This document shows positions 1-64,000 of a stretch of DNA of 64,000 nt, one piece after another. Under the pieces are notes generated by a model that saw only the letters and a list, made by a program, of their open reading frames with translations, did no database searches and was not told the DNA's origin. Each line of letters starts with the position of its first letter. Positions within the stretch are counted from its first letter, which is position 1. Made by a program: the position numbers and the translations under genes. The stretch lies in the IMG/VR virus record IMGVR_UViG_3300043409_002109, positions 86,206 through 150,205 of that record, one strand, 5' to 3'. The stretch comes from a virus.

Positions 1-1296
1 CTCTAAGCGCTCACGACGCTCTTGTTCCTTGCCATCACGTATAGCTGCTACGTCCTGAGTGATACTCTGATAGCTTATGCCCGTGAAGTCAGACAGTTGC
101 TTCGTTAGAAGCTCTCTCCGTATCGCGCTTGTTTCGGCTGCTATAAGAGGAACCATACTGGAGCATACTTCGTCAGCTGCAGCTTTGTCTGAGATGCGTC
201 CGAGGACCCATTCAAACGCTGGCACCTTTTGAAGATCGGTAAATGGTTTACCAGTCTTCTCATTAGCAATGAGTTCGCTGGGATCTTTGGCCTCTGTGTC
301 TCCAGGAATGACAACAGAGCAGCTTACTCCGGGGGCGAACTTAATTTCATTCATTAGAATGCGCTCAGTGGCCCCTGTGCCGGCTTCGTCCCAGTCTAGG
401 CAGAAGTATGCCTGACGGATTCCAAGCATCTTCAGTAGAGCCAGGTGCTCACCGGTGAAGGCAGTGCCACAGACAGCTGCTACGTTAAAGATCCCGACTC
501 TATGTAGTGCGGCCAAGTCTCCAGGGCCTTCTACAATATAGAGTCCATCTTTTTTCGCGCCAGCCTTAAGAGCAATATCGATACCTAATAGAATCTTCTT
601 CTTTTCATAGATAGCTGATTCATGGGAGTTGATGTATTTCGGGCCGCTGTTTCCCAGATTACGGCTAATGAAACCGACAGGGCGTCCTCTATAGTCTTTG
701 ACTACGAAAGTTAATAGCTCAGAGTCTATGAATTTAGTTGTACTCGTTCGAATCATCATACTACTGATGATATCTGTCTGAGACCAACCTTGCTCTTGTA
801 GTCTTGAGCTTAACTCTCCAGAGTCTATTGAGCCTATAGTAAGACGATCTCTAGACCATCCTCTTTCCTTGCAGTAAGCTGTACCCTCTTCTGAAGCGTG
901 AGCTTCTAAGATGTTGCTAATGTCATTAGCTAGTTTTAAGAGCTTAGCTTTCTCTTTCTCAGCGGGGCTTATAGCGCCCATCTGCACTTCGAGCCCCATC
1001 TGCTCAGCTAATGCGGGGAGTGTTTCTGTTATAAACTCTGGCCCGCTTATAGGCAGGTTCTCGATAACAGAAGCGGCGCGAAAGATATCGAAATCTCCGC
1101 AGCCGCTCCAGCATCTAAAAGTCTGATAACCACTCTTCGGATTATATGAGCAGCTTGGAGTTTTATCTTCATGAGAGATGCAATGAAACTTTGCTTTAAC
1201 ATTACCTGCCTCTGCACCTAAATGTTTTTCTAAATAATTGGTTAACCGTGGGCGTAGCTCCGCCACAAGTTCATTTACGTTACTGATATATGACAT
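1..1296 (-). CDS. dnaG: DNA primase (DnaG), runs off the window edge
   Basis: Absent from the ORF track; translated by hand from ATG at 1296. N-terminal Zn finger (CISHEDKTPS...CWSGC), GRPVGFISR, GPKYINS, TOPRIM motifs IVEGPGD and CLDWDEAG. No stop before position 1. Confidence 0.93.
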   Translation of the reverse strand, partial: MSYISNVNELVAELRPRLTNYLEKHLGAEAGNVKAKFHCISHEDKTPSCSYNPKSGYQTFRCWSGCGDFDIFRAASVIENLPISGPEFITETLPALAEQMGLEVQMGAISPAEKEKAKLLKLANDISNILEAHASEEGTAYCKERGWSRDRLTIGSIDSGELSSRLQEQGWSQTDIISSMMIRTSTTKFIDSELLTFVVKDYRGRPVGFISRNLGNSGPKYINSHESAIYEKKKILLGIDIALKAGAKKDGLYIVEGPGDLAALHRVGIFNVAAVCGTAFTGEHLALLKMLGIRQAYFCLDWDEAGTGATERILMNEIKFAPGVSCSVVIPGDTEAKDPSELIANEKTGKPFTDLQKVPAFEWVLGRISDKAAADEVCSSMVPLIAAETSAIRRELLTKQLSDFTGISYQSITQDVAAIRDGKEQERRERLE

Positions 1297-1305
1297 GTGT
1301 TTTCC

Positions 1306-2400
1306 TTACTTTAGATTCATATGATCTAGACTTTCTCTTCGACCTGCTGATGTTATCCGAATAAAGGTAACATTGTCCGGGTGTAAATCTGCTAAAGTGA
1401 CGAGTCCTAGATATGAAATAGCACTCTGGACGCCCTCTCTATATCTCATTATAAGAGTTTCGACAGTCTCTCCATCCCAGTACATATCTTTTGAGCTGGC
1501 CCCTTCGGGGCACCAGCTCGCTTGGCCTTTATAGTCTTTCTGGAACTCGGCGCTAGCCTGACCTCTGTAGACCTTTTTGTAAACCTGAGGCATAGCCTCA
1601 GCCTGTGGACCGCATATAAGAAGGCCTCCTTGATAAGAGTTGTCAACTTCCCATCCTGGAGCTTCAAAGGTCTTTGAGAACTCATGGCCCATCATAATAC
1701 CCTTAGCCCCAGCGGCAAGATACTTTACAGCATCTCCAGAATTTTTAATGCCACCATCGGCAATCACAATAGCTTTTGGATTATGATTGGCTACATTATA
1801 TACAGCTTCAAGCTGTGGAACGCCAATACCAGTTACAATTCTAGTTGTGCAGGCGGCTCCAGAACCTATACCTACTCTAAGGTGAGTAGCTCCACTATCG
1901 AAACAGTGTCTACCTGCGCTAGAGCTAGCTATAGATCCAGACATTATGCTTTTTATGAATGTAAGTTCTTTTCGTAAAAATCTAATAGCATTTAAGCCCA
2001 GAACAGAATGTCCGTGGGCTATGTCTATTGCGACGTTTACGAAGAAGTCTTTTTCATTCGAAACAGGAACTTCTTCTAGCTCTTTTATGAAGTCTTGAAG
2101 ATGCTCAGGAGTCCCCCCGACTGCAAAGAAAGCTTCCGTAGAGTGAAAGTCTCGGAGACATCTTGCTCTTTCTTCCTTCGAGAGGAAGCGGCTTACAACA
2201 GGGATTTCGTTTAGTTCAAGCATTCGCTTTGTAAGCCAATAACCTGTCACTCTATCCATAGGAGCAGAGTAAATAAAAGGATTCAATGTTGCGTCTCGCC
2301 TTGATGCGAGTATCCCCTTCTGGGGTACAAGCAGTACGTCATCGGCTGATAAGAGTGTGTCTTCGTTTCTAAGTAAGCTCTTCATAGTATCTCGTTCCAT
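1306..2400 (-). CDS. IMP dehydrogenase / GMP reductase family protein (no CBS domains)
   Basis: DDVLLVP, SAPMD, DIAHGHS, catalytic loop [11 protein letters not shown]...GVPQ, IADGGIK, YRGQAS, EG. Confidence 0.92.
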
Positions 2401-2644
2401 TTATATTTGGTATGTCTTTAGCTCTTATTCCAATGTCGATCCATCCTCCTTCGCGAGGAAGAACTTCCATAACACAGGCTTGATATGGTTTTGAACAGTA
2501 AATATTTTCAGTTTCTAAGAGTAGCTCTGTGTACTCTAGCATGACTGAACATGCTTCTGAAAAACTTAGATAAGGTCCATAGGTCTTCGTTATGGTATTT
2601 ACTTCAGTTGTTGCTTCAACGTAAATTAAGAAAAATGTATCCAT
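2369..2644 (-). CDS. hypothetical protein
   Basis: Tightly packed in the minus-strand operon. Confidence 0.55.
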   Translation of the reverse strand: MDTFFLIYVEATTEVNTITKTYGPYLSFSEACSVMLEYTELLLETENIYCSKPYQACVMEVLPREGGWIDIGIRAKDIPNINGTRYYEELT

Positions 2645-3709
2645 TTAAATCTCGTTTGGTGTTCCGTCTTTGTTGTAGCAAGTGTTTCTATGAGGACACC
2701 ATCCACAGTTGAAATCACCTTTAACAGGCAATTTCAATTCTACTTTAGGCTTTAAGTCCATAGACTCTCTTTCAAGATTTTCTTGCTCTCTCTCTCTTAT
2801 TTTTTCTAATTGCGTTCGATCTGTTTTATTTAAGCTATCGAAAATTTCTGGCGAATCAAAATCTTCTCTTGTGTACTGAAGTTTAAAATCTCTATTCGGG
2901 ATTTCTTGTTTCATAACATAAGAAGCAATCACACTATATTGTTCCAAGATGCTGTTAATAGTAATTAGAGATTTAGTCCATTTAGTTTTAAGAGGACTAA
3001 CTCCTCTGTACCAAATATAGATTAAACCATCTTCATCTTCTTCAGTCCGAACCAAGTACTCTGCGTATTTGCCGCCACCACGATCTCCATAGACTAGTCT
3101 ACTTGGGCCGTAAGCCTCATCATTGGATGCTACCCACCAGTGGTAGAGCGCAATCTGCATAAGGTTCTTGTCTCTTGGAGAGCCAAGTTGTCCTTTTCGA
3201 TGGTCGGCGTCGGTTCCGATAACTTTGTCCGCTCCGTAGGAGTAGACTGATTTCGCCTCTACTATACTCAATTTGTTTGTTTCTATATCTATGATAACAA
3301 TGTCCTCTTTACCAGAGACATTATGGCTTTTAATATAGACAGGTACTTGAGTATAGACGAAGATTCCTGAATTCTTGCACTGTTCAATGAGGTACTCTTC
3401 ATAGAGTTCTCCCATTGCCCATATGAATCTCATATAATTCGAGACAGGAATTTCTTCCTCTTTTAAACGTTCAACTAATTCTTTTGATTTTTCAAATCTG
3501 ATTGGATCATATTTGTAGTTCTCTTTCAGAAGTCTGAAGAAAGCCTGTCTGCGACACTGCCCTACTACCTGTTCTTGACCATTCGTAGAAATAATAGCAG
3601 TGGCCTCCGAGGGCCACTGCGTTGGTTCCTTGCTGTCGCCAGGGCGAGGGCGAGAAATATTATTTAAGATATGATCAAGGACAGCGAAATTACTGTCCTT
3701 GTGTGTCAT
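2645..3709 (-). CDS. Cas4-like / RecB-family PD-(D/E)XK exonuclease with Fe-S cysteines
   Basis: N-terminal Cys (GQCRRQ), D...EAK, QIALY, C-terminal CGWCPHRNTC. Confidence 0.8.
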   Translation of the reverse strand: MTHKDSNFAVLDHILNNISRPRPGDSKEPTQWPSEATAIISTNGQEQVVGQCRRQAFFRLLKENYKYDPIRFEKSKELVERLKEEEIPVSNYMRFIWAMGELYEEYLIEQCKNSGIFVYTQVPVYIKSHNVSGKEDIVIIDIETNKLSIVEAKSVYSYGADKVIGTDADHRKGQLGSPRDKNLMQIALYHWWVASNDEAYGPSRLVYGDRGGGKYAEYLVRTEEDEDGLIYIWYRGVSPLKTKWTKSLITINSILEQYSVIASYVMKQEIPNRDFKLQYTREDFDSPEIFDSLNKTDRTQLEKIREREQENLERESMDLKPKVELKLPVKGDFNCGWCPHRNTCYNKDGTPNEI

Positions 3710-3986
3710 CTAAATTTACGCCCTTATTTTCCATCGCACTGCGAATACGGGAAACCTCTTCATCAATTTCTGCGGATCGTCGTTCGGCGAATTCTAAGAA
3801 TTCATTTTCGAGATCTAAGACTATAAGAGGATTCCCCTCGGAATCTCTGGCGGCCTTAATTTTCTCAATTAAGTATTCCATATGAAGACCTAACTGGACT
3901 ACATTCTGTCCCATATAATTCAGGCGCTGATCTAGCTTACCGAATGCTCCGATAAGCTGCTGGTCTGTTAACATTCTTTCTGACAT
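3690..3986 (-). CDS. hypothetical protein
   Basis: GAGGA RBS; overlaps the neighbouring gene in operon fashion. Confidence 0.7.
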   Translation of the reverse strand: MSERMLTDQQLIGAFGKLDQRLNYMGQNVVQLGLHMEYLIEKIKAARDSEGNPLIVLDLENEFLEFAERRSAEIDEEVSRIRSAMENKGVNLDDTQGQ

Positions 3987-4022
3987 CTATTCCTCTTTTA
4001 ATTTTAGCCTTTAGCGGCTTGT

Positions 4023-5123
4023 TTATATGACACTTTTCTTTGGCGGCATTACGTAGCCCAAGTACACAGGGCCGCTCTTATTGAAATCACAGTTGCCTTC
4101 TTCATCCTGGTAAACAACAGCATAACCATTAACGGCGCCACCGAAGAACTCCAGCTTTGGACTATGAGCATAAGTCATAAGTCCAGAAAGGCAACCCTGT
4201 TCGATAAGAAGCTGCTGGGCATGAATCCCCTTGTAGAACTTATGTACATGGCCTATTACTACACAGTCAATAGCACCATGCTGATAGCGGCTATTAAAAT
4301 AGTTAGCTACAGTCTGAACTGTAGCTCCCGGCTTTCCGCCACCACGACCATGAGGATGTGCGAAGATTGTTCTGCCTATCCGAAGGTACCAAGACTCCCT
4401 CTGGTCATAGAAGACGTTAGAGAAGTCTTTCCGATCTACTAAGAGTCCTGTTTCATCTAGCATCTCGCCATTGGCAAGTCTAGCTAATAGGTCCGGGCGG
4501 AATATCTGAGAGGCCTCTTGTTCAAAACCTTCTCTGGCAAGAGCTTTCGCTGAGCGTACATCGTGGTTACCTGCTATGAGATAAACCTTAGGGAATAGCT
4601 CGGCGCAAAGATTCACGAATTCAAAAGCTGCCTGGTACTCATGCAGGGCAGCAATTCTCTTGTGCTTCTCAAATGTACTGAACACATGGCCCTCAAAGAT
4701 ATCTCCATTGAGAACACAGATGTCAGCATCTTCATGAGCTTTAACAGCTTCCATTAGATAATCAACACGAGCATAAGGGAAATGAATATCACTTAAGGTG
4801 AGTATCTTTACGCCTGCACTAGTCGGGCGGCCTACGTTATAGTCTTCTGACTCGTCCTCATACTCTTTCTGAATAGCAGCTATCTTTCTAGCCCGCTCTG
4901 TTAGCGGGTTAATCGTTCTGTATTCTTTGAAAGTGACTGGATTTAAGGCTTCACGAGAAATCTTTTTGCGGATAGCCTCTTCTGTTCTTTCACAAGGAAA
5001 GCCAGGGAGGCCCTGATCGTGTCGTCGATTAATCTGCTCTGCGATCTCTCTTTGAGAATTTGTAGGAAGAAGTATTCTTAGGAGATGCTCTTCTTCAGGG
5101 CGCCATTTGAATGTTGTATTCAT
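4023..5123 (-). CDS. calcineurin-like metallophosphoesterase with N-terminal helical/HTH-like extension
   Basis: SDIH, NGD, GNHD, HPH, GHVH. Confidence 0.88.
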   Translation of the reverse strand: MNTTFKWRPEEEHLLRILLPTNSQREIAEQINRRHDQGLPGFPCERTEEAIRKKISREALNPVTFKEYRTINPLTERARKIAAIQKEYEDESEDYNVGRPTSAGVKILTLSDIHFPYARVDYLMEAVKAHEDADICVLNGDIFEGHVFSTFEKHKRIAALHEYQAAFEFVNLCAELFPKVYLIAGNHDVRSAKALAREGFEQEASQIFRPDLLARLANGEMLDETGLLVDRKDFSNVFYDQRESWYLRIGRTIFAHPHGRGGGKPGATVQTVANYFNSRYQHGAIDCVVIGHVHKFYKGIHAQQLLIEQGCLSGLMTYAHSPKLEFFGGAVNGYAVVYQDEEGNCDFNKSGPVYLGYVMPPKKSVI

Positions 5124-5125
5124 TA

Positions 5126-7828
5126 TTAACCTTTATATATGTCTATAGTATCTGCAAATATTTCAATGATTGGAGCTTCTTGAGAAACTTTACCTGAGAC
5201 TTTTATTAAATCTTTTACCTCTGGTAGTGCTCGGTATTTAATAATTTGAGCATAACTTCTAGGGAATAGAATTATCTTTGCAGTTGCTGTGCCATCGCCT
5301 ATTTCTAGAATAGCCATAGGTTGGCCTTTTTTTGTTTTCATATCTCTTACTTCTATTACCATTCCGCAAACCACTGCGTTAACACCTTCAAAGACGTTAA
5401 CTAAAGCTTCTGCTTCGGAGTAGATCATTCGTGCAGGGTGTCTCCCTAAGAAGCACCCTATGTATTCTTGTTGAATCATCATTTGATGTAAGGTGATAGG
5501 TATTTTACTATGTCTCTCTAGGGTTGGCATAGTAGGAAACTCTTTTTCTTTTAAGCTAACTTTCTTTCGAAGGTTTGAAGTTGTTTCTAAGAACTCTAAC
5601 TCTTCTGCTGTAAGTTCTCTATCCTTCTTTCTTGCCTCTATCTTTTTAAGTTCAGTTCGGCGCGCGATCAAGGGCTCCAGTTCAAGATTCTCTTTTTCTC
5701 TGATTTTAATCTCTGCTTTTCTTTCATAAAATTCTTGGAGTTCTGTTTTGAAATCATAGAGTTTATGCATTTGAGCAAGTAGGTCTTGTCTGAGGTAGCC
5801 CATAGTATCGAAGGCTCCTGCATTCACTAGAGATTCAAAGACTTTGGTATTTATTTTCTGGGTATTTACTCTTTCAATGAAATCGTTAATATCTTTAAAA
5901 GGGAGTTTACCTCTAGCTGATATGATTGCTTGAGAAGCGGTCTTACCGCAAGAACGGATACCGTTCAACCCAAAATATATTTCTCCCTCGGCCACAATAT
6001 GAAAGCCAAGGTAAGATTTCTGTACTGAGGGCGGTGAGATTCTAATTCCTAATTCTCTTGCTTCAATAATATATTCAGGAGCTTTGGCGGCCCAATCTTT
6101 AGGCATCATATCTTCTGATCTTACGCTCATTAAAGAGCAAAAGAATTCAGTAGGATAGTTCGCTTTAAAGTAGGCACAGAGGTAGGAAACGTAACTGTAG
6201 GCTACGGCATGTGATTTGTTAAATAAATATTCTCCGCACCCAAGAATAATTGCCCAGAGATAATCTATCTGATGATCGTTGAGCCCATATCTTTGACAAC
6301 CTTTTTTAAAGGGCTCTGTTATAGTGGCGAGGTATTTGAGATCTTTCTTCCCTATCGCTCTTCTGGCTAAATCGGAATCAACTAGGTCTAGCCCTGCTAT
6401 TTCTACGAACAATAGCATGAGCTGTTCTTGGTAGACCAATACATTCCTTGTGTCTTTCCAAAGGGTTTGAATCGCTTCAGGTATTTCGGGATCAGGATCA
6501 TTGTTTAGATACCTATCTAGGAATCCTGCTGATGATGGCCCAGGCCGAACAAGTGATGTTATATCACTCAGCTCTCCTATACTTTTAGGCTGAGCTTGCA
6601 ATGAGGCGCGTTTGATAGAAGCTGATTCTTCGAACTGGAACACTCCAGTCAAGTGACCATCAGCAAATAATTTATAAGCTTTTGGATCTCCGTCAGGAAC
6701 AGTATAAATATCGTATACCTTATTGTGTCGCTCGCGTATAAGTTTCACACATCTCTTTAGGATATCTAAGTTCTTGATAACCAGGAAGTCGAATTTAATG
6801 AGACCTTGAGCTTCGGTATCTCCCATTTCAAACTGAGTTATTCTTTCATAGTCTTTATTTCTCCAGACAGGAACGTGATTCGCTATAGGAGTATTGTTTA
6901 TCACCATGCCAGCCGCGTGAACCCCATAGTTAGATACCATACCTTCTAACTGGTAACAGAAATCATGCCAATCTTTATATTTGCCGATAGTGAGTTCAGG
7001 TTGCTCTGGGTAATTTTTGTCTGGATTACCTTCTATGATTTCTTTGAATGTGGCTTCTTTCCCGAATAAGGGTGGCGGTATTTTTCCCAGGATTGTTTGC
7101 ATGAGACTATAATGGGTCTCTCTCTCAGCAGGGTTCTCTGGCTCGGTTAGTTTGAAGTAGCGGCGCGTTAAGCTCTTAGTCCCGAATGTTCCTTGAGTAC
7201 CTATGTTAGCTACATTGTCGCGGCCCCACTCTTCTACTATCCATTCTAGGACTTTCTCTCGACCTTCTCCATCAAAGTCCATGTCAATCGTTGTGTTTGG
7301 ATAGATCGTTATTCTATCACTCTGTATATTTCTATACAGACCAGACTATATCATCACCCTTTTCAGGGTGTCACACACTTCGACCTCACTTAAGGCCTAC
7401 TCCCGCTCCCGGGATAGTCGTTGAACCTTCAAGAATATTTCTATTCAAGCTCGGCTGCTGATTGCCCAATCCTGAAGATTATTACTCGGTGAGTACTTCA
7501 GGCTCTAAGGGGTTTCCAGCAATTCGTGTAATTTTTCGAATATCCTTTTCGGATATAAGGGACTGTGCATATCGCAATCCGGAGGACTTCCGCCAGTACT
7601 CTCTGATCGTTCCTTTTTTAGATCAATAGAATCTGTTAATCCGCTTGTATATAGCAATAAGCTATTGTAAGGATTAGCTTTAAAGAATTTATTTTCTTTA
7701 ATGCATTTAAGGATGAATTCTAGATCACTATCTTTTGCTTTCTCTAACTCGAAAGACAAGAAATCTAAATCTACTTCATCTATTCGCTCTGTATAAAGAC
7801 ACTCTTTAACCTGTTGTCTTAGGTTCAT
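5126..7828 (-). CDS. dnaE: DNA polymerase III alpha, C-terminal (catalytic) fragment; two exons 7828-7577 and 7288-5126, 804 aa spliced
   Basis: Splicing restores GGSPPD|IDMDF. Also GVHAAG, KFDFL, GVFQFE, RPGP, VYQEQ, FNKSHAVAY, HhH region and C-terminal OB fold. Confidence 0.92.
7289..7576 (-). mobile_element. group I self-splicing intron (288 nt, no homing endonuclease ORF)
   Basis: P GAAUUGCUGGAAA (7525-7513), Q AAUCAGCAGCC (7463-7453), R GUUCAACGACUA (7426-7415), S GAUGAUAUAGUCU (7355-7343). 5' exon ends GGAU and pairs with IGS GUCC through a U-G wobble; terminal G at 7289; removal is in frame. Confidence 0.93.
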
Positions 7829-7919
7829 TTAATACTCCGTGACCGGGTTGTTAACTTGCAGAAACTGCAAATTTAATTGATAATTCTTTTAGAAGACCGG
7901 GCTTGATGCCCATTACCTT

Positions 7920-8345
7920 ATGGATGAGAACATGGCTACTTATACTTCTGTTGCAAAAGTGCACCCTAGTTCGGCGCGGGTACTTTCAATTGCTGATGTT
8001 AGCGACGGCGATCGAATTGACTTTATTGAGGCCTTAGGTCGCCCAGCCAGAAAGGTCCAGTTCTACATGACTGATGCCGCTGATGAGGTAGGGTACACTC
8101 TTAACTCATTAAAGAAACTACGCACTGGACGTGAACACGAGATAGTTCTGTCTCAAGCAGAGCGATTCTTTGGAACCTACAACACAGAAGTTGTTGAGGT
8201 ATGGTCAGGGGCAGCCTCCTTTCCGAGCCTTACTAGCACTGGCGCAACTACCTTAGAAACTGCTGATGGTATTTCTATTCACAGTATTCAGATTGATTCC
8301 TTGACTCTTTCTGTTGGAACTACAATTTCAATCGTGGTGTGGTAA
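7920..8345 (+). CDS. hypothetical protein, probably virion-associated
   Basis: Small beta-rich protein leading a plus-strand pair with a Gly-rich gene. Confidence 0.6.
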   Translation: MDENMATYTSVAKVHPSSARVLSIADVSDGDRIDFIEALGRPARKVQFYMTDAADEVGYTLNSLKKLRTGREHEIVLSQAERFFGTYNTEVVEVWSGAASFPSLTSTGATTLETADGISIHSIQIDSLTLSVGTTISIVVW

Positions 8346-9301
8346 TGCCAGGGCCTATGTCTTTGAGTACGCTGCTTCGTAGTCAAATATCAACAGTATC
8401 TAATACTGTTGATACGTTAGCTGTTGATGCTGCTGAGATTATTGTAAATGACCCCTATGCTTGGGGGACCGGAGCAGATGGTAATATCTCATTAGATGGT
8501 ATAACTACTGTTACTATTGGTGGGGTAAGTCATGCACCGTCAGGAAGCACTTATACTTTGACTCGGCCTTTGAACGCTAGAGTGCTTACTATTAGCAATG
8601 GTGTAGCTTTAAATTCTTCAGGCTTCTTAGTCCATTGTTGGGAATTAGCAGGTACCGGTACTATAAAAGATCGAGGAGCTAATGCCTCTGGCGGTACAGC
8701 GGGGATGGGTCTTACTGCGAGTGGGACGACTCAAAGAACTTCTGGTAACGGTGGGGCTGGGGTATCTTCACCTGGCGCTGGTCAAGCGGGTTCAGCAATC
8801 ACTAGCGCCCTTGGTGGTGGAGGAATGTCTGGAGGCACCGCAGGTGCTAACCCTGGTGGTGGAGGGGGCTCTCCAACTGTGCCTACTGCAGCTGTAGGGT
8901 TTCCTTCTTCTTCGATCTCTACTTGGGCGTTTCTAAAAGGTGTCAATGGTACTGCTTACGCAGGTGGTTCCGGTGGTGGTTCAGGGGCTATCGCTGTTGG
9001 CGCCTCTGGAACTTCTGGTGGCGGTGGTGGCGGTGGTGGGGTGATAGGTGTATTCGCACGGAAATCAGTAAGTACCATTACGATTAACGTCGGTGGGGGT
9101 AACGGGGGGAATGGGACTTCCAGCAGTGGTCAGGTCGGTGGTGGCGGTGGTGGTGGCGGTGGGTATGTTCTTTGCGTATACAAGGATGGCGCAGCTCCCA
9201 CCATTACTGTGGGTGGCGGTACCGCTGGCTCTGCTGCTGGAGGCGCGAGCGCTGCTTCGAACGGTTCTTCTGGCAGCAGCACTGTAATACAGATGTCTTA
9301 G
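8339..9301 (+). CDS. glycine-rich tail/virion protein
   Basis: Long GGxGG runs typical of phage Gly-rich tail-associated proteins; probable start at ATG 8345. Confidence 0.7.
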   Translation: MVMPGPMSLSTLLRSQISTVSNTVDTLAVDAAEIIVNDPYAWGTGADGNISLDGITTVTIGGVSHAPSGSTYTLTRPLNARVLTISNGVALNSSGFLVHCWELAGTGTIKDRGANASGGTAGMGLTASGTTQRTSGNGGAGVSSPGAGQAGSAITSALGGGGMSGGTAGANPGGGGGSPTVPTAAVGFPSSSISTWAFLKGVNGTAYAGGSGGGSGAIAVGASGTSGGGGGGGGVIGVFARKSVSTITINVGGGNGGNGTSSSGQVGGGGGGGGGYVLCVYKDGAAPTITVGGGTAGSAAGGASAASNGSSGSSTVIQMS

Positions 9302-9330
9302 GCTGGCAGCCTATCCCCCTTATTCAGTCG

Positions 9331-10341
9331 TTATGAGGCTGCTTTAAGCATTAGTCCGTCTGCTACTGCTGATGTATCCGTGCTTATGCAATGGTATAGA
9401 TCCGTAGCGCCGCTACGGATTGTCTTACCGCTCTGGAAGGACCCCGAGGGATAGATTCCGCGCAACATTCCCATCCGGGAACCGTTAGGCGATACAGATC
9501 CGGAGTTGCGGTGGAAGGCCATAAGGTCCCCTACGAACATCCCGGCTGGAGTCGTGGTAGCTGCCACTGCAGTGCCTGCCTGCATCGTGTGCTTCCGGCC
9601 ACCCGTGTATAGGGTGGAGGTCCCCGGTTGCCACACCATCCCGTGACAGGCTCCAGCTGTGGTGCCGTGGCCAAAAGGGGCTTGTGTAGCATTCGAATTG
9701 AGCCACGCATTAGTCATGATCCCGCTTCCACCCGTAGCCCACATTCCGTAGAGTCGATCGTCTGTCTCCGCGTCAAGCCCCCCGCTTGCAGCGTTCGTCT
9801 GATGAGGCTCCACAATCGCCCCAGAGGATAACCACGCTTGTTGGGTCACGGTTGTCCCGATAAGCTGGAGGAAGATCACCTCCTCCGAGATATAGGCTCG
9901 TACCTTGGCAGTGGTACTATTCCAAGTGGTGCCCGCAGCTCTCCAGTATCCGGAGTTGGTACCGCTCGTGAAGGGTTGAGCGTTTGCCCAGTCGTTCCAC
10001 GCCCCGCGATTCTTAACGATTCCCATCAGCAAGTTAGAAGCCGTGAAGGTATCCGGGGATGCCATAGTAGGAGCAGGCGCCCCACTGTCCCCAGCCCAAA
10101 TAAGACCGGGTGATAGACCCATGCCCGTTCCTCCTGGAGGAGTAGCATAAACAGCTTTAGTAACAGCTACGACCTGTCGATTCCAGGACCAGGTATGAGT
10201 GGCTGCAAGTGCCGTTGCCCGGTAATCGTTGGCCGCTGAACAGGCGGTGTATATAGCGTCCAGGAGACCTTGAATGTCTGAGGAAGCGGGAGAGACATCG
10301 GCCATTCTATAGAATGTAAGAGATGATAGAGGGAGTGCCAT
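9331..10341 (-). CDS. putative virion structural / tail-associated protein
   Basis: Ala/Gly/Thr/Ser-rich, Lys-poor, coupled to the fibre gene, visibly higher GC. Confidence 0.55.
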   Translation of the reverse strand: MALPLSSLTFYRMADVSPASSDIQGLLDAIYTACSAANDYRATALAATHTWSWNRQVVAVTKAVYATPPGGTGMGLSPGLIWAGDSGAPAPTMASPDTFTASNLLMGIVKNRGAWNDWANAQPFTSGTNSGYWRAAGTTWNSTTAKVRAYISEEVIFLQLIGTTVTQQAWLSSGAIVEPHQTNAASGGLDAETDDRLYGMWATGGSGIMTNAWLNSNATQAPFGHGTTAGACHGMVWQPGTSTLYTGGRKHTMQAGTAVAATTTPAGMFVGDLMAFHRNSGSVSPNGSRMGMLRGIYPSGSFQSGKTIRSGATDLYHCISTDTSAVADGLMLKAAS

Positions 10342-12005
10342 TAGACGAGAGCCCCTGTGGTAGCGGCCGATCCGTTAAATCCGGTGGCCAGTTCTGGTAT
10401 TAGGACGGCTGCGATTGCCATCATGAGGAATGTCCCGACGATTGTGCTTCCAACTCGTTTAAGCACCTGACCGTCCGAGACGGCACCCATTGTAAGGCTA
10501 GTAGGGCCTGAAGTTTCTCGGATTCCTCGCACATCAGGATTGGGATAGGTACCGCCCAATTGCCCACCGGCTGCGCCGGTAGGTGTCCGGCTGTCACTCA
10601 GACGTGAATCATCACCAGCAGCAACCGTTCCTGCAGTAGTTCCAACATTCAATATCGCCGCCCCACCAAGTCCAAGTGTAGTGCGGGCCGTTGATGCGTC
10701 AGCATCATCAATCAGTGAAAGTCCGTATGCTGTAGGGGTAGTACCATTAACCCGAGTCACCGTAGCAGCTGGCCAATCACCTGTAATATCACCTGTCGAT
10801 GTTTTGGATAAGGCTGCGATAGTCCCTAGTGTGGGAAGCCCAGAAAGATCTGAATAGGCTCCGGTTGCTGCGACTGTAGCGAGTCCAAGATTCGTACGAG
10901 CCCCTGCCGCTGTACTGCTTCCAGTGCCACCATCTGCTACTGCTACGTCGGTGCCGCCAGGCCGATAGCCGGCATCGGCGTAGGTCTTGGTCGCCTTCTG
11001 CGTGGCTAGCTTAGCGTCTGAGTCGGCAGCGAGAGTACCGTCCGTGTCTACAGTGACAGATACTCCACCGATCTTGGCTACCCCGGGATTTGGATAAGTT
11101 CCAGATAGGTCTCCAGCAGCAGCTCCTGTTGGTGCACGCGAATCAGTAAAGCGTGAATCATCGCCGGCCGCCACAGTGCCTACAGTGGTTCCAACATTTA
11201 GCACGGCTGCTCCTCCAAGCCCAAGATTGGTCCGTGCAGTGGATGCACTTGCGAGGTCGGAGAGGTTGGAGGCTTTCTGCGCTGCGCCTGTAATCCGGGA
11301 GTCATCTCCTGCTGCGACCGTACCAGCGGTTGTCCCTACGTTAAGGACGGAAGCCCCGCCAAGACCGAGATTCGTTCTTGCGTCAGCAGCGCTACTAGCC
11401 CCAGTACCGCCATCTGCTATGGCTACATCTGTTGAGCCTGGGGCGTAGTAGTCTGTACCGGCGGCGGCGGCCGATAGAATGCCAGCCGCAGCCTTAACAA
11501 CCGTAGCTGTAAGACTGGACCTCTTAATAAGTTTGCCAGTTGTCCCATCAAAGATGGAAACTTCAGAATCGACAGAAGAGGAGGGGCCGACAACATCTCC
11601 ACTTCCGCCCCCGCCCCCACCTGTGGCGTTTAAGGTTGTACCACTCATAGAGAGATTAGTCCCAAGAGTTATTTCTTGTGCTACTCCGCTACCTCCACCC
11701 GCCCCTCTTCCGAGAAGTCTCTCTGCAGTAAGAGAAGTTATGGCCCCTATAGAGTGAGTGTGAGAAGCTGGAGTCTGAGGATCTGCTAAAACCCCAGATA
11801 AGCCAGTTACATCAATTTCATCGGCTCCGCCGTTTTGATGTGACGTTTTATGAGCTGCAGCTGTTGCAGCAGTAGAGATGGCAGGGATGCCATCTGCGTC
11901 AAAATAAAGATAACCCTCTTCGTCAGACCCTATCTTTTTATATTCTATTAGAGAATTCTTATAGGGAGGCGAGGTCCGTGCAGTGCTAACTTTTTGGCGG
12001 CGCAT
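10341..12005 (-). CDS. tail fibre-like repeat protein
   Basis: ARTNLGLGGA.(V/I)LNVGTT.GTVAAGDDSR x3, PG.TDVA.ADGGTG x2, GAA.G.L.GTYPNP x2, GGGSGDVVGP. Confidence 0.78.
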   Translation of the reverse strand: MRRQKVSTARTSPPYKNSLIEYKKIGSDEEGYLYFDADGIPAISTAATAAAHKTSHQNGGADEIDVTGLSGVLADPQTPASHTHSIGAITSLTAERLLGRGAGGGSGVAQEITLGTNLSMSGTTLNATGGGGGGSGDVVGPSSSVDSEVSIFDGTTGKLIKRSSLTATVVKAAAGILSAAAAGTDYYAPGSTDVAIADGGTGASSAADARTNLGLGGASVLNVGTTAGTVAAGDDSRITGAAQKASNLSDLASASTARTNLGLGGAAVLNVGTTVGTVAAGDDSRFTDSRAPTGAAAGDLSGTYPNPGVAKIGGVSVTVDTDGTLAADSDAKLATQKATKTYADAGYRPGGTDVAVADGGTGSSTAAGARTNLGLATVAATGAYSDLSGLPTLGTIAALSKTSTGDITGDWPAATVTRVNGTTPTAYGLSLIDDADASTARTTLGLGGAAILNVGTTAGTVAAGDDSRLSDSRTPTGAAGGQLGGTYPNPDVRGIRETSGPTSLTMGAVSDGQVLKRVGSTIVGTFLMMAIAAVLIPELATGFNGSAATTGALV

Positions 12006-12335
12006 TTAGGACTCGTACTCTATCTGAACTGTAGCTTGAGTGGCGACAGAGCCTTTAACGGCAACGTAAAAGGTACCACGCTTGGGATCTGAGCCCTTAG
12101 CTTCTGCGTAAATATTTTCTTCGCTGTCTAAGGGTGATGTAGTTAGGGCATATTCCAAAGGAATATCTAGATCTGATGAGGCCGAAGACGTTTCTCTGAA
12201 AGATACAGCTACGTTTCCAGGATCGTCTAAGATCGCACGTACTCGTTTTATTTGTATTTTTTTAGGTAGAATTATTTCCTCTACTGTCCAAGTAGCACCA
12301 TCTACAGATACTGTAAAGCGTTTACGTGCAATCAT
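12006..12335 (-). CDS. hypothetical protein (small, beta-rich, probably virion)
   Basis: Abuts the fibre gene; AGGA RBS. Confidence 0.6.
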   Translation of the reverse strand: MIARKRFTVSVDGATWTVEEIILPKKIQIKRVRAILDDPGNVAVSFRETSSASSDLDIPLEYALTTSPLDSEENIYAEAKGSDPKRGTFYVAVKGSVATQATVQIEYES

Positions 12336-12342
12336 CTTGTTC

Positions 12343-13602
12343 CTAACTTTGAAGCATTTCTTCTGTAAAGATTAGTGGTGTCGCAGCGCGACCTATATTT
12401 AGAAATCTACTAAATAACAAATTGTATTTTATAGGATCTACATGCGTTATGCCAAGTGCATAACATACGAGACTTCCTGCGGCTGAGCCTCGGCCTGGTC
12501 CACTTACTACATCTAATTCATCTTTAGCGTAATTAATAAACCTACTTACAATCAGGATATAATCTGAGAAACCCATTTTTTTAATTGCTTTTAATTCTAG
12601 TGTTAGTCTTTCTCGATATTCTAGAGGAGGTTTTTCTCCAAATCTTTCTGTAAGTTTTTGCTTAGAAAGTTTGGCTAAATATTCCCAGCTAGTACATTCT
12701 AAAGGCAATGGATATTTGGGGTAGTGGTTGGCTGTATCTTTGAAGTAGCTCTTATCATCTATCATATTGGCAATATGAATTGTATTTTGTAAAGCCTCCA
12801 TTGGAATTCCCTGCTCTTGGGCGCGCAACATCATCCACTCTGGAGAACCAACATGTACATCTATTTCTCCAAAAGTAAATCTCTTAGGATTATACATCGT
12901 ATCATTAGTTTGCATACACAATGCCTGTTCATGCAAGGACTTATGTTCTGGGTGAGTATAGTGCGCGTCGTTAGTAAGAATCAAGGGAAGATTTTTTTTA
13001 GCAGCAATTTCCATAAGACCTTTATTCAAAGCCTGCTGCTCCTCATCCCTATGGAGCTGTAGCTCAATAAAGAATCGATCCTTGAAGATATCGCAGTGAC
13101 CATCGATGAGGCGCTCCGCTTCATCTCTACGGTTAAGGAGAATGAGTTTACTGAATGCGCTTCCGAGACAGGCTGTAGTTGCGATGATGCCTTCGTTGTG
13201 CTCCTTGAGAAGAGCGTCATCGGCCCTTGGCTTGTAGAACATCCCTGAGGTATAGGCGTTGGAGCTGATGGCCATAAGGTTTTTCCAACCCACAGCATTT
13301 TGAGCTAATAGAACTAAATGATAGTACTTCTCCCCCATGGCATCTACTTCGCGGATAGAACGATCTTGGACGGTATAGTAAGCCTCTAAACCTAGGATAG
13401 GTTTTATACCAGTCTTCTTGCATTCTTTATAGAATTTGTATGAGCCTGCGAGGTTACCATGATCAGTGATGGCACAGCTTCTCATTCCCATTTCTTTAAT
13501 CTGAGAAGGGAGTTGGTGTATCCGATTAATCCCGTCTAATGTGGAGGTCTCGAAATGGCAATGAAGATGACAGAAAGAATCTGTATTATCTGAAGTAGTC
13601 AT
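12343..13602 (-). CDS. dnaE: DNA polymerase III alpha, N-terminal fragment (PHP domain plus start of palm)
   Basis: HLHCH..S.LDG, AITDHGN, GLEAY, HLVLLA, TACLG, TNDAHY, GPGRGSAAGSLVCYALGIT, FSRFLN; stop 14 aa after IGR. Confidence 0.93.
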   Translation of the reverse strand: MTTSDNTDSFCHLHCHFETSTLDGINRIHQLPSQIKEMGMRSCAITDHGNLAGSYKFYKECKKTGIKPILGLEAYYTVQDRSIREVDAMGEKYYHLVLLAQNAVGWKNLMAISSNAYTSGMFYKPRADDALLKEHNEGIIATTACLGSAFSKLILLNRRDEAERLIDGHCDIFKDRFFIELQLHRDEEQQALNKGLMEIAAKKNLPLILTNDAHYTHPEHKSLHEQALCMQTNDTMYNPKRFTFGEIDVHVGSPEWMMLRAQEQGIPMEALQNTIHIANMIDDKSYFKDTANHYPKYPLPLECTSWEYLAKLSKQKLTERFGEKPPLEYRERLTLELKAIKKMGFSDYILIVSRFINYAKDELDVVSGPGRGSAAGSLVCYALGITHVDPIKYNLLFSRFLNIGRAATPLIFTEEMLQS

Positions 13603-13605
13603 GAT

Positions 13606-13872
13606 TTACCAACAAACCCATAAATTGAAGTCGCGAGGATATCCAGCATCAATGAGCCTCTGCGCTAGATCTATTTCTTCTTCACTAAAGATATTTTTAT
13701 TATCTAATGTGAATCCTGGAGAAACAGATGTCATTTCGCCGTTGCTATTCTCATCACTTACTAACAAAATTAATTCTTGTTCAGTCCAGCCACGGCCGCG
13801 AAGATCGTTTTGGAATTCACTCCAATTAAAGTAGGAAATTCTATGTATTTTAATAGGTGCTTTTGTTTTCAT
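13606..13872 (-). CDS. hypothetical protein, paralog of 13932..14210
   Basis: Shared SY.N..E....L...GWTE.E...L...NG.MT...L.Q.L...GYP..FN.W. Confidence 0.7.
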   Translation of the reverse strand: MKTKAPIKIHRISYFNWSEFQNDLRGRGWTEQELILLVSDENSNGEMTSVSPGFTLDNKNIFSEEEIDLAQRLIDAGYPRDFNLWVCW

Positions 13873-13931
13873 TTTGGTATTTACTCCTTACCAAGGGGTT
13901 TATGAAGAGGACTAGTCCTCCATATGATCCT

Positions 13932-14210
13932 TTAGAAAATCCAAATGTTGAAGTGACTAGGATATCCCCCAGCCATCAATTTTTGGTCTAACGGATCTTC
14001 GCTATTTGAGTCAAAACTATAAGTAGTCATAGTTCCATTAGGAATTTTGGGGTTGATTAAAGTATCAACTTCAAGTTCAGTCCATCCTGTATGCAGTAAG
14101 TGAATTTTTAGTTCAGTAGAATTATAATAAGATAAACTCCGTACAGGGACTGTTGGTATTGAATTGTACTCTGGGAATAAATTAAGTTGCTCTGGCATAG
14201 TTGTATCCAT
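13932..14210 (-). CDS. hypothetical protein, paralog of 13606..13872
   Basis: Same shared motif as its tandem neighbour. Confidence 0.7.
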   Translation of the reverse strand: MDTTMPEQLNLFPEYNSIPTVPVRSLSYYNSTELKIHLLHTGWTELEVDTLINPKIPNGTMTTYSFDSNSEDPLDQKLMAGGYPSHFNIWIF

Positions 14211-14619
14211 GTAGTTTCATTAATTGAGTACGTAGTACATCAGCACGCATCTCGCGCGCGTCGTAACACTCAAGCTCAGCCACCACCTGATTGATCCAAT
14301 CTTCTTGTATCTGGTGAAGATCTCTCTTTATCTCAGGGGCAGGAGGTGTTGGTGTCGAGACTGGTGCGGAGGAGAAGTCTCTGGCATCATAAAATAGCGG
14401 TGCATATTTTTTTATCCAACTCTCAGACATGTCTAGGGGATCAAGAAGAGATCCCGGATCCTTGCCCGTCTCACTGCTGAATGTTCCGACATGGAAATTG
14501 TTTATCTTTGGAAATTTTACTGTAATCATGTTATCTCTTTCTCTTTGGAAGGTTTTAAAGTCTTTCCCATATATTTCTTCGGCTATCATTTTGAGTGCTG
14601 CGTAATCATCGTTATGCAT
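14182..14619 (-). CDS. hypothetical protein
   Basis: Operon packing. Confidence 0.6.
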   Translation of the reverse strand: MHNDDYAALKMIAEEIYGKDFKTFQRERDNMITVKFPKINNFHVGTFSSETGKDPGSLLDPLDMSESWIKKYAPLFYDARDFSSAPVSTPTPPAPEIKRDLHQIQEDWINQVVAELECYDAREMRADVLRTQLMKLHGYNYARAT

Positions 14620-14854
14620 TTGGATCCCAGACTGTTAGCACTTTAGTGCAGCCTTTGCAGAATGAACCTAGATGTTGGGTCGGAACTGTAGAACTAATCT
14701 TTGGAACGTCGTAGAAGAAACTTATACAATAATATCTTTCACATCTAATACATTTGCCATGATTGTTAAGAATAGTTCGCTTGTCATTACAGATTTCTAA
14801 AAGCAATTTACCTGTAATAGAACACTTTATGTGTCTAGCTATGCTGGAGGACAA
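14612..14854 (-). CDS. small Cys-rich (zinc-binding) protein
   Basis: CIRC and CKGC pairs. Confidence 0.5.
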   Translation of the reverse strand: MSSSIARHIKCSITGKLLLEICNDKRTILNNHGKCIRCERYYCISFFYDVPKISSTVPTQHLGSFCKGCTKVLTVWDPNA

Positions 14855-15866
14855 GATCTTTTAATACCTGAAGCTCGTCTGGATGGGTTCTATACCATGT
14901 AAAACAAGCTTCTTTGCCTTTCGGCATATCTAAAGAAGGGGCTATCCATTCTTCTTTTTCTAGGTCTAGTCGGATTTTGGATTGACCCGCACTATGGCGA
15001 ATGAATCCTAAGGTACGTGCCATCTCCAAAGCTTCAGCAACAGGATCTGTTCCTCGGCCATAGTAGAATGTGAACTCGACACCATCTTTTATACTGTGTG
15101 GTTTCCCACACTTATTCTTCTTTACCTTCACATGCATGATGAAGGCGCCGGGGTTATCAGTACAAGGTTTAGACTTAAGAACTTCTAGTCTTACTGAAGA
15201 AAAATATGGAAGAGCATTGCCACCCGGCGAGGTACGGGGGTCGCCATATGTGACTCCCGGCTTATAAGTTATATGATTAATAAATACATAAGTCGTATTT
15301 GTCTCTTCACTAATCTTTGAGATTTGCCTCATGGCCCAGTGCATCATCTTGGATACACCACCGACAAGGCTTTCTCCTGCCTCCTTCTGTATCTCGGCAG
15401 CCGCTTGCATTGCACCAACCGAGTCAAGCAAGACGAAGCCTATCTTTCCTGTCTTGGGCAAGTCTATTGCAATCTGAAGTGCCTCTTCAGCGCTTGTGGG
15501 ACGTACATGTAATACCTTCTCGGTATTAATACCAAAGCCCTGCATAAACTCTTCAGTGATCGTCTGCTCTAGATCGATGATAAGATCAATTAGATCTGAA
15601 TCACTTGGTCGAGATGCCTGATCGTTGGCTAGTATCTGTAAGGCCAGGGAGGTTTTTCCACTGCTGGGCTCTCCTAGGATTTCGGTTACACGCCTACTAG
15701 GTATGCCTCCTATGCCTAGAGCTGCATCTAATGCATCTGAGCCGGTAGGGATACCTGGTGGAGCAGAGAAAGCTTCTTCACTGAAGACACTCTTTTCAAA
15801 CTTCTTGTTTACTTGCGCGATCATGGCATCCACTTCTGGGATGCCAGTTATCTTTTTATTTGCCAT
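14835..15866 (-). CDS. recA: RecA recombinase
   Basis: PTGSDALDAALGIGG, Walker A GEPSSGKT, LDSVGAM, FINH, PGGNALPYFSSVRL, KKNK. Confidence 0.95.
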   Translation of the reverse strand: MANKKITGIPEVDAMIAQVNKKFEKSVFSEEAFSAPPGIPTGSDALDAALGIGGIPSRRVTEILGEPSSGKTSLALQILANDQASRPSDSDLIDLIIDLEQTITEEFMQGFGINTEKVLHVRPTSAEEALQIAIDLPKTGKIGFVLLDSVGAMQAAAEIQKEAGESLVGGVSKMMHWAMRQISKISEETNTTYVFINHITYKPGVTYGDPRTSPGGNALPYFSSVRLEVLKSKPCTDNPGAFIMHVKVKKNKCGKPHSIKDGVEFTFYYGRGTDPVAEALEMARTLGFIRHSAGQSKIRLDLEKEEWIAPSLDMPKGKEACFTWYRTHPDELQVLKDLVLQHS

Positions 15867-15870
15867 GGTT

Positions 15871-16548
15871 TTATCCTAATTTACTTTCATCTAAGGTATA
15901 CGTGCCGTCCGCTGAGGTGTTGAGAGGTTGCTGAAGATTAGCGTAGGCAGTACCTATGTAATACCAGATCGTATTCCAACATGCATCAGTGGGTGCAGCT
16001 TGCACAAGGCGAGCTATAGCCATTTCTTGATTTGTGGGAACTCCACCATATAGATCTGCACAAGCTCCTTTACTTTTGTGGTCTAATAAATACATTTCAC
16101 ATACTAGTGCGCGAAGATCAATAAACTTTACCTCTTCAGAAGGTCTACTTTCAATAGGTAAATTCAGTTGTCTATGGACACTACGTTCAGCTTGGTCTTC
16201 TAGTCTGCAATAATCTGGAATATATTTTTTGAGACCTGCAGGGATATCAGCCATATAGATCTCGTGAAAATCATGCATAGAAGAATAGCCAGGTGTTAAC
16301 GGACTAGAGATTTTCTTAGTTTCCCAAAGGTGATGAAAAGCCAATCTACTGCACAGAGCAAGGTGTCGGACAAGAACCCAGTCTAGGTGCCCAACATACC
16401 TGCGGATATTACTTGAAGCTACCCTCACGTCCTCTATGGCAAAAGGGAGGCTATCCAGGTCATCATAAAATACATGTTGACCTGTAAAAGTTGTCATATC
16501 AGGGTGTCTGGTCATTCCGTTTTCTTCCTCGTCTACTCGGCGAATCAA
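15871..16548 (-). CDS. HD-superfamily (deoxy)nucleotide phosphohydrolase, YfdR/YfbR-like
   Basis: IRRYVGH...VRH, MHDFHEIYMADIP..LK, VKFID...L..E. Confidence 0.75.
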   Translation of the reverse strand: MIRRVDEEENGMTRHPDMTTFTGQHVFYDDLDSLPFAIEDVRVASSNIRRYVGHLDWVLVRHLALCSRLAFHHLWETKKISSPLTPGYSSMHDFHEIYMADIPAGLKKYIPDYCRLEDQAERSVHRQLNLPIESRPSEEVKFIDLRALVCEMYLLDHKSKGACADLYGGVPTNQEMAIARLVQAAPTDACWNTIWYYIGTAYANLQQPLNTSADGTYTLDESKLG

Positions 16549-16777
16549 CTGGAAGGAGATTATCCAACCGTTGTTCTTGTGCGTTGAGTAGTAATTCTAA
16601 TGTTGTTATTCTTTCGGTCAGACTATTGTTTCTTGCTATGAGTTCTAATTGATCTGTGGCCTTCGGGGCCGCTAACTCTAGTCTGACTACATTAATCAGA
16701 TAATGCAGCTGAGCCGAAGGCAACATATCGTCTCTGATATATCTACATAGGTGATTAAATGCTTCTGTTCCTGTCAT
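16499..16777 (-). CDS. hypothetical protein
   Basis: Operon packing. Confidence 0.55.
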   Translation of the reverse strand: MTGTEAFNHLCRYIRDDMLPSAQLHYLINVVRLELAAPKATDQLELIARNNSLTERITTLELLLNAQEQRLDNLLPVDSPSRRGRKRNDQTP

Positions 16778-17037
16778 AGTTTTCCTCTTAATAGTTCTGC
16801 TGCTTCTGTGTAGGGTGCTTTAGGAATCTCATCACATACAAGAAGAGTGTGAGGTGCTTTAGCAGAGGTCTCTATTTTAGAGCTATCAGTAATATGAAGA
16901 TCTGTGTATTTGATCTTCACTCGTTTTTCTGTTAAGCCTTCTACGATACCCATGATCCATTTGAATCCTCGGTATTTAGTTTGCACTGAGAGTACATAGC
17001 TACCAACCTGGATTTCATTACCAATCATATCTGTCAT
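16774..17037 (-). CDS. hypothetical protein (D..G.EI.VG SH3-like phage family)
   Basis: MTDMIGNEIQVGSYV start pattern. Confidence 0.55.
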   Translation of the reverse strand: MTDMIGNEIQVGSYVLSVQTKYRGFKWIMGIVEGLTEKRVKIKYTDLHITDSSKIETSAKAPHTLLVCDEIPKAPYTEAAELLRGKL

Positions 17038-17414
17038 GGTTTCACCTTGAAGGGTCGGTCATCCCTTTCTTGATTTGTGCGTTCGTATTCCAATAAGAAG
17101 GTAAGGTTGCACATAGCATGAGCAAGGTGAGATAAGCCTGATTCAGGATCAGTATTTTCTCCTTGGTACCATGCCTGGATGTGTCTCATGGCAGATGCAT
17201 AGCATCTGCTCCAAGCCATTCCCCCGTCATTTCTCCAGTTCGAATCACCATATTTGGCGGCACCTCCGGATAGAACAGCAACAAGATCTTCTATTGCTTT
17301 AGGAGGTAGTAGGTCGTATCTAAGTTTTCCTTTATCTGCTCTTCCTGCTTTGCCAGTCGGATCAACTACCATAAGATCGCTTAGTTGAGCACGGTCTATA
17401 TTCCATTCTTTCAT
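17034..17414 (-). CDS. dATP/dGTP diphosphohydrolase domain protein (DUF5664-like)
   Basis: D.GKLRYDLLP...GAAKYG..NW...W...YASAMRH..AW..GE..DPESGL.HLAHA.CN. Confidence 0.85.
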   Translation of the reverse strand: MKEWNIDRAQLSDLMVVDPTGKAGRADKGKLRYDLLPPKAIEDLVAVLSGGAAKYGDSNWRNDGGMAWSRCYASAMRHIQAWYQGENTDPESGLSHLAHAMCNLTFLLEYERTNQERDDRPFKVKP

Positions 17415-18022
17415 TTCTGATATCTCTTTAAGGTATTGGTATCTTGATTCCAGGTAGCGAAATTAACTCTACCTTCTACGATGGCGTCTCTGATGCGCCG
17501 CTGAGTCTTGTTCAGATCAGCTTCTCCAGTCTTAATATCGAGGAAAAGCACTTCATCTATATGGTCTTGGGTGCCATCCTTGATGGCAGTGCTACCTGCG
17601 AAGATTAAATAGTCTACTGGATTCCCTAGATGGTTATAATCCCTGGGATTAAATTCCATTTGAAAGGGAGCGAAATGCTCAGCAGTAAAACCTTTCTGTA
17701 CTTGTTTAGACTTTGCAATTGCCTCAGTCCGAATACGTTCTGATTCTTTGGCAATAAATAAGGAGGCGCTTGTATGAGCTTCCTGTGTTGCTGTAGCAAG
17801 CTGGAGTTGTAGTTCTCTCCTTTGTTTAAGGAGATCGTTTTTTGTTAATTCTATTTCTGTAAGAAGTGCTGTTTTAGAACTGAGAAGAGCTTGATCGGCT
17901 TTGAGTTTAGCTTCCAAAAGATCAATCCGCTCCTTTCTTTTTCGTAGATGATCAGAAGTTGCTGCTGCATGGAATAGAAGTAAAAGGACGAGCCCAGCTA
18001 GGATGCTACTTAAGATTATCAT
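17411..18022 (-). CDS. archaeal Holliday-junction-resolvase-related endonuclease with N-terminal TM helix and coiled coil
   Basis: E.FAPF...P.D...LG.PVDY..F.G...F.DIKTG...L...QR.IRDAI..GRV. Confidence 0.8.
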   Translation of the reverse strand: MIILSSILAGLVLLLLFHAAATSDHLRKRKERIDLLEAKLKADQALLSSKTALLTEIELTKNDLLKQRRELQLQLATATQEAHTSASLFIAKESERIRTEAIAKSKQVQKGFTAEHFAPFQMEFNPRDYNHLGNPVDYLIFAGSTAIKDGTQDHIDEVLFLDIKTGEADLNKTQRRIRDAIVEGRVNFATWNQDTNTLKRYQK

Positions 18023-18641
18023 TTATAACTAATGTCTCATAGAGAAGCTCAGAGAATTCTTTGCGGGATTTTGCGGAGATCTTCATTTCAAGGAAGTCCC
18101 ATATGATATTAAGAATCGCTTCTACGAATTCTCTTTGACCTTGAGCTGTTTTTTTATTTACATAGATAACTCGTTCATCGAAATCTATTTGATGTCCATC
18201 TTTCTCTTGGTGTTCAGTGTACCAAGGAGTAGATTTTATTGTGATGATTGGTGGTATTTTAATCAAAATTTCCTTTTCCTCTGGTTTCCAATGTTCAAGA
18301 GAGGATTCCCTTAAGTATCTATGCAAGCCGGGGATATCTGTTCTGTCTCTGTCTGTAGCTATCTTTAAGAAGCCCTCCAGATCTACAGGTAGGTTATCAT
18401 CATCGACGAATTCACCAACGATATAGTCTGGATCAAAGAACATATCTGCTGAGTCCATAAAGGCCTCTAATAGATAGCGCCTATCCCTATGAGCTGGATG
18501 TTGAAGGCGCACATAATCGAGCATTGCTTGCCAAAGAACCTTTTCAGCTAGCAACTGGTAATCATCTCTTAGAGTTTCATCTAATTCTAAATCATTATCC
18601 TTCATCATCGTCATCATCTGATGGTTCATGAATGTTTTCAT
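18006..18641 (-). CDS. hypothetical protein
   Basis: 211-aa ORF in the operon. Confidence 0.65.
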   Translation of the reverse strand: MKTFMNHQMMTMMKDNDLELDETLRDDYQLLAEKVLWQAMLDYVRLQHPAHRDRRYLLEAFMDSADMFFDPDYIVGEFVDDDNLPVDLEGFLKIATDRDRTDIPGLHRYLRESSLEHWKPEEKEILIKIPPIITIKSTPWYTEHQEKDGHQIDFDERVIYVNKKTAQGQREFVEAILNIIWDFLEMKISAKSRKEFSELLYETLVINDNLK

Positions 18642-18858
18642 CCAACCAAGCTTCAGTAGACATCCCTAGAAGAAGAGATAGGAATGCTTCTCCGTTGGGA
18701 GTCTCCTTTAGAGCGCAAAACAGATCCATCAGTTCATTCGCATCTTCTGGAATAAGGTCTAATTGATTTTGTACGTCATCGACAAAGAGCACTGCGAAAT
18801 CTGCTTCTCTGCCTCTGAACACTCTAAATATTTGTTCGTTACGTCTAGCGCTTCTCAT
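18595..18858 (-). CDS. hypothetical acidic protein
   Basis: ORF with acidic tail. Confidence 0.6.
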   Translation of the reverse strand: MRSARRNEQIFRVFRGREADFAVLFVDDVQNQLDLIPEDANELMDLFCALKETPNGEAFLSLLLGMSTEAWLDENIHEPSDDDDDEG

Positions 18859-18975
18859 TGATTCTCTCTATTAAGATCTTTATATTTTTCTTTATCTTAG
18901 ATTGCTTGGTTTTAGAATTCTTAAGTGCCAAAGCTCTTAGGAATATTTCTGTAATTTCTTTAGAAGAAGACATGG

Positions 18976-19539
18976 TTACTCTCTCAGTTTGAGTTCTAAG
19001 TGCATTAAGAACCCTAGTTGCTCTAATGTCTTACGTATTTCAATAAGTGTATCTTTTTGATCCTTGAAGAAATCTTTAGCAATTTTAGAAGCTGTTTTCA
19101 TATAGCCTATGTCTAAACAGGTGTCAGCCATTTGAGATATGACAGAACTTGCAGGACGACGAGCTTTATTTGTTTCGTATCTCTTTACAAGAGCTGTTGT
19201 AATATCAGCTTTTTTCACTTGGCTTCCCTCTGTCAGGGCAGTAAGCATAGAGTTGGCACGAGAATAAAGAACGTGAGCAGTTTGAAGTTTTCTTAGAAGT
19301 TCAATATATATTGAGCGTAAGTCGTCAGGGCTAGGGTCCTTCGGAATACGAATAGATAAATCAATTCCCCATTCTTGTAAAGTCTTATCGTAAAATTTAT
19401 AGCTCTCTATGAAATTTTGTGTTGCCGCTGAATGTTGTTCAGCAGAAGCTAATACCTCTGAGATCAAATCTTCTGGAGTATATCTGTCTGTTTCAATGGT
19501 TTCATTGTCATCTTCTTCTTCGTCTTGATCTAATCTCAT
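18976..19539 (-). CDS. helical hypothetical protein (possibly a UvsY-like recombination mediator)
   Basis: All-helical pattern; lies between SSB-like genes and RecA. The UvsY idea rests on context only. Confidence 0.45.
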   Translation of the reverse strand: MRLDQDEEEDDNETIETDRYTPEDLISEVLASAEQHSAATQNFIESYKFYDKTLQEWGIDLSIRIPKDPSPDDLRSIYIELLRKLQTAHVLYSRANSMLTALTEGSQVKKADITTALVKRYETNKARRPASSVISQMADTCLDIGYMKTASKIAKDFFKDQKDTLIEIRKTLEQLGFLMHLELKLRE

Positions 19540-19562
19540 TTATTTTCCTATGATTGAAATGA

Positions 19563-19589
19563 AGAGGGGGAGGCTATGCCTCCCCCTCT
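19563..19589 (-). terminator. GC-rich hairpin after spoVG-like gene
   Basis: AGAGGGGGAGGC-TAT-GCCTCCCCCTCT with a pyrimidine-rich tail on the minus strand. Confidence 0.6.
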
Positions 19590-19606
19590 ATTAAGCTAGA
19601 AGTAGT

Positions 19607-20020
19607 TTACCACTCATCGCTTATTGGGTCTGTCTTCCGTGGAGCGCTTGGGCGGCCGCCAGAAGGGTTGCTACGACTGGCCTGGGCTGAGCCCCCTGCA
19701 CTAGTATTGGATGGCCGCTTGGCACCTATACCGCGCTTATACTCTTCGAGTATAGCGGCGCTAATCGCCTCCTCTACAGGACCGCGGCGATTATCATCGC
19801 CCTTGTCTTCTAGATAGTTCACGTCATTGAAGTACTTCTCAGCACCTTCCTTATCCACTCCCTTATGGGAGGGAGGAGTCACGAAGACGCCGTTGCGACC
19901 ATCAAAGATCTTATAGCCTTCTATGGCAATAACATCATTAATGATTAGAGTAGCAAAGGCCTTTAGGCTGTTGCTGGAGCTGATGGTCCGCACTTTGGCG
20001 GTGAAGTTTAAATTACTCAT
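19607..20020 (-). CDS. spoVG: SpoVG-family nucleic-acid-binding protein with SSB-like tail
   Basis: LKAFATL.IND...I...KI.DG.NG.FV..PS.K.....Y.D; Gly/Ser/Pro linker ending DPISDEW. Confidence 0.85.
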   Translation of the reverse strand: MSNLNFTAKVRTISSSNSLKAFATLIINDVIAIEGYKIFDGRNGVFVTPPSHKGVDKEGAEKYFNDVNYLEDKGDDNRRGPVEEAISAAILEEYKRGIGAKRPSNTSAGGSAQASRSNPSGGRPSAPRKTDPISDEW

Positions 20021-20145
20021 TATTTTCCTTACTTTGATTTTTCATATAATGATCCCTAGCTAGTCCCCAGGCTATATCATCTAGTGTATCGTTATATTTT
20101 TTTATGATTAAATTTGTGCCGCTTGTAGCGGCTTGATAAGTAACT

Positions 20146-20457
20146 CTACGTGTTGCCGGGAACCGTAGGGCTAACTCTAGGAGTCTTGCCATGTTCATCA
20201 GTAGCATTTGTTGTAACCTTGTTCTGGGTTAAGAATATTTTATAGAAGTATCCTAGGTCTAAAGCCATTAAGGCTAATTCATAGGAACTGCATTTACTCA
20301 GTATTCTCTTCTCTTCTAGGTAGTCGATAAAAGTTCTAACGAGTTCCTCATGAGGAATGCGTTGATCTTTCATACTTCTTTCTACTAATTGTTTTACTAA
20401 CTCTGAAGAGTCAAGGGTTACGTTACCTTGAGAAGTTTCGACAACCCATTGGATCAT
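20146..20457 (-). CDS. hypothetical protein
   Basis: ATGA overlap with upstream gene. Confidence 0.6.
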   Translation of the reverse strand: MIQWVVETSQGNVTLDSSELVKQLVERSMKDQRIPHEELVRTFIDYLEEKRILSKCSSYELALMALDLGYFYKIFLTQNKVTTNATDEHGKTPRVSPTVPGNT

Positions 20458-20960
20458 GACTTTAATCGCACCTGGAGCTTAAGGATAAGCTCTCGCAACT
20501 CGTCTATCTCTGCAAATAACTCTTCGTTGTCATCTTCCCATCCGACTAGGTAAGGAGCCATGCTCATTAAGGTCTGACGAAGGACACGCCACTCGCCATC
20601 TGTTAAAGAGACTTTTACCTCACGTCTGTTGTCGCCCTTACCTTCTCCAAGACTTAGAAAATAACCTGACTCTTGGCCTGGATTAACTCTAAGCTTCTTG
20701 GGGGTATCTTCAGACTGGTGAAAGATATCTACGGTATCGCCATTAAAGATATTTGTTATATCTGTGAATGATATTGCGAATGTAATCTTTTTGCTCCAGT
20801 CCCAGGAGAGGTCTCGGCCAGTGCCGGTACCGGGTGCTGCTTCTAAAAGAACTGCCCCCTCCTTCTCTAGAAAACCTTTCTCATTTAGCCGGGGTGGAAT
20901 CAGTCTAAGCTGTGCAGCTCCACCCTTTTTGTAGAATTTTAATGTACCTTTTCTTGACAT
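20454..20960 (-). CDS. Whirly-family ssDNA-binding protein (plant WHY1/WHY2-like)
   Basis: FYKKGGAAQL, EGAVLLEAAP, WDWSKKITFAIS.TDI, IFH, KKLRVNP, SGYFLSL, LTDGEW.VL, PYLVGW are colinear with plant Whirly motifs; start ATG 20960. Confidence 0.8.
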   Translation of the reverse strand: MSRKGTLKFYKKGGAAQLRLIPPRLNEKGFLEKEGAVLLEAAPGTGTGRDLSWDWSKKITFAISFTDITNIFNGDTVDIFHQSEDTPKKLRVNPGQESGYFLSLGEGKGDNRREVKVSLTDGEWRVLRQTLMSMAPYLVGWEDDNEELFAEIDELRELILKLQVRLKS

Positions 20961-20962
20961 TC

Positions 20963-21220
20963 TTACTCTTTTAGTTGTGCAATCCAATCTAGCATTATTA
21001 GTCCTTGTAAGGCCATGCTGTTTCCAATTGTTTCGCCGTTAGTTGTTCGGTCTTTCATAACAATATGAAAGACATTGTGTTTATCCACCGATCTAGTGTC
21101 AGGAGGAACTCCGATTTCCTCGAAGCCCTCAAGCACTAGAAGGTTGGCTATTAAAGATATTTTATCAGAAATAGAGAGACCATACAACTGTTCTCTCATA
21201 ATTTCTATTTTATTTGTCAT
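20963..21220 (-). CDS. hypothetical protein
   Basis: Operon packing. Confidence 0.6.
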   Translation of the reverse strand: MTNKIEIMREQLYGLSISDKISLIANLLVLEGFEEIGVPPDTRSVDKHNVFHIVMKDRTTNGETIGNSMALQGLIMLDWIAQLKE

Positions 21221-22076
21221 ACTCTTTGCGCGTCCATAAATGTATCTCAGTTGCTAGTTGACAGATAGCAGACCTGTACTGAGTCTTTAATTCTACTATA
21301 GAAGAGATAGGGGACTCCAAGAATGGGGTGCTATCAGCTATGGTGTATAGTCCAGTCTGGTTCAGGGGTACTTTGATATCTATCTGGTTCAGATCACCTA
21401 GCGCAATGAATTTTGAGTTCTCACCCATTCTGGATAGTAGGGTATTCATCTCTGGCCAAGTAGTGTTTTGAGCTTCATCTATTAGGAAGGTGCAGTTCTC
21501 ATAAGTGCATCCTCGGGTCAACTCTAATGGGATGAACTCAAGGTCTTTGTTATCTATCATTTGTTTAAGGTAGTTATCTGCTTTATTTCCTAGGATCTTT
21601 TTAAGAACAATTTCGAAGGAAGCGAGGTATGGCGCATACTTCTCTTCGAACGACCCTGGCACAGCACCGAATGCTTTGCCTTGGCCCACCATTATGGCGG
21701 GCTTACATAGAATAATCTTCTTCTTCTGGCTAAGGTATTGATCAAATGCATAAGATAAAGCTAATGAAGACTTGCCGGTGCCTGCAGCGCCAAGCGCTAT
21801 ATTCACTAAGATGGTTTCGTTGAGAAGGGCCTCAGCAAAAGCAGATTGATGAGCGTCCCGCGTAGTGATGCTCCCTAGCTTATACGTCCCGCCAGCGAGA
21901 ACAAACTCGCCGTTACCAAGATGACGAGCAAAAGCTGTATGTTTTTCATTCATTTCAGAGCGAAAAATTACACAAGAGTTTACTGGTATATAAACTGTCT
22001 CTATGCAGATGCGACGTTTGTCGTACAAGCTTTCAACGAAATAGGAAGGAACAAGAATTTCTTTTACGCAATGCAT
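21210..22076 (-). CDS. phoH: PhoH-like ATPase
   Basis: GAAGTGKS, GAVPG..EEK..PY, RGCT, LIDEAQN, RMGENSK, GD..QID. Confidence 0.92.
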   Translation of the reverse strand: MHCVKEILVPSYFVESLYDKRRICIETVYIPVNSCVIFRSEMNEKHTAFARHLGNGEFVLAGGTYKLGSITTRDAHQSAFAEALLNETILVNIALGAAGTGKSSLALSYAFDQYLSQKKKIILCKPAIMVGQGKAFGAVPGSFEEKYAPYLASFEIVLKKILGNKADNYLKQMIDNKDLEFIPLELTRGCTYENCTFLIDEAQNTTWPEMNTLLSRMGENSKFIALGDLNQIDIKVPLNQTGLYTIADSTPFLESPISSIVELKTQYRSAICQLATEIHLWTRKEYDK

Positions 22077-22241
22077 TTAATAACTTTCCTATAGTTAATG
22101 GAAGCAATCATTACTTTCCATAGCTATAGAGTAACAGAAGGAACTTTTATTTGTCATCGTTTTTAGATTAAAACACTTGACTCGGCACAGCGACATCAAA
22201 ATGTTAATAAAAAAGAATATTAATAGAGAAGCGAAGCTTCT

Positions 22242-22478
22242 CTATTCCGGACTCTGGCAATCTAAATTTTCATAATCAGGTATTAATATATCTCCATAAG
22301 ATTCTATATTTTCTAATTTTATTAATGGAGAAATTGCTATTCCATTTTCGTAATTGTTTTCTACGAAACTGTCAACATCAAAAATTCCTGGGGGGACGTA
22401 AAGGATTCTACAACCTTTTAATTCTGTATAAGTTTCTCCGTCACTTAAAACTACTACTAACATACTATTAGTTTCCAT
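22242..22478 (-). CDS. hypothetical protein
   Basis: AAGGA RBS, 78 aa. Confidence 0.55.
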   Translation of the reverse strand: METNSMLVVVLSDGETYTELKGCRILYVPPGIFDVDSFVENNYENGIAISPLIKLENIESYGDILIPDYENLDCQSPE

Positions 22479-22537
22479 TCTTTAATCCTTCGTTATTTAA
22501 ATGATGACGCCCAAAGGCGTCATCATCTTGTTCTATT

Positions 22538-22798
22538 TTAGAACTTGGTACAGTAATGCAGTGCGCCTTTGACCACGCCTGTGGCGCTTACGAGGTCTCC
22601 TGCGTAAACCTGCTCACTATCCCAACGATTCTTATCTACGGTCTGGCCGTTGACAGCAATCTCGTTGTTAATGGAGCAGTCGGCATTATAAACTTCACGC
22701 GCACGGTCAAGCACACGACGAAGGGTTACTACGCTTTCACCCGGGAAATCTAGCTGCTTCTGGCCGTTGCCAGGAAGACGAAGAAATTCTACTTTCAT
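22538..22798 (-). CDS. ubiquitin-like beta-grasp protein (ThiS/MoaD type) with C-terminal extension
   Basis: MKVEFL...TLRRVL...IAVNGQTV...W...V.AGDLV...VKG-ALHYCTKF; directly downstream of the E1 gene; start ATG 22798. Confidence 0.8.
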   Translation of the reverse strand: MKVEFLRLPGNGQKQLDFPGESVVTLRRVLDRAREVYNADCSINNEIAVNGQTVDKNRWDSEQVYAGDLVSATGVVKGALHYCTKF

Positions 22799-22800
22799 TT

Positions 22801-23550
22801 TTAATTCTCTGATTGTTCTGTTGTTGAAGCACGACACAAAGATCGTACAGTAAGATTGGGAGCAAAGTGGAACATAGTCCTACGACGGTCTAGCATGTTC
22901 CAAGGTTCACCAGTAGAGTCTTGAATCATTCGATCACACATCTGATGGACCAGGAAAGATACTGTGTTGAATACTAGGGTACTACATATCTTACGATTGC
23001 ATGGACCTTCTGGTGTTTCAGCATCATTCCCTAAGCTGTTAAGCCAAACGTCTACTTGCTCACTATCTAGATTATCTAGAAGATTTACTTGGCCGAAGTC
23101 AAATCCAAGCCTTGTCTCGAAAACTCCAAGAATCTGAGGATTCATCCGGAAGACTTCAGCGACTGCTCGTCTAGAGTCAAAAGAATCTGTAGCCAGAACT
23201 AAAGGTCCGCCTTCTGCAATAGTCGATTCTTTCGAAAAGAATTCTGCATGAGTAGTTACATCTATTTCTGGATTGAATCTGCGGAGTACATGTGCAAGTG
23301 CATCTACCTTTTGCAGGCCTATGTGTTCAACATCATAGGCCTGATTGGGAAGATTGTGTGGCTCGACCTGATCACGATCCCAAAGATCGAAACGAGTAAA
23401 GCCCATTCGAGCTGCTAAGAGAGCAGCATTGCTGCCAACAGCCCCACAGCCTACAACAATAACTCTGCATTCAGCTAAAGCAGGATTAAACCAAGAAGAA
23501 TGTCTTTGAAAACTAACCTTCTTCTCAAATTCAACGGGCGCTTGCGTCAT
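22801..23550 (-). CDS. ThiF/MoeB/E1-like adenylyltransferase
   Basis: FQRH, GCGAVGS, WDRDQVEPHNLPNQ, KVDAL, ATDS, ETRLG, candidate catalytic Cys in GPCN. Confidence 0.92.
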   Translation of the reverse strand: MTQAPVEFEKKVSFQRHSSWFNPALAECRVIVVGCGAVGSNAALLAARMGFTRFDLWDRDQVEPHNLPNQAYDVEHIGLQKVDALAHVLRRFNPEIDVTTHAEFFSKESTIAEGGPLVLATDSFDSRRAVAEVFRMNPQILGVFETRLGFDFGQVNLLDNLDSEQVDVWLNSLGNDAETPEGPCNRKICSTLVFNTVSFLVHQMCDRMIQDSTGEPWNMLDRRRTMFHFAPNLTVRSLCRASTTEQSEN

Positions 23551-24847
23551 TTTCTTTCCTGGACTTTTTATTCTTATTCTTATTCTTATTCTCGTAAGCG
23601 TTAACGTTCTTGAGGAAAAGCTTCATCCATTCATTGTCTAGCTCTTTAGCAATTCCTGGCATTCTCTCAGAAAGTTTATAACCAAAAGCAATTTCAGCAG
23701 CAGCAACAAAGAGATCTGCACCAAAGGTGTCTTGCCCTATAGCAAGCTGTCTAAAATCTTCTCTAGCATCTTTATAAGGAGCCATAGAATCAGCGTTCAC
23801 CTTAAAAGCATAGAGAGTTGGAACATCATTCTTGTCTTCTTCGAATAGAAGAGCACTCATAATTTTCCAACAGTACTTAGCTTCTAACGAGTCTGGATCC
23901 CCAAAATACTGATCCATTTCTTTCATGAACCTCGCAGTAGGAACTTCACTAGCTTGAAGTGTCTTAGCGTTTGTAATAGCTTCTGCACATTCAGAAAGAG
24001 TTGGGTAACTTGGTGCGACCCAAGAAAGAATAAATCCATCTTTAATCGAAGTGTTCTGGCCAGTCTGTTTCGTCGTAGAGTCCTGGGACTTTCCACCAGT
24101 GTGGGTTTGCCCCTGCACAGGAAAATTTTTAGTGCCATTACTATTATTGCTACCTCCTGTATAAGCAGTAGAGGTATGAACTCTTGTCTTAATTCTTTCT
24201 TTCAGGAGGGTGTCAATTTTCGCAAAGTCGAATCCATCGGAGATATGAAAGGTGGCATTTTGTACCTCGGCCCCCAAAACCGGATCGTAAAGACGACAAA
24301 AGTATTCATCTTTCTGATTAAGGATTACCATCATAACAGGCTGAGAAGGATTATCTTCTGTGATTTTACGAGCAATCCAATCTTTCCACTGCTCATTATC
24401 AGTACCGCTTGGATTACAAGCCATCTGGACGTGAGAGTGACACCAGACTGCCATACGAGAACAGTCTAGGTTGAATGCTTCTAGAGCTTCATCTCTGGGG
24501 GGGATTCTATTGCCCTCTTCATCCACTGGAGGAACCAAAGTCCCTTCAGTGTTACGAACCATCAGGCCATGACGCTCGCGAAGCTCGAATGCAAGCTTCA
24601 AAAGCATGTTCCCGTCAGTCTCGACTGTTTGTCCAGTAACAGTTTGTTCTGGAATTAGAATATCAGAAATGAAATAGTGAATCATCTTATTCTTATGATC
24701 GACTTCTCTATCTATCATATGAAACCACTGACATTCTTGTGCGTTACACTTAGCAGTTAGATACCTTGCCTGCTCTAGTGCAAATCGATCCCAGGTTATC
24801 TGGTATCGATACCGTGTACTAAGCAGTTCCGGTGTTGTTGCTTTCAT
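23531..24847 (-). CDS. JAB/MPN+ metalloisopeptidase (deubiquitinase-like) with long C-terminal extension
   Basis: Upstream Glu (ECQW), IPEQTV, complete HxH-x7-SxxD (HSHVQMACNPSGTD). Confidence 0.85.
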   Translation of the reverse strand: MKATTPELLSTRYRYQITWDRFALEQARYLTAKCNAQECQWFHMIDREVDHKNKMIHYFISDILIPEQTVTGQTVETDGNMLLKLAFELRERHGLMVRNTEGTLVPPVDEEGNRIPPRDEALEAFNLDCSRMAVWCHSHVQMACNPSGTDNEQWKDWIARKITEDNPSQPVMMVILNQKDEYFCRLYDPVLGAEVQNATFHISDGFDFAKIDTLLKERIKTRVHTSTAYTGGSNNSNGTKNFPVQGQTHTGGKSQDSTTKQTGQNTSIKDGFILSWVAPSYPTLSECAEAITNAKTLQASEVPTARFMKEMDQYFGDPDSLEAKYCWKIMSALLFEEDKNDVPTLYAFKVNADSMAPYKDAREDFRQLAIGQDTFGADLFVAAAEIAFGYKLSERMPGIAKELDNEWMKLFLKNVNAYENKNKNKNKKSRKENDASAR

Positions 24848-27308
24848 TATTTTCCTGTTGTTCGTTTAGAACTTTTTCAATTTTTGCAGTTTGATTCACA
24901 AGAATACCTTCGTATTTTGTATAGCCTTTTCGAAGAATACTACCCATTCTTTTCTCTACTTCTGCATTTGCATTTTCTGGAGTTGAAACTACAGTTATAG
25001 TTTTTCCACCTGAAGAAGGAATGATCCAATTAAAGCCTTGCTTTATCATTGATCCGAATCGAATGACTACATCAGGCAAACCATCAGTATATTTTATCTG
25101 ATAGTAAAGATGATTGGTATCATTTGTACTATTAACATAATTGAAAGTTTTTTCTTCAAAAGAATAACTATGAATTAATGTTGGGATTTCAGATACTTCT
25201 GGAAAGTAAGTGTATTCTTTTCCCCAATGATCGGCTGGATCTGCATTACTTACCCAGCTATTCAATGTTAAGAGAATCAAGTTCAAGTCTTCATTCTGAA
25301 AGCATTGCCATAATGCAGTAGTAGCTTCTCCTGCACAAACTCTAGCTGAATGAGTAAACATAGAACTAATACTTGAATAATCTATTGGATTAATTATTAA
25401 TGCAGCTGTATGTGGATGCAATTTAATTGTTCTTAATGCATTCTTATCAACATTTCTCTCTTCTGGACGAACGCCAAAGATTGTATATTTTTCCGCAGGA
25501 AATAATTCAATAGTTGGGCTATCTCCTGGAACAACCATAGAGACTTTGAAAAGGTATGGACCTCCGACTCTAGAGCCCCACTTAGTTTCCCACTCTGGGT
25601 CTCTTGCTCCTACTCTAATCTTATTAGGCCGAATTGTCCTAGCAATAACTTGATGAAGGAACCAGTTGCTGTTCAAAGAGCATTCTTTATTTTTAGAAAC
25701 ACTTTCAATTGCACCAGAGACTTTATTCTTATAAAGAACATCAAGAACTATCCAGTTCTGGCGTAACCAAATCTGTTGAATATTAGGTAAGGTTTCAATA
25801 CCCAATTCTTTAAGAATATCATCTTGTGAAACTGCAGATTTTAGAGCTAATTCATTCAGAATATCAAAATCTTTTTTAACTTGATCTAATTTTTTCTGCT
25901 GAGCATCTAAAGTATTATTCCAATTTTTAATTTCTTGTTCTTTAGCTAAGAGTATTCTTTTTAGCTCCTTTAATTGATCTACGTTAGCCTGTCTAATCGC
26001 AAGTATTTGATTGCGTTTAGACTGATGCTGCTTGTATATAGATTCAAATTCAAGAACATTTTTCTCTTTATTCTGGGCAGCATTTAAATTTCTTTTAAAA
26101 TTTCTACCAGATTCTGTTCTTACTAGAAGTTTAGAAAAATTCATATTTTGCCAAGATTCACTTGGTAATATTTTTTTTTCTAAAAGAATATTCTCATATT
26201 TTGACTGTATTTTTAGAGTGGAATTAATTTTTTCTAAGGTAGTATACCAAGATTTACCTAAGGTATTTATTTGATTAGGAAAAAATCTTTTAACTTCTTT
26301 ATATCTCTCAACCAAAATAGGATGATTTTCTAAAGATGTTCTTTGTCTAGCTAAATCTTTGACTAAGATATCTAGAGCCTCGGTTAAAATAAGATTTTCT
26401 TTCTTATCGAGGTCTGAATAAGAAGTATTAAAATGGATTAGCTGAGTTATAGAGACTTCTTCATAGGTCCCTGAAGAAGGATTTATTACTAAAACGTTTC
26501 TTCGTATTGGGATGAACATACCAGGCTGATAATTTCCTAACGCTATCTTCTCGTTTGAAAATTCAACTTCATTTTTAGAATTAGACTTTACAAGTAAGAC
26601 ATTAGTTCTATGTGACGGGCCACAATTGTTTATTAGTTCTTTGAGATATTCTTTAGGAAGTAAACTGATAGGTCCATCTTCGTCTACCCAGCCTTGATAT
26701 AACCCTATTTTTAACCTACGATTTTCAGCATTAAGATTTAAATTTTTATTATTAACTCTTTTTGTTGTCCAAGTATTAGGAAGTATGAAGCTCATATCTA
26801 TTTGAGGTTCAACTAGATCGGGATATATCTCTTTAATAGAAGGTGGAATAAGATTATATTCATCGAATACTAAAGGAGTCACATATATTGTATCAGGATA
26901 TGGCTGATAAGCAGATAGCTTTTGATCTGGATCCTTAGTATAAGATGAAATAGGATCATCTTCTTCTGACTGTTGTACTATCCAAAAGATACTTGAAGAA
27001 CTTGAATTCTGCTTTAATTTTATATTCGACAACGAATATCTTGATCTTAAATATTCGAGATTATCTACTTTTGGGCTGCCACTAGGCTTTAGTAATATAT
27101 CTTCACTTAAAGATATAAATTTATTTTCACTTAGATTAAGTGTATATCTGGCAAGACTTTTAATTATTGGATCAAAGTCTTCATTAAAAGGATGTCCAGA
27201 TCTTGTAGCGTTTGCCTGCAGTAAAGAAGGGAAAGCTAAAACAAATCGAGAAGAATGGAGCGGGCGGGATCCAAGACTAGGAAGCGCATGACGAGAAGTA
27301 GAATACAT
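24819..27308 (-). CDS. large multidomain protein: coiled coil, putative prokaryotic E2-like domain, C-terminal WGR-like domain
   Basis: GGPY...HPHT...RVCAGE...L..W....DP.D.WGK.Y..FP (E2-like, Cys codon 25337-25335); YYQI...VVIRFGS...A..E..K.....RKGY (WGR-like); position in the JAB-E1-Ubl operon. Confidence 0.62.
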   Translation of the reverse strand: MYSTSRHALPSLGSRPLHSSRFVLAFPSLLQANATRSGHPFNEDFDPIIKSLARYTLNLSENKFISLSEDILLKPSGSPKVDNLEYLRSRYSLSNIKLKQNSSSSSIFWIVQQSEEDDPISSYTKDPDQKLSAYQPYPDTIYVTPLVFDEYNLIPPSIKEIYPDLVEPQIDMSFILPNTWTTKRVNNKNLNLNAENRRLKIGLYQGWVDEDGPISLLPKEYLKELINNCGPSHRTNVLLVKSNSKNEVEFSNEKIALGNYQPGMFIPIRRNVLVINPSSGTYEEVSITQLIHFNTSYSDLDKKENLILTEALDILVKDLARQRTSLENHPILVERYKEVKRFFPNQINTLGKSWYTTLEKINSTLKIQSKYENILLEKKILPSESWQNMNFSKLLVRTESGRNFKRNLNAAQNKEKNVLEFESIYKQHQSKRNQILAIRQANVDQLKELKRILLAKEQEIKNWNNTLDAQQKKLDQVKKDFDILNELALKSAVSQDDILKELGIETLPNIQQIWLRQNWIVLDVLYKNKVSGAIESVSKNKECSLNSNWFLHQVIARTIRPNKIRVGARDPEWETKWGSRVGGPYLFKVSMVVPGDSPTIELFPAEKYTIFGVRPEERNVDKNALRTIKLHPHTAALIINPIDYSSISSMFTHSARVCAGEATTALWQCFQNEDLNLILLTLNSWVSNADPADHWGKEYTYFPEVSEIPTLIHSYSFEEKTFNYVNSTNDTNHLYYQIKYTDGLPDVVIRFGSMIKQGFNWIIPSSGGKTITVVSTPENANAEVEKRMGSILRKGYTKYEGILVNQTAKIEKVLNEQQENNESNNTGTA

Positions 27309-27823
27309 TATATTTCAAATCCTTTTAATATTATTTGTTCATCTATATTTTCGTCGATAGCATTAACTAAGAATTTGAATTGATTTTCACTGATCTTTAC
27401 GTCAGGTAGAATCTCATAATTTTTTAGTAATAGCTGGATATTAGGTTCAAGTTCGCCTTGAGCTTTATATTTTAGTATCAATAGTGTTGGGTGAGGCCGA
27501 AGAGAGCTTAACTCTATTAAGAATTTCTTTCTTAGAGTTTCACGATGCGAAGGAGTTATATTATTTTGAAATAATATTTTAATTCTTTGATAAAAATTCT
27601 TAGTTAATCCAGCCATAGCTTTTTTTCTTTGAGTTTCGTTCCACGTCTTTGTGGCTCTTGTGCTAGGATAATTTTTAGGTATAGAGAGAGAAAACTTCTC
27701 CCTCTTTCCATATTTAAATTCTGGTAAAGTTTTATCTGGTATTAAATAAAAATTCTTGTAATCGTCATCCGTATTTTCAGTCGGTGTTATTGGAACAAAC
27801 TGAATCAATTGATTAAGACGCAT
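27308..27823 (-). CDS. hypothetical basic protein
   Basis: Translationally coupled to the 829-aa gene. Confidence 0.6.
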   Translation of the reverse strand: MRLNQLIQFVPITPTENTDDDYKNFYLIPDKTLPEFKYGKREKFSLSIPKNYPSTRATKTWNETQRKKAMAGLTKNFYQRIKILFQNNITPSHRETLRKKFLIELSSLRPHPTLLILKYKAQGELEPNIQLLLKNYEILPDVKISENQFKFLVNAIDENIDEQIILKGFEI

Positions 27824-28448
27824 CTTTTTCCACGGCTATAAGGGCGATGACATACAATCCAACATTGGGCGCTATGTCATCAATAAATATTTGAGGATGT
27901 TTAATCATAGGTAGTAGCTCTTTGGGTAAAACTAGACATCCTATTTCAGTTAGGATTCTTTTAGTATCTAAGAGAATATCTATGATTTTTTCAATCTCTT
28001 CATTTTTAGATTGAAGAGTTATTTCTAACTTGTAACGAATCTTATGATATTCGATCCAGAGTTTATTAAAAGTAGATACAAGATTATATTCGTAATCAGA
28101 GAGTAATCGAAGTACTTCTGATTGAATATGAATCTTTAGCGAGTTAAGATTAGGGATTCGATTTGTATTACGTAAACGTACTTGTACTAATCCATTAATA
28201 TAATAATTTGCTTCTATTTCAATTCCGCAACTTTTTAAGTTTATTATCTCACTAGGAGATAATCGATTATATTCATTTCTTTCTAGGAATGTTGCAGGAG
28301 ATCCAGCGAATGCTAAACTTAAGCATTCTTGTGGATCCAACCTCAAAGAAATGTTGTTACTCTGGCCCTTTGTTATCAGAAGATTCGTATTTCTCACTAT
28401 CCAAGGGATAGAGTTCATTTTGAATCTCCATGATAAAAGATGGAGCAT
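27813..28448 (-). CDS. hypothetical protein
   Basis: Operon packing. Confidence 0.6.
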   Translation of the reverse strand: MLHLLSWRFKMNSIPWIVRNTNLLITKGQSNNISLRLDPQECLSLAFAGSPATFLERNEYNRLSPSEIINLKSCGIEIEANYYINGLVQVRLRNTNRIPNLNSLKIHIQSEVLRLLSDYEYNLVSTFNKLWIEYHKIRYKLEITLQSKNEEIEKIIDILLDTKRILTEIGCLVLPKELLPMIKHPQIFIDDIAPNVGLYVIALIAVEKDAS

Positions 28449-28572
28449 CTTTTATGTCATAGACTAATAAAGGAAAGCCACACTCTTCACACAATAGTCT
28501 TTCTGGTAGAATTTCTAATGCTTGAGCATAACCGCAGTTATCTAGATCTATACAATAAACTTGATATAACAT
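28357..28572 (-). CDS. small zinc-ribbon protein
   Basis: YC.....C...LCEECG; probable start MLYQV. Confidence 0.45.
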   Translation of the reverse strand: MLYQVYCIDLDNCGYAQALEILPERLLCEECGFPLLVYDIKDAPSFIMEIQNELYPLDSEKYESSDNKGPE

Positions 28573-28623
28573 CTTTTGACCTAACCAGCAGGGCGGCATA
28601 GCCGCCCAACAGAGACAAAATCT

Positions 28624-28818
28624 TTAATCTTCATAACGGGTAGGAGTATCCATCCGAAGGATGGCGCGAGTAAGATAAGTATTATTTACTCCCTCTGCTC
28701 GAAGAGCGCGTCTAGCGTTGCGTGCTTCATCACGAGTAGACCAACGGCTATGCACCTTGGTGGTACTGGTCCAGACTGTGTATATGTAGAGCGGAATAGT
28801 GTTCATTTCGATAATCAT
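28624..28818 (-). CDS. small basic hypothetical protein
   Basis: AAGGA RBS; followed by a hairpin. Confidence 0.55.
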   Translation of the reverse strand: MIIEMNTIPLYIYTVWTSTTKVHSRWSTRDEARNARRALRAEGVNNTYLTRAILRMDTPTRYED

Positions 28819-28826
28819 TTGTTCCT

Positions 28827-30563
28827 TTATCTACAGAAACCTATAGAAGGTTTATGTAGAATATTTTGTTTGAAAACTGTATCAATAAATTCTTTATTGA
28901 TAGTTTGATTTGTTTTTTCATAAGCGTAGATGTTTGTAGCAGCTACTCTTAAGAGTCTTCGGACGCGCTGTTCGATCTGTCGAACTTGTTTTATTTTGGC
29001 AAGCTCAGAGAAAGCTTCGTCGGTCCATTCAATTGGTAATGTTTTAATATTGTAGTCAAGAACTATCTTGGGCAGAAGATAATCATTTAAGATTTTATGA
29101 CGTTCTTCATATTCATATTCTCTAAATCGAATGAACTCTAATCTGTCTTTAAGAGCTTCAGGTATTCTATCTTCATAGTTTACTGTAGCAACGAATAGAA
29201 TCTTGCTAAGATCTACCTCTAACTCTATATAGCGATCGATAAATTCTTTATTTTGAGAGTTATCTAATGCGCTTAAAAGAGCTGATGCGGCTGAACCTCT
29301 ATGAGTATCAAGTTTATCTAGTTCATCCAAGAGTATACAAGGATTCATTGATCCAGCATTGCAAAGAGCATTGATAATTCTTCCGCATTTACTACTGATG
29401 TATGTTCTTCTGTGACCTACTATATCGGCTTCATCACCGATACCTCCTAAGCTGACGGTCTGGAAGGACCGTCCAGAAGCTTCTGCTAAGGTCCTAGCTA
29501 TACTGGATTTACCTGTTCCTGGAGGTCCAGATAAGCAGATAATAGCTCCTGAACTATTACCTTTAATCTTTTCTATGCACATATGTTCAATCAGATAATC
29601 TTTTACATCATCTAGACCATAGTGGCTTCTGTTAAGATCTTCTCTTAATGCTTTTAGAGAGAAATCTCTTTCTGAACTTTTGCCCCATGGGATTTTGAAT
29701 ACCCAGCTAAGATAATCTTTTAGCATAGATGCTTCGGTTGAATTTCCTGGCATCGAATCTAATCTACTTATTTCCTCAGAAATTTTTGGGCGATGCATCT
29801 CTGGGAAAGCTGTTATATCCAATCTTTCTTTATAAGAAAGATTCTTAGAAGAAGATGTATTACGCTCTTGTTTCTCTATCTTAGAATTAGTAGCAGGTGA
29901 TTTCTTTTTGTGTTTTCTTTCCATAACAAGATCACTAATTTGAGTAGTGGTCATAAGCCATCTTTCTAAATTAGATTCTTCTTGAAGATACTTAATTCTA
30001 GATTCTTTTTCAGAGAAAACATAATCTGCCATATAATCCATACGACGGAATAAGTTTACTTCTTCTGTTAAGAGATTACATAAAGTCTGTTCAAATATAT
30101 CAGAGTTTTTAGAGATGACTTTAGATAGAGCTTCAATATCTGCATAGATACCATGTTCATCATCTTCTAACTCTTCTATATAAAATTGAGTAGTACAATA
30201 GATTCTAGAGAGTCCATCAGTATCTATATCTAAAATAACATCTTCAGTAACGAATGCGCGTCCTTCAATTTTAATTGTATATAAAGACATCTCATCATTG
30301 ATATCTTCAGGCTCTGTTATAGAGCCTAATAATCCTATGTCATATACATTATCTAGATACTCTCCAAGATCTTCCATCATTAGAGATGTGTCTCTAGTTT
30401 TGGGTATAGCAAAGAGAATGCGACGTTTAATTTGATCTCTTCCTAAAGAAAATTCTACAGGAGAAAAATACTTTAGACGTTCATTCGAAATTAATAAGTG
30501 AATTACTTGTCCAGGGATAGGTATGTCATCATTTAATTCTAATACGTAAACGGGATAGTTCAT
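28827..30563 (-). CDS. lon: Lon-family N-domain plus AAA+ ATPase lacking the protease domain
   Basis: YL.W...IPWG, SHYGL..VK, GPPGTGKS, GHRRTYI, NP..LLDELDK, L.DRLE; ends KPSIGFCR with no Ser-Lys protease domain. Confidence 0.88.
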   Translation of the reverse strand: MNYPVYVLELNDDIPIPGQVIHLLISNERLKYFSPVEFSLGRDQIKRRILFAIPKTRDTSLMMEDLGEYLDNVYDIGLLGSITEPEDINDEMSLYTIKIEGRAFVTEDVILDIDTDGLSRIYCTTQFYIEELEDDEHGIYADIEALSKVISKNSDIFEQTLCNLLTEEVNLFRRMDYMADYVFSEKESRIKYLQEESNLERWLMTTTQISDLVMERKHKKKSPATNSKIEKQERNTSSSKNLSYKERLDITAFPEMHRPKISEEISRLDSMPGNSTEASMLKDYLSWVFKIPWGKSSERDFSLKALREDLNRSHYGLDDVKDYLIEHMCIEKIKGNSSGAIICLSGPPGTGKSSIARTLAEASGRSFQTVSLGGIGDEADIVGHRRTYISSKCGRIINALCNAGSMNPCILLDELDKLDTHRGSAASALLSALDNSQNKEFIDRYIELEVDLSKILFVATVNYEDRIPEALKDRLEFIRFREYEYEERHKILNDYLLPKIVLDYNIKTLPIEWTDEAFSELAKIKQVRQIEQRVRRLLRVAATNIYAYEKTNQTINKEFIDTVFKQNILHKPSIGFCR

Positions 30564-30613
30564 TGTTTTCCTAATACAAGAGGCGCCTTAGGCGCCTCTT
30601 GCTATCTCTGAAA

Positions 30614-30892
30614 TTATTTTTCAGGAAGTCTATTTAAAGTTTTTGACCATATAGTTTGAAGATCATTTTCTAATTCAGTTATTTTTTCTTCTAAGTATTC
30701 AATTCTAGAATCTTTTTCAGCAAGAATGTATTTAGTTATTGCTTTTTCTTGTTGTAATAGTAATTCGGCAGGATGAAGTGGCCAAGCTTTATTTCTAATA
30801 TAGAAAGATATTGTTTGTACTAGAAAATATACTACGAATCCAAGCTGATAAAGACCTAGACAACAAAGAAAATTAATTGCTATTGTCTGCAT
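30614..30892 (-). CDS. small membrane protein with coiled coil
   Basis: N-terminal hydrophobic helix. Confidence 0.6.
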   Translation of the reverse strand: MQTIAINFLCCLGLYQLGFVVYFLVQTISFYIRNKAWPLHPAELLLQQEKAITKYILAEKDSRIEYLEEKITELENDLQTIWSKTLNRLPEK

Positions 30893-31205
30893 TAATAATC
30901 TCTGAGTCTATTGATTCTACTTCTATTTTCTTTAAAGTAGTTTCTCTGTTTTTCTTTTCTTTAATTAGTTGTTTAGGTGTTTTAAGATTTAGTAATTCAT
31001 TTTCTAAATCTTGTAAGCGCCTAATTAAAATAGAGCGTTCATTTTCTAGGGCATAAATCTTAGCATTAGCTGTTTTTACTTTACGCTCTAATTCTATTAT
31101 GGTCGTCATTATGGATCCAAATGATGTTGTTTTGTAAGCCATAAGATTCCATTTCTTTTTGGGAAACTTTATAAGCTTGTAGAGGAAGTCCACTATAATA
31201 TTCAC
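30873..31205 (-). CDS. coiled-coil hypothetical protein
   Basis: AGGAG RBS, GTG start. Confidence 0.55.
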   Translation of the reverse strand: MNIIVDFLYKLIKFPKKKWNLMAYKTTSFGSIMTTIIELERKVKTANAKIYALENERSILIRRLQDLENELLNLKTPKQLIKEKKNRETTLKKIEVESIDSEIINADNSN

Positions 31206-31360
31206 ATCTTTCTCCTAGCAGGATACCTTGTGAATTAATTATTGGAGTCATGATTGGGTAATAAAATCCTTTAGCACCTTTTAACGAGGTATAAAAGGAT
31301 TCAATTGAAAAAAAGGTATAGAAAGATTGAGCTAAAGCGAATTCCAAAGGCATGTTATTC

Positions 31361-31720
31361 CTATGTTAACAAATGGATAAAATATAACAAGAAGATTAAA
31401 TGTAAAGTTTGATCAAGAGCTTGTATTAAAATTACTTTATTAAAATTCTGATCTATTCTGGCACGTTGAATTTCCCAAGAGGAAAGTGAATCTGAAAGTA
31501 TGTGAAACATAGTTATAAGTATAGTATAGTCAATGATATTAAGAAAATTAAAATTGACTACAGGATACAAAGTTAAACCTGTAACAAGAGTCAATGTATA
31601 AATCATATGATGTTTAAACATTTCAGAATGTTTCCACCATTTATCTTTAAGCATTATGTTTGTTTGGAATAAAAAGTCTCCAATTAAATGAAGAATTAGA
31701 AGGTATGATATCAGCTGCAT
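31361..31720 (-). CDS. DUF3307-like membrane protein
   Basis: H..GDF.FQ...K....H...Y...H...D...DQ.LH. Confidence 0.75.
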   Translation of the reverse strand: MQLISYLLILHLIGDFLFQTNIMLKDKWWKHSEMFKHHMIYTLTLVTGLTLYPVVNFNFLNIIDYTILITMFHILSDSLSSWEIQRARIDQNFNKVILIQALDQTLHLIFLLYFIHLLT

Positions 31721-31807
31721 ATGGTGATCTTTAAAGAATATTATTATTTAGAGATTAAATAAGATTCGTATATTATAGAGATACTCCTAAGGAGTATCTC
31801 TATATAT

Positions 31808-32134
31808 TTAATAACTAGCTGATTCGGTAAGTATTGGAAAATCTTCGAAGATGTTTTTAACTAAATTTCTAATACTTTCATTTGTAGAGTCGCTTCTATC
31901 GATTTCTAAGTAAATTCTTTGTAGAGAATTTAGAGAAACCTGTAAGATACCCGCTAGTCGGCTGTCAGTAGCGCCATGGCCGTCTGCGATATAACCAAGT
32001 CTATTCATTAGGATTCCAAGAATATCACATGGTTGGTAATTATAATCCCATACTCTAAACTTCAGACTTGATTTGGCTTTGACATCGAACTCATCGAAAA
32101 GACCGAGAAAGGTAATACGTGCTAGATTGCTCAT
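31808..32134 (-). CDS. hypothetical protein, paralog of 55466..55924
   Basis: Shared RI.FL.L.DE.DVK...QP.DI.G....RLGY...LQV...EIDR..STNESIR. Confidence 0.72.
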   Translation of the reverse strand: MSNLARITFLGLFDEFDVKAKSSLKFRVWDYNYQPCDILGILMNRLGYIADGHGATDSRLAGILQVSLNSLQRIYLEIDRSDSTNESIRNLVKNIFEDFPILTESASY

Positions 32135-32764
32135 TAAATTTTCCTATTAATTGTTATATGTATAGTAAGGAGTATGCCGGTAAGGGCATACTCCTAAATA
32201 TCTTTCTATTTTTTCCATAAGATGAAACTTATAGTATGCGATAGTTTTGATACTGCCAACAAATTAGGCTGATCTTTATTGCATAGAAACATATTATATT
32301 TTGCTGATTGGTTTCACGCCTTAGCTCGCAAAGAATCTAAGTGAGTACGTTCTTTTCACGTATGCTAGTAGTTAATGTCTAGACTGACAGACTTTTTATC
32401 GAGTAATCTATTATCTTTTAAGTTTTTGTCTTTATATTTATATTTAAATTGATGTTTATTGATATTGTTTTCGATTCAGACAGATATTACTATCCTCTAT
32501 ATCTACTATCGCACGTATAACAACTTTTTAGATTTTTTCTATTGATTACTAACTTATATTTTCGAAGACAACCTCTATCTAGCAATTTTTTGGATTCAAT
32601 TTCATCTCTTAATCTTTGACTCATTTATTTATTACGTAGAAAATCATTTCTATAGGCAACAAATCATTATTGGCAGATCCCTTTAATGCAATTGTTGTTT
32701 GATCCTATAGTCTACATAACAAATTTATTTATCTCGGAGAGGTTTACTTTCTCTTCTTCGGGTG

Positions 32765-32802
32765 CCAGCTCGCCAAAGCGAAAGGGCGCCATAGGCGCCC
32801 CC
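32765..32802. repeat. 38-nt direct repeat, copy 1
   Basis: ccagctcgccaaagcgaaagggcgccataggcgccccc, identical to 50067-50104. Confidence 0.9.
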
Positions 32803-32811
32803 CACAAAGAC

Positions 32812-33093
32812 TTATAGTGTACGATTAGAGTCAGGTTTAAAACCTTTAAAATTCCCCCAAGGCCATAGAACTTGTAAGAGTTTAACTCTATGTTCGTGGT
32901 TACCTTTACTCGCTACAAATGCTAAGGCAGTTACATCAAAAGGAGTTTCAAATTTTGTAACATACCAATTTATAACTTGTTTCTCTGTATCAGTCATAAC
33001 TATTTTGATATCTCTTGCCTGCATAGAGAAATCAATTTTTATTCCTGAAGAGATTATTTGATGAGGAGAAGGAAAGTCGAAGATATCAAGCAT
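32812..33093 (-). CDS. hypothetical protein
   Basis: Operon packing. Confidence 0.55.
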   Translation of the reverse strand: MLDIFDFPSPHQIISSGIKIDFSMQARDIKIVMTDTEKQVINWYVTKFETPFDVTALAFVASKGNHEHRVKLLQVLWPWGNFKGFKPDSNRTL

Positions 33094-33394
33094 GAGAATT
33101 CCTTTCAGGAATTATTAAATAAGAATTTTTATCTTCTGCTGGGTGTGGATCTAACAGATGATATCTGCTGTTACTTTCAGTTACGAGAACTCTCCCCTCT
33201 CTATATCTAATAGGTGAGGTAGTCGTAATTCTAATGTGACTTAAAAGTTGTCCATATTCTGTTAAGACTTGGCCGCTTAAATAGAATTCATCTTTATTAA
33301 ATTTCACTAAACGCCATGTGGTGATAGTTCTATCTCGACTACCTGTTTCATGAGTAACAATAGTGTTGAAGTGTGGTTCCATTATGTTATTCAT
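33086..33394 (-). CDS. hypothetical protein (conserved phage W...L.G.V....TSPI....TES.S.Y.L type)
   Basis: Motif pattern, ATGA overlap. Confidence 0.6.
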   Translation of the reverse strand: MNNIMEPHFNTIVTHETGSRDRTITTWRLVKFNKDEFYLSGQVLTEYGQLLSHIRITTTSPIRYREGRVLVTESNSRYHLLDPHPAEDKNSYLIIPERNSHA

Positions 33395-33816
33395 GATATT
33401 AGCTCTAAGATTTTAGTTTTTAAGTTAGGGAAAAGATTTTCTGGCAAGTCATCGGCATTAAACCATTCCCATCTTTCACATTTATGTGGCTCCATTAGCT
33501 TAACATTTTGTTTTAGTTTAGGATCTAAATCCATAAAATAATAACAAGTTATACAAGCAATGTTTAAGTCTGAGTGTTGTTCAATTGTAGCTTCTAAACT
33601 ATATAGCTCTGATTGAGATACTTTTAATCCAACTTCTTCAAGAAGTTCTCGCTGACAAGTTTCTTTTAAATCAGTGTCTGTACGATCGACCCAACCACCT
33701 GGGGCTGACCAAAGCCCAGCTGCATGGGCTCCTTTACGGAGTCCTAAGAGGACCTGATCTTCGTCGTCTATCACTATTATAGCGACACCAACACCAACGT
33801 CATTTGGTCTGGGCAT
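33391..33816 (-). CDS. Nudix hydrolase (MutT/NUDT15-like)
   Basis: VGVGV, PGG......RELLEEVGL, EPHKCERWEWF. Confidence 0.9.
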   Translation of the reverse strand: MPRPNDVGVGVAIIVIDDEDQVLLGLRKGAHAAGLWSAPGGWVDRTDTDLKETCQRELLEEVGLKVSQSELYSLEATIEQHSDLNIACITCYYFMDLDPKLKQNVKLMEPHKCERWEWFNADDLPENLFPNLKTKILELIS

Positions 33817-33891
33817 AATATATTCCTTGGAGTTTCATAATCCGGACCAACAGGGGGCCATAGGCCCCCTGACTAACAAAGCATTGTTAGG

Positions 33892-35742
33892 TTAAATCAG
33901 GCAGGCTCCGCCTGCACATGAAGCTTCGCCAACTAAAGAGGTATCATCATCTAATTCTATGATTCTAGTAAAGTCTAGGTTGTCGGGGAGTCGCGCATTC
34001 ATTTCTGAGTATTGTTCTTCAGTAATACTTTCGAAAGGAGCTTGTCTATAAGTTCCTCCATCAAAAGGTAATACTGAGATACCAGCATAGTTATTACGAT
34101 TATCCCACATCCAAGAGCCTACTTCTTCCCATTCATTATCACGAACAGATACAGTTACTGAGATACTATGAGTGTTGTCTCCTCTATTATGTCCTGGATA
34201 TACCCATTCATTATAGAATTTCTTTACTCGCTCTAAGAGATCAAGAGCTGATTCAGTATCTCTGGTAATAGCATTATCAGGTGCTTCACAAGGTATAGTT
34301 AAGATAGCTTGGAGGTCGGGTTTTTCCAGATCATCTTCAAGGAATTCACCAAGATACTTTTGAAAGAACTTATAGATTGCTTCGTGTTTACCAACACGAA
34401 TGCGACGAATCCACCAGAAATCATGCCAAGAATGAATGCCAGAGCTAGAACCTAACACTACCGAAGTGGTACCGTCAGGCTTTTGAAGAGTGCATCGAGC
34501 AGCTTGGTTAATACCGAGAAGTTCTGCGAAATATTTATTGGTCTCAACAACTTTTTCAGCAGCCTCTCTATGATTTAGGGCCAAGAATTCATCTGTGGCT
34601 ACGCCAGTGCTTCCTACTCCAATTAGTGCATCTTTTTCAGTAGCTTCTTTCCAGCAAGGACGAAGATAATGAAAATCAGTATAGGTGGCTTGTAATGTGC
34701 CTATGAAGGCTGCGGCCCAAGCAGCCTTGTTATACTGTTCTTGAGTAGTAATAACACTAGCATTAATAGTAGTAAGATTGCAGAAGGAGAATGGTTCCAA
34801 TCTGGCTTCAACACAGGGATTTGATCTGGATCTACCCGGATTAGTCCAGAACAGTCCTGGTTCGCCAGACTTGCTATCCTTTAGCCATTGAAAATATTTC
34901 TTGAAATCTGCTTCAGTAAATGAATCTCTGAAGGCGACCATGCTGTTGTTTGCGCGCCCAAGATAAGGACGCTCAACCCACCACTCGCCATGTTTGCAAG
35001 TAGCCATGAGTTCGTCATCTTTATCAAAGAAGGCAATCATGGCAGCTCGGCGGATGCCACCAGATAGTACGGCATCTGCCATAAGGCACATGATTGAATG
35101 CACTTCCAGAGAGTTTAGCTGACGGCCTATAGCAGCATTGAGAATGCGTTTGATGAAATTCAATGCAGCCCGCAAGGGGGCTGCACCGGGGGCTCTACCA
35201 CCAGAAGTGATTAAGCGTTCACCTTTATGGCGGATACCACTATAATCATACTGAGGGAGCGCATTCCCGAAGAAGAATGCTTTAAATAGCATACGAACTG
35301 ACTCTGCCCAGCCCATAATAGAATCTTCTATTACATATTTCTGAGAGAGTGCAGGCTTAACTACTGAAGGTAGTTGACTAATGTTTTCATGTTCAACTGA
35401 ATAACCTACTCCTGTTCCGCCTAAAAGCATGAACATGGTTTCAGAGAAACATCTGTAGTTATCACAAGGTAGATAGCTGCAGTTATTGATTCTGCTATTG
35501 TTAGCAGCGATAGCAGCACCAGCAAATTGAGCACTTCTCATACTGGGAAGTACTTTCTTTTGGTAAACTAATTCATATGCTTCGTTGATTGTGTCTTCTA
35601 AATGAGGAAATTTATCTAGATGCATCTGTTTATTGCGATCTATAATTTCTGAATAGACTTCACGTCGCTTTAAATTATCTAAATACCGGGCATATTTTGA
35701 ATGCACCGTAGCCTCACTAAGTATAGCCATACCTTTATTCAT
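33892..35742 (-). CDS. nrdJ: class II (adenosylcobalamin) ribonucleotide reductase, monomeric type
   Basis: LPSMRS, NNC, GTGVG, GGIRRAA, SGEPG, NPCVE, FCNL, KPDGTTS, C-terminal CAGGAC. Confidence 0.92.
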   Translation of the reverse strand: MNKGMAILSEATVHSKYARYLDNLKRREVYSEIIDRNKQMHLDKFPHLEDTINEAYELVYQKKVLPSMRSAQFAGAAIAANNSRINNCSYLPCDNYRCFSETMFMLLGGTGVGYSVEHENISQLPSVVKPALSQKYVIEDSIMGWAESVRMLFKAFFFGNALPQYDYSGIRHKGERLITSGGRAPGAAPLRAALNFIKRILNAAIGRQLNSLEVHSIMCLMADAVLSGGIRRAAMIAFFDKDDELMATCKHGEWWVERPYLGRANNSMVAFRDSFTEADFKKYFQWLKDSKSGEPGLFWTNPGRSRSNPCVEARLEPFSFCNLTTINASVITTQEQYNKAAWAAAFIGTLQATYTDFHYLRPCWKEATEKDALIGVGSTGVATDEFLALNHREAAEKVVETNKYFAELLGINQAARCTLQKPDGTTSVVLGSSSGIHSWHDFWWIRRIRVGKHEAIYKFFQKYLGEFLEDDLEKPDLQAILTIPCEAPDNAITRDTESALDLLERVKKFYNEWVYPGHNRGDNTHSISVTVSVRDNEWEEVGSWMWDNRNNYAGISVLPFDGGTYRQAPFESITEEQYSEMNARLPDNLDFTRIIELDDDTSLVGEASCAGGACLI

Positions 35743-35775
35743 TTGCTCACCTCTATCTGGGGGTAGCTTTTGATT

Positions 35776-36288
35776 CTACTTCTTAGCATCTGAACTGCCA
35801 ACACAACCGTCTTGTCGTGCGCTTGACACTAAATATCTTTCCCATTCATCTGGACTAAGCTGCTGAAACTGATTGAATGTAGTTGTGATTAGTAACTGAA
35901 AGGGAAGCTTATCACCAAAAGTAAAGTAGTGTGGAGCAGCTTCATCATTAAGATGTACGCAATTAACGAAGATCATACCTGTGTAACCTGCGTCAATGCA
36001 TCCCGCTCTTACCTTTAAGTTAGTTTTAGTAATGGAACTACGTTCTATAACTAATCCAACACGATCTTTTTGTAAGGCTATATGTAATCCTGTAGGAAGT
36101 AATATTCTTCCTCTGCCACTATCTGGATCTCTTATGGGCCAAACTTCTTGATTAGGCCCGGTATAATATAAATCAAGACAAGCACTCTCTCCACCATAAG
36201 CGGGACCATAGGAGTCAGGATTTATCTTGTTGATTCTAAGTGCTTCTTTTAATTGTTCTGTTACGAATATGAGTGTTGGACTTGACAT
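35776..36288 (-). CDS. dut: trimeric dUTPase
   Basis: SACLDL, PTG, ERSS, G.IDAGYTG, Q, R..G..GSS; probable start MSSPT. Confidence 0.85.
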   Translation of the reverse strand: MSSPTLIFVTEQLKEALRINKINPDSYGPAYGGESACLDLYYTGPNQEVWPIRDPDSGRGRILLPTGLHIALQKDRVGLVIERSSITKTNLKVRAGCIDAGYTGMIFVNCVHLNDEAAPHYFTFGDKLPFQLLITTTFNQFQQLSPDEWERYLVSSARQDGCVGSSDAKK

Positions 36289-36376
36289 TGTTCTTCTTTG
36301 TTTGTAGATTGATGTTGGTCGCGCGATCTCTAGGGTATAGAGCAACATACTGTTGAGCGCGAATAGTATAATTACT

Positions 36377-37054
36377 ATGGAGTTTAATATGAGTGAATAT
36401 GCAGGCGTAGCTGAAGGTTGGATTAAAGAACGGTTTCTTCGTCAGCGTCGATTTATCCCTGACTTAACTGTTGGAGCAGAATCTTCAGACACAATTTCTG
36501 TTGCTGTACAGCTTCGTACATTCGAAGCTTCTGGTAATGAGTATGTAGATGCAGACTCTTCTATCGCATGTCTTTGTACCCTTATCAATAGCAAGGGCGA
36601 GGATGTCGGGGCTGGTAAACTTCGTACTGCTGTTGTAGCAGGCGGAGCCGCTGGTAACATAACAGTAACTGGTATTGCTACATTAGATGAGCTTGTCAGT
36701 GTAATCCACTGTACTGCTGGTGGTGCTGTTGATGGTGATTTCGCTGATTTAACTTCTCAGTTTACAATTTCAGCTGCTAACACTATCAATAACACTGCTG
36801 GTACCAACACGACTGGTAACAAACTTATTGTTATTTACCGTGATCGTGCCGAGTTCCATCTCGCTGAGAGTGGTGCAGGAACTGCCGTAACTGGTACAAC
36901 CCGTGGGTCCTTACTCGTTACTTCTAGTGCTGCAGGTGCCTTCACAATTGACGTGAAGGATGTTGTAGGTGCTTCTGGGGCTACCCTCTATCTTAAGATA
37001 GAGCCCCTTAACGTACCTGGTTATCCAGCTTATACAGCAGTAACTTTTAACTAA
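36377..37054 (+). CDS. putative virion structural protein (isolated plus-strand gene)
   Basis: Ala/Gly/Thr-rich beta protein; start ATG 36377 or 36389. Confidence 0.55.
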   Translation: MEFNMSEYAGVAEGWIKERFLRQRRFIPDLTVGAESSDTISVAVQLRTFEASGNEYVDADSSIACLCTLINSKGEDVGAGKLRTAVVAGGAAGNITVTGIATLDELVSVIHCTAGGAVDGDFADLTSQFTISAANTINNTAGTNTTGNKLIVIYRDRAEFHLAESGAGTAVTGTTRGSLLVTSSAAGAFTIDVKDVVGASGATLYLKIEPLNVPGYPAYTAVTFN

Positions 37055-37072
37055 TACTTAGTTAAGTTATTC

Positions 37073-37100
37073 CAATGGGCGGCCTTCGGGCCGCCCATTG
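37073..37100. terminator. bidirectional hairpin between convergent genes
   Basis: CAATGGGCGGCC-TTCG-GGCCGCCCATTG, cUUCGg loop. Confidence 0.75.
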
Positions 37101-37104
37101 TCGT

Positions 37105-37338
37105 TTAGTCTTCAAGATTAATAATAGACAAGAATTCATCTGGAAAATATTCTTCGAGAAGGTTAGAAATACTATGCTTGAGGGTGAAGCTCGAAGAGGC
37201 ACATCCTTTACAAGCTCCTAGCATTCGAATGTAAACGAAACCATTGCTCGTTTCTACGAGTTCTATGTAGCCGCCATCTTGTTCGACCATAGGATTTATT
37301 TCTTCTAAGAAGATTTCTTGGAGTACGAGGAGGGTCAT
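37105..37338 (-). CDS. NifU C-terminal / NfuA-like Fe-S carrier
   Basis: INP....DGG.IEL......VY....GACKGCASS..TLK. Confidence 0.88.
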   Translation of the reverse strand: MTLLVLQEIFLEEINPMVEQDGGYIELVETSNGFVYIRMLGACKGCASSSFTLKHSISNLLEEYFPDEFLSIINLED

Positions 37339-37548
37339 TTAGCTCTCACGAGGGTTAAGTTCGAGTACTTCACCAATGCAAATGATATAGCCTAAGCAAT
37401 CACAGGCCTGACAATCTTCTTTTTGGTGCTCATTTCGATTGCAGAATAGCGTTCTTGAAAGACCGCTATAGCAAGAGTTTGTATGATAGTGGGTTTTGTA
37501 TCCTCTATGCATACAAGCACCACATGGTACTTTAATTTTAGCTATCAT
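37339..37548 (-). CDS. small zinc-finger protein (DnaJ-type CxxCxxxG)
   Basis: CGAC..RG, CQAC..LG. Confidence 0.55.
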   Translation of the reverse strand: MIAKIKVPCGACMHRGYKTHYHTNSCYSGLSRTLFCNRNEHQKEDCQACDCLGYIICIGEVLELNPRES

Positions 37549-37649
37549 TTATATTCCTTGAGAACCTAAATCCCAAATAAGACATGTATAGAGAATTAGG
37601 AATAATATTCCTAAACCTATTTCTCCTGTGTAATCATGATTATCCATAG

Positions 37650-38105
37650 TTATAAGTCGTAGATATGGATAGCACGATTATTGAAAACATTTTCTATAAT
37701 TTCTTCAATAAGCTTCCAATCACCACCTGCTCTTCCGGCACCAATTCTTCCACTTGCTACTATTTCTTCATCAAGTATTTTCCAAATGCTTAAACGATCT
37801 TTAAGCGCTTGAAGACTTGTATCTAAAGCATAGTAATCGAGATGACATTTATCTAATCCATATCGATATTGAGTATAGAGATTAACAAGAATCCGATTGT
37901 CTTTTAAAGCATGAGTATAGGAAGTAGTACCTAATTTTCCTAAGTCTCCTTTTGGAGTCTGAAGATCTGCTCGATAAGCTTCCGGATATCGCTCGCGCAT
38001 TTCTTTGGCTAAGCCTGAATTCATGGTGCAAAAACAATTAGCACCATGGAAGATTACTTTAGCTTGAGAGTCAAAGACATTACCTCTGACATATTTAATT
38101 GGCAT
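37650..38105 (-). CDS. macrodomain ADP-ribose-processing protein
   Basis: GNVF, HGANC...M.SG.A, NLYTQ, RIGAG.AGGDW. Confidence 0.88.
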   Translation of the reverse strand: MPIKYVRGNVFDSQAKVIFHGANCFCTMNSGLAKEMRERYPEAYRADLQTPKGDLGKLGTTSYTHALKDNRILVNLYTQYRYGLDKCHLDYYALDTSLQALKDRLSIWKILDEEIVASGRIGAGRAGGDWKLIEEIIENVFNNRAIHIYDL

Positions 38106-38197
38106 TTTAGAATCTCATTTTTCAGTTTTTGGAATTAATAGGAAGTGCTTTTGTCGAAAATTGAAATTTATAAAATTCTAATTCCTTAATTCGCGAA

Positions 38198-38980
38198 TCA
38201 TATAGGAAACTTGTGAGGACTAAAGATAGAGGGGCAATAAGAAACAGGATTCTTCACAGAGAGACTTCTTATAGGCGCCCCCTCTTCTAGAATCAAAGCA
38301 GTTAAGGCCCCACCATGAACACAACCAGTATCCAAGCCAATAGCATAAGGAAAGATACGAGGTCCCATAGAATTCAGAAAAGGCTGATGACCAAAGATTA
38401 CTGTACCATATCTACCTTCGTATATCTCCGCCCAGTAAGTATCATATTGAGTAATACTATGTATATCTTTAACAGATTTTCCTGTTGGAGTAATGTATCT
38501 GGTACGTAAAATTTTCTCTAAAGATTTTCTAGGAGTGCTCGAAAGTTGGAAAAGATCTTTAATTAGGAGTTCGTCCTTTAGATCTATATGTTCAGGCGCG
38601 ATACCTCCATGAACACACATGTATTTTTGATCATTTATTATAAATGAATAATAAAGGTATCCTTCTAATAACCAATCTATGTCTTCTCGGGTTAAGCCTT
38701 CCTTTTCGAAGTCTTCTACCCATGTCATGAGTCTACGCTCTTCTTCGGTCTTTATGTACCACCTGTAATGCTTATCTTCATGATTAGCAAATATGAATTT
38801 AACATTACAGTTCAGGTTTTTTAAGATCTGAATAATTTGATGGCCGTATCCATTCCTCTTATGGAATAAATCACCGAGACTAATAAAAGTATCTTCTTGA
38901 GTTAATTCTAATGTCTTAAGAAGGATCTGTAATGTTTCTATACATCCATGAATATCACCTATACAAATTGTTCTTCCCAT
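38198..38980 (-). CDS. PPP/ApaH/Pnkp-type metallophosphoesterase
   Basis: IGDIHG, LGD, NHE, VHGG, FGH, LDTGCV.GG.LTA. Confidence 0.88.
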   Translation of the reverse strand: MGRTICIGDIHGCIETLQILLKTLELTQEDTFISLGDLFHKRNGYGHQIIQILKNLNCNVKFIFANHEDKHYRWYIKTEEERRLMTWVEDFEKEGLTREDIDWLLEGYLYYSFIINDQKYMCVHGGIAPEHIDLKDELLIKDLFQLSSTPRKSLEKILRTRYITPTGKSVKDIHSITQYDTYWAEIYEGRYGTVIFGHQPFLNSMGPRIFPYAIGLDTGCVHGGALTALILEEGAPIRSLSVKNPVSYCPSIFSPHKFPI

Positions 38981-38982
38981 AA

Positions 38983-39501
38983 TTATTCCTCTATAGTATG
39001 AGAAATAATACCGTATTTACTTAGTTCTCTTTCATTATTCTCTTGAAGAGTCTTATGTTCTATAACAATGTCATTAACTAAATGTATTACTTTTAGTTCT
39101 ATTAATTCAATAAGATCATTAAAGTAACCTTGGCTAGCATTTTGGAATTGAATCCATTCTTCAGGAGATAAATAATTGGTTTTACGATGAATCCCTCTTA
39201 CATTAAGAAGAAATGTTAACATCATTTCTTTACCAATATCTTGACAAGCTCCGGGGATATATTCTTCAAGAACAATTAAACATTTTGGCATACCATCTTG
39301 TTCAATAATCTTCCAGATATCTGTTTTATGCTCTTCTAACAATTGTAGATCATTAATTATATGAGCAACTCTATTAGTTTCTTGATGAAGGATTTCTGCT
39401 AGCTCTTTTAGAGAGTATTTTTTCTCTTTGATTATTAGGAATCCTAATAAATGAAAGAAGTTTGATAGTAGTTGTCGAATATTCATTGGTTTATTCCTCA
39501 C
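38983..39501 (-). CDS. hypothetical protein
   Basis: ORF in the operon. Confidence 0.55.
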   Translation of the reverse strand: MRNKPMNIRQLLSNFFHLLGFLIIKEKKYSLKELAEILHQETNRVAHIINDLQLLEEHKTDIWKIIEQDGMPKCLIVLEEYIPGACQDIGKEMMLTFLLNVRGIHRKTNYLSPEEWIQFQNASQGYFNDLIELIELKVIHLVNDIVIEHKTLQENNERELSKYGIISHTIEE

Positions 39502-39545
39502 AGCGAAGGGGAGCCATAGGCTCCCCTTCTTGTGGTACTGATAGT

Positions 39546-41042
39546 TTACTTATTTAAAGTTTCTTGAACAGTCATTAGTTTTTCTTTCATTTCTGGAGAA
39601 AGAACTTCGTTGAACCGACTACATTCTTTCCAACTCATGCGTGCATGAGTACGTACTAGGTTGAAGTAGTCAAACTGATAGTCTACTGGACCTTGATCCC
39701 AGATGACTTCAAGAAGATCATCTAGTGTTTCAAGGTAAGGGAAAACCATCAAGTTAGCTTTATTAAGATCATGGCTTTCATAACAAACAGAGAAATTGCC
39801 AGGCAGACTGATTTTAGTTACGTCACTTGATGGACGCTTCATAATGGGTTTTACAGTACCATCTTGAAGTTCTATTTCACATGCCTTGATAGCAGCCTTT
39901 AAGGTGTCCCTATTCTGTTTCTGAAGTAGTCCGCCACCCATACCATAGGCAACACACTGAGCGCTATAGCCAGCTCTGTAAACAGCATCTGCGATGGTTC
40001 CTATATCTTGCAATTCAAGACCATCACCTTGGATAAGACCAGCGCCATTGATAACTCGGTAACCCAAAGAGTTTTTGGTGCTGCCAAATGCCTTTTCAAG
40101 ATAGAATAATCCATCTAGCACTGCCTGCTGGGGGTCTCCCGAATCAGGTCGTACTACAAAGAACTGGTTCTTTGCGCGGCAAGGCTCAACAATAAGAGGA
40201 AGAATTTCTTTAAGAAATCTATGATAATCATAAGAATCAGCAACCACAGAAAGGATAGCACCCTCAGGAGACTTCTCAATAAGATTGAGAATAGCTTTGA
40301 GTTCGGAATCCCAAGTGGTCATAACAGAATGCTCTGTGGCAATGACAGACTGACCGATAGGAACCCCAGCATTCCACTTGGTAGCAAGCCAGCCTGCAGT
40401 CATGGTATCTGTGCCTTCAAAGAACAATAAATGGCCAATACCTGTAACCATAGCAGTCTCAGCGGAACTCGTGCCGCGACTGCCGAAGTCATGGAACCTA
40501 CTATCAAGTAGAAAGTGAGAGTCAGGATCTACAGTCTTTTCAAAGTAGAACTCAAGACAATCACGGACTAAGGCACTCTTAGTAGCAGTACATGAAGGCG
40601 ACCATAGCCGCATTAGACGAGATTCCAAGAATGTAACTAATCCCTGATAGGGCGCTTTGGCAGAAATGACAAAGCAAGGTATGCCTGGGTGTACGCACTG
40701 TCCTTCTCGAAGAGATCGGATTGTGACAGGCCAATACCCATTGTTCTCTTCAATTACCTTAATAAACAGATCACGAGGATATTGATACTGTGTACCAGCC
40801 ACACCATGATGGGCCAAGTATTCATCAGCTTCGTAAATATCTTCCATTGTAATGGGGACACTCAAGAAGGATTCGTACATCCATCTCATACCGAAGAAGA
40901 CAATTCTACTATCTTCTATGGGGAGTGTATTACCTCTGAACGTGAAATAAGCATTAATTCTTTGAATATCTGGAGAATATTCTTCAGGATGACCCATTTT
41001 GTAAGAATCAGCATCTAATAGTGTTGGAATATGTATATTCAT
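39546..41042 (-). CDS. nadV: nicotinamide phosphoribosyltransferase
   Basis: DSYK..H, FFG, HDFGSRG, ATEHS, SVVADSYD, VRPDSGDP, IQGDG, G.GGGLLQ..NRDT...A.K. Confidence 0.95.
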   Translation of the reverse strand: MNIHIPTLLDADSYKMGHPEEYSPDIQRINAYFTFRGNTLPIEDSRIVFFGMRWMYESFLSVPITMEDIYEADEYLAHHGVAGTQYQYPRDLFIKVIEENNGYWPVTIRSLREGQCVHPGIPCFVISAKAPYQGLVTFLESRLMRLWSPSCTATKSALVRDCLEFYFEKTVDPDSHFLLDSRFHDFGSRGTSSAETAMVTGIGHLLFFEGTDTMTAGWLATKWNAGVPIGQSVIATEHSVMTTWDSELKAILNLIEKSPEGAILSVVADSYDYHRFLKEILPLIVEPCRAKNQFFVVRPDSGDPQQAVLDGLFYLEKAFGSTKNSLGYRVINGAGLIQGDGLELQDIGTIADAVYRAGYSAQCVAYGMGGGLLQKQNRDTLKAAIKACEIELQDGTVKPIMKRPSSDVTKISLPGNFSVCYESHDLNKANLMVFPYLETLDDLLEVIWDQGPVDYQFDYFNLVRTHARMSWKECSRFNEVLSPEMKEKLMTVQETLNK

Positions 41043-41047
41043 TTTAA

Positions 41048-41086
41048 CCTCTTTATGAGTTTTGTTACGATTGCGAGCTTATGCTC
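41048..41086 (-). promoter_or_regulatory. structured leader motif over the nadV RBS (copy 1)
   Basis: GAGC-AUAA-GCUC hairpin plus 23 nt identical to the nadM leader. Confidence 0.65.
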
Positions 41087-42170
41087 AGGTTCGAAGACAC
41101 ATTTCAGCTATAATTGAACTGTGATCTTCGAAGATTATCTCAGACATATTGCCTAAGATTTCGTTTAGCGGAATGAATTTGCTCTTAGCAGCATCATCAT
41201 CAGCACGATGAGTAACTTCTAGAACATCAGGGATGCGCCACAAGTAACCTTCTGTGATTGTACGACCTCGTTGACTCCGCAAAGGATGATCAAAAGATCG
41301 TACTTGCTGGATCCATGCTGAATCCATTGGTACTCGGGTTGTTCCATTCTTTGTATGTCTGAAGATCTCAATATGAGTCTCTTCTTGAAGTTCACGTTCA
41401 GCTGCTGCTCTTTTGGTTTCATTAACATTCAAGAACCCACCTGGTAGCGCCCAGAGGCCCATACCAGGACGATGGCGGCGCTGAATCATAAGTACCATTC
41501 CACGCCATAGCACTATGTTATCTACCGTTTGAAAAATAGGAGGATAGGGCAAAACCCGATATGGCTCTTGATAGTTCTGTTCAAATTTATACTCTTTGCG
41601 TAGCCAATCAGCTTTAGTATCTAGAATCCAGAAATTGAGATAATTATTAACCCCAGGAGAACAATCTGGATAGGTCTGATTAAGAGGGCCAGTAAGAAGT
41701 TCTTTGCGTACATCAGTGGCGTTATAGATTTTAGTCCCTAGTTCAACGGGACTAATCTCTATACGATTCCATTGAGGGAATATCTTAAGATAATAACTAG
41801 TATCATCTTTATTAAAACCATAGAGAGTGATTTCGAAGTTATTTTCTTCACCGCTTTTAGACCATAGTCTAAGATTTTTCTTATTGTTTTCTATGGCATC
41901 TTGGATAGCATATTGCCATCGAGTATCTGAGTAAGGATAATCTCGGATACCTTGAAAGAACATTCTTTCGAACTCTTCTTTTGTAAACGCTTGGTGAAAC
42001 ATTTCAATACGTTCATGAACATTGAATGGACATCTAGTATTAGGTGCCTGATAGGCAGAACCTAATAAGATTATGACAGCATCTTGTTCTGCAAGTATCT
42101 GGCGAACAACTGCTTCATGGCCCTTATGAAGGGGAGAAAATCGGCCTATGAAGACCCCGACACGCATCAT
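41085..42170 (-). CDS. nadM: bifunctional NMN adenylyltransferase / ADP-ribose Nudix hydrolase (NadM-Nudix, NatV-like)
   Basis: GRFSPLHKGH, GS, PF...ER, NATDVR, WALPGGF...E......RELQEET, DDA, FEDH. Confidence 0.95.
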   Translation of the reverse strand: MMRVGVFIGRFSPLHKGHEAVVRQILAEQDAVIILLGSAYQAPNTRCPFNVHERIEMFHQAFTKEEFERMFFQGIRDYPYSDTRWQYAIQDAIENNKKNLRLWSKSGEENNFEITLYGFNKDDTSYYLKIFPQWNRIEISPVELGTKIYNATDVRKELLTGPLNQTYPDCSPGVNNYLNFWILDTKADWLRKEYKFEQNYQEPYRVLPYPPIFQTVDNIVLWRGMVLMIQRRHRPGMGLWALPGGFLNVNETKRAAAERELQEETHIEIFRHTKNGTTRVPMDSAWIQQVRSFDHPLRSQRGRTITEGYLWRIPDVLEVTHRADDDAAKSKFIPLNEILGNMSEIIFEDHSSIIAEMCLRT

Positions 42171-42176
42171 TTTTAG

Positions 42177-42216
42177 CCTCTTTATGAGTTTTGTTACGAA
42201 TTAGTCCTTATGGACT
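42177..42216 (-). promoter_or_regulatory. structured leader motif over the nadM RBS (copy 2)
   Basis: AGUCC-AUAA-GGACU hairpin plus 23 nt identical to the nadV leader. Confidence 0.65.
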
Positions 42217-42229
42217 TTTCAATCATAGC

Positions 42230-42257
42230 ATAAGGGGTGCCTTTCGGCACCCCTTAT
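42230..42257 (-). terminator. hairpin downstream of membrane-protein gene
   Basis: ATAAGGGGTGCC-TTTC-GGCACCCCTTAT (GAAA loop on the mRNA strand). Confidence 0.6.
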
Positions 42258-42263
42258 CTTTAG

Positions 42264-42596
42264 TTACTTCATTACTATTTCACGGAACTTTCGTTCGATT
42301 TTACCAGTTACGCCTTCGTATCGAAGCTCAAGGCGCTCCTTCACATCAGGATTATCATCCATGTATTCTGTCATTATGAATCCAAGATCGATGAGCAACC
42401 CGGCTACAGTAGCACCAAAGATTGCAACAATGCTTTTAGATACAGAACTTAGAGTGATGAAGACAATTGTAAAAACAACAACATCTGTAAAAAGCCTATT
42501 GGCTTTAAAGAAGTTTTGAACTATTACAGGCATTTTATGGAAAGAGATTATTGCAGAAAGGAACGTGAGAAATCCGAGAATGAATCCAGCTATCAT
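42264..42596 (-). CDS. small multi-pass membrane protein
   Basis: Three hydrophobic segments; coupled to the AAA gene. Confidence 0.65.
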   Translation of the reverse strand: MIAGFILGFLTFLSAIISFHKMPVIVQNFFKANRLFTDVVVFTIVFITLSSVSKSIVAIFGATVAGLLIDLGFIMTEYMDDNPDVKERLELRYEGVTGKIERKFREIVMK

Positions 42597-43513
42597 TTTT
42601 TCATTCCTATGATTAGGCTAGTTAAGGGAGGGCACACCTCTGAATCTTCTTCTTCTTCTTCTTCTTCTTCAATCGTTACAGGAACTTTTGCCATTAGCTT
42701 TAGACGATTTGCTTCTGCCTGTAATGGCTTATTATAAACCAATATAGAAAGAATAAGTTCTTTACAAAAGTCTAAAACCAATCCGTCACTGGCTTCGACC
42801 ATAGGTTCTAGCCATCGTTCTTTATCTTCTGGATGAAGTTTTGCATTGAAGAATGAGCGTCGCATTTGAACAGATGGAGTTTTTACTTCTATGATTCTGT
42901 TGAACCTGCTGGGTCTAGCCTTTAATCTGTCTGGAATTTTATCTATATAGTTAGTAGTTCCTATGTAGATAATATTTTCAACAGTAGAACGGCCGTCTAG
43001 AAGTTCTAGAATTCTATTCTCGTAATTTATAAGATAACTATCTATTTCTTCCCATATCACTAGAATTGGATATGTAGGATTTTTAGTAACTACACGAATA
43101 TTTTCTATGAACTTAGAAACTAGATCGGGAGGAGGATCTATTAGAACAATATATCCAGCTGATATAGCAGCTTCTTTAACTCGATGGATTACATAAGTTT
43201 TTCCAGTACCAGGAGAACCATGAAGAAGTAACCCACTTCTATATAGAATATTATATCTTTGGTATCTCTCTTTAGTCTCTACTGTAAAGAATTCATTAAT
43301 AAAATCTAGAGTTTCCACAGAAGCTTCATCTTCTAAAGGAATAAGATTCTCAGTTACTATTGAAGTAGGGACTAACCACTGCTTGCCTGTAAATTGATTA
43401 ATTCCTACTTTGTATACTCCAGGAGGAATAATTTCTATAAGATTCGATATATCTGGAAGTGTGCTAAATACAATCCATTTGTCTTCGTCTATATATACTT
43501 TATCAAATGCCAT
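42593..43513 (-). CDS. AAA+ ATPase
   Basis: GLLLHGSPGTGKT, WEEID, LLDG, TTNY, RPSRF. Confidence 0.88.
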   Translation of the reverse strand: MAFDKVYIDEDKWIVFSTLPDISNLIEIIPPGVYKVGINQFTGKQWLVPTSIVTENLIPLEDEASVETLDFINEFFTVETKERYQRYNILYRSGLLLHGSPGTGKTYVIHRVKEAAISAGYIVLIDPPPDLVSKFIENIRVVTKNPTYPILVIWEEIDSYLINYENRILELLDGRSTVENIIYIGTTNYIDKIPDRLKARPSRFNRIIEVKTPSVQMRRSFFNAKLHPEDKERWLEPMVEASDGLVLDFCKELILSILVYNKPLQAEANRLKLMAKVPVTIEEEEEEEEDSEVCPPLTSLIIGMKK

Positions 43514-43772
43514 CTAATACTCCATTAATAATTAGAACCCAAGGTTTTCCGGTAAACATACAAATAGTAACTTGATTACCATATCGAACTAGTTGCCCAG
43601 CTCTACCAGGCGTATTCGAAGAAGCTCTCTCATATCTACCTGATTCATATTCGAGATAGGGTCTATCGGGAAGATCTCTATTTATTTCTATCCATTCAGA
43701 TTGGTCTGTCAATCTTATTTTTAGAAAATCTGTATGAAGCCAGAAATGAAATGTTTTGTATAAGTTTTGCAT
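43503..43772 (-). CDS. hypothetical protein
   Basis: GAGG RBS before MQNLY. Confidence 0.55.
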   Translation of the reverse strand: MQNLYKTFHFWLHTDFLKIRLTDQSEWIEINRDLPDRPYLEYESGRYERASSNTPGRAGQLVRYGNQVTICMFTGKPWVLIINGVLDGI

Positions 43773-43820
43773 GTACCTCAAATACACAGGGCGCCATAGG
43801 CGCCCTGTGTATAGCAATTA

Positions 43821-44162
43821 TTAGGTCTGTAGTTCTATTGGAGCGCTAAATAGTAATTGAGTTAAGAATAATTCAAAGTCTTCTCTATAACCTTCAGGCA
43901 ACCAAGATAGAGGAATATTAATAATCTCTTTGTCTTTAATCGATCTTTTATGATCGTATTGACTTACCCTCAGCCAAACTTTTTCTACGCTTTCCGCTCT
44001 TAGAATATATGCTATCTGTCCATATTTTTCATGTTTAACATAAGTTCTGACTATAATAGCATCTTTAGTTTTATGAATGTTCCAATTAGCTTGTTTAAGA
44101 ACTTTAGGTTCATAGAGGAGTTCATCAAAAACTTTTTCTATATTCTCTGGCCTAGGCATCAA
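43821..44162 (-). CDS. hypothetical protein
   Basis: Coupled to the ligase gene. Confidence 0.55.
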   Translation of the reverse strand: MMPRPENIEKVFDELLYEPKVLKQANWNIHKTKDAIIVRTYVKHEKYGQIAYILRAESVEKVWLRVSQYDHKRSIKDKEIINIPLSWLPEGYREDFELFLTQLLFSAPIELQT

Positions 44163-45565
44163 GATACCTCTTCTATATCGATGTAGTTATCATCTTCTTT
44201 GGTCAAACCTTCGAGATATAAGAATTTAAAAGCTTTATTCTTAAAAGTTCTCATCAATTCGGGGTGAGTAACTTCAATGCAAACTCCTTCAGAAATATGT
44301 TCTGGGAATTGCTTTGAAGGCTGTTCTGCAAGATTATTAACTATTTCTAGGAAGTCTATTTTGCCACCTAGAGTCAATTCATCTACAGTTCCGTAAAACA
44401 GGCGGGGAACATGATACAGACCTAATACAGAGCATCTAGCAAGACGCTGGGGGTAGCTGAGATCTATTTGGTGTCCATCTGGATTAGTATGAGTAATCCG
44501 ATAAATCCAAATTTGATGTTCACCAAGTTCTGCGTCACAGTTATAAGAATATTCCATTTTAGAACCATTCATATAGCTTTTATACTGTTTAAGAATCTCT
44601 GCTCCAATACCATCTTTTTTTACATTATGATGAAATAGAGGAGAATTGGGCGCCTGATATCCTACGATTTCATAGTAAAGAGTTTCTCCTTTATGGAGAA
44701 CGCCTGTTAAAGATTCATGAATCCTTTCTCGGAATCCATTGCCCTTGTGGTATCCATCTACGATTTTATCAATGAAGGCCACGCGACGACTGCCGCTAAT
44801 AGTTTCATATTCTTCAGTAGTAAGATCTAAAGCTTGGAAAATCTTATCAAAAGGATTAATTCCAAAAGCTATATTGTTACATATCTGTCCTAATCGGATA
44901 GCTAAAGTTTGGTACCAATTGATTTCACGCTCTCTTCGAACTAAGACGTTACCAGTTCGACCTGAAGTTCCATGAAGCTTTGCAGTTATAAGTATCTGAG
45001 CATCCTTAGGGATTCTCTTATAATTGTATTTAAAGTTTTCAGTATCAAAATGCTCAATAAATGTTGGCGCCCAAGCAAGCTTACGTTTGATTTTCTTTTC
45101 TTTATTATCTTTGTTTTCGTTTAGTCTCTGCTGGGCAGGGCTAACATATCTTTCGCAGATCGGTCTGCCATTCAATTCAGTGAATAGATAACCAGGGTGA
45201 ACTGTAGAAAAATCAAAGCCTGTATACTCTAGGCTAGATAAGGGCGCGATGTATCCTTCTGATACCTGTCCACGAAGTTTAATGCATCGAATACGACCGC
45301 TTTCTTCGAAGAATCCAAATTTATTTGCTTCTTTATTAGGACGAACTGAAGCCTCTGTTGTACTAGAATATCTATATTCACTATTTTCATATAGAAATTC
45401 ATTAGAGAATTTACCTCCTTCTGGGAAGAAGCAAGCCATATCTCCAACTTTATAATCAACGGTACTAATAACTTGTGAACCTGCGATATGAACAATTTTT
45501 AGTCCGTTATCACTATTGGGATGAGGCTCTACAGCAGTTATAACTGTAAAAATTCCGCTATACAT
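44159..45565 (-). CDS. ATP-dependent RNA ligase (DRB0094/Rnl2-like, N-terminal OB)
   Basis: HPN, KLRG..SEG, motif I TAKLHGTS, SR, YYEI.G, motif IV EGVCI, motif V FKNK. Confidence 0.85.
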   Translation of the reverse strand: MYSGIFTVITAVEPHPNSDNGLKIVHIAGSQVISTVDYKVGDMACFFPEGGKFSNEFLYENSEYRYSSTTEASVRPNKEANKFGFFEESGRIRCIKLRGQVSEGYIAPLSSLEYTGFDFSTVHPGYLFTELNGRPICERYVSPAQQRLNENKDNKEKKIKRKLAWAPTFIEHFDTENFKYNYKRIPKDAQILITAKLHGTSGRTGNVLVRREREINWYQTLAIRLGQICNNIAFGINPFDKIFQALDLTTEEYETISGSRRVAFIDKIVDGYHKGNGFRERIHESLTGVLHKGETLYYEIVGYQAPNSPLFHHNVKKDGIGAEILKQYKSYMNGSKMEYSYNCDAELGEHQIWIYRITHTNPDGHQIDLSYPQRLARCSVLGLYHVPRLFYGTVDELTLGGKIDFLEIVNNLAEQPSKQFPEHISEGVCIEVTHPELMRTFKNKAFKFLYLEGLTKEDDNYIDIEEVS

Positions 45566-45578
45566 TTTATATCCTTGT

Positions 45579-46091
45579 TTAATCTTCTATAGGACTATGT
45601 TTATTCAATATTCTGTGAGCAAATGATTTGGCTATTTGAATAGTTAAATCTAATTGTAAGTTTGGTATTATCTTACCAAATTGTTTTGCTGTTCGAAGTA
45701 ATTTGGGTTTGCTGCTTCCTTTAGTAGGTAACAGCAGCAAACCCCAATATGGAGGTACTCCTAATTCCGTCAGCCTTTTAATTGCTATCTCTTTAGTGGT
45801 TTGTTTATCAAGTCCAAAAGCTTCTTTTGTGCCTGCAAGATAGCAATGAGTTGAGCCCTGTTCATATTTTAATAACTTGCCTTTAGTTACATCAGCTATT
45901 AAATCTGATCTTGTTCTTTTAACTTCAATACTTGTTATTCTAGGATTAGGCTTAAGAGGGCTAGTCAAAGCTATTACGTCAACGAAACCTCCATTCCATT
46001 GGAGTTCCCAAGAACAGATATCATATATATTTTGTTTTAGTGTCCATTTGGCTACTAATTCACATAATCTACGATGGCTGTTCTCAGGCAT
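45579..46091 (-). CDS. PD-(D/E)XK endonuclease, MmcB-like
   Basis: E......VDVIA...IEVKRTRSD..AD..K...Y...CY...P..WGL. Confidence 0.7.
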   Translation of the reverse strand: MPENSHRRLCELVAKWTLKQNIYDICSWELQWNGGFVDVIALTSPLKPNPRITSIEVKRTRSDLIADVTKGKLLKYEQGSTHCYLAGTKEAFGLDKQTTKEIAIKRLTELGVPPYWGLLLLPTKGSSKPKLLRTAKQFGKIIPNLQLDLTIQIAKSFAHRILNKHSPIED

Positions 46092-46586
46092 TTACTCTGA
46101 AACTGGAGATCTATTAATAGTTCTAGGAACCTCTTGTTCTTTCTTTTGAACATAAGATTCAGGTAAAGAAATATCTAGTTCAGAGAGAAAATCTTCTGCT
46201 GAATTTCCAGTAATACCTTTATTGAATTGCTTATCCATTAGAAGTTCATTAACAATGTTATCTCTACGTTCTACTAACCATTCACCTTTTAGAAGGATTT
46301 TGCTGTTAAGATCAATCTCTTGAGCAGGAATGGGATTTTCTGTGGCACAACACGGGCATAGCCACCAGATAGATATGTTTTGACCTCCAGGCACGTCTTG
46401 CACTTTCTTGTAGAAGTCTTTTCTACTTAGAATAATTTCGGCGTTACACCCTGTTAATTTAGCCCCTTCATATTTTGAATCTAAAGTTCCACATATAACT
46501 TCTTTTTTCCATATTGTTTGCAATGGAGGCGGAGTCTGAGAAGAAAGATTCCGCCACATTTTTGTAGGAAATTTCTTAATATGCAT
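46092..46586 (-). CDS. hypothetical zinc-binding protein
   Basis: C...GC...CPCC. Confidence 0.55.
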   Translation of the reverse strand: MHIKKFPTKMWRNLSSQTPPPLQTIWKKEVICGTLDSKYEGAKLTGCNAEIILSRKDFYKKVQDVPGGQNISIWWLCPCCATENPIPAQEIDLNSKILLKGEWLVERRDNIVNELLMDKQFNKGITGNSAEDFLSELDISLPESYVQKKEQEVPRTINRSPVSE

Positions 46587-46588
46587 AA

Positions 46589-47240
46589 TTATCCCTGAGT
46601 TATACAGCCAATGGTAAGATGAAAATCTGGCTTAGGATTAGGATTAAGATTTTGAAACTTTCTGATATCTTCAAGCTCTTCTGAAACTACATCAAAGAAG
46701 AAATAATTCTTTTTGCCTTTTTTGATTTCAGTATTGTATGAGATCTCTATAGTTTCTCCATCTCTATATCGGGGGATTGAATAAAATTCTTCTCTTATAA
46801 ATGTAACATGAGGACCCCAAGAAGATATAGCTGGTTTTTGGCCATAGTCTTTTAGAATGGTTTCTCGTGCCTCTTTAATTACATCAAAACCAACATGAAC
46901 AATAGCCCAGTTTTTCTTTTGTGTAGTTATAATTAAAGCTTTTCTAATATTTTCTAACAATAAATTTAGTTCAGGAGTTTTATTCTCAATGAGAAAAGCT
47001 TCATTATAGATATTATTGACTATAATTGGATGACAAGCTTGAGGGCCTAAACGTGTTAATAGTTCAGTGTCTTTTTTAAGGAGATTTTTAATATAATATA
47101 TATATTTAGAAGGATAGGTTTCATTCAAGATATTAAAAAGCTGAACAAGAAAAGGTCTAATTTTAGATATTTTTCTTGAACCTATGGCATATGCAACTGG
47201 ATCATATTTTATGATTCCAGTTATTGTTTTTAGTTCCATA
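46589..47240 (-). CDS. 2H phosphoesterase-like protein
   Basis: Two HxT motifs: WGPHVTF and DFHLTIG; probable start MELKT. Confidence 0.7.
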
Positions 47241-47366
47241 TTTTCCTTATGTTTTATAGTTTGTCGGGGTGCAAAGCACCCCGACAATGCTCTTTGAAGT
47301 CGAGCTTTCCTTTTACTCTTTATTGCTTCAAGTAGTCATTCTACGGGTGCAATCGGAAGAGTATCC

Positions 47367-47765
47367 TTACCCTAACAGTTCCTGAATCATATGATTGTAA
47401 ACTTCAATACATTGTTCTCTTGGGTATTTACGAGATAGCAAAGGTATCGTAATTTCACCTAATATTTTGATTGCATTAACAAAGAATGCTTGATCAAAAA
47501 TTAAGCTATTGGCTATATCTTCATCAACGTAAGCCTTGGCGTCTAGTTTTTCCAACATTTGATCGCTAAGAACCATGGGAACAGGCTTTGGGTACCAGTC
47601 TTTATTATTTGTATCTTTAAGAGTCCAGATGTAATTTCTGTTACTCAAAACAGGATCATTATTTAAATAGATACTAAGATAAAGTGGATCATTCATCACT
47701 TTAAATCTTTTCAAGACTAGGAAGTTTACTTCTTTTATTTCAACTATTTTACCAAGATGGGACAT
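47367..47765 (-). CDS. hypothetical protein
   Basis: Operon packing. Confidence 0.55.
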   Translation of the reverse strand: MSHLGKIVEIKEVNFLVLKRFKVMNDPLYLSIYLNNDPVLSNRNYIWTLKDTNNKDWYPKPVPMVLSDQMLEKLDAKAYVDEDIANSLIFDQAFFVNAIKILGEITIPLLSRKYPREQCIEVYNHMIQELLG

Positions 47766-48894
47766 CCACGCCTAAGACTCTTGTCCAGTCTTCTAGAGTG
47801 CAGACAGGAATCCAAGTGATATTGGTCCTAGAAGCAACAATTGCTGTCCCGACCGGCCATCGACGAAGAGCTTGCTTGTGAAGAGCATGTGGATCCTCTT
47901 TCACTGTGCCTTTTAGGAATGTAGCAGTAGCTCTATTCTCTTTATAGTATTTACGGATGCTAGTATCAATTTCAGCTTGAGTATGACAAAGATTTCCTTC
48001 TACATCTTTAATAGAAGTAAAACCATTATTCTTTATCCCTGCTAATTTAGCATCTACATAGGCTGTTGGAGTTGGAGTTGGAGTTGGTCTATGGCTAGGT
48101 GCAGTCGTCGTCTGTACGGGAGCTATCTCTTTGGGAACGTATGTGAGAACGCCGTTACTTGTCAACGGGTAATACGTAGGATCAACTATAACTACTCCAT
48201 TATAGGTATAGGTATATCTACTTGGATTTGGTATATAATTAAATAAAAATTGTTTAAGTGTTGTCCCAGAAGTTAGTCGAAAAAGTCTTCCATCACAAGT
48301 AACTACAATTTCTTGGACGGCTGCCGACGTAGGTGCTGGTATAGCTTTTTCAGCAGCTTTTATGACTAAGGTATAAGAGGATTTTTCATCGAATTCATAG
48401 TTTAATGCATCTCTATAAGGACCTTCATAAACTGTAAATCCATTTTTTTCAATACGAATAGAGTATGTTGATGCGCTTGAGAGTGCTATCCCACTTTTTC
48501 CTAGTGCGTCTAGAGTATTTATTGCATTAGGAATATATACACTAGTGGTACCATAGAGTATAGTGATGCTACGATTTGTAATTTCATTGCCTTCAAGATT
48601 TACTTTTCGGATTCTCTTGGCCAAAGTCCCTACGTATCGAGCATCACTGACTGGTTTTGTGCTATTCTGTTTATCAACGACACTTGTTACTGCGACTGTA
48701 GCCCCATTCATATTCTCCCATTCTTCATAGAAGTTATTCTTGTCTGCATCGCTTTGACTGAACCAACCATGATATAGGGTAAAAGAGATATTGATTTTGC
48801 TAGCCTGAAGGTCGGCCTTTTCTTTATCAATACGCTCTTGATCTTTATCAGTTCTAAAAAGTTTTGCGGTAAGGAATGGATTATCGTTATTCAT
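47749..48894 (-). CDS. multidomain protein with two internal beta-grasp (ThiS/Ubl-like) segments
   Basis: IVVTCDG...GTTLKQFL...YNG...YPLTSNGVLTYVP and a weaker upstream copy; Pro/Thr linkers. Confidence 0.5.
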   Translation of the reverse strand: MNNDNPFLTAKLFRTDKDQERIDKEKADLQASKINISFTLYHGWFSQSDADKNNFYEEWENMNGATVAVTSVVDKQNSTKPVSDARYVGTLAKRIRKVNLEGNEITNRSITILYGTTSVYIPNAINTLDALGKSGIALSSASTYSIRIEKNGFTVYEGPYRDALNYEFDEKSSYTLVIKAAEKAIPAPTSAAVQEIVVTCDGRLFRLTSGTTLKQFLFNYIPNPSRYTYTYNGVVIVDPTYYPLTSNGVLTYVPKEIAPVQTTTAPSHRPTPTPTPTAYVDAKLAGIKNNGFTSIKDVEGNLCHTQAEIDTSIRKYYKENRATATFLKGTVKEDPHALHKQALRRWPVGTAIVASRTNITWIPVCTLEDWTRVLGVDVPSW

Positions 48895-48967
48895 TTTTAT
48901 CCTATGGTTGAGTGAGAAGAATGGAGCAAAGCTCCATTCTTCAGGGTTACCTTACGGTAATTGCGCT

Positions 48968-49402
48968 TTAGGAAGCTGCAGGAGCAGGAGCTGACCAACC
49001 CTCAGGGATGGTAAGAAGCTCTTCCCACTCTGCACGAGTTAGACCGGAGGTGTGGTAATCACTTACCCCAACAAGGTCTAGCACGCTAAGGAGAGGGAGG
49101 TAGTTATCCGTGCTCTCGCCATAGACGAAAGCGGTACGGATAGCAGTGGTAGCCTCGTCAGCCTGGTCGGCCTGACGACGTAGAGCTACAGCGGTCTGCG
49201 CAAGCTGGAGCTGACGCTCCCCCATGCGGTCTGCGACCATTGCAAGCTCACCAACAATTACCTTCTTTGCATTCTCTGCGGCCTTAGCCTGGCCTTCCTT
49301 GAACATCGCACCGAACTTAGCGTTCGAAGTGAAGACATTCTCAGAGGTGGGGGCGGCGAGAGAAGCAAATGCCTGTAGAACGCGCGAACTAAAATCTGAC
49401 AT
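48968..49402 (-). CDS. Ala-rich hypothetical protein
   Basis: GAGGA RBS; codon usage GC-richer than neighbours. Confidence 0.7.
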   Translation of the reverse strand: MSDFSSRVLQAFASLAAPTSENVFTSNAKFGAMFKEGQAKAAENAKKVIVGELAMVADRMGERQLQLAQTAVALRRQADQADEATTAIRTAFVYGESTDNYLPLLSVLDLVGVSDYHTSGLTRAEWEELLTIPEGWSAPAPAAS

Positions 49403-50066
49403 ATATTTTCCTCGTATTTTTTATTTGATACTTAGAAAATTCAACCTGTTTGTGTAACGTGCCAACGACATCAAATACATAGATTGACTCTAAAGTTGGC
49501 GAATCTCTCGCCATGAATGATTACAGTACAAAGAATTGCTCTGAATCATATATAAATTTGGGGCTTAGGTTAGCTTAACGCTTAGTCACCCTGTTAGCTT
49601 TACGCTAAAGATCTTCCCGATATTGCTATTGAAGACTTTGATGTTTTAAATGCTCCCGCATTCTTGCAAGGTTCCCCTGTTAGCAAGATAATTAAGGTAT
49701 CTTCCCTGTTGAGGCTTATTACTCCTCAATGGGCCCGGTCCATGCCCATCCACACTTCCCTCTACACCTTAATCCGAAGGGACCTTTCTCCCAACCACAA
49801 GGCGCCATAGGCGCCAAAGAACAAAACCTGGAGTATGTGCTTCATTGAAATGGATATTCATGGGCCATTTCTGACCCATGAATTGAAGCAGAAAGGATTT
49901 TCAAGTTGATAGCTTCATTAACCAACTGTTTGTTATAGAGGAAACCCTTTTTCCCCTCACTTGGCTTAGGTGCACCATCTAATTATCCTTCATCTTAAAT
50001 ATTTATCATAATAGCTAGGTGTGCTATAGTTTTTATTAAATATGATTTAGTCTAATAGATTTAGAA

Positions 50067-50104
50067 CCAGCTCGCCAAAGCGAAAGGGCGCCATAGGCGC
50101 CCCC
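50067..50104. repeat. 38-nt direct repeat, copy 2
   Basis: Identical to 32765-32802. Confidence 0.9.
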
Positions 50105-50116
50105 GCACACAGATTC

Positions 50117-52029
50117 TCAGGTCGCTCTTTGTGAGTCTAACAATAGTTTAGCCCATCCAAGCCCTATCTGTTTATCAAGCATAGAGTCTATTTCGTGCAT
50201 AGCTTTAGGGAATTGAATATATTTTATTTTATATTCTTTGTTCTTCCATTCTAAAGCTATTCCTCCTAATTCAGGATCACAATAGAAAGATATATTTTTA
50301 TTCTGTTTTAAATAATCATACGCGATCTTTATAGAATGATCTCTCTTTATTTTTTCTAGAATCCTAATATCTATCTTTTTTAGATTCTCTTCAGAAAAAT
50401 CTTTAATGGATGGATACATTCTTTGAATCTTTATTATTTTTTAGAATGTCATCTAAATCTTTTTCTATAGCTCTACAGAAATATAGAAGCTTTGCTTCTA
50501 AAGGAGCAATTTCATGAAGGGTGGCATTCGTCTTCCAATTCAGAATTGCATAATGCAATTGAATTTGTAAGACATAATTCCAAAAACCTGTATGGATTGC
50601 TTTTAGTAATTCACTTTTTTGAGAATTCGTTAAAGTGCTATATTTTAAAACAATACGAGAAAATTCTTCTCTAATACTTAGAGGCCAATTCTTATCTACT
50701 TTGTGCAGGGACATGCGTTTTGTTCTCTAGTCAAGATATTTATTATTTCACCTGTCCCTTTGCATTCGAGACAATTTGTTTTTGCTGCTGCTTTACGACG
50801 AGCACGAAGAGCTGCGCGAAAATCCATAGTAGGTAATACTTTTTGGACTTTATTAACTGTTGATTTTAAATCTGGTAACAAACATGTTTCTGCATCATGA
50901 TTGATTAAACAGATTAAAGAATTATCAAAAATAGAGTTTTTTAAAGTATCTGTCTTCATAGCAAATTCGCAATTGATGCATCTCTCAGCATGAGGGAAAT
51001 TATTCAAAGAAATTTGTTTCATAAGGCAAGATATCCAGCAGCAAGAATAATTATCCAAATTAAGAAAAAGAATATTTCGTTATTGTTGGGATCTTTTGTT
51101 TTTCCCATATCAGTAGAAGAAGTGCTGGAAGGATCTGAAAAGAATTTGATCTTAATAGATTGATATGGCAAACCATTATTTTGGGATATGTTATTCCCCA
51201 ACGGTCCCCATTCAACGATTTCAAACTGATTGTTGACTTTTAATCTCTTGTTTATTTCTTGACGAAAAGATGGATGAATAAAAGTTATCATATAATCAGT
51301 TTCATGTTCTGAATTGTTTTTAACAATATGTTCAATAACTTTTACATAATCATTAATCTTTTTTGATTCACGTACAGTATATCGAACCATATCAACCTCG
51401 TTATTAAGACCTGGGAAGTGGGGATGTATTCTCTAAAAGATTTTCTATTATTTCAAGAGCATGTTTCAGTTTCTTTATTTTTTTACGAGAATTTTCTATC
51501 TCGTTAATGTCTTCGCTAAAGCTTAAAGTTATTGTTTTTGTACAATCAGCTATCTTTAAATTGATAGGATTTGAAAACATATTTACTGTTATTCTATCAA
51601 TAATGATATAAGCGCCACTATCAAATCCGATTTCATTTAAGAAGGATCTCATTTGAAGATGATTAGACTTTAACGAAGATTCGAAATCAGGATATTTTTT
51701 AAAATCTATCATATAACTTCGTAGATTGTAAGTATTTCTTCAATAGAACAATTTAGTTTATTAAGCCTAACATTTTCTAGTAACTGTTTATGAAACAGAG
51801 GATCTTCTTCTGAAGGCGCAATATAAATCACTTTATTAGTTCGCCACTTATATTTTAATTCATAAAATTCAAGAGGAGTAAGACTCTGAACATAATGTTC
51901 ACAGATAATCTCTTCTCCATCAAAGTTATCTTGTTGCCAAATATATTTAACTGTTTTACTTTTAGTATGTTTTTTAATAACTTCTAAAAGATCTTCTTGT
52001 CGCATTCTACTCAGATATTGATCAATCAT
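50117..52029 (-). other. run of six small AT-rich hypothetical CDS (50117-50419, 50403-50714, 50696-51058, 51019-51390, 51404-51712, 51709-52029)
   Basis: Overlapping start/stop packing; no recognisable motifs except CLECKGTG in 50696-51058. Confidence 0.6.
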
Positions 52030-52077
52030 TGATGCCTCTTTAAGGTTAGGGGAGCGCTTAGCGCTCCCCTAAGTTTT

Positions 52078-52323
52078 TCAAGAATGAATTACTTCAACTT
52101 TATTTTCTAGAGTTGCGAATCGAAGCTTTTCATATCCAATTTCAGTTAGATACCAATCTTCAGTTTTTTCATTTTGTAAACAATAACCAGCTTCAATCAA
52201 GTTCGGAAAGGGACGATCTCCGTTCAGAACACAATTCTTAAGAGAGTCTCGTTCAGCTACTGTTAGCCTTCCAAAATGGGCAGGAACATTGCGTTCACGA
52301 GCTGGCTTTTTATGGAAACTCAT
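52078..52323 (-). CDS. hypothetical protein (wHTH-like W.LT..G)
   Basis: WYLTEIG pattern. Confidence 0.5.
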   Translation of the reverse strand: MSFHKKPARERNVPAHFGRLTVAERDSLKNCVLNGDRPFPNLIEAGYCLQNEKTEDWYLTEIGYEKLRFATLENKVEVIHS

Positions 52324-52580
52324 CCTGCGCTCCTGATATCAAAGGAGCGGAGACCACTGAATGGATTCTCAATATGAACAGGAATTACAGCGGACACCTT
52401 CTTATCTTTCATATAGCGGCGCCATTCCGAACGACGAAGACTCACAGGCTCTAGTGGCTCTGTTTCCTGATTAAAATAATGAACGAAACCCATAGGACCC
52501 ATAGAAATGGTCTTGGGACGAGCCTTGAAAGAACGAATAGCAAGAGTATTTGGACTAGCCATATAATACAGATTCCTCAA
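52320..52580 (-). CDS. hypothetical protein
   Basis: ATGA overlap. Confidence 0.55.
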   Translation of the reverse strand: MRNLYYMASPNTLAIRSFKARPKTISMGPMGFVHYFNQETEPLEPVSLRRSEWRRYMKDKKVSAVIPVHIENPFSGLRSFDIRSAG

Positions 52581-52614
52581 GAACTATAAGTTCTTGATTT
52601 TAAAACAATTTGAT

Positions 52615-53142
52615 TTAGAGTTTAGGCAAAGAAATATGAATTCTTTCTTTATCTTTAGCGAGATTCCAGGTGTGTCTTGTTCCACCAGGAGGAGGTTGAG
52701 TATCACCAAAAGTGAATGCGATTATCACATCACTTTGAGATACTGGAACGTTTCTTTTTAGGAAACCTTCGTGAACAGTACTAATGATACTACCTGAAGA
52801 TAGTAATTCACTTAAAGTACTTAGTGTGTGTCTTGGTTTAAAGCCACAATCTTTTGAAAATTTACAATGCCAATAGTTAGCTGTCGATCCATCTTTTGAA
52901 TTGGAATCATATGCATGTTCTTTGTATGAGAACTTAGCGGGTAGATGAAGATGAAGAGGCAGCTTAGTCTCTTTGTATAAGCTAACCGCTAGATGATCGG
53001 CGCCGGCGGCGCCACCAGATACAAGATGAATATCTTCATAAGCAGTTAAATAAGTTTTAAGAACTTTATATGCCTTTTGATAAAGACTAAAGCTAAATGC
53101 CTCATTCCGTCCTGCGCTACCAATAATACTAATTGTAGTCAT
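52615..53142 (-). CDS. SLOG-superfamily (DprA/YspA-like) protein
   Basis: IIGS.GR, VSGGAAGAD..A, RN......SD..IAF, GGT..TW..A. Confidence 0.75.
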   Translation of the reverse strand: MTTISIIGSAGRNEAFSFSLYQKAYKVLKTYLTAYEDIHLVSGGAAGADHLAVSLYKETKLPLHLHLPAKFSYKEHAYDSNSKDGSTANYWHCKFSKDCGFKPRHTLSTLSELLSSGSIISTVHEGFLKRNVPVSQSDVIIAFTFGDTQPPPGGTRHTWNLAKDKERIHISLPKL

Positions 53143-53774
53143 TAGATATCTATCACATGTGGAGGGTTAGTTATTTGGTAGTTTTCATTTAGCTGAGAAG
53201 CATTTAGTATCAAGGTGTTATCTATTTCTTGGCGCCCATAACTCTCATGTATGTGACCATGACAATGGATTTTGGGTTTAATTCTTTCAAGAACTTGTTC
53301 TTTTAAGAAATCGCATCCAGCAAAATCACCATTCTTACATTTATCTAAAATTTTATATGAAGGACTATGGGTGATAAGAATATCTATATCATCTGGGATA
53401 AGCATCCAGGCTTGATAGCGCTCAGCTGAATTTGCACAGAAAGCCCAATTACCACACCAGCTAACCCAGGGGGTGCCCCAGAACTTTAGACCCATGACCT
53501 CGACACCACTATCCTCTAGATAAACGATAGAAGGATGTTCCTTAAGAAGCATATTAAACATGTCAGGATCTTGTTCAAACATGAGATCATGGTTACCAGC
53601 AATGAAGATCTTATGAGAATGAGGTTGTGCTTCAAACCAAGTCAAGAATGAACTTATCTCTGGAAGGGTACCTCGACCTGTAGCATCTCCAGCATGAATG
53701 AGAATATCTCCATCTGGGAGAACAAGAGATGCATGTTTATTATGGGTGTCGCTAATGAAGACTAGTTTGGGCAT
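53142..53774 (-). CDS. metallophosphoesterase (MPPED/239FB-like)
   Basis: ISDTH, HAGD, AGNHD, THSP, GC..L, GHIHE. Confidence 0.9.
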   Translation of the reverse strand: MPKLVFISDTHNKHASLVLPDGDILIHAGDATGRGTLPEISSFLTWFEAQPHSHKIFIAGNHDLMFEQDPDMFNMLLKEHPSIVYLEDSGVEVMGLKFWGTPWVSWCGNWAFCANSAERYQAWMLIPDDIDILITHSPSYKILDKCKNGDFAGCDFLKEQVLERIKPKIHCHGHIHESYGRQEIDNTLILNASQLNENYQITNPPHVIDI

Positions 53775-53821
53775 TTATGACTCTGATATCTATTCGTGCT
53801 TTAAAGCTAATAGAAGGTAAT

Positions 53822-53898
53822 TGGTCGGGCGGGGTGGACTTGAACCACCGACATCGGCTTTATAAGAATCGCGCTCTAACCAACTGAGCTACCACCCG
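53822..53898 (-). tRNA. tRNA-Ile(UAU)
   Basis: CGGGTGG/CCGCCCG acceptor, D arm GCTC/GAGC, loop CT-TAT-AA, T arm GGTGG-TTCAAGT-CCACC, A73 and CCA; one mismatch in the anticodon stem. Confidence 0.85.
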
Positions 53899-54164
53899 TT
53901 AGGGGACAGTTGTAGCGGGCGCATTTTGATATTCATGAGCTGATGACTAGCTATGGGAACTAAGTGTGATACTTCTAGAGTTTACTAGAATCTTCCCTCC
54001 AGAATATTTTTATTCCTGACTATGAGGGGCTTTAATTAAGCTAAATATCACATAGTAGTTTGTATTAGTGCGCCAATATTATAGGCATCAATACATGATA
54101 AGTACAATGTTATCTCACTGGCTTCTAATAAATTAGTTGTTACTATTTATAAGGAGGTGTTTGA

Positions 54165-54800
54165 TTGTCTTATCTTAAGATTTTATTTGTTCTTTCTTTA
54201 TTTATCTTTGGTTGCGGCTTTTCAAAATACAACTCAATAGTTCGTCCTATGGTTTCTCATGGGGTCACTATAGAAGCTGATATTGGACGTTGGCAACCTA
54301 TAGGGGCTGGTGTAGCTTTTACTAAAGATCATAAGAAATATATATTAACTGCGCGTCATGTTATAGAATTTGCTGAAGGTATTACCCTTCGTGCTTGTTC
54401 TATAGAGTTAGCCACTGAATGTACTATACTTGATAGTAATCAGTTTGAGGGAATCTTGGCGCCGAAGCACTCTGTAGATGATTGGGCTGCAATGCCAATT
54501 CAAAAGTTTCCTAAAGGAACTTCTGGAGCAACTATCGGTCCTACGCCTCAGGTCGGAGATTCTATTTGGGTAATAGGTTCACCGTTAGGTATTCCAGGAG
54601 AAGTTACTCAAGGAATTATCTCTAATAAGAGTCCATTTGGTTATAGTATTGATGCTAGGGCTCTTCCTGGTAATAGCGGTGGAGGTTGCTATAACATTGA
54701 TGGCCAATTAATTGGTATTCTAATTGGCATAGCGAATACTAATGTTGGGGTAATAGAAACTGCTGGTTTAGTTATTCCAGTACCTTTACGATATCTTTAG
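54165..54800 (+). CDS. trypsin-like serine protease, putative lipoprotein
   Basis: AAGGAGG RBS, lipobox-like FIFGC, TARHV, D, PGNSGG. Confidence 0.85.
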   Translation: MSYLKILFVLSLFIFGCGFSKYNSIVRPMVSHGVTIEADIGRWQPIGAGVAFTKDHKKYILTARHVIEFAEGITLRACSIELATECTILDSNQFEGILAPKHSVDDWAAMPIQKFPKGTSGATIGPTPQVGDSIWVIGSPLGIPGEVTQGIISNKSPFGYSIDARALPGNSGGGCYNIDGQLIGILIGIANTNVGVIETAGLVIPVPLRYL

Positions 54801-55040
54801 ATCGCGTATCCCTTCTTGCAAGGACTCTTCTGATAAATCAGCGTGCGTAATACACTTAGCGAAATCTATGGGCCTTCTATTTATATTGCAATAGCAACAA
54901 TGGCTTTTGTATCAAGCGTCTTCTATCTCTATGGTTAAACCATATGTATAAGATTGCTTATCGAGCGGGTGCGACCCTTGCTCTTTCTTGTTCATCTATT
55001 TATGCAGTAACTTAGGTGAACTCTAAGTTACTAATTAAAA

Positions 55041-55115
55041 TGGTCGGCAATGGTGGACTCGAACCACCATCTGATGAGTCAGAGTCATCCGTTCTGCCAA
55101 TTGAACTAATCGCCA
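55041..55115 (-). tRNA. tRNA-Gln(CUG)
   Basis: Full cloverleaf, anticodon arm GATGA-CTCTGAC-TCATC, TTCGAGT loop, CCA. Confidence 0.88.
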
Positions 55116-55318
55116 GCAATAAGCTTGTTGAGACTCTCAACATCGATTTCAGGAGCCGGGGCGGCGCGACGGGTGAACTTAGGAAGATTCACACCAGCCT
55201 TTCGTAGAAGGGTGGCCCGAGTAGAACAAGCAGCGAGGGTAATCTCTAGCTCTGCAGCGACGCTAGCAAGATTAGGCTTTTCTAGCCAAGTGCGAACAAA
55301 AGTTTCATCAGTGATCAT
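55106..55318 (-). CDS. small HTH-like DNA-binding protein between tRNAs
   Basis: F...W.....VAAELE.......RA..LRK.GV.LP; stop codon lies in the tRNA-Gln 5' end. Confidence 0.55.
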   Translation of the reverse strand: MITDETFVRTWLEKPNLASVAAELEITLAACSTRATLLRKAGVNLPKFTRRAAPAPEIDVESLNKLIAGD

Positions 55319-55339
55319 TCATTTTACCTTTAAGATTAA

Positions 55340-55415
55340 TGGCGGGAAGACCTGGGGTTGAACCAGGGGCCTTTTGATTAACAGTCAAATACTCTACCAA
55401 CTGAGTTATCTTCCC
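55340..55415 (-). tRNA. tRNA-Asn(GUU)
   Basis: GGGAAGA/TCTTCCC, TTTGA-CTGTTAA-TCAAA, G73 and CCA. Confidence 0.9.
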
Positions 55416-55465
55416 TCACCAACACAGCTGGACCAACAGCGCCTCATAGAGGCGCGAAAGAAAGT

Positions 55466-55924
55466 CTATTCTGGATGAAGGGTGAGATCATACTTCCAAC
55501 TCATTGGTCCATGATAACTTCTAGAATACCAATTGAAGATATATTCAACTCGTGGTGTTAAAGGAGCTTCCAAAAAGATCTTTCGAGTCACATCTCGAAT
55601 TGATTCGTTAGTAGATCCTTGACGATCAATTTCATAAATAATATGAGTAGTTTTAACATTCAAAGCAAAACAAGCTACCTGAAGAGTACATTCTTGGTAT
55701 CCATGGAATTCGCAAAGATCCCAATGTTTACGTAAAGAATAACCAAGACGTTGAATGAAATATCCTATGATATCTATTGGTTGATTATCTTTAGAAGTCA
55801 TACCTTTGCCACTAAGCTTGCCTTTAACATCGTATTCGTCTAGTAAAGACAAGAAGAGAATTCGATTATAAGCGGCGTTGTCATTTAGAGCGTGGAGAAA
55901 TGGGAGAGTTACGGGAGGGTACAT
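55466..55924 (-). CDS. hypothetical protein, paralog of 31808..32134
   Basis: Same shared motif as 31808..32134. Confidence 0.72.
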   Translation of the reverse strand: MYPPVTLPFLHALNDNAAYNRILFLSLLDEYDVKGKLSGKGMTSKDNQPIDIIGYFIQRLGYSLRKHWDLCEFHGYQECTLQVACFALNVKTTHIIYEIDRQGSTNESIRDVTRKIFLEAPLTPRVEYIFNWYSRSYHGPMSWKYDLTLHPE

Positions 55925-55928
55925 TTAT

Positions 55929-56435
55929 TTATCCTAATCTAGGAAGTTCGAAACATCCTAAGGTTGAAAGCAATAACTTGGTATACCAACAATGATAAGC
56001 TTCATCAACTAGTAATGCATTTGCTAATGCTCTTTCTTCAAGACATGATGAATGAATTAGAATTGTCGAGAAGCGCATCAATGATCGATGTTCATTGAGA
56101 TCGAGTTCAGTTAATGTTTTTTCGTGGTCAACTGGAGCAAGCTCAGCAAATGGAATAGCAAAGGTTTTAGCAACTAATTTCGAATGATATAGCTCTTGAT
56201 TTGAGATGATTTTAGCATGATGAATGAAGGGTTCTAGGTCTAGATCTCTCCATCGTTTTAATGGATTCTGTAGCGCCAAAACCACTGCTTTGTAAGTATA
56301 GAATCCAGTAATCTCAGCAATAGCAAGACTCTTTTTCCAGATCTCATAATAAACAGCATCTGTATTCAATCTTGTTTTATACCAAATCTCTCCATCGCGC
56401 TCTGAAGTTAAAGGTTGTTGTGATAGAAGAGACAT
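55929..56435 (-). CDS. hypothetical protein
   Basis: AAGGA RBS. Confidence 0.6.
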   Translation of the reverse strand: MSLLSQQPLTSERDGEIWYKTRLNTDAVYYEIWKKSLAIAEITGFYTYKAVVLALQNPLKRWRDLDLEPFIHHAKIISNQELYHSKLVAKTFAIPFAELAPVDHEKTLTELDLNEHRSLMRFSTILIHSSCLEERALANALLVDEAYHCWYTKLLLSTLGCFELPRLG

Positions 56436-56443
56436 GGTTATCC

Positions 56444-57598
56444 TTAGTGGAGATTATTCTGATAGTCAATTAAGTTTCTACAAAGACTATCTAGGTATTC
56501 TCTATCTGGTTTAGTCTGTAGAACTTCTAGGTATTGTGGATCTCTATACAGGATATTCAAAAGCTGATCTTGCTCTTCAGCCCAAGATGTTAATTGATCA
56601 TATGACCAAATACCTTGGTTTCGAATGGCTAAGAGTTCTTCTCTATCCATATCTCCTCGCCAGACATTTACTTTACCAGTCGTTAAGATCTCTTTGCCCA
56701 TTCGAAGCAATCGAACTAGATGCATTCCATGTTTAGTATCATATCCATGTTTTTCTTCTAATTGAGCACGCGCTTCATTCCTATTGGTTTTCCATGTCAG
56801 GTATGATTTCCATTCACGTATACCTGCATCATATTCACGTTCCTTCTGTAGAATGTAAATGAGGTTGTCATTAAGACCAACAGCACGGGCGGCAGCTAAC
56901 CATTTCCCATCATCGATTGAAGGAAAGCCCAGGTAGGAGCAAACCTCTTCCATGTATTTAGTCATGCGCTCTTGGATATGAATAACCTTATCTGCAGACA
57001 TATCTCCAAAATCTAGTTCCCATGTATCCATTTGTGAACGAATAGCGGCTTGAGCCGCAGCTAATTGATCGCTGGGGATTAATGTACATTCTGGCAGGTC
57101 GTAATCTTTGCGAGTAGGGGGAGTCTTAGGGCTATTCACAAGCCATCGTCTATGGGTTTTAATGCGCTTCAGCTGACTGATAGCATAACCGGAGAAGGTA
57201 AATTTAGCTTTGCGACTTAAGAACTTGTGGGCCTCAGCACGCAATTGTTCACCCAGTTCGTTCATGATTCGAACTTCTTGGTCTCGACAGAACAGAACAT
57301 CAAGAATATTGGGGTTGGATTCGGCGGCCAAGCACATGAACTTACTCAGTTCATAAATTGTGCCTTCTACTTTCTCTTGAGTAATAGCTTGTTTCTCTTC
57401 TGGACTCATAAGCTCAATGAAGGCTTCCATGTGAGGAGTACCTTCAGCTTGTTCAAATTTGTTCAAGAACCCAATATAGTATTTGAGTTCTGGGATGTAG
57501 ATACCTTTAAGATCTACATCACTGGTATCTGTGTGGAGACCATAGGCGCGACTACCACCAACGATAAGGATAGGGATTCTATGGATTTCAAGTTTCAT
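56444..57598 (-). CDS. Pol-beta-fold nucleotidyltransferase (RlaP / T4 NrdC.11-like)
   Basis: GSRAYG....SD.D..G, NPN.L..LF, F.GYA..Q, GYDTKHGMHLVRLL, LL.IR.G. Confidence 0.85.
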   Translation of the reverse strand: MKLEIHRIPILIVGGSRAYGLHTDTSDVDLKGIYIPELKYYIGFLNKFEQAEGTPHMEAFIELMSPEEKQAITQEKVEGTIYELSKFMCLAAESNPNILDVLFCRDQEVRIMNELGEQLRAEAHKFLSRKAKFTFSGYAISQLKRIKTHRRWLVNSPKTPPTRKDYDLPECTLIPSDQLAAAQAAIRSQMDTWELDFGDMSADKVIHIQERMTKYMEEVCSYLGFPSIDDGKWLAAARAVGLNDNLIYILQKEREYDAGIREWKSYLTWKTNRNEARAQLEEKHGYDTKHGMHLVRLLRMGKEILTTGKVNVWRGDMDREELLAIRNQGIWSYDQLTSWAEEQDQLLNILYRDPQYLEVLQTKPDREYLDSLCRNLIDYQNNLH

Positions 57599-57703
57599 GA
57601 TGGTAGTCTCTTTTGTTTTAGCGGTGGATCCCCTATTAGGATTAAACTATCGAAGAAAAGAATAACTTGTTATAGTTCTAGTTCGATGTTATATTAGTTT
57701 AAG

Positions 57704-57784
57704 TGGTCCGAGGGGCAGGATTCGAACCTGCGTACTAGTCCAACTACGGTACCTCGTCTTAGAAGGGCGGGCCGCTACACTCGG
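57704..57784 (-). tRNA. atypical D-armless tRNA-Arg(UCU)-like RNA
   Basis: CCGAGTG/CCCTCGG acceptor, loop CT-TCT-AA, long arm GTAC...GTAC, perfect T arm GCAGG-TTCGAAT-CCTGC, ACCA; no D arm. Confidence 0.65.
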
Positions 57785-57797
57785 AAAAGGAGTCTAT

Positions 57798-58451
57798 GTG
57801 CATCATACAAAAGATAAAGGCGACTTAGCAGTTGCTAAAACTATATTAGATTTAACAGAAAGAGGACATATTGTTTTTAGTCCTACGATTACTGAACATT
57901 GTCGCTATGATCTTATAGCAGATATAAATGGAAAATTGAAACGAATCCAAGTAAAATACTTGGGAGATGGTCATTTATCAGGAAAAACAAGTTGGAATGA
58001 TAAGCATGGTGCTCATTCTATTCAATATACTTCAGGAGAATTCGAGCTTTTTGCACTTTATTTAGCTCCTAAAAACACTTTACTCTATTGTCCTTTTATA
58101 CAAAGTTTTACTTCTATGAAATTTACTTATGAAATTCCAAATTCTTATACACATTTTTATTGGTGGGAAGATTTTAAAGATATTTCATATTCTTTACCAA
58201 AGAAAAGATCTTGTAAAGATTTTGGTGTTGAAGCTACAACACTTCATAACCTCACTGGAGCAACATACAAGATCGATTGGCCTTCCGATCAAGATCTTAA
58301 AGATATGGTTTGGAATGAACCTACTTGTGTGGTGGCTCAGAAATTAGGAGTTACAGATTCTGGTATCGGTAAATATTGTAAAACTCATAATATTCCAAAG
58401 CCACCACGAGGCTATTGGGCTAAAAAGAAATCTGTGGGTTCAATTAACTAA
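57798..58451 (+). mobile_element. free-standing PD-(D/E)XK homing endonuclease (I-Ssp6803I-like) with C-terminal HTH
   Basis: K.KGD........L..RG..V..P.......YDLI.D......IQVKY; WPS...L...VW......A..LGV.D..I.K.C....IP.PPRGYW; AT-rich, opposite strand. Confidence 0.8.
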
Positions 58452-58460
58452 GCTTTGAAT

Positions 58461-58859
58461 TCATAGAGAACTCATCAACCAGATCCAAGTGCTTATTAGA
58501 CATAAGGTGTGGGCCAACTGGTCTAGGCCAATTATTACGAAGAAGTTATGTACTTCACCTTGCGCCCAGAGCTTACCAGTAATTCTACTTGTAATAGCAT
58601 CTATCACAAAATGGAATGAGCCATTAACCCATAGCCACCATGGAAACATAAAGGTGTTTCTTTGGATCTCTATATACATTGAAGGTATAAACAAACAGGT
58701 AGCCAATACTAAAGTGTAAGTAAAAACATGGCTTAGCAATAGATACCAGTCTTTGCTTTTGCCTTTAGCTTGAATATCACTTTGCATGATGAAGTCTGCT
58801 ACCCAATGAGAAATTAGAATACAACACAGAATTGGAAAACTAATCATAGTAGATTCCAC
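58461..58859 (-). CDS. DUF3307-like membrane protein (second copy)
   Basis: HWVADF..Q....A..K...L..HV..Y...H...D...IGLDQ..H. Confidence 0.8.
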   Translation of the reverse strand: MESTMISFPILCCILISHWVADFIMQSDIQAKGKSKDWYLLLSHVFTYTLVLATCLFIPSMYIEIQRNTFMFPWWLWVNGSFHFVIDAITSRITGKLWAQGEVHNFFVIIGLDQLAHTLCLISTWIWLMSSL

Positions 58860-58898
58860 CTTTTTGGTATTAGGTTATGTTAGATTAGATATCTAAAA

Positions 58899-59198
58899 TT
58901 ATGTTTCTTCTGGTGATGTAGACATCTTCAGAAGATTTTCTAGTTCTGGTCCGTAATCCACTGTGAAGCTTAGATATTCATGCTCTTCATTACCGTACCT
59001 CGCGCCCAAAGAATGCCAACCATTATTTGACGGAATAATATAAGCATCTAAATGAGGATATTGTAAGCACATACTCTTCAGTAAGAATAATCTAGCTTCA
59101 GAGTCAGAACAATTATAATATTTACTAGCAAGCTCTAGAATAGAATCTAAAGGTAAATCTCTAGCTTCTTTCCAAGGATTTATCCAATGTCTCTTCAT
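58899..59198 (-). CDS. hypothetical protein
   Basis: 99-aa ORF. Confidence 0.55.
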   Translation of the reverse strand: MKRHWINPWKEARDLPLDSILELASKYYNCSDSEARLFLLKSMCLQYPHLDAYIIPSNNGWHSLGARYGNEEHEYLSFTVDYGPELENLLKMSTSPEET

Positions 59199-59569
59199 TT
59201 TGTTTCTAGTTTAGCGAGGATGGTTCCTACACCGATACAAATTGTTGCACTAGATGCATCTTTGCTCAACACATGGAATATGCCCATTATGTACCATATG
59301 CAAACAACAATAGTATTAAACATATTTCTTCTTCTCTTTGGTATTCAGTTGGTTAATGGAGATCAAGTATGGTGCTCCATCAGGAAATTCTTTAGCTGCC
59401 AACACGCGATAGAGCTTATCTTGGTTATAGCACATTAGATAGATCAGGAGATGCCGGACTACCTCCGTTCAGATTGACTCCTAGTCCTGCTATGGACTAC
59501 CCCGATATGACAAGATCCTTCCTCGTAAAACGTACGCTGTCGCCGGATCAGGGGTTTTTCTTATTATGA

Positions 59570-59938
59570 TTATCCTGTATAGCTCATCCCATGTAGTTCT
59601 TTCATTCTGATGTGATCAACAATAGCTTTTGGATCATCAATCGAGATGAAAGATACCGGGCATAGTTTCGGGCTTAATTTTACTCTAATAATATTAAGCC
59701 ATTCACCTTCAGAATTGATAACAATTACTGGAGTATTGCAAGGAATATATTCGAATTCAATTAGCTCAAAGATTTCTTTCTGATCATGATTTATTAAGAT
59801 CAGATTAATCTTTTGATTCTCTAAATAGAATTTAGCTTGTGGAACTGAATTGGCTAAGAAGATATCTTTGTAATGAAGATGGGCGCGCCATAGTTCATAA
59901 ATATCACTGTATTTAATTCCAAAATAAAGAATCTTCAT
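59570..59938 (-). CDS. divergent receiver-like domain protein
   Basis: MKILYF...A.S...A...L......LILINHD...PVIVI pattern; acidic pocket residues degenerate. Confidence 0.45.
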   Translation of the reverse strand: MKILYFGIKYSDIYELWRAHLHYKDIFLANSVPQAKFYLENQKINLILINHDQKEIFELIEFEYIPCNTPVIVINSEGEWLNIIRVKLSPKLCPVSFISIDDPKAIVDHIRMKELHGMSYTG

Positions 59939-59956
59939 TTATTATTATTCCTAAAA

Positions 59957-60033
59957 GGGGTGTAGCTACTAGGATTTGATACCTAGAACTCGGGAGTTAT
60001 GCCTCCTGCCTCTACTTTTGGGCCATAGCTACA
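59957..60033 (-). ncRNA. aberrant tRNA-like RNA (CAU in a 6-nt loop)
   Basis: 8-bp TGTAGCTA/TAGCTACA, GGAG-GCATAA-CTCC, CTAGG-TATCAAAT-CCTAG. Confidence 0.6.
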
Positions 60034-60044
60034 TGAAAGAGTGG

Positions 60045-60125
60045 TGGGGCTTGAGGTAGGATTTGCACCCACTGAGACTAGTATTGCCGGATCAACCGGT
60101 GCTCTACTATACGAGCATCTCAAGC
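60045..60125 (-). ncRNA. aberrant tRNA-like RNA (5-nt anticodon loop)
   Basis: GCTTGAG/CTCAAGC, D arm GCTC/GAGC, CCGG-TTGAT-CCGG, GTGGG-TGCAAAT-CCTAC, CCA. Confidence 0.65.
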
Positions 60126-60131
60126 TATAAC

Positions 60132-60238
60132 TGAGGAAGTTGTTGGGAATCGAACCCAAATCAATCGCCGCTAAACCAAGCACCTACTCGTCTGATCTAT
60201 CTGATCATAAGGCGATTCCGTGAGGTGCATTAACTTCC
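60132..60238 (-). ncRNA. tRNA-like acceptor/T-arm RNA enclosing a pseudoknot
   Basis: GGAAGTT/AACTTCC, TTGGG-TTCGATT-CCCAA, crossing helices GCACCT/AGGTGC and AATCGCC/GGCGATT. Confidence 0.6.
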
Positions 60239-60250
60239 ATAGAAAAGAGT

Positions 60251-60336
60251 GATACCTGTTCAGATTCGAACTGAAATTGCCTATTAGGGAGTCGAACCCC
60301 TCGCCATATCTAGCGGCGTCCACACGCCCAGGTATC
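60251..60336 (-). ncRNA. tRNA-like RNA with two T-loops and no anticodon loop
   Basis: GATACCTG/CAGGTATC, GGG-TTCGACT-CCC, TTCAG-TTCGAAT-CTGAA. Confidence 0.6.
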
Positions 60337-60912
60337 ATGTAGAGAGGTCACCGCAACCCTCTCAATGGTAGGTAAAGTTTTATGCCCATTTAAGGGGTGC
60401 CGGATTCCTACTTTGTCTTTAACCGGTACGGTGGTTTCGGGACTATGTTCCTCACCCGAATGTGTGTCCTACAGCAATCCGACACTTTGAGTAGTCCATT
60501 AATAATCTTATTGGGTCTTCTCCTTTCGGATATTACTACTAAAATCAGCCAATAAGATAAGATCTTACATGTCTCCGGTCAAGATCTTGTGACTTAAACA
60601 CGACATGCTATGTCTCCCTACTCGTACATGGTCTATCCGGGAGCAGATAGTATATGATGCAACTACAAAGGATCTACGAGTAATACCTATTGTAAAGGGG
60701 CTCTAGGGCCAACAAGGTGCTGAGAAGTAGTTGCATAACTCCATGTTTAAGCTTAGGAATTTTATTCAGTGACCCTGTTCTTGACGCCGCTTAAGACCGA
60801 TTTTGGTTCTTCGTGTCTACTTCATTATTCATTGAGGGAGCCGCGGGATCACTCTTAAACCTTATTTGTGTTTGATTAAAACACTTTCAGGACAATTAAG
60901 TTCATCCGTTGG

Positions 60913-61296
60913 CTATAGATTTTTTAGTAATGGGCAAACATATTCAAGTTGAAAATGTTTGATATGTTCTTTGGTAGTAAAGGTCTCGCAATAGTTTTCT
61001 AGAAACTCTTGATGTAGATTCATTTGATATAGATAATATACAAATGCCTCGAATACATCAGCTTTAGGTTTGAGCCCTTCAATTTCAGAGATATATCTAC
61101 AAATGTATAGGTTCATCCACTCATTAGAATTTAGTTTATCTTCTAAGTGGTTGAGTGAACTTCTGCCTTTAAATCGCGCGCGCAAGAACAGTCTACAATG
61201 CAATCGAACGATAGCATCACCAGCCCAAGCCATACGAAGACGTTCACCTTGATTGGAGAAACCTTTAGTGGCTTTAAAGTTCTGTAGATGTTTCAT
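60913..61296 (-). CDS. Mini-III / RNase III catalytic-domain protein (no dsRBD)
   Basis: ERLRMAWAGDA, SNE.M, KADVFEAF...LY. Confidence 0.65.
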   Translation of the reverse strand: MKHLQNFKATKGFSNQGERLRMAWAGDAIVRLHCRLFLRARFKGRSSLNHLEDKLNSNEWMNLYICRYISEIEGLKPKADVFEAFVYYLYQMNLHQEFLENYCETFTTKEHIKHFQLEYVCPLLKNL

Positions 61297-61916
61297 AATA
61301 ATTCCGAATAGAGTTAAAGGACAATAAGAATTATTATAATGAGCATGAAATCACTTTAGAATGGATGGCGTAGGAATTGGCACGTCACCTACTATGAGCA
61401 GCATTGCCCTCGCGCTCTTTATCGATTTTCTTTTGAGTATAACATAGGTAATCGAAAAGACCTTGTTACACTATGCCTTTAATAGCCATTAGGCATTTGA
61501 ACGGTATGCTACCGGATTTCTCCGTTGTTCTTTCACTAGTCTCTTACTATATAGTTATCGTTCTACCCGGAATACTAGTGGAACCCAGTAGGCACATGAG
61601 GTAACTATATAGCTCAATTTGTTATACTCTTGTTGATTGAGTTTAAATAAGTATGTCTTAGAACATAGTTCTCTGAGAAACATTTTAAGTGGCTCCCAGG
61701 CATCCGCACTTATCTAAAAGGGTGAGTACTTGTATACACGCTTAACATGCGCTTTGTCGTAATACCCACTCAGGGGCATAGAATAGACTTCTGGTGGGAG
61801 CAACCCCATTGTGTTGTATATCTATTCATACCCGTTTCAAGTATTGGCTAGCTTCCCTTGAAGTTTGGATCTTACTCATTGCCGGGCTCTAAACCGGTCA
61901 ATATCGTACTCAGAAA

Positions 61917-62105
61917 TTATTTGTTGTTACTAGGCGGTTGAGTGTCCCAATAGTTAGGATCATTAATCCGTTCTTCTTCAATTGCTTCTTCAACTGCTTC
62001 GGCAATTAGCTGTTGAACAATCTCGTTATCACGAATCTGTTCACGAGTTGCTTCGGAGTGTGTTTCTCCATAAGCGACATATTCTCTTAGTACATAAAGT
62101 TTCAT
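61917..62105 (-). CDS. small hypothetical protein
   Basis: ATGA overlap. Confidence 0.5.
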   Translation of the reverse strand: MKLYVLREYVAYGETHSEATREQIRDNEIVQQLIAEAVEEAIEEERINDPNYWDTQPPSNNK

Positions 62106-62284
62106 GAGATCATTACCACAAAGGTAGTTTTAGTGTTAGGGTAATCAGTAAATTCTGAAATAGAACTTTCATAAACTTCATCTATTTCTTGATCATCCGG
62201 TACATTCCCATCAAAAAATCGTTTGTGCACAACTTTTTCGGGATCTAGCTTTTGAAGTTTATCTATTAGTTCTCGTACTTTCAC
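62102..62284 (-). CDS. small phage protein of MKVRELI..L..L type
   Basis: AAGGA RBS, common phage N-terminus. Confidence 0.6.
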   Translation of the reverse strand: MKVRELIDKLQKLDPEKVVHKRFFDGNVPDDQEIDEVYESSISEFTDYPNTKTTFVVMIS

Positions 62285-62430
62285 TTTATTTCCTTTATGG
62301 GTGTGAGGCTTAGGTCGATTCTCCTCACTTGCGGCATATCACTCCTCAATCCTAGACCGTTAGGTATTAGGCTTAGCCGTTACATTAAGCTGTACACACT
62401 TAACTTATTTGTATGGAGTACCATCTCCAT

Positions 62431-62503
62431 TGGTGCAGGGATAGGATTTGAACCTATATAGAGAGTGCTTGCTCTTGCCGTACCTTTTGGACTACTACCT
62501 GCA
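62431..62503 (-). ncRNA. degenerate tRNA-like RNA
   Basis: GCAGG/CCTGC acceptor, AGAG-CAAGCA-CTCT, ATAGG-TTCAAAT-CCTAT, ACCA. Confidence 0.55.
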
Positions 62504-62511
62504 TAGAATAT

Positions 62512-62742
62512 TCAATCGGGACACACTAAGCGCAATTCGTTAGTGTTGCCGAATCCTGGAGATCTTGGGACATCACCATAGTAATTACCGCCTCCATGGA
62601 GAGAACAGCGTGAGCTACTAAAGCTATACCAGTATGTTGTTGTCTCATGAGCGAACTTAAGGGATGAAACAGTAGGCGTGATACTGTTTATAATGCCGAG
62701 TAATGACCATTTACCAGTGAATCTGTTTTTAGCAAATAGCAT
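62512..62742 (-). CDS. hypothetical protein
   Basis: AAGGA RBS. Confidence 0.5.
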   Translation of the reverse strand: MLFAKNRFTGKWSLLGIINSITPTVSSLKFAHETTTYWYSFSSSRCSLHGGGNYYGDVPRSPGFGNTNELRLVCPD

Positions 62743-62750
62743 GGTAATCC

Positions 62751-63155
62751 TTAAGATGATTTTAGAAGAAATTTTTGAGCAGCTTCGCGCGCAAAACCTC
62801 TATTCACATAGACAATACGTCCATTACTATTTCTAGGACTATAGAATCCTACATAGAGAATATGAGAAGTTGTGATTGCGCAACGAGTATCAGAATAATC
62901 TTGTCCTGAAAGAATATGTCCACATAGTTCTTTCATTTCGGGCAAAGATCCTTCAACACAAGTATATGGATCTAGGCGCGCACTATCACGAAGATAGATA
63001 CAAGAATAAGGTTTATCTTTAGTGGGTTTTTCTTCTTCTTCCCATCTAATATTTCTATGTTCTAGCCATTCAACTCTATACCAATTAGATAGTGATGTAG
63101 ATTTTATTGTGATAGTTCTATTTGGTTCGTAAATAGCTTTGCTGATTTTGTACAT
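62751..63155 (-). CDS. hypothetical protein
   Basis: 134-aa ORF. Confidence 0.6.
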   Translation of the reverse strand: MYKISKAIYEPNRTITIKSTSLSNWYRVEWLEHRNIRWEEEEKPTKDKPYSCIYLRDSARLDPYTCVEGSLPEMKELCGHILSGQDYSDTRCAITTSHILYVGFYSPRNSNGRIVYVNRGFAREAAQKFLLKSS

Positions 63156-64000
63156 GGATCACTCTTTAAAAGGGTGTAGACCTAGCCTTGGCTTTCTGAT
63201 TTCCAAGAATCATTCTACGTGGAGACTGCTCGTTGTGACGATTGGTGTCTCTTAATACTAATCCCTGCCTTATCAGTTATGTGAGATACCTGATGTTGGG
63301 ATGGCGAACTTTCTCTGGCTCACATCAGCACTGTTCGGTAGTACCTCGGGCATAGCTCATCACCCGTATTGATTAGTCGCGATGGTTTTTAAGGCCATGT
63401 AATCTTTGGATTTGTATTAAAAGGTAAGTACCTAAATCCCAAGGCCCCTGATTTTAACTTACAGGTAGTAATAGAACTTTAGTGGAAATCCACTCACAGG
63501 TGAGATACTCAACACTGTTTCCAACTTACTTGCGATCTCGGACCTATTCTATTTGATGAGCATTGTTAGTCTTTCCTAACAGCCAATTGGTTTGTTTCTG
63601 TCCAATAACATTTTAGTTCTTGTAACTAACAAGCAAGTAGAACATTAGCTATTGTTTCCCGCGAATTGCTGGTTGACTCTATTATTCAGTCGGTGCGGAG
63701 CCTATAAATAGGACGCAGCTGATATCTAAGAGTTTATATTCTGAATTAGAATATCCGGCGCATTTCTACCTGATTCGCATTAAACAATGTATTGATACCC
63801 AAAGGGAAATTTCAAAATACATTGTATGTGTGTTCTAGCCTTTTCAGTGCACTAAGATCTATTCGACTTTAACAAGACTATAGGAACACCACTATAGAAT
63901 GCGTAGAATCATTAGCATGACCCGTCTTTAACTTGAGATCAAAATTTACAGGAGATTATACAGGTTCGTCCGGGCGCCCTTGATACCTGAATCAAATTTT

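Follow-up and report, generated by a model that had tools for sequence, protein, structure and literature searches.

The window, the whole stretch of 64,000 nucleotides that was analysed, comes from an uncultured marine phage with a genome of 150 kb that is rated complete. The only DNA polymerase detectable in this genome is of the bacterial DnaE type (C-family, Pol III alpha), and it is encoded by two genes, dnaE-N and dnaE-C, an arrangement shared with a very large group of relatives; PolA and PolB were looked for in the phage genome, and neither was found. A clamp gene was also sought and none was detected, a point that we count against the explanation favored below. The features of a DnaE-type enzyme are all present except for a catalytic core on one polypeptide. 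The break cuts through the catalytic center, between the GS (nucleotide-binding) and DxD (metal-binding) motifs of the palm: the dnaE-N stop codon (12343-12345) is followed by 4.5 kb and five genes before the dnaE-C start at 7828. The features of the locus are as follows.

12343 to 13602, minus strand: dnaE-N, a 419-aa ORF with PHP and the first half of the palm (helices, GS loop, and FSRFLNIGR)
12472 to 12501, minus strand: GPGRGSAAGS, amino acids 368-377 of dnaE-N, the nucleotidyltransferase GS, triphosphate-binding motif
12364 to 12378, minus strand: PLIFT, amino acids 409-413 of dnaE-N, a pseudo-beta2 strand placed by phmmer alignment
12006 to 12335, minus strand: 109-aa ORF, the first gene of the cassette, starting 8 nt past the dnaE-N stop
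10341 to 12005, minus strand: 554-aa fibre-like protein with repeated ...ARTNLGLG...GTVAAGDDSR... units
9331 to 10341, minus strand: ORF for a variable 336-aa protein, the sole cassette gene with raised GC3 (0.56)
8339 to 9301, plus strand: ORF for a 320-aa Gly-rich protein, on the opposite strand
7920 to 8345, plus strand: conserved 141-aa gene, divergent from dnaE-C
7577 to 7828, minus strand: dnaE-C exon 1 (E1), 84 aa ending in GGSPPD, its last codon (7577-7579) being that of catalytic D84
7289 to 7576, minus strand: group I intron of 288 nt without an ORF (Rfam RF00028)
5126 to 7288, minus strand: dnaE-C exon 2, 720 aa beginning with IDMDFDG, with the remainder of the palm and with thumb, fingers, HhH, and OB fold

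By Pfam, the dnaE-N protein contained a PHP domain (residues 12-184, E 3e-47) and a match to positions 1-102 of the 260-position DNA_pol3_alpha profile. It was matched by phmmer to the Taq, M. tuberculosis, and E. coli alpha chains, with alignments covering residues 5-400 of E. coli alpha and residues 6-466 of Taq alpha. GPGRGSAAGS occurs in the N-protein only, without a counterpart in the C-protein, and its G368, G370, R371, G372, S373, and S377 were invariant in 30 homologues. FSRFLNIGR occupies amino acids 397-405, and FxRFLNxGR was likewise invariant among N homologues. The ORF, Pfam, and motif coordinates therefore agree with the first-pass annotation, which had placed PHP, RGSAAGS, and, near its end, FSRFLNIGR on this gene. 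In the phmmer alignment, PLIFT paired with PDIDT (462-466) of Taq alpha, and L410 and F412 occupy the positions of both catalytic Asp residues in single-chain DnaE; P409 was invariant and F412 nearly invariant in 30 homologues. The PHP metal ligands, which we take from general knowledge of PHP domains to be H12, H14, D23, H48, E73, H95, C145, D212, and H214, were all invariant or nearly so in 30 homologues. With its full set of metal-ligand positions, the PHP domain of the N-protein is likely a proofreader.

The dnaE-C gene is not one ORF; it comprises two exons (7828-7577 and 7288-5126), which when joined encode 804 aa. Pfam analysis of exon 2 identified DNA_pol3_alpha (106-259), DNA_pol3_finger, HHH_6, and OB (tRNA_anti-codon) domains. 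The catalytic Asp residues are D84, in exon 1, and D86 (7283-7285) and D251 (in IKFDF, 6788-6790), in exon 2. Using the homologous protein of relative L027, phmmer set D84, D86, and D251 against D401 and D403 of E. coli alpha and D463 and D465 of Taq alpha, and aligned the C-protein from E. coli alpha 398 and Taq alpha 459 onward. It had been proposed from the sequence that this gene holds all three catalytic Asp residues and yields a spliced chain of 804 aa. Both proposals held, the second because the exon homologues are contiguous to the codon in intron-less relatives, and E1 residue 84 adjoins exon 2 residue 1 in L001-L034 and L008.

The group I intron between the exons scored 86.8 bits, above the gathering score of 50 (E 1.6e-21), with a fold z-score of -4.0. 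The predicted splice sites are ...CCGGAU/UGCG and ACAACG/AUUGAC, where U closes the 5' exon and G closes the intron, and the intron sits between the codons of two catalytic Asp residues (D84 and D86). Its presence is polymorphic, being absent in L008 and present at the same site in L018, and most split relatives are without it. As with other group I introns of phage DNA-metabolism genes, it carries no ORF and is inserted at the most conserved codons of its gene. It is otherwise ordinary, its only special feature being a distance of 1 codon from the end of the N-gene homology.

The first 84 amino acids of the C-protein were then compared with the end of the N-protein, of which the first-pass annotation had considered them a degenerate duplicate. 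Pairwise BLASTP of E1 against the N-protein gave no significant match (E 1.4, in an unrelated place); the pairing proposed earlier was nevertheless recovered by profile methods, hhalign aligning E1 24-69 with N 333-390 (P 7.5e-5) at moderate probabilities of 21-68%. The real score was 27.8 versus 12.3 ± 2.0 for shuffled profiles, and 0 of 150 column shuffles scored as well, although such shuffling also removes helical periodicity, which makes the real score look better than it is. Fused DnaEs carry an insert of ~110 aa that is homologous to E1 (E 1.7e-7) as well as to the canonical segment (E 4.9e-5), and in one fused protein, P0228, the Pfam match continues straight across the second copy. 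BLASTP placed NSIILYLTGLTD on GSLVNYVLGITD of a single-chain phage DnaE (E 9e-9). In an AF2 model of the C-protein (pLDDT 87.5), residues 11-23 onward aligned to E. coli alpha 319-331 by VIA-align, and a fused two-copy enzyme was modelled as a confident DnaE (pLDDT 91.7) with Foldseek matches. The E1 profile matched 109 clusters (50% identity clustering), in 107 of them at the protein N-terminus, and N52, N55, S56, G80, and D84 are invariant in E1. Profiles, fused proteins, BLASTP, and the structure model thus agree that E1 derives from the palm helices as a decayed copy that is conserved and under selection, and the duplication at the break is borne out. It is complementary: the N copy has kept GS and has Leu and Phe in place of the Asp residues, whereas the C copy has kept Asp and lost GS.

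The same data bear on the idea that E1 is no duplicate, but an unrelated helical docking domain that came to look palm-like by convergence, through packing on the same sheet. The modest hhalign probabilities and the flattering effect of column shuffling leave room for such a reading, as does the weak match of single E1 sequences to the canonical-segment HMM (E 0.026 for the E1 of the window). We nonetheless consider it rather unlikely, as the match is collinear, always falls on N 301-392, and lies directly upstream of the DxD strand; a gradient of decay can be followed via P0228 and the fused inserts; and the BLASTP match to single-chain DnaE spans the E1 helix. The N tail, moreover, carries a pseudo-DxD strand, which is expected if the duplicated unit included the strand.

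Both halves were screened for inteins. None was found by Pfam in N or E1, and there was no Intein_splicing match in the six-frame genome; in relatives, this model does pick up intein pieces. Together, the ORFs, Pfam, and the six-frame search uphold the original description of a DnaE in two genes with no intein at the break. In cyanobacteria, dnaE is likewise in pieces, but these are rejoined by a split intein at another site (Wu, Hu, Liu 1998). The "fractured genes" of marine metagenomes show breaks with split-intein halves and a free-standing endonuclease, and are covalently rejoined (Dassa et al. 2009, NAR 37:2560, PMC2677866). The marine fractured DnaE loci come from environments similar to that of this phage, and phage relatives have a fractured-type break further downstream, with an Intein_splicing fragment closing the C-gene piece. 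The features of such systems (intein halves, HINT fold, and endonuclease) were not found at the break described here.

Covalent rejoining of the halves, whether through a split intein of cryptic or atypical form, RNA trans-splicing via the group I intron, or translational bypass, is in our judgment very improbable. Split inteins do occur elsewhere in dnaE-C of relatives, and an HNS resembling an intein C-terminal junction lies inside E1 of many of them; its His is not conserved, however, and the window has YNS. The N tail past P409 is 10 aa long and lacks a Cys or Ser where an intein would start, the model of E1 is all-helical rather than a HINT beta fold, and the same module is found inside fused proteins that need no splicing. 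The proximity of the intron to the end of the N homology could suggest trans-splicing, but N joined to exon 2 would drop D84, no second intron-like element was found between 4000 and 15000, and, as stated, most split relatives have no intron.

The GC-rich island between the halves (7829-12342) is real, with a GC content of 52-59% compared with 36-45% in the flanks. By codon usage it is not foreign: GC3 is flank-like (0.30-0.40) in four of the five genes, and GC content is high because the encoded proteins are Gly- and Ala-rich, with GC2 of 0.67 versus GC3 of 0.33 for the 320-aa protein. The 554-aa protein matched PHROG tail-fibre families (to E 1.9e-10), phrog_37677 (1.6e-14), and, weakly, DUF5907; its conservation with L008 is limited to the termini. 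The 109-aa gene gave no Pfam or PHROG match and has a 60% identical homologue in the same place in L008, in which the genes corresponding to the 336-aa and 320-aa proteins encode products of 27% identity (syntenic) and 55% identity over 282 aa, respectively. Homologues of the 141-aa gene (dN/dS 0.09) lie in the same place and orientation in L008, L034, L011, L018, L020, L057, L009, and L023; no family was found for it, its matches being viral hypothetical clusters only. No homing endonuclease was identified among the five cassette ORFs using Pfam and PHROGs. The dnaE-N gene lies in a tight co-directional block with the fibre-like genes, an unusual setting for a replication gene and a further point against the explanation favored below.

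Misassembly does not explain the split. It had been named at the outset, for the island borders, as a possible source of the arrangement, and it is refuted by an independent ENA assembly (L008, 82% identity) that contains the same five-gene cassette in identical order; the relatives agree. Each of the 34 near relatives examined is split at this very site, 250-4630 bp lying between the halves, and several distant lineages share the site of the split; in L040 the two dnaE genes overlap by 17 nt. N-proteins of 410-480 aa number in the thousands in public data, and the best 120 of 4839 length-restricted N homologues were 366-483 aa long with 85-100% query coverage. Both sides of the break are under purifying selection, with dN/dS values, estimated at saturated dS, of 0.03 for the last 90 aa of N (92% identical) and 0.08 for E1. 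A gene that is simply broken, by a recent foreign GC-rich insertion or a chimeric assembly, in a phage that uses the host polymerase could account for the GC contrast and for fibre-like genes amid a replication module. Given the independent assembly, the splits of varied gap length in all near relatives, the strong selection on both halves, and the flank-like GC3 of four of the five cassette genes, this is extremely unlikely.

Single-chain DnaE structures (T. aquaticus 2HPI/3E0D, M. tuberculosis DnaE1 5LEW/7PU7, and E. coli 2HNH/5FKU) have the same domains in the same order as here, and structure models matched DnaE chains with Z values of 20-24 (VIA-align, homologous C-protein) and a Foldseek E of 1e-59. 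In those enzymes a single polypeptide holds the palm segment once; the present enzyme has two chains and two copies, with the motifs divided between them. Other phage genes are known in pieces, among them the split gp43 polymerase of T4-like phages. In Aeromonas phage Aeh1, nrdA-a and nrdA-b are reportedly split by mobE, and the chains are said to reassemble non-covalently. As proposed here, these T4-like cases form an essential enzyme from two chains with other genes between; they are, however, recent, each confined to a single lineage, and caused by homing endonucleases, whereas the present split is old, clade-wide, and inside a duplication, with no endonuclease in the window.

In the literature searched, no description of this split was found, the closest published case being the minimal split Pol III alpha of jumbo phages. 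In group 2.2 jumbo phages, as that work describes it, two stand-alone proteins, an N-terminal NTP-binding and a C-terminal Mg2+/template-binding part, are predicted to come together as a single enzyme with no intein involved (Iyer, Anantharaman, Krishnan, Burroughs, Aravind 2021, Viruses 13:63, PMC7824862). Compared by description, the boundary is of the same kind, Pfam profile positions 1-102 falling on N and 106-259 on C. The jumbo-phage enzyme is described there as having no PHP, HhH, or OB, with its genes far apart and a family B polymerase alongside. Here, by contrast, the enzyme is full-size, with PHP, fingers, HhH, and OB, is encoded at one locus, and is the sole polymerase detected, with no PolB; the palm-segment duplicate at the break is also absent from the description of the jumbo-phage split.

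The replicative C-family polymerase of this phage is probably two proteins that associate non-covalently and share a composite active site. The N-protein (419 aa) would contribute PHP together with the half of the palm that binds nucleotide (helix, strand, GS loop, helix, and FxRFLNxGR), and the C-protein (804 aa, made only after intron splicing) the half that binds metal, plus thumb, fingers, HhH, and OB fold. A single active site would thereby combine the GS loop of N with the three Asp residues (D84, D86, and D251) of C. We infer both the heterodimer and its shared site, as did the first-pass annotation, as well as a role for E1 in holding the chains together.

Alternatively, the C-protein might be self-sufficient, E1 completing its palm, with N a separate PHP proofreading or pyrophosphatase subunit (epsilon-like) whose vestigial half-palm serves as a docking piece. 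All three Asp residues are in the C-protein, the AF2 model of this protein alone puts E1 on the canonical palm helices, and the PHP metal-ligand positions are conserved in N, all of which would fit. E1, however, lacks the GPGRGS loop and FxRFLNxGR; the GS loop is a hallmark of Pol-beta-type nucleotidyltransferases. GS and FxRFLNxGR are, moreover, the most strictly conserved parts of N (dN/dS 0.03), unexpected for a vestige, and we judge a self-sufficient C-protein unlikely. That E1 takes the place of the canonical helices in the model of the C-protein alone also counts against the two-chain reading, in which the N helices would have to fit beside it.

As for the origin of the two-chain enzyme, some 90-100 aa of the palm were probably duplicated in tandem long ago, the break lying inside this duplication, and the copies decayed complementarily: copy 1, at the end of N, would have kept GS and lost the Asp residues, with PLIFT for PDIDx, and copy 2 (E1), at the start of C, would have kept Asp and lost GS. 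That this duplication and decay allowed the polymerase to be divided at its active site yet remain functional as a non-covalent heterodimer, the PLIF strand and E1 helices acting as a clasp, is a tentative proposal, which we consider plausible but short of probable. The gap between the genes has probably become a drop-in site for cargo, here the five-gene fibre-like cassette. If true, this would be a DnaE made naturally from two chains that share one active site, serving as the sole replicase of a very large group of uncultured aquatic phages, and the gap between its genes would be a permanent landing site for cargo of the fibre-cassette kind.

The window forms the final 64 kb of one virus record of 150,205 bp, which CheckV rates as complete, and encodes its DnaE in two genes. 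The first, dnaE-N, specifies a 419-aa protein (N-protein); the second, dnaE-C, lies 4.5 kb further downstream and is interrupted in turn, with 288 nt between exons of 84 and 720 aa. The features are as follows.

Features of the split dnaE
13602..12343, minus strand: dnaE-N ORF, 419 aa; Pfam PHP and DNA_pol3_alpha positions 1–102 of 260
N-protein aa 368–377: GPGRGSAAGS
N-protein aa 397–405: FSRFLNIGR
7828..7577, minus strand: dnaE-C exon 1, 84 aa, C-terminal GGSPPD
7288..5126, minus strand: dnaE-C exon 2, 720 aa, N-terminal IDMDFDG

Exon 2 carries, in order, Pfam DNA_pol3_alpha positions 106–259, finger, HHH_6 and OB domains. The 288 nt between the exons matched the group I intron family RF00028 (86.8 bits, E = 1.6e-21; gathering score 50) and folded well under shuffled controls (z = −4.0), with U closing the 5′ exon and G closing the intron. 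Relatives that lack the intron have the counterparts of residue 84 and of the first exon 2 residue in neighbouring codons; the exon boundaries are therefore exact and the spliced product (C-protein) has 804 aa, which bears out the chain length proposed in the first-pass annotation. The intron lies between the codons of two catalytic Asp residues, D84 and D86. Translation from ATG 7282 (718-aa ORF) was ruled out as the start of C-protein because the product would be without both of these residues, and splicing is thus required. RF00028 introns were also seen in dnaE-C of three related loci (L018:11331–11546, L002:13510–13832 and L011:14169–14497; 62–90 bits), that of L018 ending directly before the exon 2 homologue, at the same site as the window intron. 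The closest relative, L008, has no intron at the Asp codons.

The position of the cut was established by phmmer against solved structures, in which N-protein aligned to residues 5–400 of E. coli alpha and 6–466 of Taq alpha, its PLIFT tail being placed on PDIDT (462–466) of the latter. The motif PPDVDIDF of a homologous C-protein aligned to Taq 461–468 and E. coli 399–405, so that D84 (final codon of exon 1) corresponds to E. coli D401 and D86 (second codon of exon 2) to D403. The third carboxylate is D251, within IKFDF; from published DnaE structures, we take D84, D86 and D251 to be the catalytic residues. All three are restricted to C-protein, and the GS loop and FxRFLNxGR, both invariant among N-protein homologues, are present in N-protein and lost from E1, the first 84 aa of C-protein. 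As L410 and F412 of N-protein occupy the positions of two catalytic Asp residues, the chain includes, ahead of its stop, a pseudo copy of the catalytic strand.

A homologue search confined to proteins of 230–734 aa returned 4839 significant matches to N-protein, the best 120 of which were 366–483 aa long with query coverage of 85–100%. Among 87 related loci gathered from IMG/VR and ENA, each of the 34 near relatives (identity of at least 48%) had DnaE split at the same site. The gap from N stop to C start among relatives ranged from 250 to 4630 bp; several distant lineages were also split, the two genes overlapping by 17 nt in locus L040. In L008, an independent ENA assembly whose N-protein is 82% identical, the same five genes lie between the halves in conserved order and orientation, which disposes of the misassembly that the first-pass annotation had named as a refuting condition. 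The comparison with L008 also speaks against a dead gene, one of the rival readings: with synonymous sites saturated between the two, the last 90 aa of N-protein were 92% identical (dN/dS 0.03) and E1 was 79% identical (dN/dS 0.08).

Six-frame searches of the genome found no PolA or PolB, leaving the split DnaE as the only polymerase detected, and no intein domain, confirming the earlier claim of a split without inteins. A megablast search with the entire region gave no match among 50,697 phage records, and tblastn of the same collection returned only single-chain DnaEs of cultured phages at identities of ≤43%; no cultured split relative was therefore found in that collection. Covalent rejoining of the two halves is very unlikely. 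The HNS motif in E1 of relatives was rejected as an intein junction, since its His varies and E1 is too short, is modelled as helical and also occurs inside fused proteins. A trans-spliced product of N and exon 2 was likewise rejected: a covariance search found no second intron element between positions 4000 and 15000, D84 would be lost from the product, and the intron is absent from most split relatives.

E1 proved to be a conserved module in every split relative, with the consensus ...DPDFLxFE...NPxNSILLYxTGLTDxFDFxKxRSxTxxGSPPD and invariant residues E27, N52, N55, S56, G80 and D84. Its profile matched 109 clusters (50% identity clustering) among 1.84 billion representatives, at the very N terminus in 107 of them; about 30 of the 109 are ORFs of 51–125 aa, which suggests that interruption straight after E1 is common. 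The first-pass annotation had read this segment as a degenerate duplication at the break, the rival being that E1 is of convergent origin. Pairwise BLASTP of E1 against N-protein returned nothing, so any duplication is visible only via profiles and intermediates. Aligned by hhalign to the whole N-protein family, the E1 family selected N-protein residues 312–392 (P = 1e-3) and, with enlarged families, 333–390 (P = 7.5e-5); on match columns only, the real score was 27.8 versus 12.3 ± 2.0 (maximum 18.1) for 150 column-shuffled profiles. Single-chain DnaEs of one clade, found on contigs of 39–379 kb, have ∼110 additional residues between FERFLNPGR and LPDVDTD, and this insert is homologous both to E1 (probability 93.8%, E = 1.7e-7) and to N-protein 301–391 (E = 4.9e-5), single inserts reaching E = 4e-6 at best against an HMM of the canonical segment (the palm part before the catalytic Asp strand). 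In the fused metagenomic protein P0228 (1293 aa), the E1 profile matched residues 505–588 with the canonical copy upstream, and the Pfam model passes through the second copy (513–790 aligned to profile positions 15–260). Streptomyces phage TunaTartare has a single-chain DnaE to which BLASTP matched the first 134 aa of C-protein (E = 9e-9), with NSIILYLTGLTD placed on GSLVNYVLGITD. Finally, an AF2 model of a homologous 804-aa C-protein (pLDDT 87.5; E1 helices 18–27, 30–45 and 57–62) aligned to solved DnaEs from model residues 11–23, equivalent to E. coli 319–331 and hence 70–80 residues upstream of D401, and in this model of the chain alone E1 occupies the canonical helix site. Taken with the pseudo-strand at the end of N-protein, these five lines of evidence are most simply read as a tandem duplication of ∼90–100 aa whose copies decayed complementarily, and we consider it quite probable that a duplication lies behind E1. 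The fused two-copy forms may be ancestral to the split forms or derived from them, a tree of N-parts favouring neither order. A further metagenomic protein, P0260 (919 aa), starts at the palm without PHP and runs from a canonical GS-bearing copy through a pseudo-strand (SLIDIQ) and an E1-like copy to a full C part; it represents either a further architecture, with PHP and palm separated by the cut, or a wrongly called start.

Given the motifs divided between the two proteins, the strong selection on both halves and the lack of any other detected polymerase, the best explanation is a predicted enzyme in which N-protein and C-protein would associate non-covalently around a single composite active site. 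The PHP domain of single-chain DnaE packs extensively on the rest of the enzyme, and such packing would offer a ready N:C interface; proofreading would probably fall to the PHP domain of N-protein. The only serious functional rival is a self-sufficient C-protein with N-protein as a mere proofreading subunit, in keeping with the filling of the canonical helix site by E1 in the model of C alone, but the conservation of the nucleotide-binding motifs in N-protein argues against it. A model of a fused two-copy enzyme gave a confident DnaE fold (pLDDT 91.7, pTM 0.87; top Foldseek matches 7pu7, 4iqj and 2hpi, E about 1e-59), suggesting that both copies could coexist in one functional-looking fold. 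In the non-covalent enzyme, E1 and the PLIF strand may serve as a clasp between the chains.

The gap between the halves is filled by a GC-rich cassette. A co-directional block of 109-, 554- and 336-aa genes starts 8 nt past dnaE-N. Two convergent genes on the plus strand encode 320 and 141 aa, and a 91-nt spacer separates the 141-aa gene from the divergent dnaE-C. The 554-aa protein has matches among PHROG tail-fibre families; no function emerged from Pfam, PHROGs or ESM Atlas for the 109-, 141-, 320- and 336-aa proteins. The 141-aa gene (7920–8345, plus strand), which fits no recognisable family, is under purifying selection (dN/dS 0.09) and keeps its place beside dnaE-C, on the other strand, in at least eight further loci, and ESM Atlas gave a weak beta-sandwich-like model (pLDDT 0.53); in L011 and L057 it leads an opposite-strand block of variable genes. 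The island owes its raised GC to codon positions 1 and 2 in genes for Gly/Ala/Thr-rich proteins, and four of its five genes have a GC3 of 0.30–0.40, like the flanks; this GC3 and the L008 synteny rule out a foreign island. The genes in the middle of the cassette are hypervariable when the window is compared with L008, and the gap in other relatives holds quite different small ORFs, making it a cargo site. The 336-aa gene (9331–10341, minus strand), alone in having raised GC3 (0.56 against 0.30–0.41) and only 27% identical to its L008 counterpart, may be a newer replacement within the cassette. The spacer contains, within 7841–7900, a hairpin with a 6-bp stem (TTGCAG-AAA-CTGCAA, 7856–7870) and two flanking CCGGTC copies, a possible operator or translational hairpin; a scan for sigma-70 promoters and terminators stayed at chance level.

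Further breaks were observed in relatives. In many (L001:11897–13513, L005:5371–6984, L009 and others) dnaE-C is cut again past the fingers, an N-terminal intein fragment (Pfam Intein_splicing, E about 1e-3) forming the end of the piece. DnaE of those phages thus comes in three pieces, one of its two breaks carrying an intein and the other none. In L001 the dnaE-C piece is followed by a 1283-aa protein with collagen repeats. Within dnaE-C of L008, a 320-aa gene (L008:17138–18100) that matches HTH_38 and LAGLIDADG_3 weakly sits between a finger piece (399 aa) and an HhH/OB piece (320 aa). Past the conserved PLIFxxxM, N-proteins of relatives have tails of two kinds, which could be partner-binding pegs: a short -PF (L001, L002, L014, L019, L024, L026, L028 and L030) or a Cys/His-rich sequence of metal-binding appearance (L005, L009, L010, L011, L023 and L029). 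The N-proteins of the window and L008 have neither.

Replicative polymerases are usually viewed as single catalytic chains and, to our knowledge, known dnaE splits are healed by inteins. The closest published case found is that of group 2.2 jumbo phages, whose minimal Pol III alpha comes as one protein for NTP binding and another for binding Mg2+ and template (Iyer et al. 2021, PMC7824862). Its boundary is of the same kind, but the jumbo-phage enzyme is without PHP, HhH and OB and occurs alongside PolB, whereas the window DnaE has all three domains and no PolB was detected. Split inteins heal the breaks of cyanobacterial dnaE and marine ‘fractured’ dnaE loci (PMC2677866), which lie at other sites, and intein splits and frameshift fragments are the only forms mentioned in a survey of ∼2000 bacterial genomes (PMC3919608). 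A full-text literature search found no description of the present arrangement, which does not prove its absence. The split itself is a confirmed observation and its first-pass interpretation is supported, the assembly of the two chains being predicted; the arrangement is a variant of the split polymerases already known.

A very large group of uncultured phages carries the nucleotide-binding and metal-binding motifs of its sole detected polymerase on separate proteins. The window is a well-documented case: an intron interrupts the gene at its catalytic codons, a fibre cassette fills the gap, and fused two-copy proteins provide intermediates. If the chains assemble, this would be a natural case of duplication and complementary decay enabling gene fission inside an active site, as well as a ready-made two-piece DnaE for studying palm assembly. 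It would also account for automatic annotation as truncated “Pol III alpha” fragments, and the gap between the genes would act as a cargo site, with a bearing on phage genome plasticity.

What the first reader, a model, noticed from the sequence alone, without database searches (positions are those of the whole stretch)
22538..27308. Phage-encoded ubiquitin-like conjugation operon: E2-like/WGR fusion, JAB, E1, Ubl
Seen: four contiguous minus-strand genes, overlapping or 2 nt apart. They encode an 829-aa protein with an HPH...RVCAG...WGK segment, a JAB protein with an intact E...HxH-x7-SxxD site, a ThiF/E1 with a free Cys (GPCN) and no Zn CxxC pairs, and an 86-aa beta-grasp protein ending VKG-ALHYCTKF. 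No sulfur-transfer partners (ThiG, MoaE, rhodanese, cysteine synthase) occur in the window. Known: E1+E2+JAB+Ubl operons in bacteria (Bil/Bub types, CBASS Cap2/Cap3) conjugate proteins and act against phage. Inference: here the phage carries the whole cascade. JAB would trim the 8-aa tail to expose Gly, E1 would activate it, and the E2-like protein would attach it to host or phage targets, for counter-defence, host takeover or exclusion of rival phages.
Basis: partly seen in the sequence, partly recalled or inferred. Interest (0 to 1): 0.92.

Follow-up and report, generated by a model that had tools for sequence, protein, structure and literature searches.

The report
Phage-encoded ubiquitin-like protein-tagging operon
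An uncultured 150-kb phage carries its own ubiquitin-style tagging kit (tag precursor, activating enzyme, trimming protease and a giant, previously unrecognised E2-like carrier fused to a DNA-sensing WGR domain); related phages even have polyubiquitin-like genes, although such kits have so far been studied only as bacterial anti-phage defences.

Summary
Four translationally coupled minus-strand genes (22538-27308) encode:
- a ThiS-like Ubl precursor;
- a ThiF-type E1;
- a JAMM/MPN+ peptidase with every catalytic residue;
- an 829-aa protein.

The last protein's residues 508-711 fold confidently (pLDDT 92). All structural matches to that region are E2/UBC or RWD proteins, but they are weak (Z 4-5). 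A clear WGR domain follows (Z 9.8). No Pfam or PADLOC model sees the E2-like core. It defines a family of at least 235 representative proteins with the signature HPH-x13-35-CxGE-x31-DxWG.

The order E2-like, JAB, E1, Ubl recurs in 9 of 9 informative metagenomic loci and in 21 IMG/VR viral contigs. Every Ubl ends in VKG plus a variable tail of 1-24 residues. At least 8 relatives carry tandem poly-Ubl genes joined at GSVKG|N, so cleavage after Gly78 is strongly implied.

The whole phage genome has no sulfur-transfer partner.

Best reading (about 0.7): a phage-owned E1-to-E2 Ubl conjugation cascade. Its target and biological role are unknown.

This scan has flagged other, non-homologous phage Ubl cassettes on other DNA. 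I found no paper describing this one.

The parts
22538..22798 (-). Ubl precursor, 86 aa. It is a single ThiS/MoaD-like beta-grasp domain with a conserved C-terminal VVKG78, followed by an 8-residue tail (ALHYCTKF) that would be removed.
   Evidence: Pfam ThiS at 0.012, and a PDB ThiS (2lek) aligned over the AvNG...W...V.aGD motif. Relatives hit only beta-grasp families. VKG is conserved and the tails are 1-24 aa and variable. Poly-Ubl junctions read GSVKG|N.
22801..23550 (-). Minimal E1 (ThiF/MoeB-type adenylating enzyme), 249 aa. It has no rhodanese domain, no ubiquitin-fold domain and no Zn CxxC pairs.
   Evidence: Pfam ThiF at 8e-25. PADLOC CBASS E1-E2 models at 4e-18. The PDB profile search hits UBA5, MccB, SAE2, MoeB, Cap2 and ThiF. 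Invariant residues are GxGAxGS, D58, K81, D122, C184, H202 and C205. NLPNQ replaces the canonical NLxRQ.
23531..24847 (-). JAMM/MPN+ metallopeptidase, 438 aa. The catalytic domain covers about residues 1-215. A Ser/Thr/Gly/Asn-rich linker follows (about 225-270), and then a C-terminal domain of about 165 aa with unknown function.
   Evidence: E38, H137, H139, S147 and D150 are invariant in 10 orthologues. Matches are weak: Prok-JAB 0.006, PADLOC JAB 5e-4, own-genome search 1.1e-4. The gene lies immediately upstream of E1 in nearly all of the 80 viral loci.
24819..27308 (-). E2-like carrier protein, 829 aa. The whole gene is given here and its domains are listed separately.
   Evidence: There are 235 relatives at E<=1e-3 among 1.84 billion representative proteins. 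No Pfam, PADLOC or PHROG family matches.
26169..27308 (-). N-terminal alpha/beta region of the E2-like protein (residues 1-380). The fold is not identified. It is a candidate target-recognition part.
   Evidence: The AF2 model m6c767938bf7d has pLDDT 84, with strands 214-293 above 90. The long helix swamped the fold searches.
25836..26114 (-). A single 93-residue helix (residues 399-491), probably a coiled-coil stalk or dimerisation element.
   Evidence: DSSP on the model gives helix 399-491 at pLDDT 90-97. It matches only coiled coils, at Z 6.5-6.9.
25176..25787 (-). UBC-like (E2-fold) core, residues 508-711. It carries HPH631-633, the invariant Cys658 (codon 25337-25335) and D693-x-W-G.
   Evidence: Model mad082af8c0b9 has pLDDT 92. 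Every VIA row spanning this region is an E2 or an RWD protein, for example 1yrv at Z 5.0 with 118 residues aligned at 4.5 A. The ESM Atlas search points to viral Prok-E2_D clusters at score 0.88. The signature occurs in 110 of 150 representatives with a fixed 31-residue spacing.
24900..25166 (-). WGR domain (about residues 715-803), with RFGS in place of WGR. It is followed by a terminal helix.
   Evidence: VIA gives Z 9.8 against 2ra8 (rmsd 2.3, 71 aa) and Z 7.0-7.7 against the WGR domains of PARP1, PARP2 and PARP3, including DNA-bound forms. Pfam WGR matches 5 of 60 family members, with a best E-value of 8e-12.
27308..27823 (-). 171-aa protein of unknown function. Its stop overlaps the start of the E2-like gene. 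It is conserved in the 8 closest relatives.
   Evidence: No family match. It is unrelated to the Gad2-type gene that sits at this position in more distant relatives.
27813..28448 (-). 211-aa protein of unknown function, probably starting at the Met at 28418. It overlaps the 171-aa gene by 11 nt.
   Evidence: No family match.
22501..22526 (.). Perfect 11-bp palindromic hairpin 12 nt after the Ubl stop codon. It is the likely end of the operon.

Best explanation
This is a phage-owned ubiquitin-like protein-conjugation cascade.

Inferred sequence of steps:
1. The 86-aa Ubl is made as a precursor.
2. The JAMM peptidase cuts after Gly78 (VVKG|A) and exposes the glycine carboxylate.
3. The minimal ThiF-type E1 adenylates that glycine with ATP-Mg and probably takes it onto its invariant Cys184.
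4. The Ubl then passes to Cys658 of the UBC-like domain in the 829-aa protein.
5. That protein transfers the Ubl to a lysine of a target without a separate E3. Its large N-terminal region, coiled-coil stalk and WGR (nucleic-acid-end-binding) domain would choose or gate the target.
6. The JAB could also remove the tag again.

What is shown: the gene set, the conserved catalytic residues, the folds, the conserved gene order, and the precursor or poly-Ubl nature of the tag.

What is inferred: every chemical step, E3-independence, and the idea that targets are DNA-associated. The last rests only on the WGR domain and on the operon's place among replication and recombination genes.
For: Components
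- E1 matches ThiF at 8e-25, with invariant ATP/Mg residues and Cys184.
- The full JAMM site is invariant in 10 orthologues.
- The Ubl hits only beta-grasp families.
- The E2-like core model has pLDDT 92. All 20 or so structural matches over residues 508-711 are E2 or RWD proteins. The nearest language-model clusters are viral Prok-E2_D clusters.
- An invariant Cys lies 13-35 residues after an HPN-like HPH in at least 110 of 150 family representatives.

Linkage
- The genes are translationally coupled and a hairpin closes the operon.
- The order E2-like, JAB, E1, Ubl is kept in 9 of 9 informative loci down to about 20% E2 identity.
- The same order is kept in 21 IMG/VR contigs and 3 contigs binned into MAGs.

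Processing
- Every Ubl has at least one residue after VKG: the tail is A, NM, or up to 24 aa.
- At least 8 relatives encode 2-4 tandem Ubl units joined at GSVKG|N. Some are fused to another domain, as in polyubiquitin and ubiquitin-fusion genes.

Against sulfur transfer
- The whole genome has no rhodanese, PP-loop thiolase, ThiG, MoaE or cysteine desulfurase.
Against: - The E2 assignment rests on weak structural scores: Z 4.1-5.0 at rmsd about 4 A. The tool warns that Z below 8 can reflect only a common arrangement.
- Foldseek found no E2.
- No E2 HMM (Pfam Prok-E2_D against the genome, or Pfam on 60 members) and no PDB sequence profile hits the core.
- The core has more strands than a classical UBC domain and a variable insert between HPH and the Cys. 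I could not check that Cys658 superposes on the E2 catalytic Cys.
- The E1 lacks a ubiquitin-fold domain for E2 recruitment and has NLPNQ instead of NLxRQ.
- JAB+E1+tailed-Ubl sets also occur in sulfur-carrier pathways (QbsCDE, CysO/Mec; from my own knowledge). Host enzymes could supply the sulfur.
- No target, conjugate or expression data exist.
Confidence: 0.7

Rival explanations
1. Conjugation is E2-independent, or the 829-aa protein is not a thioester carrier. In this reading E1, JAB and Ubl form a SAMP/UbaA- or TtuB-like two-enzyme system. The 829-aa protein would be a non-catalytic UEV/RWD-like adaptor, a scaffold, the main substrate, or a thiol enzyme of another kind that uses the HPH/Cys/Glu/Asp cluster (for example metal binding).
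For: Structural matches are weak and include non-catalytic RWD domains (Knl1, KMN) alongside E2s. No E2 HMM or PDB profile hits the core. In the more distant JAB-E1 viral loci the E2-like hit is weak, absent or placed elsewhere, so JAB-E1 is the more constant core. The conserved H, H, C, E and D residues could equally form a metal site.
Against: The Cys is invariant across at least 150 representatives and follows an HPN-like HPH, as in E2s. The gene is strictly adjacent to and translationally coupled with JAB-E1-Ubl in 30 or more loci. The language-model neighbours are Prok-E2_D clusters.
Confidence: 0.2
2. The system is a sulfur carrier. The Ubl is trimmed by JAB, adenylated by E1 and converted to a thiocarboxylate. 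That thiocarboxylate would feed thiolation of a tRNA, nucleotide or DNA base, or a cofactor, as in QbsCDE, CysO/Mec or TtuB.
For: The closest sequence family of the Ubl is ThiS. The E1 is a minimal MoeB/ThiF-type enzyme. Tailed carrier plus JAMM trimming is known from sulfur pathways (my own knowledge). The phage carries tRNAs and many nucleotide-metabolism genes.
Against: The complete genome has no rhodanese, PP-loop thiolase, ThiG, MoaE or cysteine desulfurase. The C-terminus is KG, not GG. Poly-Ubl and Ubl-fusion genes in relatives are a hallmark of protein modifiers and have no obvious use for a sulfur carrier. This reading leaves the constant E2-like partner with an invariant Cys unexplained.
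Confidence: 0.06
3. The chemistry is the same but the purpose is to interfere with host Ubl-based immunity. The phage JAB would strip host Bil or CBASS (Cap2) conjugates, and the phage Ubl, E1 and E2 would act as decoys or competitors rather than tagging targets of their own.
For: The E1 is most similar to CBASS Cap2 E1 models in PADLOC. Host Ubl conjugation systems target phage parts (bioRxiv 10.1101/2023.09.04.556158). In more distant relatives a Gad2-type anti-defence-like gene sits just upstream.
Against: A bare deconjugating peptidase would be enough for that purpose. Maintaining a precursor Ubl, poly-Ubl genes, an E1 and a giant E2-like protein across a wide phage lineage argues for productive conjugation. 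The cassette sits among replication genes.
Confidence: 0.1

Closest known systems
Bil systems (BilA Ubl, BilB E2, BilC JAB, BilD E1; operon class 6d of Iyer et al. 2006, PMC1779556; Hor et al. bioRxiv 10.1101/2023.09.04.556158; Chambers et al. PMC10557695)
   Same: Both are a four-part operon of Ubl, ThiF-type E1, E2-fold protein with a catalytic Cys, and JAMM peptidase. The Ubl's reactive end is a conserved Gly. A few BilA homologues also have 2-9-aa overhangs after the Gly.
   Different: - It is phage-encoded, not a host defence island.
- The Ubl is a single ThiS-like beta-grasp that always carries a tail or comes as a poly-Ubl. BilA has two ubiquitin-like domains and usually ends at Gly.
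- The E2-like protein is 829 aa, with an N-terminal region, a stalk and a WGR domain, and it belongs to a family no Pfam or PADLOC model detects.
- The E1 has only 249 aa.
- No sequence-level membership in Bil was found for the E2 or the Ubl.
Type II CBASS Cap2 (E2-E1 fusion) and Cap3 (JAB) (PMC10097602)
   Same: The E1 adenylation domain is most similar to Cap2 E1 models (PADLOC 4e-18; PDB 7tsx and 7to3 hit). A JAB partner and an E2-fold partner are present.
   Different: - E1 and E2 are separate genes.
- A dedicated Ubl exists, whereas in CBASS the CD-NTase C-terminus is the substrate.
- The window has no CD-NTase or effector gene.
- More distant relatives have a Gad2-type nucleotidyltransferase gene upstream, but I found no evidence that it is a substrate.
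Prok-E2_D (PF14460) and the other prokaryotic E2 families of Burroughs, Iyer and Aravind
   Same: Both have a UBC-like fold with a conserved Cys and sit next to E1 and JAB genes. Viral clusters that partly carry PF14460 are the nearest language-model neighbours.
   Different: The PF14460 HMM finds nothing in this genome, and no Prok-E2 model hits 60 family members. This family has its own signature, HPH-x13-35-CxGE-x31-DxWG, and extra strands.
Eukaryotic polyubiquitin and ubiquitin-fusion precursors, and prokaryotic multi-ubiquitin operons (class 6b/6c; triple Ubl noted in PMC1779556)
   Same: Relatives encode head-to-tail Ubl repeats, each ending at the conserved Gly, and Ubl arrays fused to an unrelated C-terminal domain. 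This implies release by an endopeptidase.
   Different: The window's own phage has a single Ubl with an 8-aa tail. The units are ThiS-like rather than ubiquitin-like in sequence. The junction is KG|N rather than GG|M.
Sulfur-carrier systems with JAMM trimming (QbsCDE, CysO/Mec+, TtuB; recalled from my own knowledge)
   Same: Both have a ThiS-like carrier with a C-terminal extension, a JAMM peptidase and a MoeB/ThiF-type E1.
   Different: There is no rhodanese domain and no sulfurtransferase or thiolase anywhere in the genome. The C-terminus is KG, not GG. An E2-like partner is constant and relatives have poly-Ubl genes.
PARP1, PARP2 and PARP3 WGR domains and bacterial WGR proteins (PDB 2ra8)
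   Same: The C-terminal domain has the WGR fold (Z 9.8; 7.0-7.7).
   Different: Here the domain is fused to an E2-like enzyme instead of an ADP-ribosyltransferase. The W-G-R triad reads R-F-G-S. DNA binding was not tested.

Membership tests
E1 / ThiF / MoeB superfamily (PF00899) | Rossmann-type adenylation domain that scores over the curated HMM threshold | tested here: met
   ThiF scores 87.8 bits against a cut-off of 28.1, E 8e-25. The PDB profile search hits UBA5, MoeB, ThiF, SAE2 and Cap2.
E1 / ThiF / MoeB superfamily (PF00899) | Nucleotide-binding GxGxxG, the Mg-binding Asp, and the NLxRQ phosphate-binding motif | tested here: inconclusive
   GCGAVGS, D58, K81 and D122 are invariant. However, the motif reads NLPNQ (Asn in place of Arg) in all 7 diverse orthologues.
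E1 / ThiF / MoeB superfamily (PF00899) | Catalytic Cys in the crossover loop that forms the Ubl thioester | not testable with these tools
   Cys184 (GPCN) is invariant. Its position in the chain resembles that of ThiF Cys184 (my own knowledge). The chemistry is untested.
JAMM/MPN+ peptidases (PF14464 Prok-JAB) | The metal-binding and catalytic motif E...HxH-x7-S-xx-D | tested here: met
   E38, H137, H139, S147 and D150 are invariant in 10 orthologues.
JAMM/MPN+ peptidases (PF14464 Prok-JAB) | A score over the curated HMM threshold | tested here: not met
   The score is 16.9-19.1 bits against a cut-off of 25, and only profile positions 67-103 match. PADLOC JAB gives 5e-4. I file the protein as a divergent JAMM enzyme on the strength of the motif, not as a Prok-JAB family member.
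UBC / E2 fold superfamily | The UBC alpha/beta fold | tested here: inconclusive
   Every VIA row covering residues 508-711 is an E2 or an RWD protein, with 106-123 residues aligned. However, Z is only 4.1-5.0 at rmsd 3.7-4.9 A. Foldseek finds no E2.
UBC / E2 fold superfamily | A catalytic Cys downstream of an HPN-type motif | tested here: met
   HPH631-633 and Cys658 are nearly invariant in 150 representatives. The HPH-to-Cys gap is 13-35 residues, against about 8 in classical E2s. Structural equivalence of the Cys was not checked.
Pfam prokaryotic E2 families (PF14457-PF14462) and UQ_con | An HMM match | tested here: not met
   There was no hit at E<=10 on 60 family members, none for PF14460 on the genome, and none for a PDB sequence profile. 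I therefore treat it as a new family, not as a member of these.
Bil (BilABCD) | One operon that encodes Ubl, E1, E2 and JAB | tested here: met
Bil (BilABCD) | A BilA-type Ubl (two ubiquitin-like domains, C-terminal Gly) and a BilB-type E2 | tested here: not met
   The Ubl is a single 78-aa ThiS-like domain with a tail. PADLOC has no match for the Ubl or the E2. It works like Bil but is not a member.
Type II CBASS (Cap2/Cap3) | A Cap2 E2-E1 fusion together with a CD-NTase and an effector | tested here: not met
   E1 and the E2-like protein are separate genes. I found no CD-NTase among the genes I scanned next to the operon.
ThiS/MoaD-type sulfur carriers | A C-terminal Gly-Gly and a sulfur-transfer partner (rhodanese, ThiG, MoaE, PP-loop thiolase or desulfurase) | tested here: not met
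   The C-terminus is Lys-Gly plus a tail. None of the five partner families is present in the complete genome. Host-supplied partners cannot be excluded.
WGR domain (PF05406) | The WGR fold | tested here: met
   Z 9.8 against 2ra8 (rmsd 2.3, 71 aa), and Z 7.0-7.7 against the WGR domains of PARP1, PARP2 and PARP3. The Pfam WGR HMM hits 5 of 60 relatives but not the window protein itself.

The most novel reading that the evidence does not exclude
The cassette could be the tagging arm of a phage-encoded, ubiquitin-proteasome-like degradation pathway.

In this reading the WGR-bearing E2-like enzyme marks proteins sitting at DNA ends or nicks, such as host nucleases, defence proteins or nucleoid proteins, or phage replication factors. 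The tagged proteins would then be unfolded by the protease-less Lon-type AAA+ gene, which lies 1.5 kb upstream in every relative examined. They would be degraded by the phage's own ClpP.

Poly-Ubl genes in relatives would supply the tag in bulk, as polyubiquitin genes do in eukaryotes.
Probability: 0.12. Interest if true: 0.95.

Novelty: new variant of a known kind. Interest (0 to 1): 0.74.

Why it matters
E1/E2/JAB/Ubl cascades in prokaryotes have been characterised only as host anti-phage defences (Bil, CBASS Cap2/Cap3, Bub). This case differs in several ways.

- A whole lineage of large uncultured phages maintains its own cascade. Its carrier enzyme belongs to a family invisible to current catalogues (at least 235 representative sequences).
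- The carrier is fused to a WGR domain, an architecture with no described precedent that I could find.
- The tags are made as tailed precursors or polyubiquitin-like arrays.

If the chemistry is confirmed, it would show that viruses of bacteria use ubiquitin-like tagging offensively or for their own replication. It would add a new E2 family, and an E2-WGR link to nucleic-acid sensing. It would also give a compact system of four to six genes that can be tested directly by co-expression.

It matters for annotation too. Public gene calls and Pfam miss the E2-like protein everywhere, and in a high-GC relative they also miss the E1 and the Ubl.

Tried and rejected
Searches that found nothing
- blastn of the operon, and tblastn of the 829-aa protein and of a distant member (P0148), against 50,697 phage records found no match. 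No cultured relative is known. tblastn with the E1 found only distant ThiF genes (<=35% identity over most of the protein) in crAss-like, Xanthomonas/Erwinia jumbo and other phages.
- Pfam, PADLOC and PHROGs gave nothing for the 829-aa, 171-aa and 211-aa proteins.
- Pfam at E<=10 on 60 family members returned only coiled-coil noise and WGR.
- PDB sequence searches with the single protein, the 6-sequence profile and a 24-sequence core-only profile found no E2.
- The JAB profile against PDB found nothing.
- Foldseek against PDB with the C-terminal model returned only a weak WGR hit.

N-terminal half of the 829-aa protein
- The model was searched with Foldseek, VIA wide and VIA second look. The 93-residue helix filled every list, so residues 1-380 remain effectively untested.
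- The ESM Atlas gave no usable hit for residues 1-395.

Other checks
- hhalign of the 211-aa and 171-aa families against the Gad2-type proteins that occupy the same position in distant relatives showed no relationship: probability 0.1%.
- The search for related loci with the E2 alignments failed. A7 had no conserved stretch, and the A1 patterns gave no confirmed hit. The E1 alignment worked instead.
- The genome search 'relatives' is not available for virus records.
- Nine literature searches found no paper on a phage-encoded E1/E2/JAB/Ubl set or on an E2-WGR fusion. The PDB entry 9egb/9egc, the best E1 match, could not be traced to a paper.

Readings rejected
- I rejected the idea that the AAA+/PhoH/Whirly neighbourhood proves functional linkage. 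The whole region is syntenic across the lineage, so adjacency alone is weak evidence.

Full report
**1. The observation**

The window is the last 64 kb of a single 150,205-bp contig. The genome tool identifies it as an IMG/VR virus record with CheckV completeness 100%.

Genes in the window are nearly all on the minus strand. They include a phage DNA polymerase, a UvsX-like recombinase, ribonucleotide reductase, NAD-salvage genes, an RNA ligase, PhoH, a Whirly protein, SpoVG and four tRNAs.

The four ORFs of the finding are exactly where stated.
- Ubl: 22538-22798, 86 aa from the ATG. This start is supported by all orthologues, which begin MKV.
- E1: 22801-23550, 249 aa.
- JAB: 23531-24847, 438 aa.
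- The 829-aa protein: 24819-27308.

The junctions are a 29-nt overlap, a 20-nt overlap and a 2-nt gap. Two further genes abut upstream: 171 aa at 27308-27823 and 211 aa at 27813-28448. A perfect 11-bp palindromic hairpin follows the Ubl stop at 22501-22526. The unit therefore looks like a six-gene operon that ends after the Ubl.

**2. The three recognisable parts**

*E1.* It matches Pfam ThiF at 8e-25 and PADLOC CBASS E1-E2 models at up to 4e-18. A profile of six orthologues hits UBA5, MccB, TcdA, SAE2, MoeB, PaaA, Cap2, ThiF and Uba4 in the PDB.

Across seven orthologues down to 34% identity, these residues are invariant: the nucleotide loop GxGAxGS, D58, K81, D122, Cys184 (GPCN), H202 and C205.

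There is no CxxC pair, no rhodanese domain and no ubiquitin-fold domain. One oddity is that the canonical NLxRQ reads NLPNQ in all of them.

*JAB.* It matches only weakly by HMM: Prok-JAB 0.006, PADLOC JAB 5e-4, and 1.1e-4 in a search of the genome alone. Only the HxH...S..D part of the profile aligns.

Even so, E38, H137, H139, S147 and D150, the full JAMM site, are invariant in ten orthologues down to 21% identity. After about residue 215 come a Ser/Thr/Gly/Asn-rich linker and a poorly conserved C-terminal domain of about 165 aa with no match.

*Ubl.* It gives ThiS at 0.012, and a PDB ThiS aligns over the classic 'AvNG..V....W....V.aGD.V' stretch. Ten relatives give repeated sub-threshold hits only to beta-grasp modifier families: ThiS, SAMP2, lambda tail protein I and the UBX-like domain.

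**3. The 829-aa protein**

Nothing in Pfam, PADLOC, PHROGs or PDB sequences matches it.

It has five full-length relatives at 33-48% identity. A profile of these found 235 proteins at E<=1e-3 among 1.84 billion representatives. Most share profile positions 555-712.

In 150 of them P561, G583-P584, G612, H631-P-H633, C658, G660, W685, D693, W695-G696 and F702-P703 are at least 90% conserved. The signature HPH-x13-35-CxGE-x31-DxWG, with a fixed 31-residue spacing, occurs in 110 of 150.

I folded residues 495-829 with a 94-sequence alignment and got pLDDT 92 and pTM 0.76.

An exhaustive structural comparison with 48,161 PDB representatives gave two results.
- Model residues 221-309 are a WGR domain: Z 9.8 against 2ra8 (rmsd 2.3 A, 71 aa) and Z 7.0-7.3 against PARP1 and PARP3.
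- Every row that spans model residues 14-217 (protein 508-711) is an E2 (1yrv, Ube2K, UbcH10, Pex4p, UbcH7, E2S, E2E1, UbcH5, Cdc34, Ubc12, Ubc9, UBE2F) or an RWD domain (Knl1, KMN). These rows align 91-123 residues at Z 4.1-5.0.

The second-look run agreed. It gave Z 7.7 for the DNA-bound PARP2 WGR domain.

Those Z values are low. Taken alone they could reflect only a common arrangement, and Foldseek did not find E2s. On the other hand, twenty out of twenty rows falling in one fold superfamily is not what chance matches look like.

An independent method agrees. By protein-language-model features, the nearest named ESM Atlas clusters are three viral clusters that partly carry Pfam Prok-E2_D (score 0.88; lead-level evidence only).

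The HPH followed by an invariant Cys recalls the HPN...Cys of E2s, though the gap is longer and variable. No E2 HMM and no PDB profile reaches the core. I therefore call it a new family with a UBC-like fold, not a member of any catalogued E2 family.

I also folded residues 1-500 (pLDDT 84). The model shows an alpha/beta region followed by a single 93-residue helix (399-491). That helix swamped all fold searches, so the N-terminal fold is still unknown.

**4. Conservation of the cassette**

All nine informative contigs that carry relatives of the 829-aa protein have the same gene order. This holds even for members at E about 1e-8, with roughly 20% identity.

The order is: Lon-type AAA+, one to three small genes, E2-like, JAB, ThiF, Ubl, then PhoH, Whirly and SpoVG. 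In the high-GC relative L008 the public gene calls miss ThiF and the Ubl, but both are there.

A scan of IMG/VR with the E1 alignment found 144 relatives. I scanned the best 80 with HMMs built from my alignments.
- 21 loci (E1 identity 36-46%) have E2-like (E 2e-11 to 3e-69), JAB and E1 in that order. A Ubl is detected in 19 of them.
- Most of the remaining loci keep JAB directly upstream of E1. Their E2-like hits are weak, displaced or absent.

Among 185,579 species-representative genomes, only three contigs, all binned into MAGs, have the full cassette. The family is therefore essentially viral.

**5. Evidence for processing at Gly78**

In the six closest orthologues VVKGA is invariant and what follows is variable. 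More distant Ubls end VKGA, VKGA and VKGNM. Others have 10-24-residue tails. None ends at the Gly.

At least eight relatives encode tandem Ubl arrays: four units in L023, three each in L029 and L033, and two in several others. Every unit ends GSVKG and the next begins after 'N' plus 2-5 residues.

In L023 and L024 the array is fused to an unrelated domain of about 95 aa. In other relatives that domain is a separate neighbouring gene.

This is the layout of polyubiquitin and ubiquitin-fusion genes. It implies endoproteolytic release at KG| and a reactive C-terminal Gly. The JAB that always sits next to the E1 is the obvious enzyme, though that assignment is inferred.

**6. Mechanism and rivals**

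The best-supported reading is a Ubl conjugation cascade.
1. JAB matures the Ubl.
2. E1 adenylates Gly78 and carries it on Cys184.
3. The Ubl passes to Cys658 of the UBC-like domain.
4. The E2-like protein transfers it to targets. Its N-terminal region, stalk and WGR domain provide targeting or regulation.

I put this at about 0.7.

- The main rival (about 0.2) is that the 829-aa protein is not a thioester carrier but an adaptor, a substrate or another kind of thiol or metal protein. Conjugation, if any, would then depend on E1 alone, as in the archaeal SAMP system.
- A pure sulfur-carrier role (about 0.06) fits the ThiS-like sequence and the tail-plus-JAMM arrangement. Three things count against it: poly-Ubl genes, the constant E2-like partner, and the absence of rhodanese, PP-loop thiolase, ThiG, MoaE and cysteine desulfurase from the complete genome.
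- An anti-Bil or anti-CBASS decoy or deconjugation role is possible. It would not need the whole kit.

Nothing here identifies the target.

The WGR domain and the operon's place among replication and recombination genes suggest DNA-associated targets.

Together with the phage ClpP, which I confirmed at C1:74342-74839 and which lies 2.3 kb from the AAA+ gene in relative L002, it suggests the more speculative idea of a phage ubiquitin-proteasome-like pathway. I put that at about 0.12. Adjacency is weak evidence here because the whole region is syntenic.

**7. Comparison with what is known, and novelty**

The system works like Bil (class 6d of Iyer et al. 2006, PMC1779556; bioRxiv 10.1101/2023.09.04.556158; PMC10557695). 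Its E1 resembles Cap2 of type II CBASS (PMC10097602).

It fails the membership tests for both.
- It is phage-encoded.
- The Ubl is a single ThiS-like domain made as a tailed precursor or as poly-Ubl.
- E1 and E2 are separate genes.
- The window has no CD-NTase.
- The E2-like protein is a giant multidomain protein of an uncatalogued family that ends in a WGR domain.

Bub systems use Ser and oxyester chemistry (PMC11601596). Here both candidate catalytic residues are invariant Cys.

Nine full-text searches found no description of a phage-encoded E1/E2/JAB/Ubl set or of an E2-WGR fusion.

Earlier reports of this scan describe other phage-borne Ubl cassettes on other DNA. None shares sequence with this E2-like protein. 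The general theme has therefore been seen before within the scan, but not this family.

I rate it a new variant of a known kind, with interest 0.74.

Noticed in passing
L023:8905-10053; L029:5299-5940; L033:8242-8913; L024:8879-9658; L025:8279-8827; L027:7891-8424; L032:8269-8700; L097:8820-9899: Related phages carry polyubiquitin-like genes with 2-4 head-to-tail Ubl units. Each unit ends GSVKG and is followed by N plus a short linker. Several loci also have extra single Ubl paralogues.
   Followed up: partly
L010:12430-12726; L023:~9770-10053; L024:~9370-9658; also L026-L030, L033: A domain of about 95 aa (Y.HGH.PY.GTI ... GF.FYGWA) is fused to the C-terminus of the poly-Ubl in some relatives. 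In others it is encoded as a separate ORF beside the Ubl genes. It is absent from this window's genome and its function is unknown.
   Followed up: partly
L009:5757-6674; L010:7098-7820: In more distant relatives a Pfam Gad2-type (PF26128) nucleotidyltransferase gene lies between the Lon-type AAA+ gene and the E2-like gene. The window has two unrelated small genes at that position (hhalign probability 0.1%).
   Followed up: partly
window 5126-7282 and 12343-13602, with 8001-12000 between: The phage DNA polymerase (phrog_405) is encoded in two pieces. They are separated by an island of about 53% G+C, against about 40% elsewhere. The island carries a tail-fibre-like ORF (10341-12005) and two other ORFs.
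   Followed up: no
window 28827-30563; G000:C1:74342-74839; L002:3767-4369: A Lon-type AAA+ gene without a protease domain lies 1.5 kb upstream of the operon in every relative. The phage also has a ClpP gene, which in relative L002 sits only 2.3 kb from the AAA+ gene.
   Followed up: partly
L008:11912-12989: The public gene calls on this high-GC relative place ORFs on the wrong strand. They miss the ThiF gene (11948-12727) and the Ubl gene (12774-12986).
   Followed up: yes
window 22804-23550 (E1 residues 66-70): All E1 orthologues have NLPNQ where canonical E1, MoeB and ThiF enzymes have NLxRQ. The phosphate-binding Arg is replaced by Asn.
   Followed up: no
L052, L066-L071 (downstream of E1): In a more distant group of viral JAB-E1 loci, a weak E2-like hit (1e-6 to 1e-7) lies in a very large ORF (about 1,300 aa) downstream of E1 rather than upstream of JAB.
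   Followed up: no

Follow-up and report, generated by a model that had tools for sequence, protein, structure and literature searches.

An uncultured phage carries two adjacent NAD-salvage genes, natV and nadV, each of which is preceded by a short leader with two small hairpins, the second of which has the Shine-Dalgarno sequence as one arm. Both genes lie on the minus strand of a 150,205-bp IMG/VR virus record that is rated complete, within its right-hand 64 kb, the stretch of DNA analysed here and referred to as the window (Table 1). We see roughly an even chance that these leaders act in cis, at the level of RNA, on the genes of a natV-nadV operon, belonging as a variant to a widespread leader and read by a protein, and that the identity of a 23-mer found in both of them arose by conversion. 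Together, natV and nadV (NMNAT and NAMPT) make up the NARP2 NAD+ reconstitution pathway, by which phages can rebuild the NAD+ that defence systems destroy, and which consumes PRPP and overproduces NAD+ (bioRxiv 10.1101/2024.02.11.579819).

Table 1. Features of the natV-nadV region, in window coordinates.
Feature	Positions	Strand	Basis
natV, bifunctional NMN adenylyltransferase/Nudix (NadM-Nudix), 361 aa	41085..42170	-	Pfam PF01467 (CTP_transf_like) and PF00293 (NUDIX); homologues carry the name "bifunctional NMN adenylyltransferase/nudix hydrolase"
nadV, nicotinamide phosphoribosyltransferase (NAMPT), 498 aa	39546..41042	-	Pfam PF04095 and PF18127 (NAPRTase and NAMPT_N); homologues
GC-rich hairpin following the 110-aa ORF upstream, probably a terminator or a stabilising hairpin	42230..42257	-	terminator-like site in scan
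TGCTATGAT, putative extended -10 promoter of the natV-nadV operon	42222..42230	-	6 nt before natV hairpin 1
natV hairpin 1, GUCC-AUAA-GGAC (5 bp counting A42216 and U42203)	42204..42215	-	24.4 bits with a model built without the natV copy; in minimum-energy fold
natV leader 23-mer, nadV-type linker and hairpin 2, putative gene-conversion tract	42177..42199	-	exact repeat; relatives' natV leaders lack AACAAAACTC
natV hairpin 2, CUC-AUAAA-GAG	42178..42188	-	3' arm within Shine-Dalgarno GAGG (42177-42180); in predicted folds
nadV hairpin 1, GAGC-AUAA-GCUC	41075..41086	-	31.4 bits; in minimum-energy fold
nadV leader 23-mer, A/C-rich linker and hairpin 2, putative donor copy	41048..41070	-	exact repeat; same type in L003, L005, L170 and L171 nadV leaders
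nadV hairpin 2, CUC-AUAAA-GAG	41049..41059	-	covers Shine-Dalgarno GAGG (41048-41051); in predicted minimum-energy folds

The preliminary description of these leaders, in which each was read as an AUAA-loop hairpin, a spacer, a 23-mer and 5 or 6 nt before the AUG, is accurate. The 23-mer TCGTAACAAAACTCATAAAGAGG is present in two copies on the minus strand, with 0 mismatches between them and 0 copies expected by chance, and these end 5 or 6 nt upstream of the ATG of nadV and natV, respectively; no third copy is found at up to 3 mismatches in the window or in the whole 150,205-bp genome. Each copy is preceded, at a distance of exactly 4 nt, by hairpin 1, a 4-bp stem with an AUAA loop, whose two inner pairs are exchanged in a compensatory manner between natV and nadV, which bears out the covariation at identical spacing that had been noticed. 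In the nadV leader, hairpin 1 begins with the last two bases, GA, of the UGA stop codon of natV (41085-41087). Hairpin 2 is contained in the 23-mer, where, as had also been described, CUC-AUAAA-GAG covers the Shine-Dalgarno sequence GAGG and appears in predicted minimum-energy folds.

Upstream of natV, a GC-rich hairpin follows the preceding ORF, and covarying counterparts of it with different stems are found in three relatives of the phage (L003, L005 and L171, described below). This hairpin is followed by TGCTATGAT, and the pattern TGnTAnnAT is kept 6-7 nt from natV hairpin 1 in the same three relatives (L003, TGTTACAAT; L005, TGTTATGAT; L171, TGTTATACC), and would serve as the promoter of the operon. 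A sigma-70 scan did not list TGCTATGAT among its promoters, because a -35 element is absent, and no promoter-like -10 is found upstream of the nadV leader hairpin. A third hairpin of the strict pattern (GCTCATAAGAGC-AATT-GGAG) occurs at genome position 509-520, outside the window and in a high-GC end region; as a candidate third element it falls below model noise and is most likely due to chance.

No DNA relatives among cultured phages were found by megablast or blastn, and a single-protein scan of IMG/VR gave no NadV more than 53% identical; metagenomic relatives were obtained by exact-protein look-ups. The syntenic contigs among them encode NadV proteins that are 71% (L003), 69% (L005-7) and 62% (L170) identical to that of the window, while NatV is 58% identical in contig L171 and 49% identical in L172, a rearranged contig. 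In the nadV leaders of these relatives, the stop codon of the upstream gene is followed by GAGC-AUUAA/AUAAA-GCUC (GGGC-AAUAA-GCCC in L172), then (G/A)CAA or AAUU, an A/C-rich stretch, CUC-AUAAA/AAUAA/AAAAA-GAG(G) and the AUG, with this form of hairpin 2 kept in L003, L005, L170 and L171, and GAGA-AUUAA-UCUC in its place in L172. The natV leaders begin with the GC-rich hairpin, TGnTAnnAT and 6-7 nt, and continue with GUCC-(A)AUAA-GGAC (GCUC-AAUAA-GAGC in L171), GCAA or AAAU, (A/U)CGU, GGA-AUAAA-UCC (UCU as the second arm in L003) and the AUG. About 6 independent genomes carry this A(W)UAA variant of the leader.

The conservation in relatives that the preliminary description had proposed to look for was found. 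Hairpin 1 is kept on both genes in five metagenomic relatives, with four different stems that are all paired, and is present with covariation in 10 of 10 leaders of the clade, where 100% of the helix cells are paired. Across these ten leaders the outer G-C pair and the loop-closing C-G pair are invariant, and the other two of the four pairs covary (types AU/UA/CG/GC and GC/CG/UA). None of 500 shuffles matched the observed pairing or covariation score, pairing fell to 10-38% when the partners were slid against each other, and the hairpin is part of the minimum-energy fold in 9 of the 9 leaders folded. A clade covariance model (R1), built from eight leaders with the window and L003 natV copies held out, recovered both held-out copies (E 5e-4 for that of the window) and identified exactly ten natV/nadV leaders in 134 kb. 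In the 150-kb genome it marked only 2 places, with the next best at 14.7 bits (E 0.2-0.5), in keeping with the earlier remark that the motif is seen nowhere else. Variable but complementary arms around a conserved loop, on the sense strand only, point to an RNA hairpin, for a short stem sampled in some six genomes. For hairpin 2 the evidence of conservation is thin: its arm sets in the clade (CUC/GAG, GGA/UCC or GGA/UCU, GAGA/UCUC) are complementary and are too few for statistics. With 4 bp in hairpin 1 and 3 bp in hairpin 2, the leaders are thermodynamically weak (z-scores -0.2 to -2.0).

While the hairpins are shared by the clade, the identity of the 23-mer has a different history. In an alignment, the natV leaders of L003, L005 and L171 lack AACAAAACTC, the middle of the 23-mer; in the relatives, natV leaders run from ..CGU straight to AUAAAGGAAUAAAUCC, whereas nadV leaders add (AA)AAAACUC before AUAAAGAGG. 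The window natV leader alone joins its own hairpin 1 (GUCC/GGAC) to a nadV-type 3' half, letter for letter, and the 23-mer region itself has diverged between orthologous nadV leaders (window TCGTAACAAAA, L003 CCGCCACCCC). Because the orthologous natV leaders are without the middle part and the 23-mer has diverged between nadV orthologues, the identity appears to be best explained by a recent gene conversion over a short patch, in which the nadV leader was the donor and the natV leader the recipient, with a putative tract bounded by the common ..CGU on the left and by the Shine-Dalgarno region on the right. The natV leader of L171 also has a nadV-type tail (GAGGTTAAT), which apparently shows another exchange, with the two leaders swapping pieces repeatedly. 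Since the leaders seem to homogenise each other by conversion, sequence identity between them is not evidence of constraint and must not be read as such; the hairpins are.

These exchanges, and an identity that is specific to the window genome and best explained by conversion, are what would be expected if the repeat were simply a functionless local duplication or conversion. As an account of the leaders as a whole this is highly improbable, as hairpins 1 and 2 are kept with compensatory changes on both genes at 56-71% NadV identity, a distance at which neutral intergenic sequence would diverge, as the linker did. The simple local duplication that the preliminary description had set against its own proposal thus holds for the 23-mer identity, by way of gene conversion, and fails for the hairpins, which covary in relatives. 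Its proposal of a new cis-regulatory RNA in turn stands as far as it concerns a conserved, covarying, sense-strand element specific to the two NAD-salvage genes, and falls where it took the identity of the 23-mer as a sign of constraint.

A wider family of leaders with the same plan has been found on NAD-salvage genes of other phages. Just upstream of nadV or natV, hairpins with different stems and an AUAGA loop closed by G-C occur 47 times in the sense and 8 times in the antisense direction. Counted over unique leaders, the G[AUAGA]C hairpin is present in 20 of 138 nadV leaders and 9 of 103 natV leaders, as opposed to 2 of 995 other genes of the same loci, one of which sits between natV and nadV. 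An unbiased tally of hairpin loops also brought out loops that hold the Shine-Dalgarno sequence, namely A[GGAGU]U in 38 of 242 NAD-salvage leaders (2 of 997 other genes of the same loci) and G[AGGAGUU]C in 16 of 242 (0 of 997); C[AGAGA]G is a second class of hairpin 1 loop. In this general form, hairpin 1 (3-10 bp, ANAGA loop) is followed by an A/C-rich linker of about 7-25 nt and by hairpin 2 (5-7 bp), which carries the Shine-Dalgarno sequence in its loop and ends 0-4 nt before the AUG; as a criterion for the family, a stem of 4-7 bp and an end 0-6 nt before the AUG were allowed.

The family spans phages of unrelated hosts (alphaproteobacteria, cyanobacteria, Xanthomonas), and cultured phages with the general form on both genes include Ruegeria phage RpAliso, Roseobacter phage DSS3P8, Phaeobacter phage MD18, Rhodobacter phage RcXuper, Synechococcus phage B23 (Kyanoviridae) and the Xanthomonas jumbo phage LucasX. 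A general covariance model (R2) was built from 19 AUAGA-type leaders, with LucasX and two further leaders outside the seed; its 98.9% pairing follows by construction from a seed picked for having both hairpins, while its genome-wide specificity does not. Run on five complete genomes (146-306 kb), R2 found exactly two places in each, the natV and nadV leaders (25-55 bits), and no further match at E<=1 in these five cultured phage genomes. The presence of NatV is not enough for the motif, as RB16, Vibrio phage D479, RsoM2USA and phiM7 encode NatV and have no hairpin 1, with a Shine-Dalgarno hairpin retained in most of them. Among prokaryote genome contigs, only a phage-like Myxococcota MAG contig and a Psychrobacter contig carried it; the loci scanned there were mostly Methanobrevibacter NAMPT loci without the motif, and this negative says little on typical bacterial nadV. 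We found no paper in the literature describing a two-hairpin NAD-salvage leader.

The general form also bears on whether the element acts as DNA, either as a palindromic repressor operator or as a phage-specific promoter. The sequence GNNC-ATAA-GNNC does form an inverted repeat, which in the natV leader comes shortly after a promoter-like -10. An action at the DNA level nevertheless has a very small probability in our judgement: the arms vary yet stay complementary around a conserved loop, as is the signature of an RNA hairpin, the general form is biased to the sense strand in the counts given above, the nadV copy sits inside the operon, and the distance from hairpin 1 to hairpin 2 and the ATG varies by 10 nt or more between leaders, which is unfit for a two-box promoter. 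A T4-type late promoter (TATAAATA) or two-box promoter was rejected on the same variable spacing and on a position adjoining the AUG, to which such a promoter is unfit. A cassette-boundary or recombination site was likewise rejected, with no hairpin of the hairpin 1 type downstream of nadV and only chance levels elsewhere in the DSS3P8 and RcXuper genomes.

By sequence, the window leaders are not members of the ANAGA family: R2 gave no match at E<=10 on the window's whole genome, and R1 none on ANAGA-type loci. The two forms nonetheless share a position, on the sense strand directly before natV and nadV and not elsewhere in the genome, with hairpin 1 adjoining the upstream stop codon or a promoter, and they share an order of parts, namely a hairpin, an A/C-rich linker, a hairpin (predicted, in the window) bearing the Shine-Dalgarno sequence, and the AUG. 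They differ in the loop of hairpin 1, which is AUAA, AUUAA, AAUAA or AUAAA closed by C-G in the window clade as opposed to AUAGA or AGAGA in the general form, and in hairpin 2, which has 3-4 bp, the Shine-Dalgarno sequence in an arm and an A-rich loop in the clade, and 5-7 bp with GGAG(U) in the loop in the general form. The closest NadV outgroups have a hairpin 2 with the Shine-Dalgarno sequence in an arm and an ANAGA-type loop, followed by the AUG (GAGG-AGAGA-CCUC in L183, GGAG-AUAGA-CUCC in L181, GAG-AAUAGA-CUC in L010); this is the layout of L172 (GAGA-AUUAA-UCUC) and of the window (CUC-AUAAA-GAG) with different loops. In a NadV tree (FastTree, midpoint root), the five rows with A(W)UAA-type leaders group in a single clade with support 97, nested among the ANAGA-type L008, L181, L183 and L010, in a tree on which the automatic leader typing missed some known carriers (false negatives). 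From position, architecture and the NadV tree, and not from sequence, we read the window element as a derived, lineage-specific variant of the ANAGA leader in which both loops changed together.

The likely function of the leaders is that of a translational operator read by a protein, and probably not that of a riboswitch. In the mechanism that we propose, hairpin 1 (G-N-N-C, loop A(W)UAA, G-N'-N'-C) would be the recognition hairpin, and hairpin 2 would offer the same kind of A-rich loop with the Shine-Dalgarno sequence as one of its arms. The loops would be bound by a reader acting in trans (probably a protein, and perhaps NatV or NadV itself), which would stabilise or lock hairpin 2 and so lower translation; such repression would restrain a pathway that is costly through its consumption of PRPP. 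As a separate step, a short gene conversion would have overwritten part of the natV leader with the 3' half of its nadV counterpart. The spread of the leader across unrelated hosts fits a reader that is either carried with the cassette (NatV or NadV) or universal, and because both loops changed jointly in one clade, a co-evolving protein would be a better candidate than an unchanged metabolite. The earlier suggestion of NadM-Nudix as the leader-binding protein is plausible. It may further be that both loops went from ANAGA to A(W)UAA because a protein reader, with NadM-Nudix or NAMPT as the candidate, changed its specificity, which we put forward as a rather doubtful proposal. A CsrA/RsmA site was rejected as an identity for the element: hairpin 2 of the general form resembles the A(N)GGA loop site, but the hairpin loops of the window have no GGA, and CsrA (PF02599) is absent from the window genome and from five cultured carrier phages. 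Several hosts of carrier phages are, to our knowledge, from groups that lack CsrA.

The preliminary description had also considered a riboswitch for NAD, NMN or ADP-ribose, a reading that now appears unlikely given two small loops and no junction, consistent pseudoknot or Rfam match. More broadly, a small riboswitch in which the leader binds NAD+, NMN, ADP-ribose, nicotinamide or PRPP and thereby opens or closes the Shine-Dalgarno hairpin would make sense as feedback on a costly pathway; the Shine-Dalgarno sequence does lie within a hairpin, and a leader that travels with its genes across unrelated hosts fits a universal reader such as a metabolite as well as a gene-carried one. We nevertheless take it to be improbable. 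The Rfam scan for NAD-I and NAD-II that had been suggested (positions 38000-45000, E<=10) gave four chance-level matches elsewhere and none in the leaders to any family of Rfam 15, its NAD+ classes included, and Rfam likewise gave no match in nine general-form loci. The conserved nucleotides are confined to two loops of 4-5 nt and their closing pairs, with no internal loop or junction. A pseudoknot between the hairpin 1 loop and sequence 3' of the Shine-Dalgarno was rejected as inconsistent between genomes, with UCUAU-like complements present in some (RpAliso nadV, L153) and absent in most. In one clade, moreover, ANAGA loops gave way to A(W)UAA loops, while the ligands to be expected would have stayed the same.

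A serious rival to the protein-read operator, possible in our view though not probable, is a constitutive structural leader without a reader, whose hairpins would stabilise the mRNA and present the ribosome-binding site independently of context, so that the cassette works after transfer. The natV-nadV cassette is indeed spread patchily among unrelated phages, and hairpin 1 stands where such a role would place it. In natV it lies 6-7 nt after the conserved TGnTAnnAT, which would place it at the 5' end of the transcript; in roseophages a TTGACA-17-TAGAAA promoter precedes it by a few nt; and in nadV leaders it either overlaps the stop codon of the gene before or begins 0-8 nt after that codon. 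What a leader of this kind leaves unexplained is the conservation of the loops (ANAGA, A(W)UAA) on freely varying stems, and that other genes of the same phages have no such leaders.

Several known systems are comparable in part to the protein-read operator proposed here. In autogenous operators, such as the T4/RB69 gene 43 operator and the E. coli thrS operator, as here, a small hairpin with a conserved loop adjoins or overlaps the ribosome-binding site of an enzyme gene, and feedback is plausible; a further example is the binding loop of PyrR in Bacillus, where a phosphoribosyltransferase homologue binds a leader hairpin. The element described here is found on two genes, and the likeness is a functional analogy with no match in sequence or structure. 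The NAD+ riboswitches of class I (nadA motif) and class II (pnuC motif) are also cis-regulatory leaders of NAD-related genes, and class II likewise hides the Shine-Dalgarno sequence. These riboswitches have internal loops or a pseudoknot and many conserved nucleotides, whereas the window leader has neither an internal loop nor a pseudoknot and no Rfam match at E<=10. In T4-type phages, PeSL cassettes (promoter-early stem-loops) are reported by Arbiol and colleagues (2010) to bring about recombination among repeats of regulatory sequence. The region before natV resembles them in having a terminator-like hairpin followed by a putative promoter, and the proposed leader conversion resembles them as recombination of repeated regulatory sequences. 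While PeSLs recur in many intergenic regions, the motif of the window occurs just twice in 150 kb and is linked to one particular pair of genes.

If natV and nadV do share a dedicated leader, it would be the first known control layer of the NARP2 counter-defence pathway, and the two-hairpin leader to which it is related is kept in phages whose hosts differ widely and has no entry in Rfam. The divergent version in the window, with both of its loops changed, offers a natural handle for finding the reader of the loops. If the swap of loops did follow a change in the specificity of a protein, a comparison between the enzymes of this clade and those of ANAGA phages would lead to the RNA-binding surface of a moonlighting metabolic enzyme, and that enzyme would be a translational repressor of an anti-defence pathway. 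The cultured carriers of the general form (DSS3P8, RpAliso, MD18, RcXuper, S-B23 and LucasX) make the question directly testable.

In the general leader of phage natV (NadM-Nudix) and nadV (NAMPT) genes, an ANAGA-loop hairpin and an A/C-rich linker precede a hairpin bearing the Shine-Dalgarno sequence; several departures from this form were found. One such example is Escherichia phage RB16 (HM134276.1; loci L184 and L292), where some 70 kb separate natV from nadV and like Shine-Dalgarno hairpins stand at both starts (AACGUG-GAG-CACGUU and ACGUG-GAG-UACGU), while the ANAGA hairpin is absent before both genes. The Shine-Dalgarno hairpin can therefore occur without the first hairpin and without natV-nadV linkage. 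Another form has three hairpins and was seen in metagenome contigs L153, L154, L163, L167 and L150 and in L200, a bacterial genome contig (Psychrobacter sp. Cmf 22.2); here the AUAGA hairpin is separated from the Shine-Dalgarno hairpin (GCAGA-GGAG-UUCUG) by an additional, long GC-rich hairpin (..CGCCGCAxCUG ... CAGCUGCGGC..). In the ANAGA-type locus L181, the natV leader reads GAAG-AUAUA-CUUC, followed by AAAGG-ACAUG-CCUUU immediately 5' of AUG, and loop sequences seem to have drifted within this region of the NadV tree.

The strict pattern also fits a third hairpin, located within the genome's initial ~2.5 kb, where GC content is far higher than in the remainder. This hairpin is followed by AAUU-GGAG and a GTG start, ahead of a Gly/Pro/Glu-rich ORF; its score with the covariance model of window-clade leaders falls under the noise level, and it is probably a chance occurrence.

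Upstream of natV, the order AAA ATPase, 110-111 aa ORF, natV, nadV is common to the relatives L003, L005 and L171, and a counterpart of the window's 110-aa ORF was found in L172 too. The GC-rich hairpin beyond this ORF has stems that are wholly different among the relatives (AAGGGGUGCC/GGCACCCCUU, GAGAGGGGUGC.., AUAGGUUGGUGC.., AAUACUGGAGUGC..) and lacks a true U-tract, and a TGnTAnnAT extended -10 directly follows it. The resulting probable terminator-plus-promoter arrangement resembles the promoter-early stem-loop (PeSL) cassettes of T4-type phages.

Coordinates of the features discussed
Feature	Location	Strand	Remark
110-aa ORF	window 42264-42596	-	without Pfam family
GC-rich hairpin	window 42230-42257	- (transcript)	3' of 110-aa ORF
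Its counterparts	L003 3800-3830; L005 3795-3822; L171 3905-3932		kept in relatives
L181 natV leader	2340-2406		further loop variant
Third strict-pattern hairpin, GCUC-AUAA-GAGC	G000:C1 (whole genome) 509-520	-	outside window
Relatives' NAD-cluster sites	L008 4404-4418; L172 1292-1597, 3333-3800, 8563-8942

Additional genes (Acb5-like, NADAR, Macro, PolyA_pol-like and PP2C) are present in the relatives' NAD clusters.

One of these relatives, L008, has an AUAGA hairpin ahead of a further gene as well, a 179-aa ORF sited between natV and nadV, which suggests that the leader marks a small regulon.
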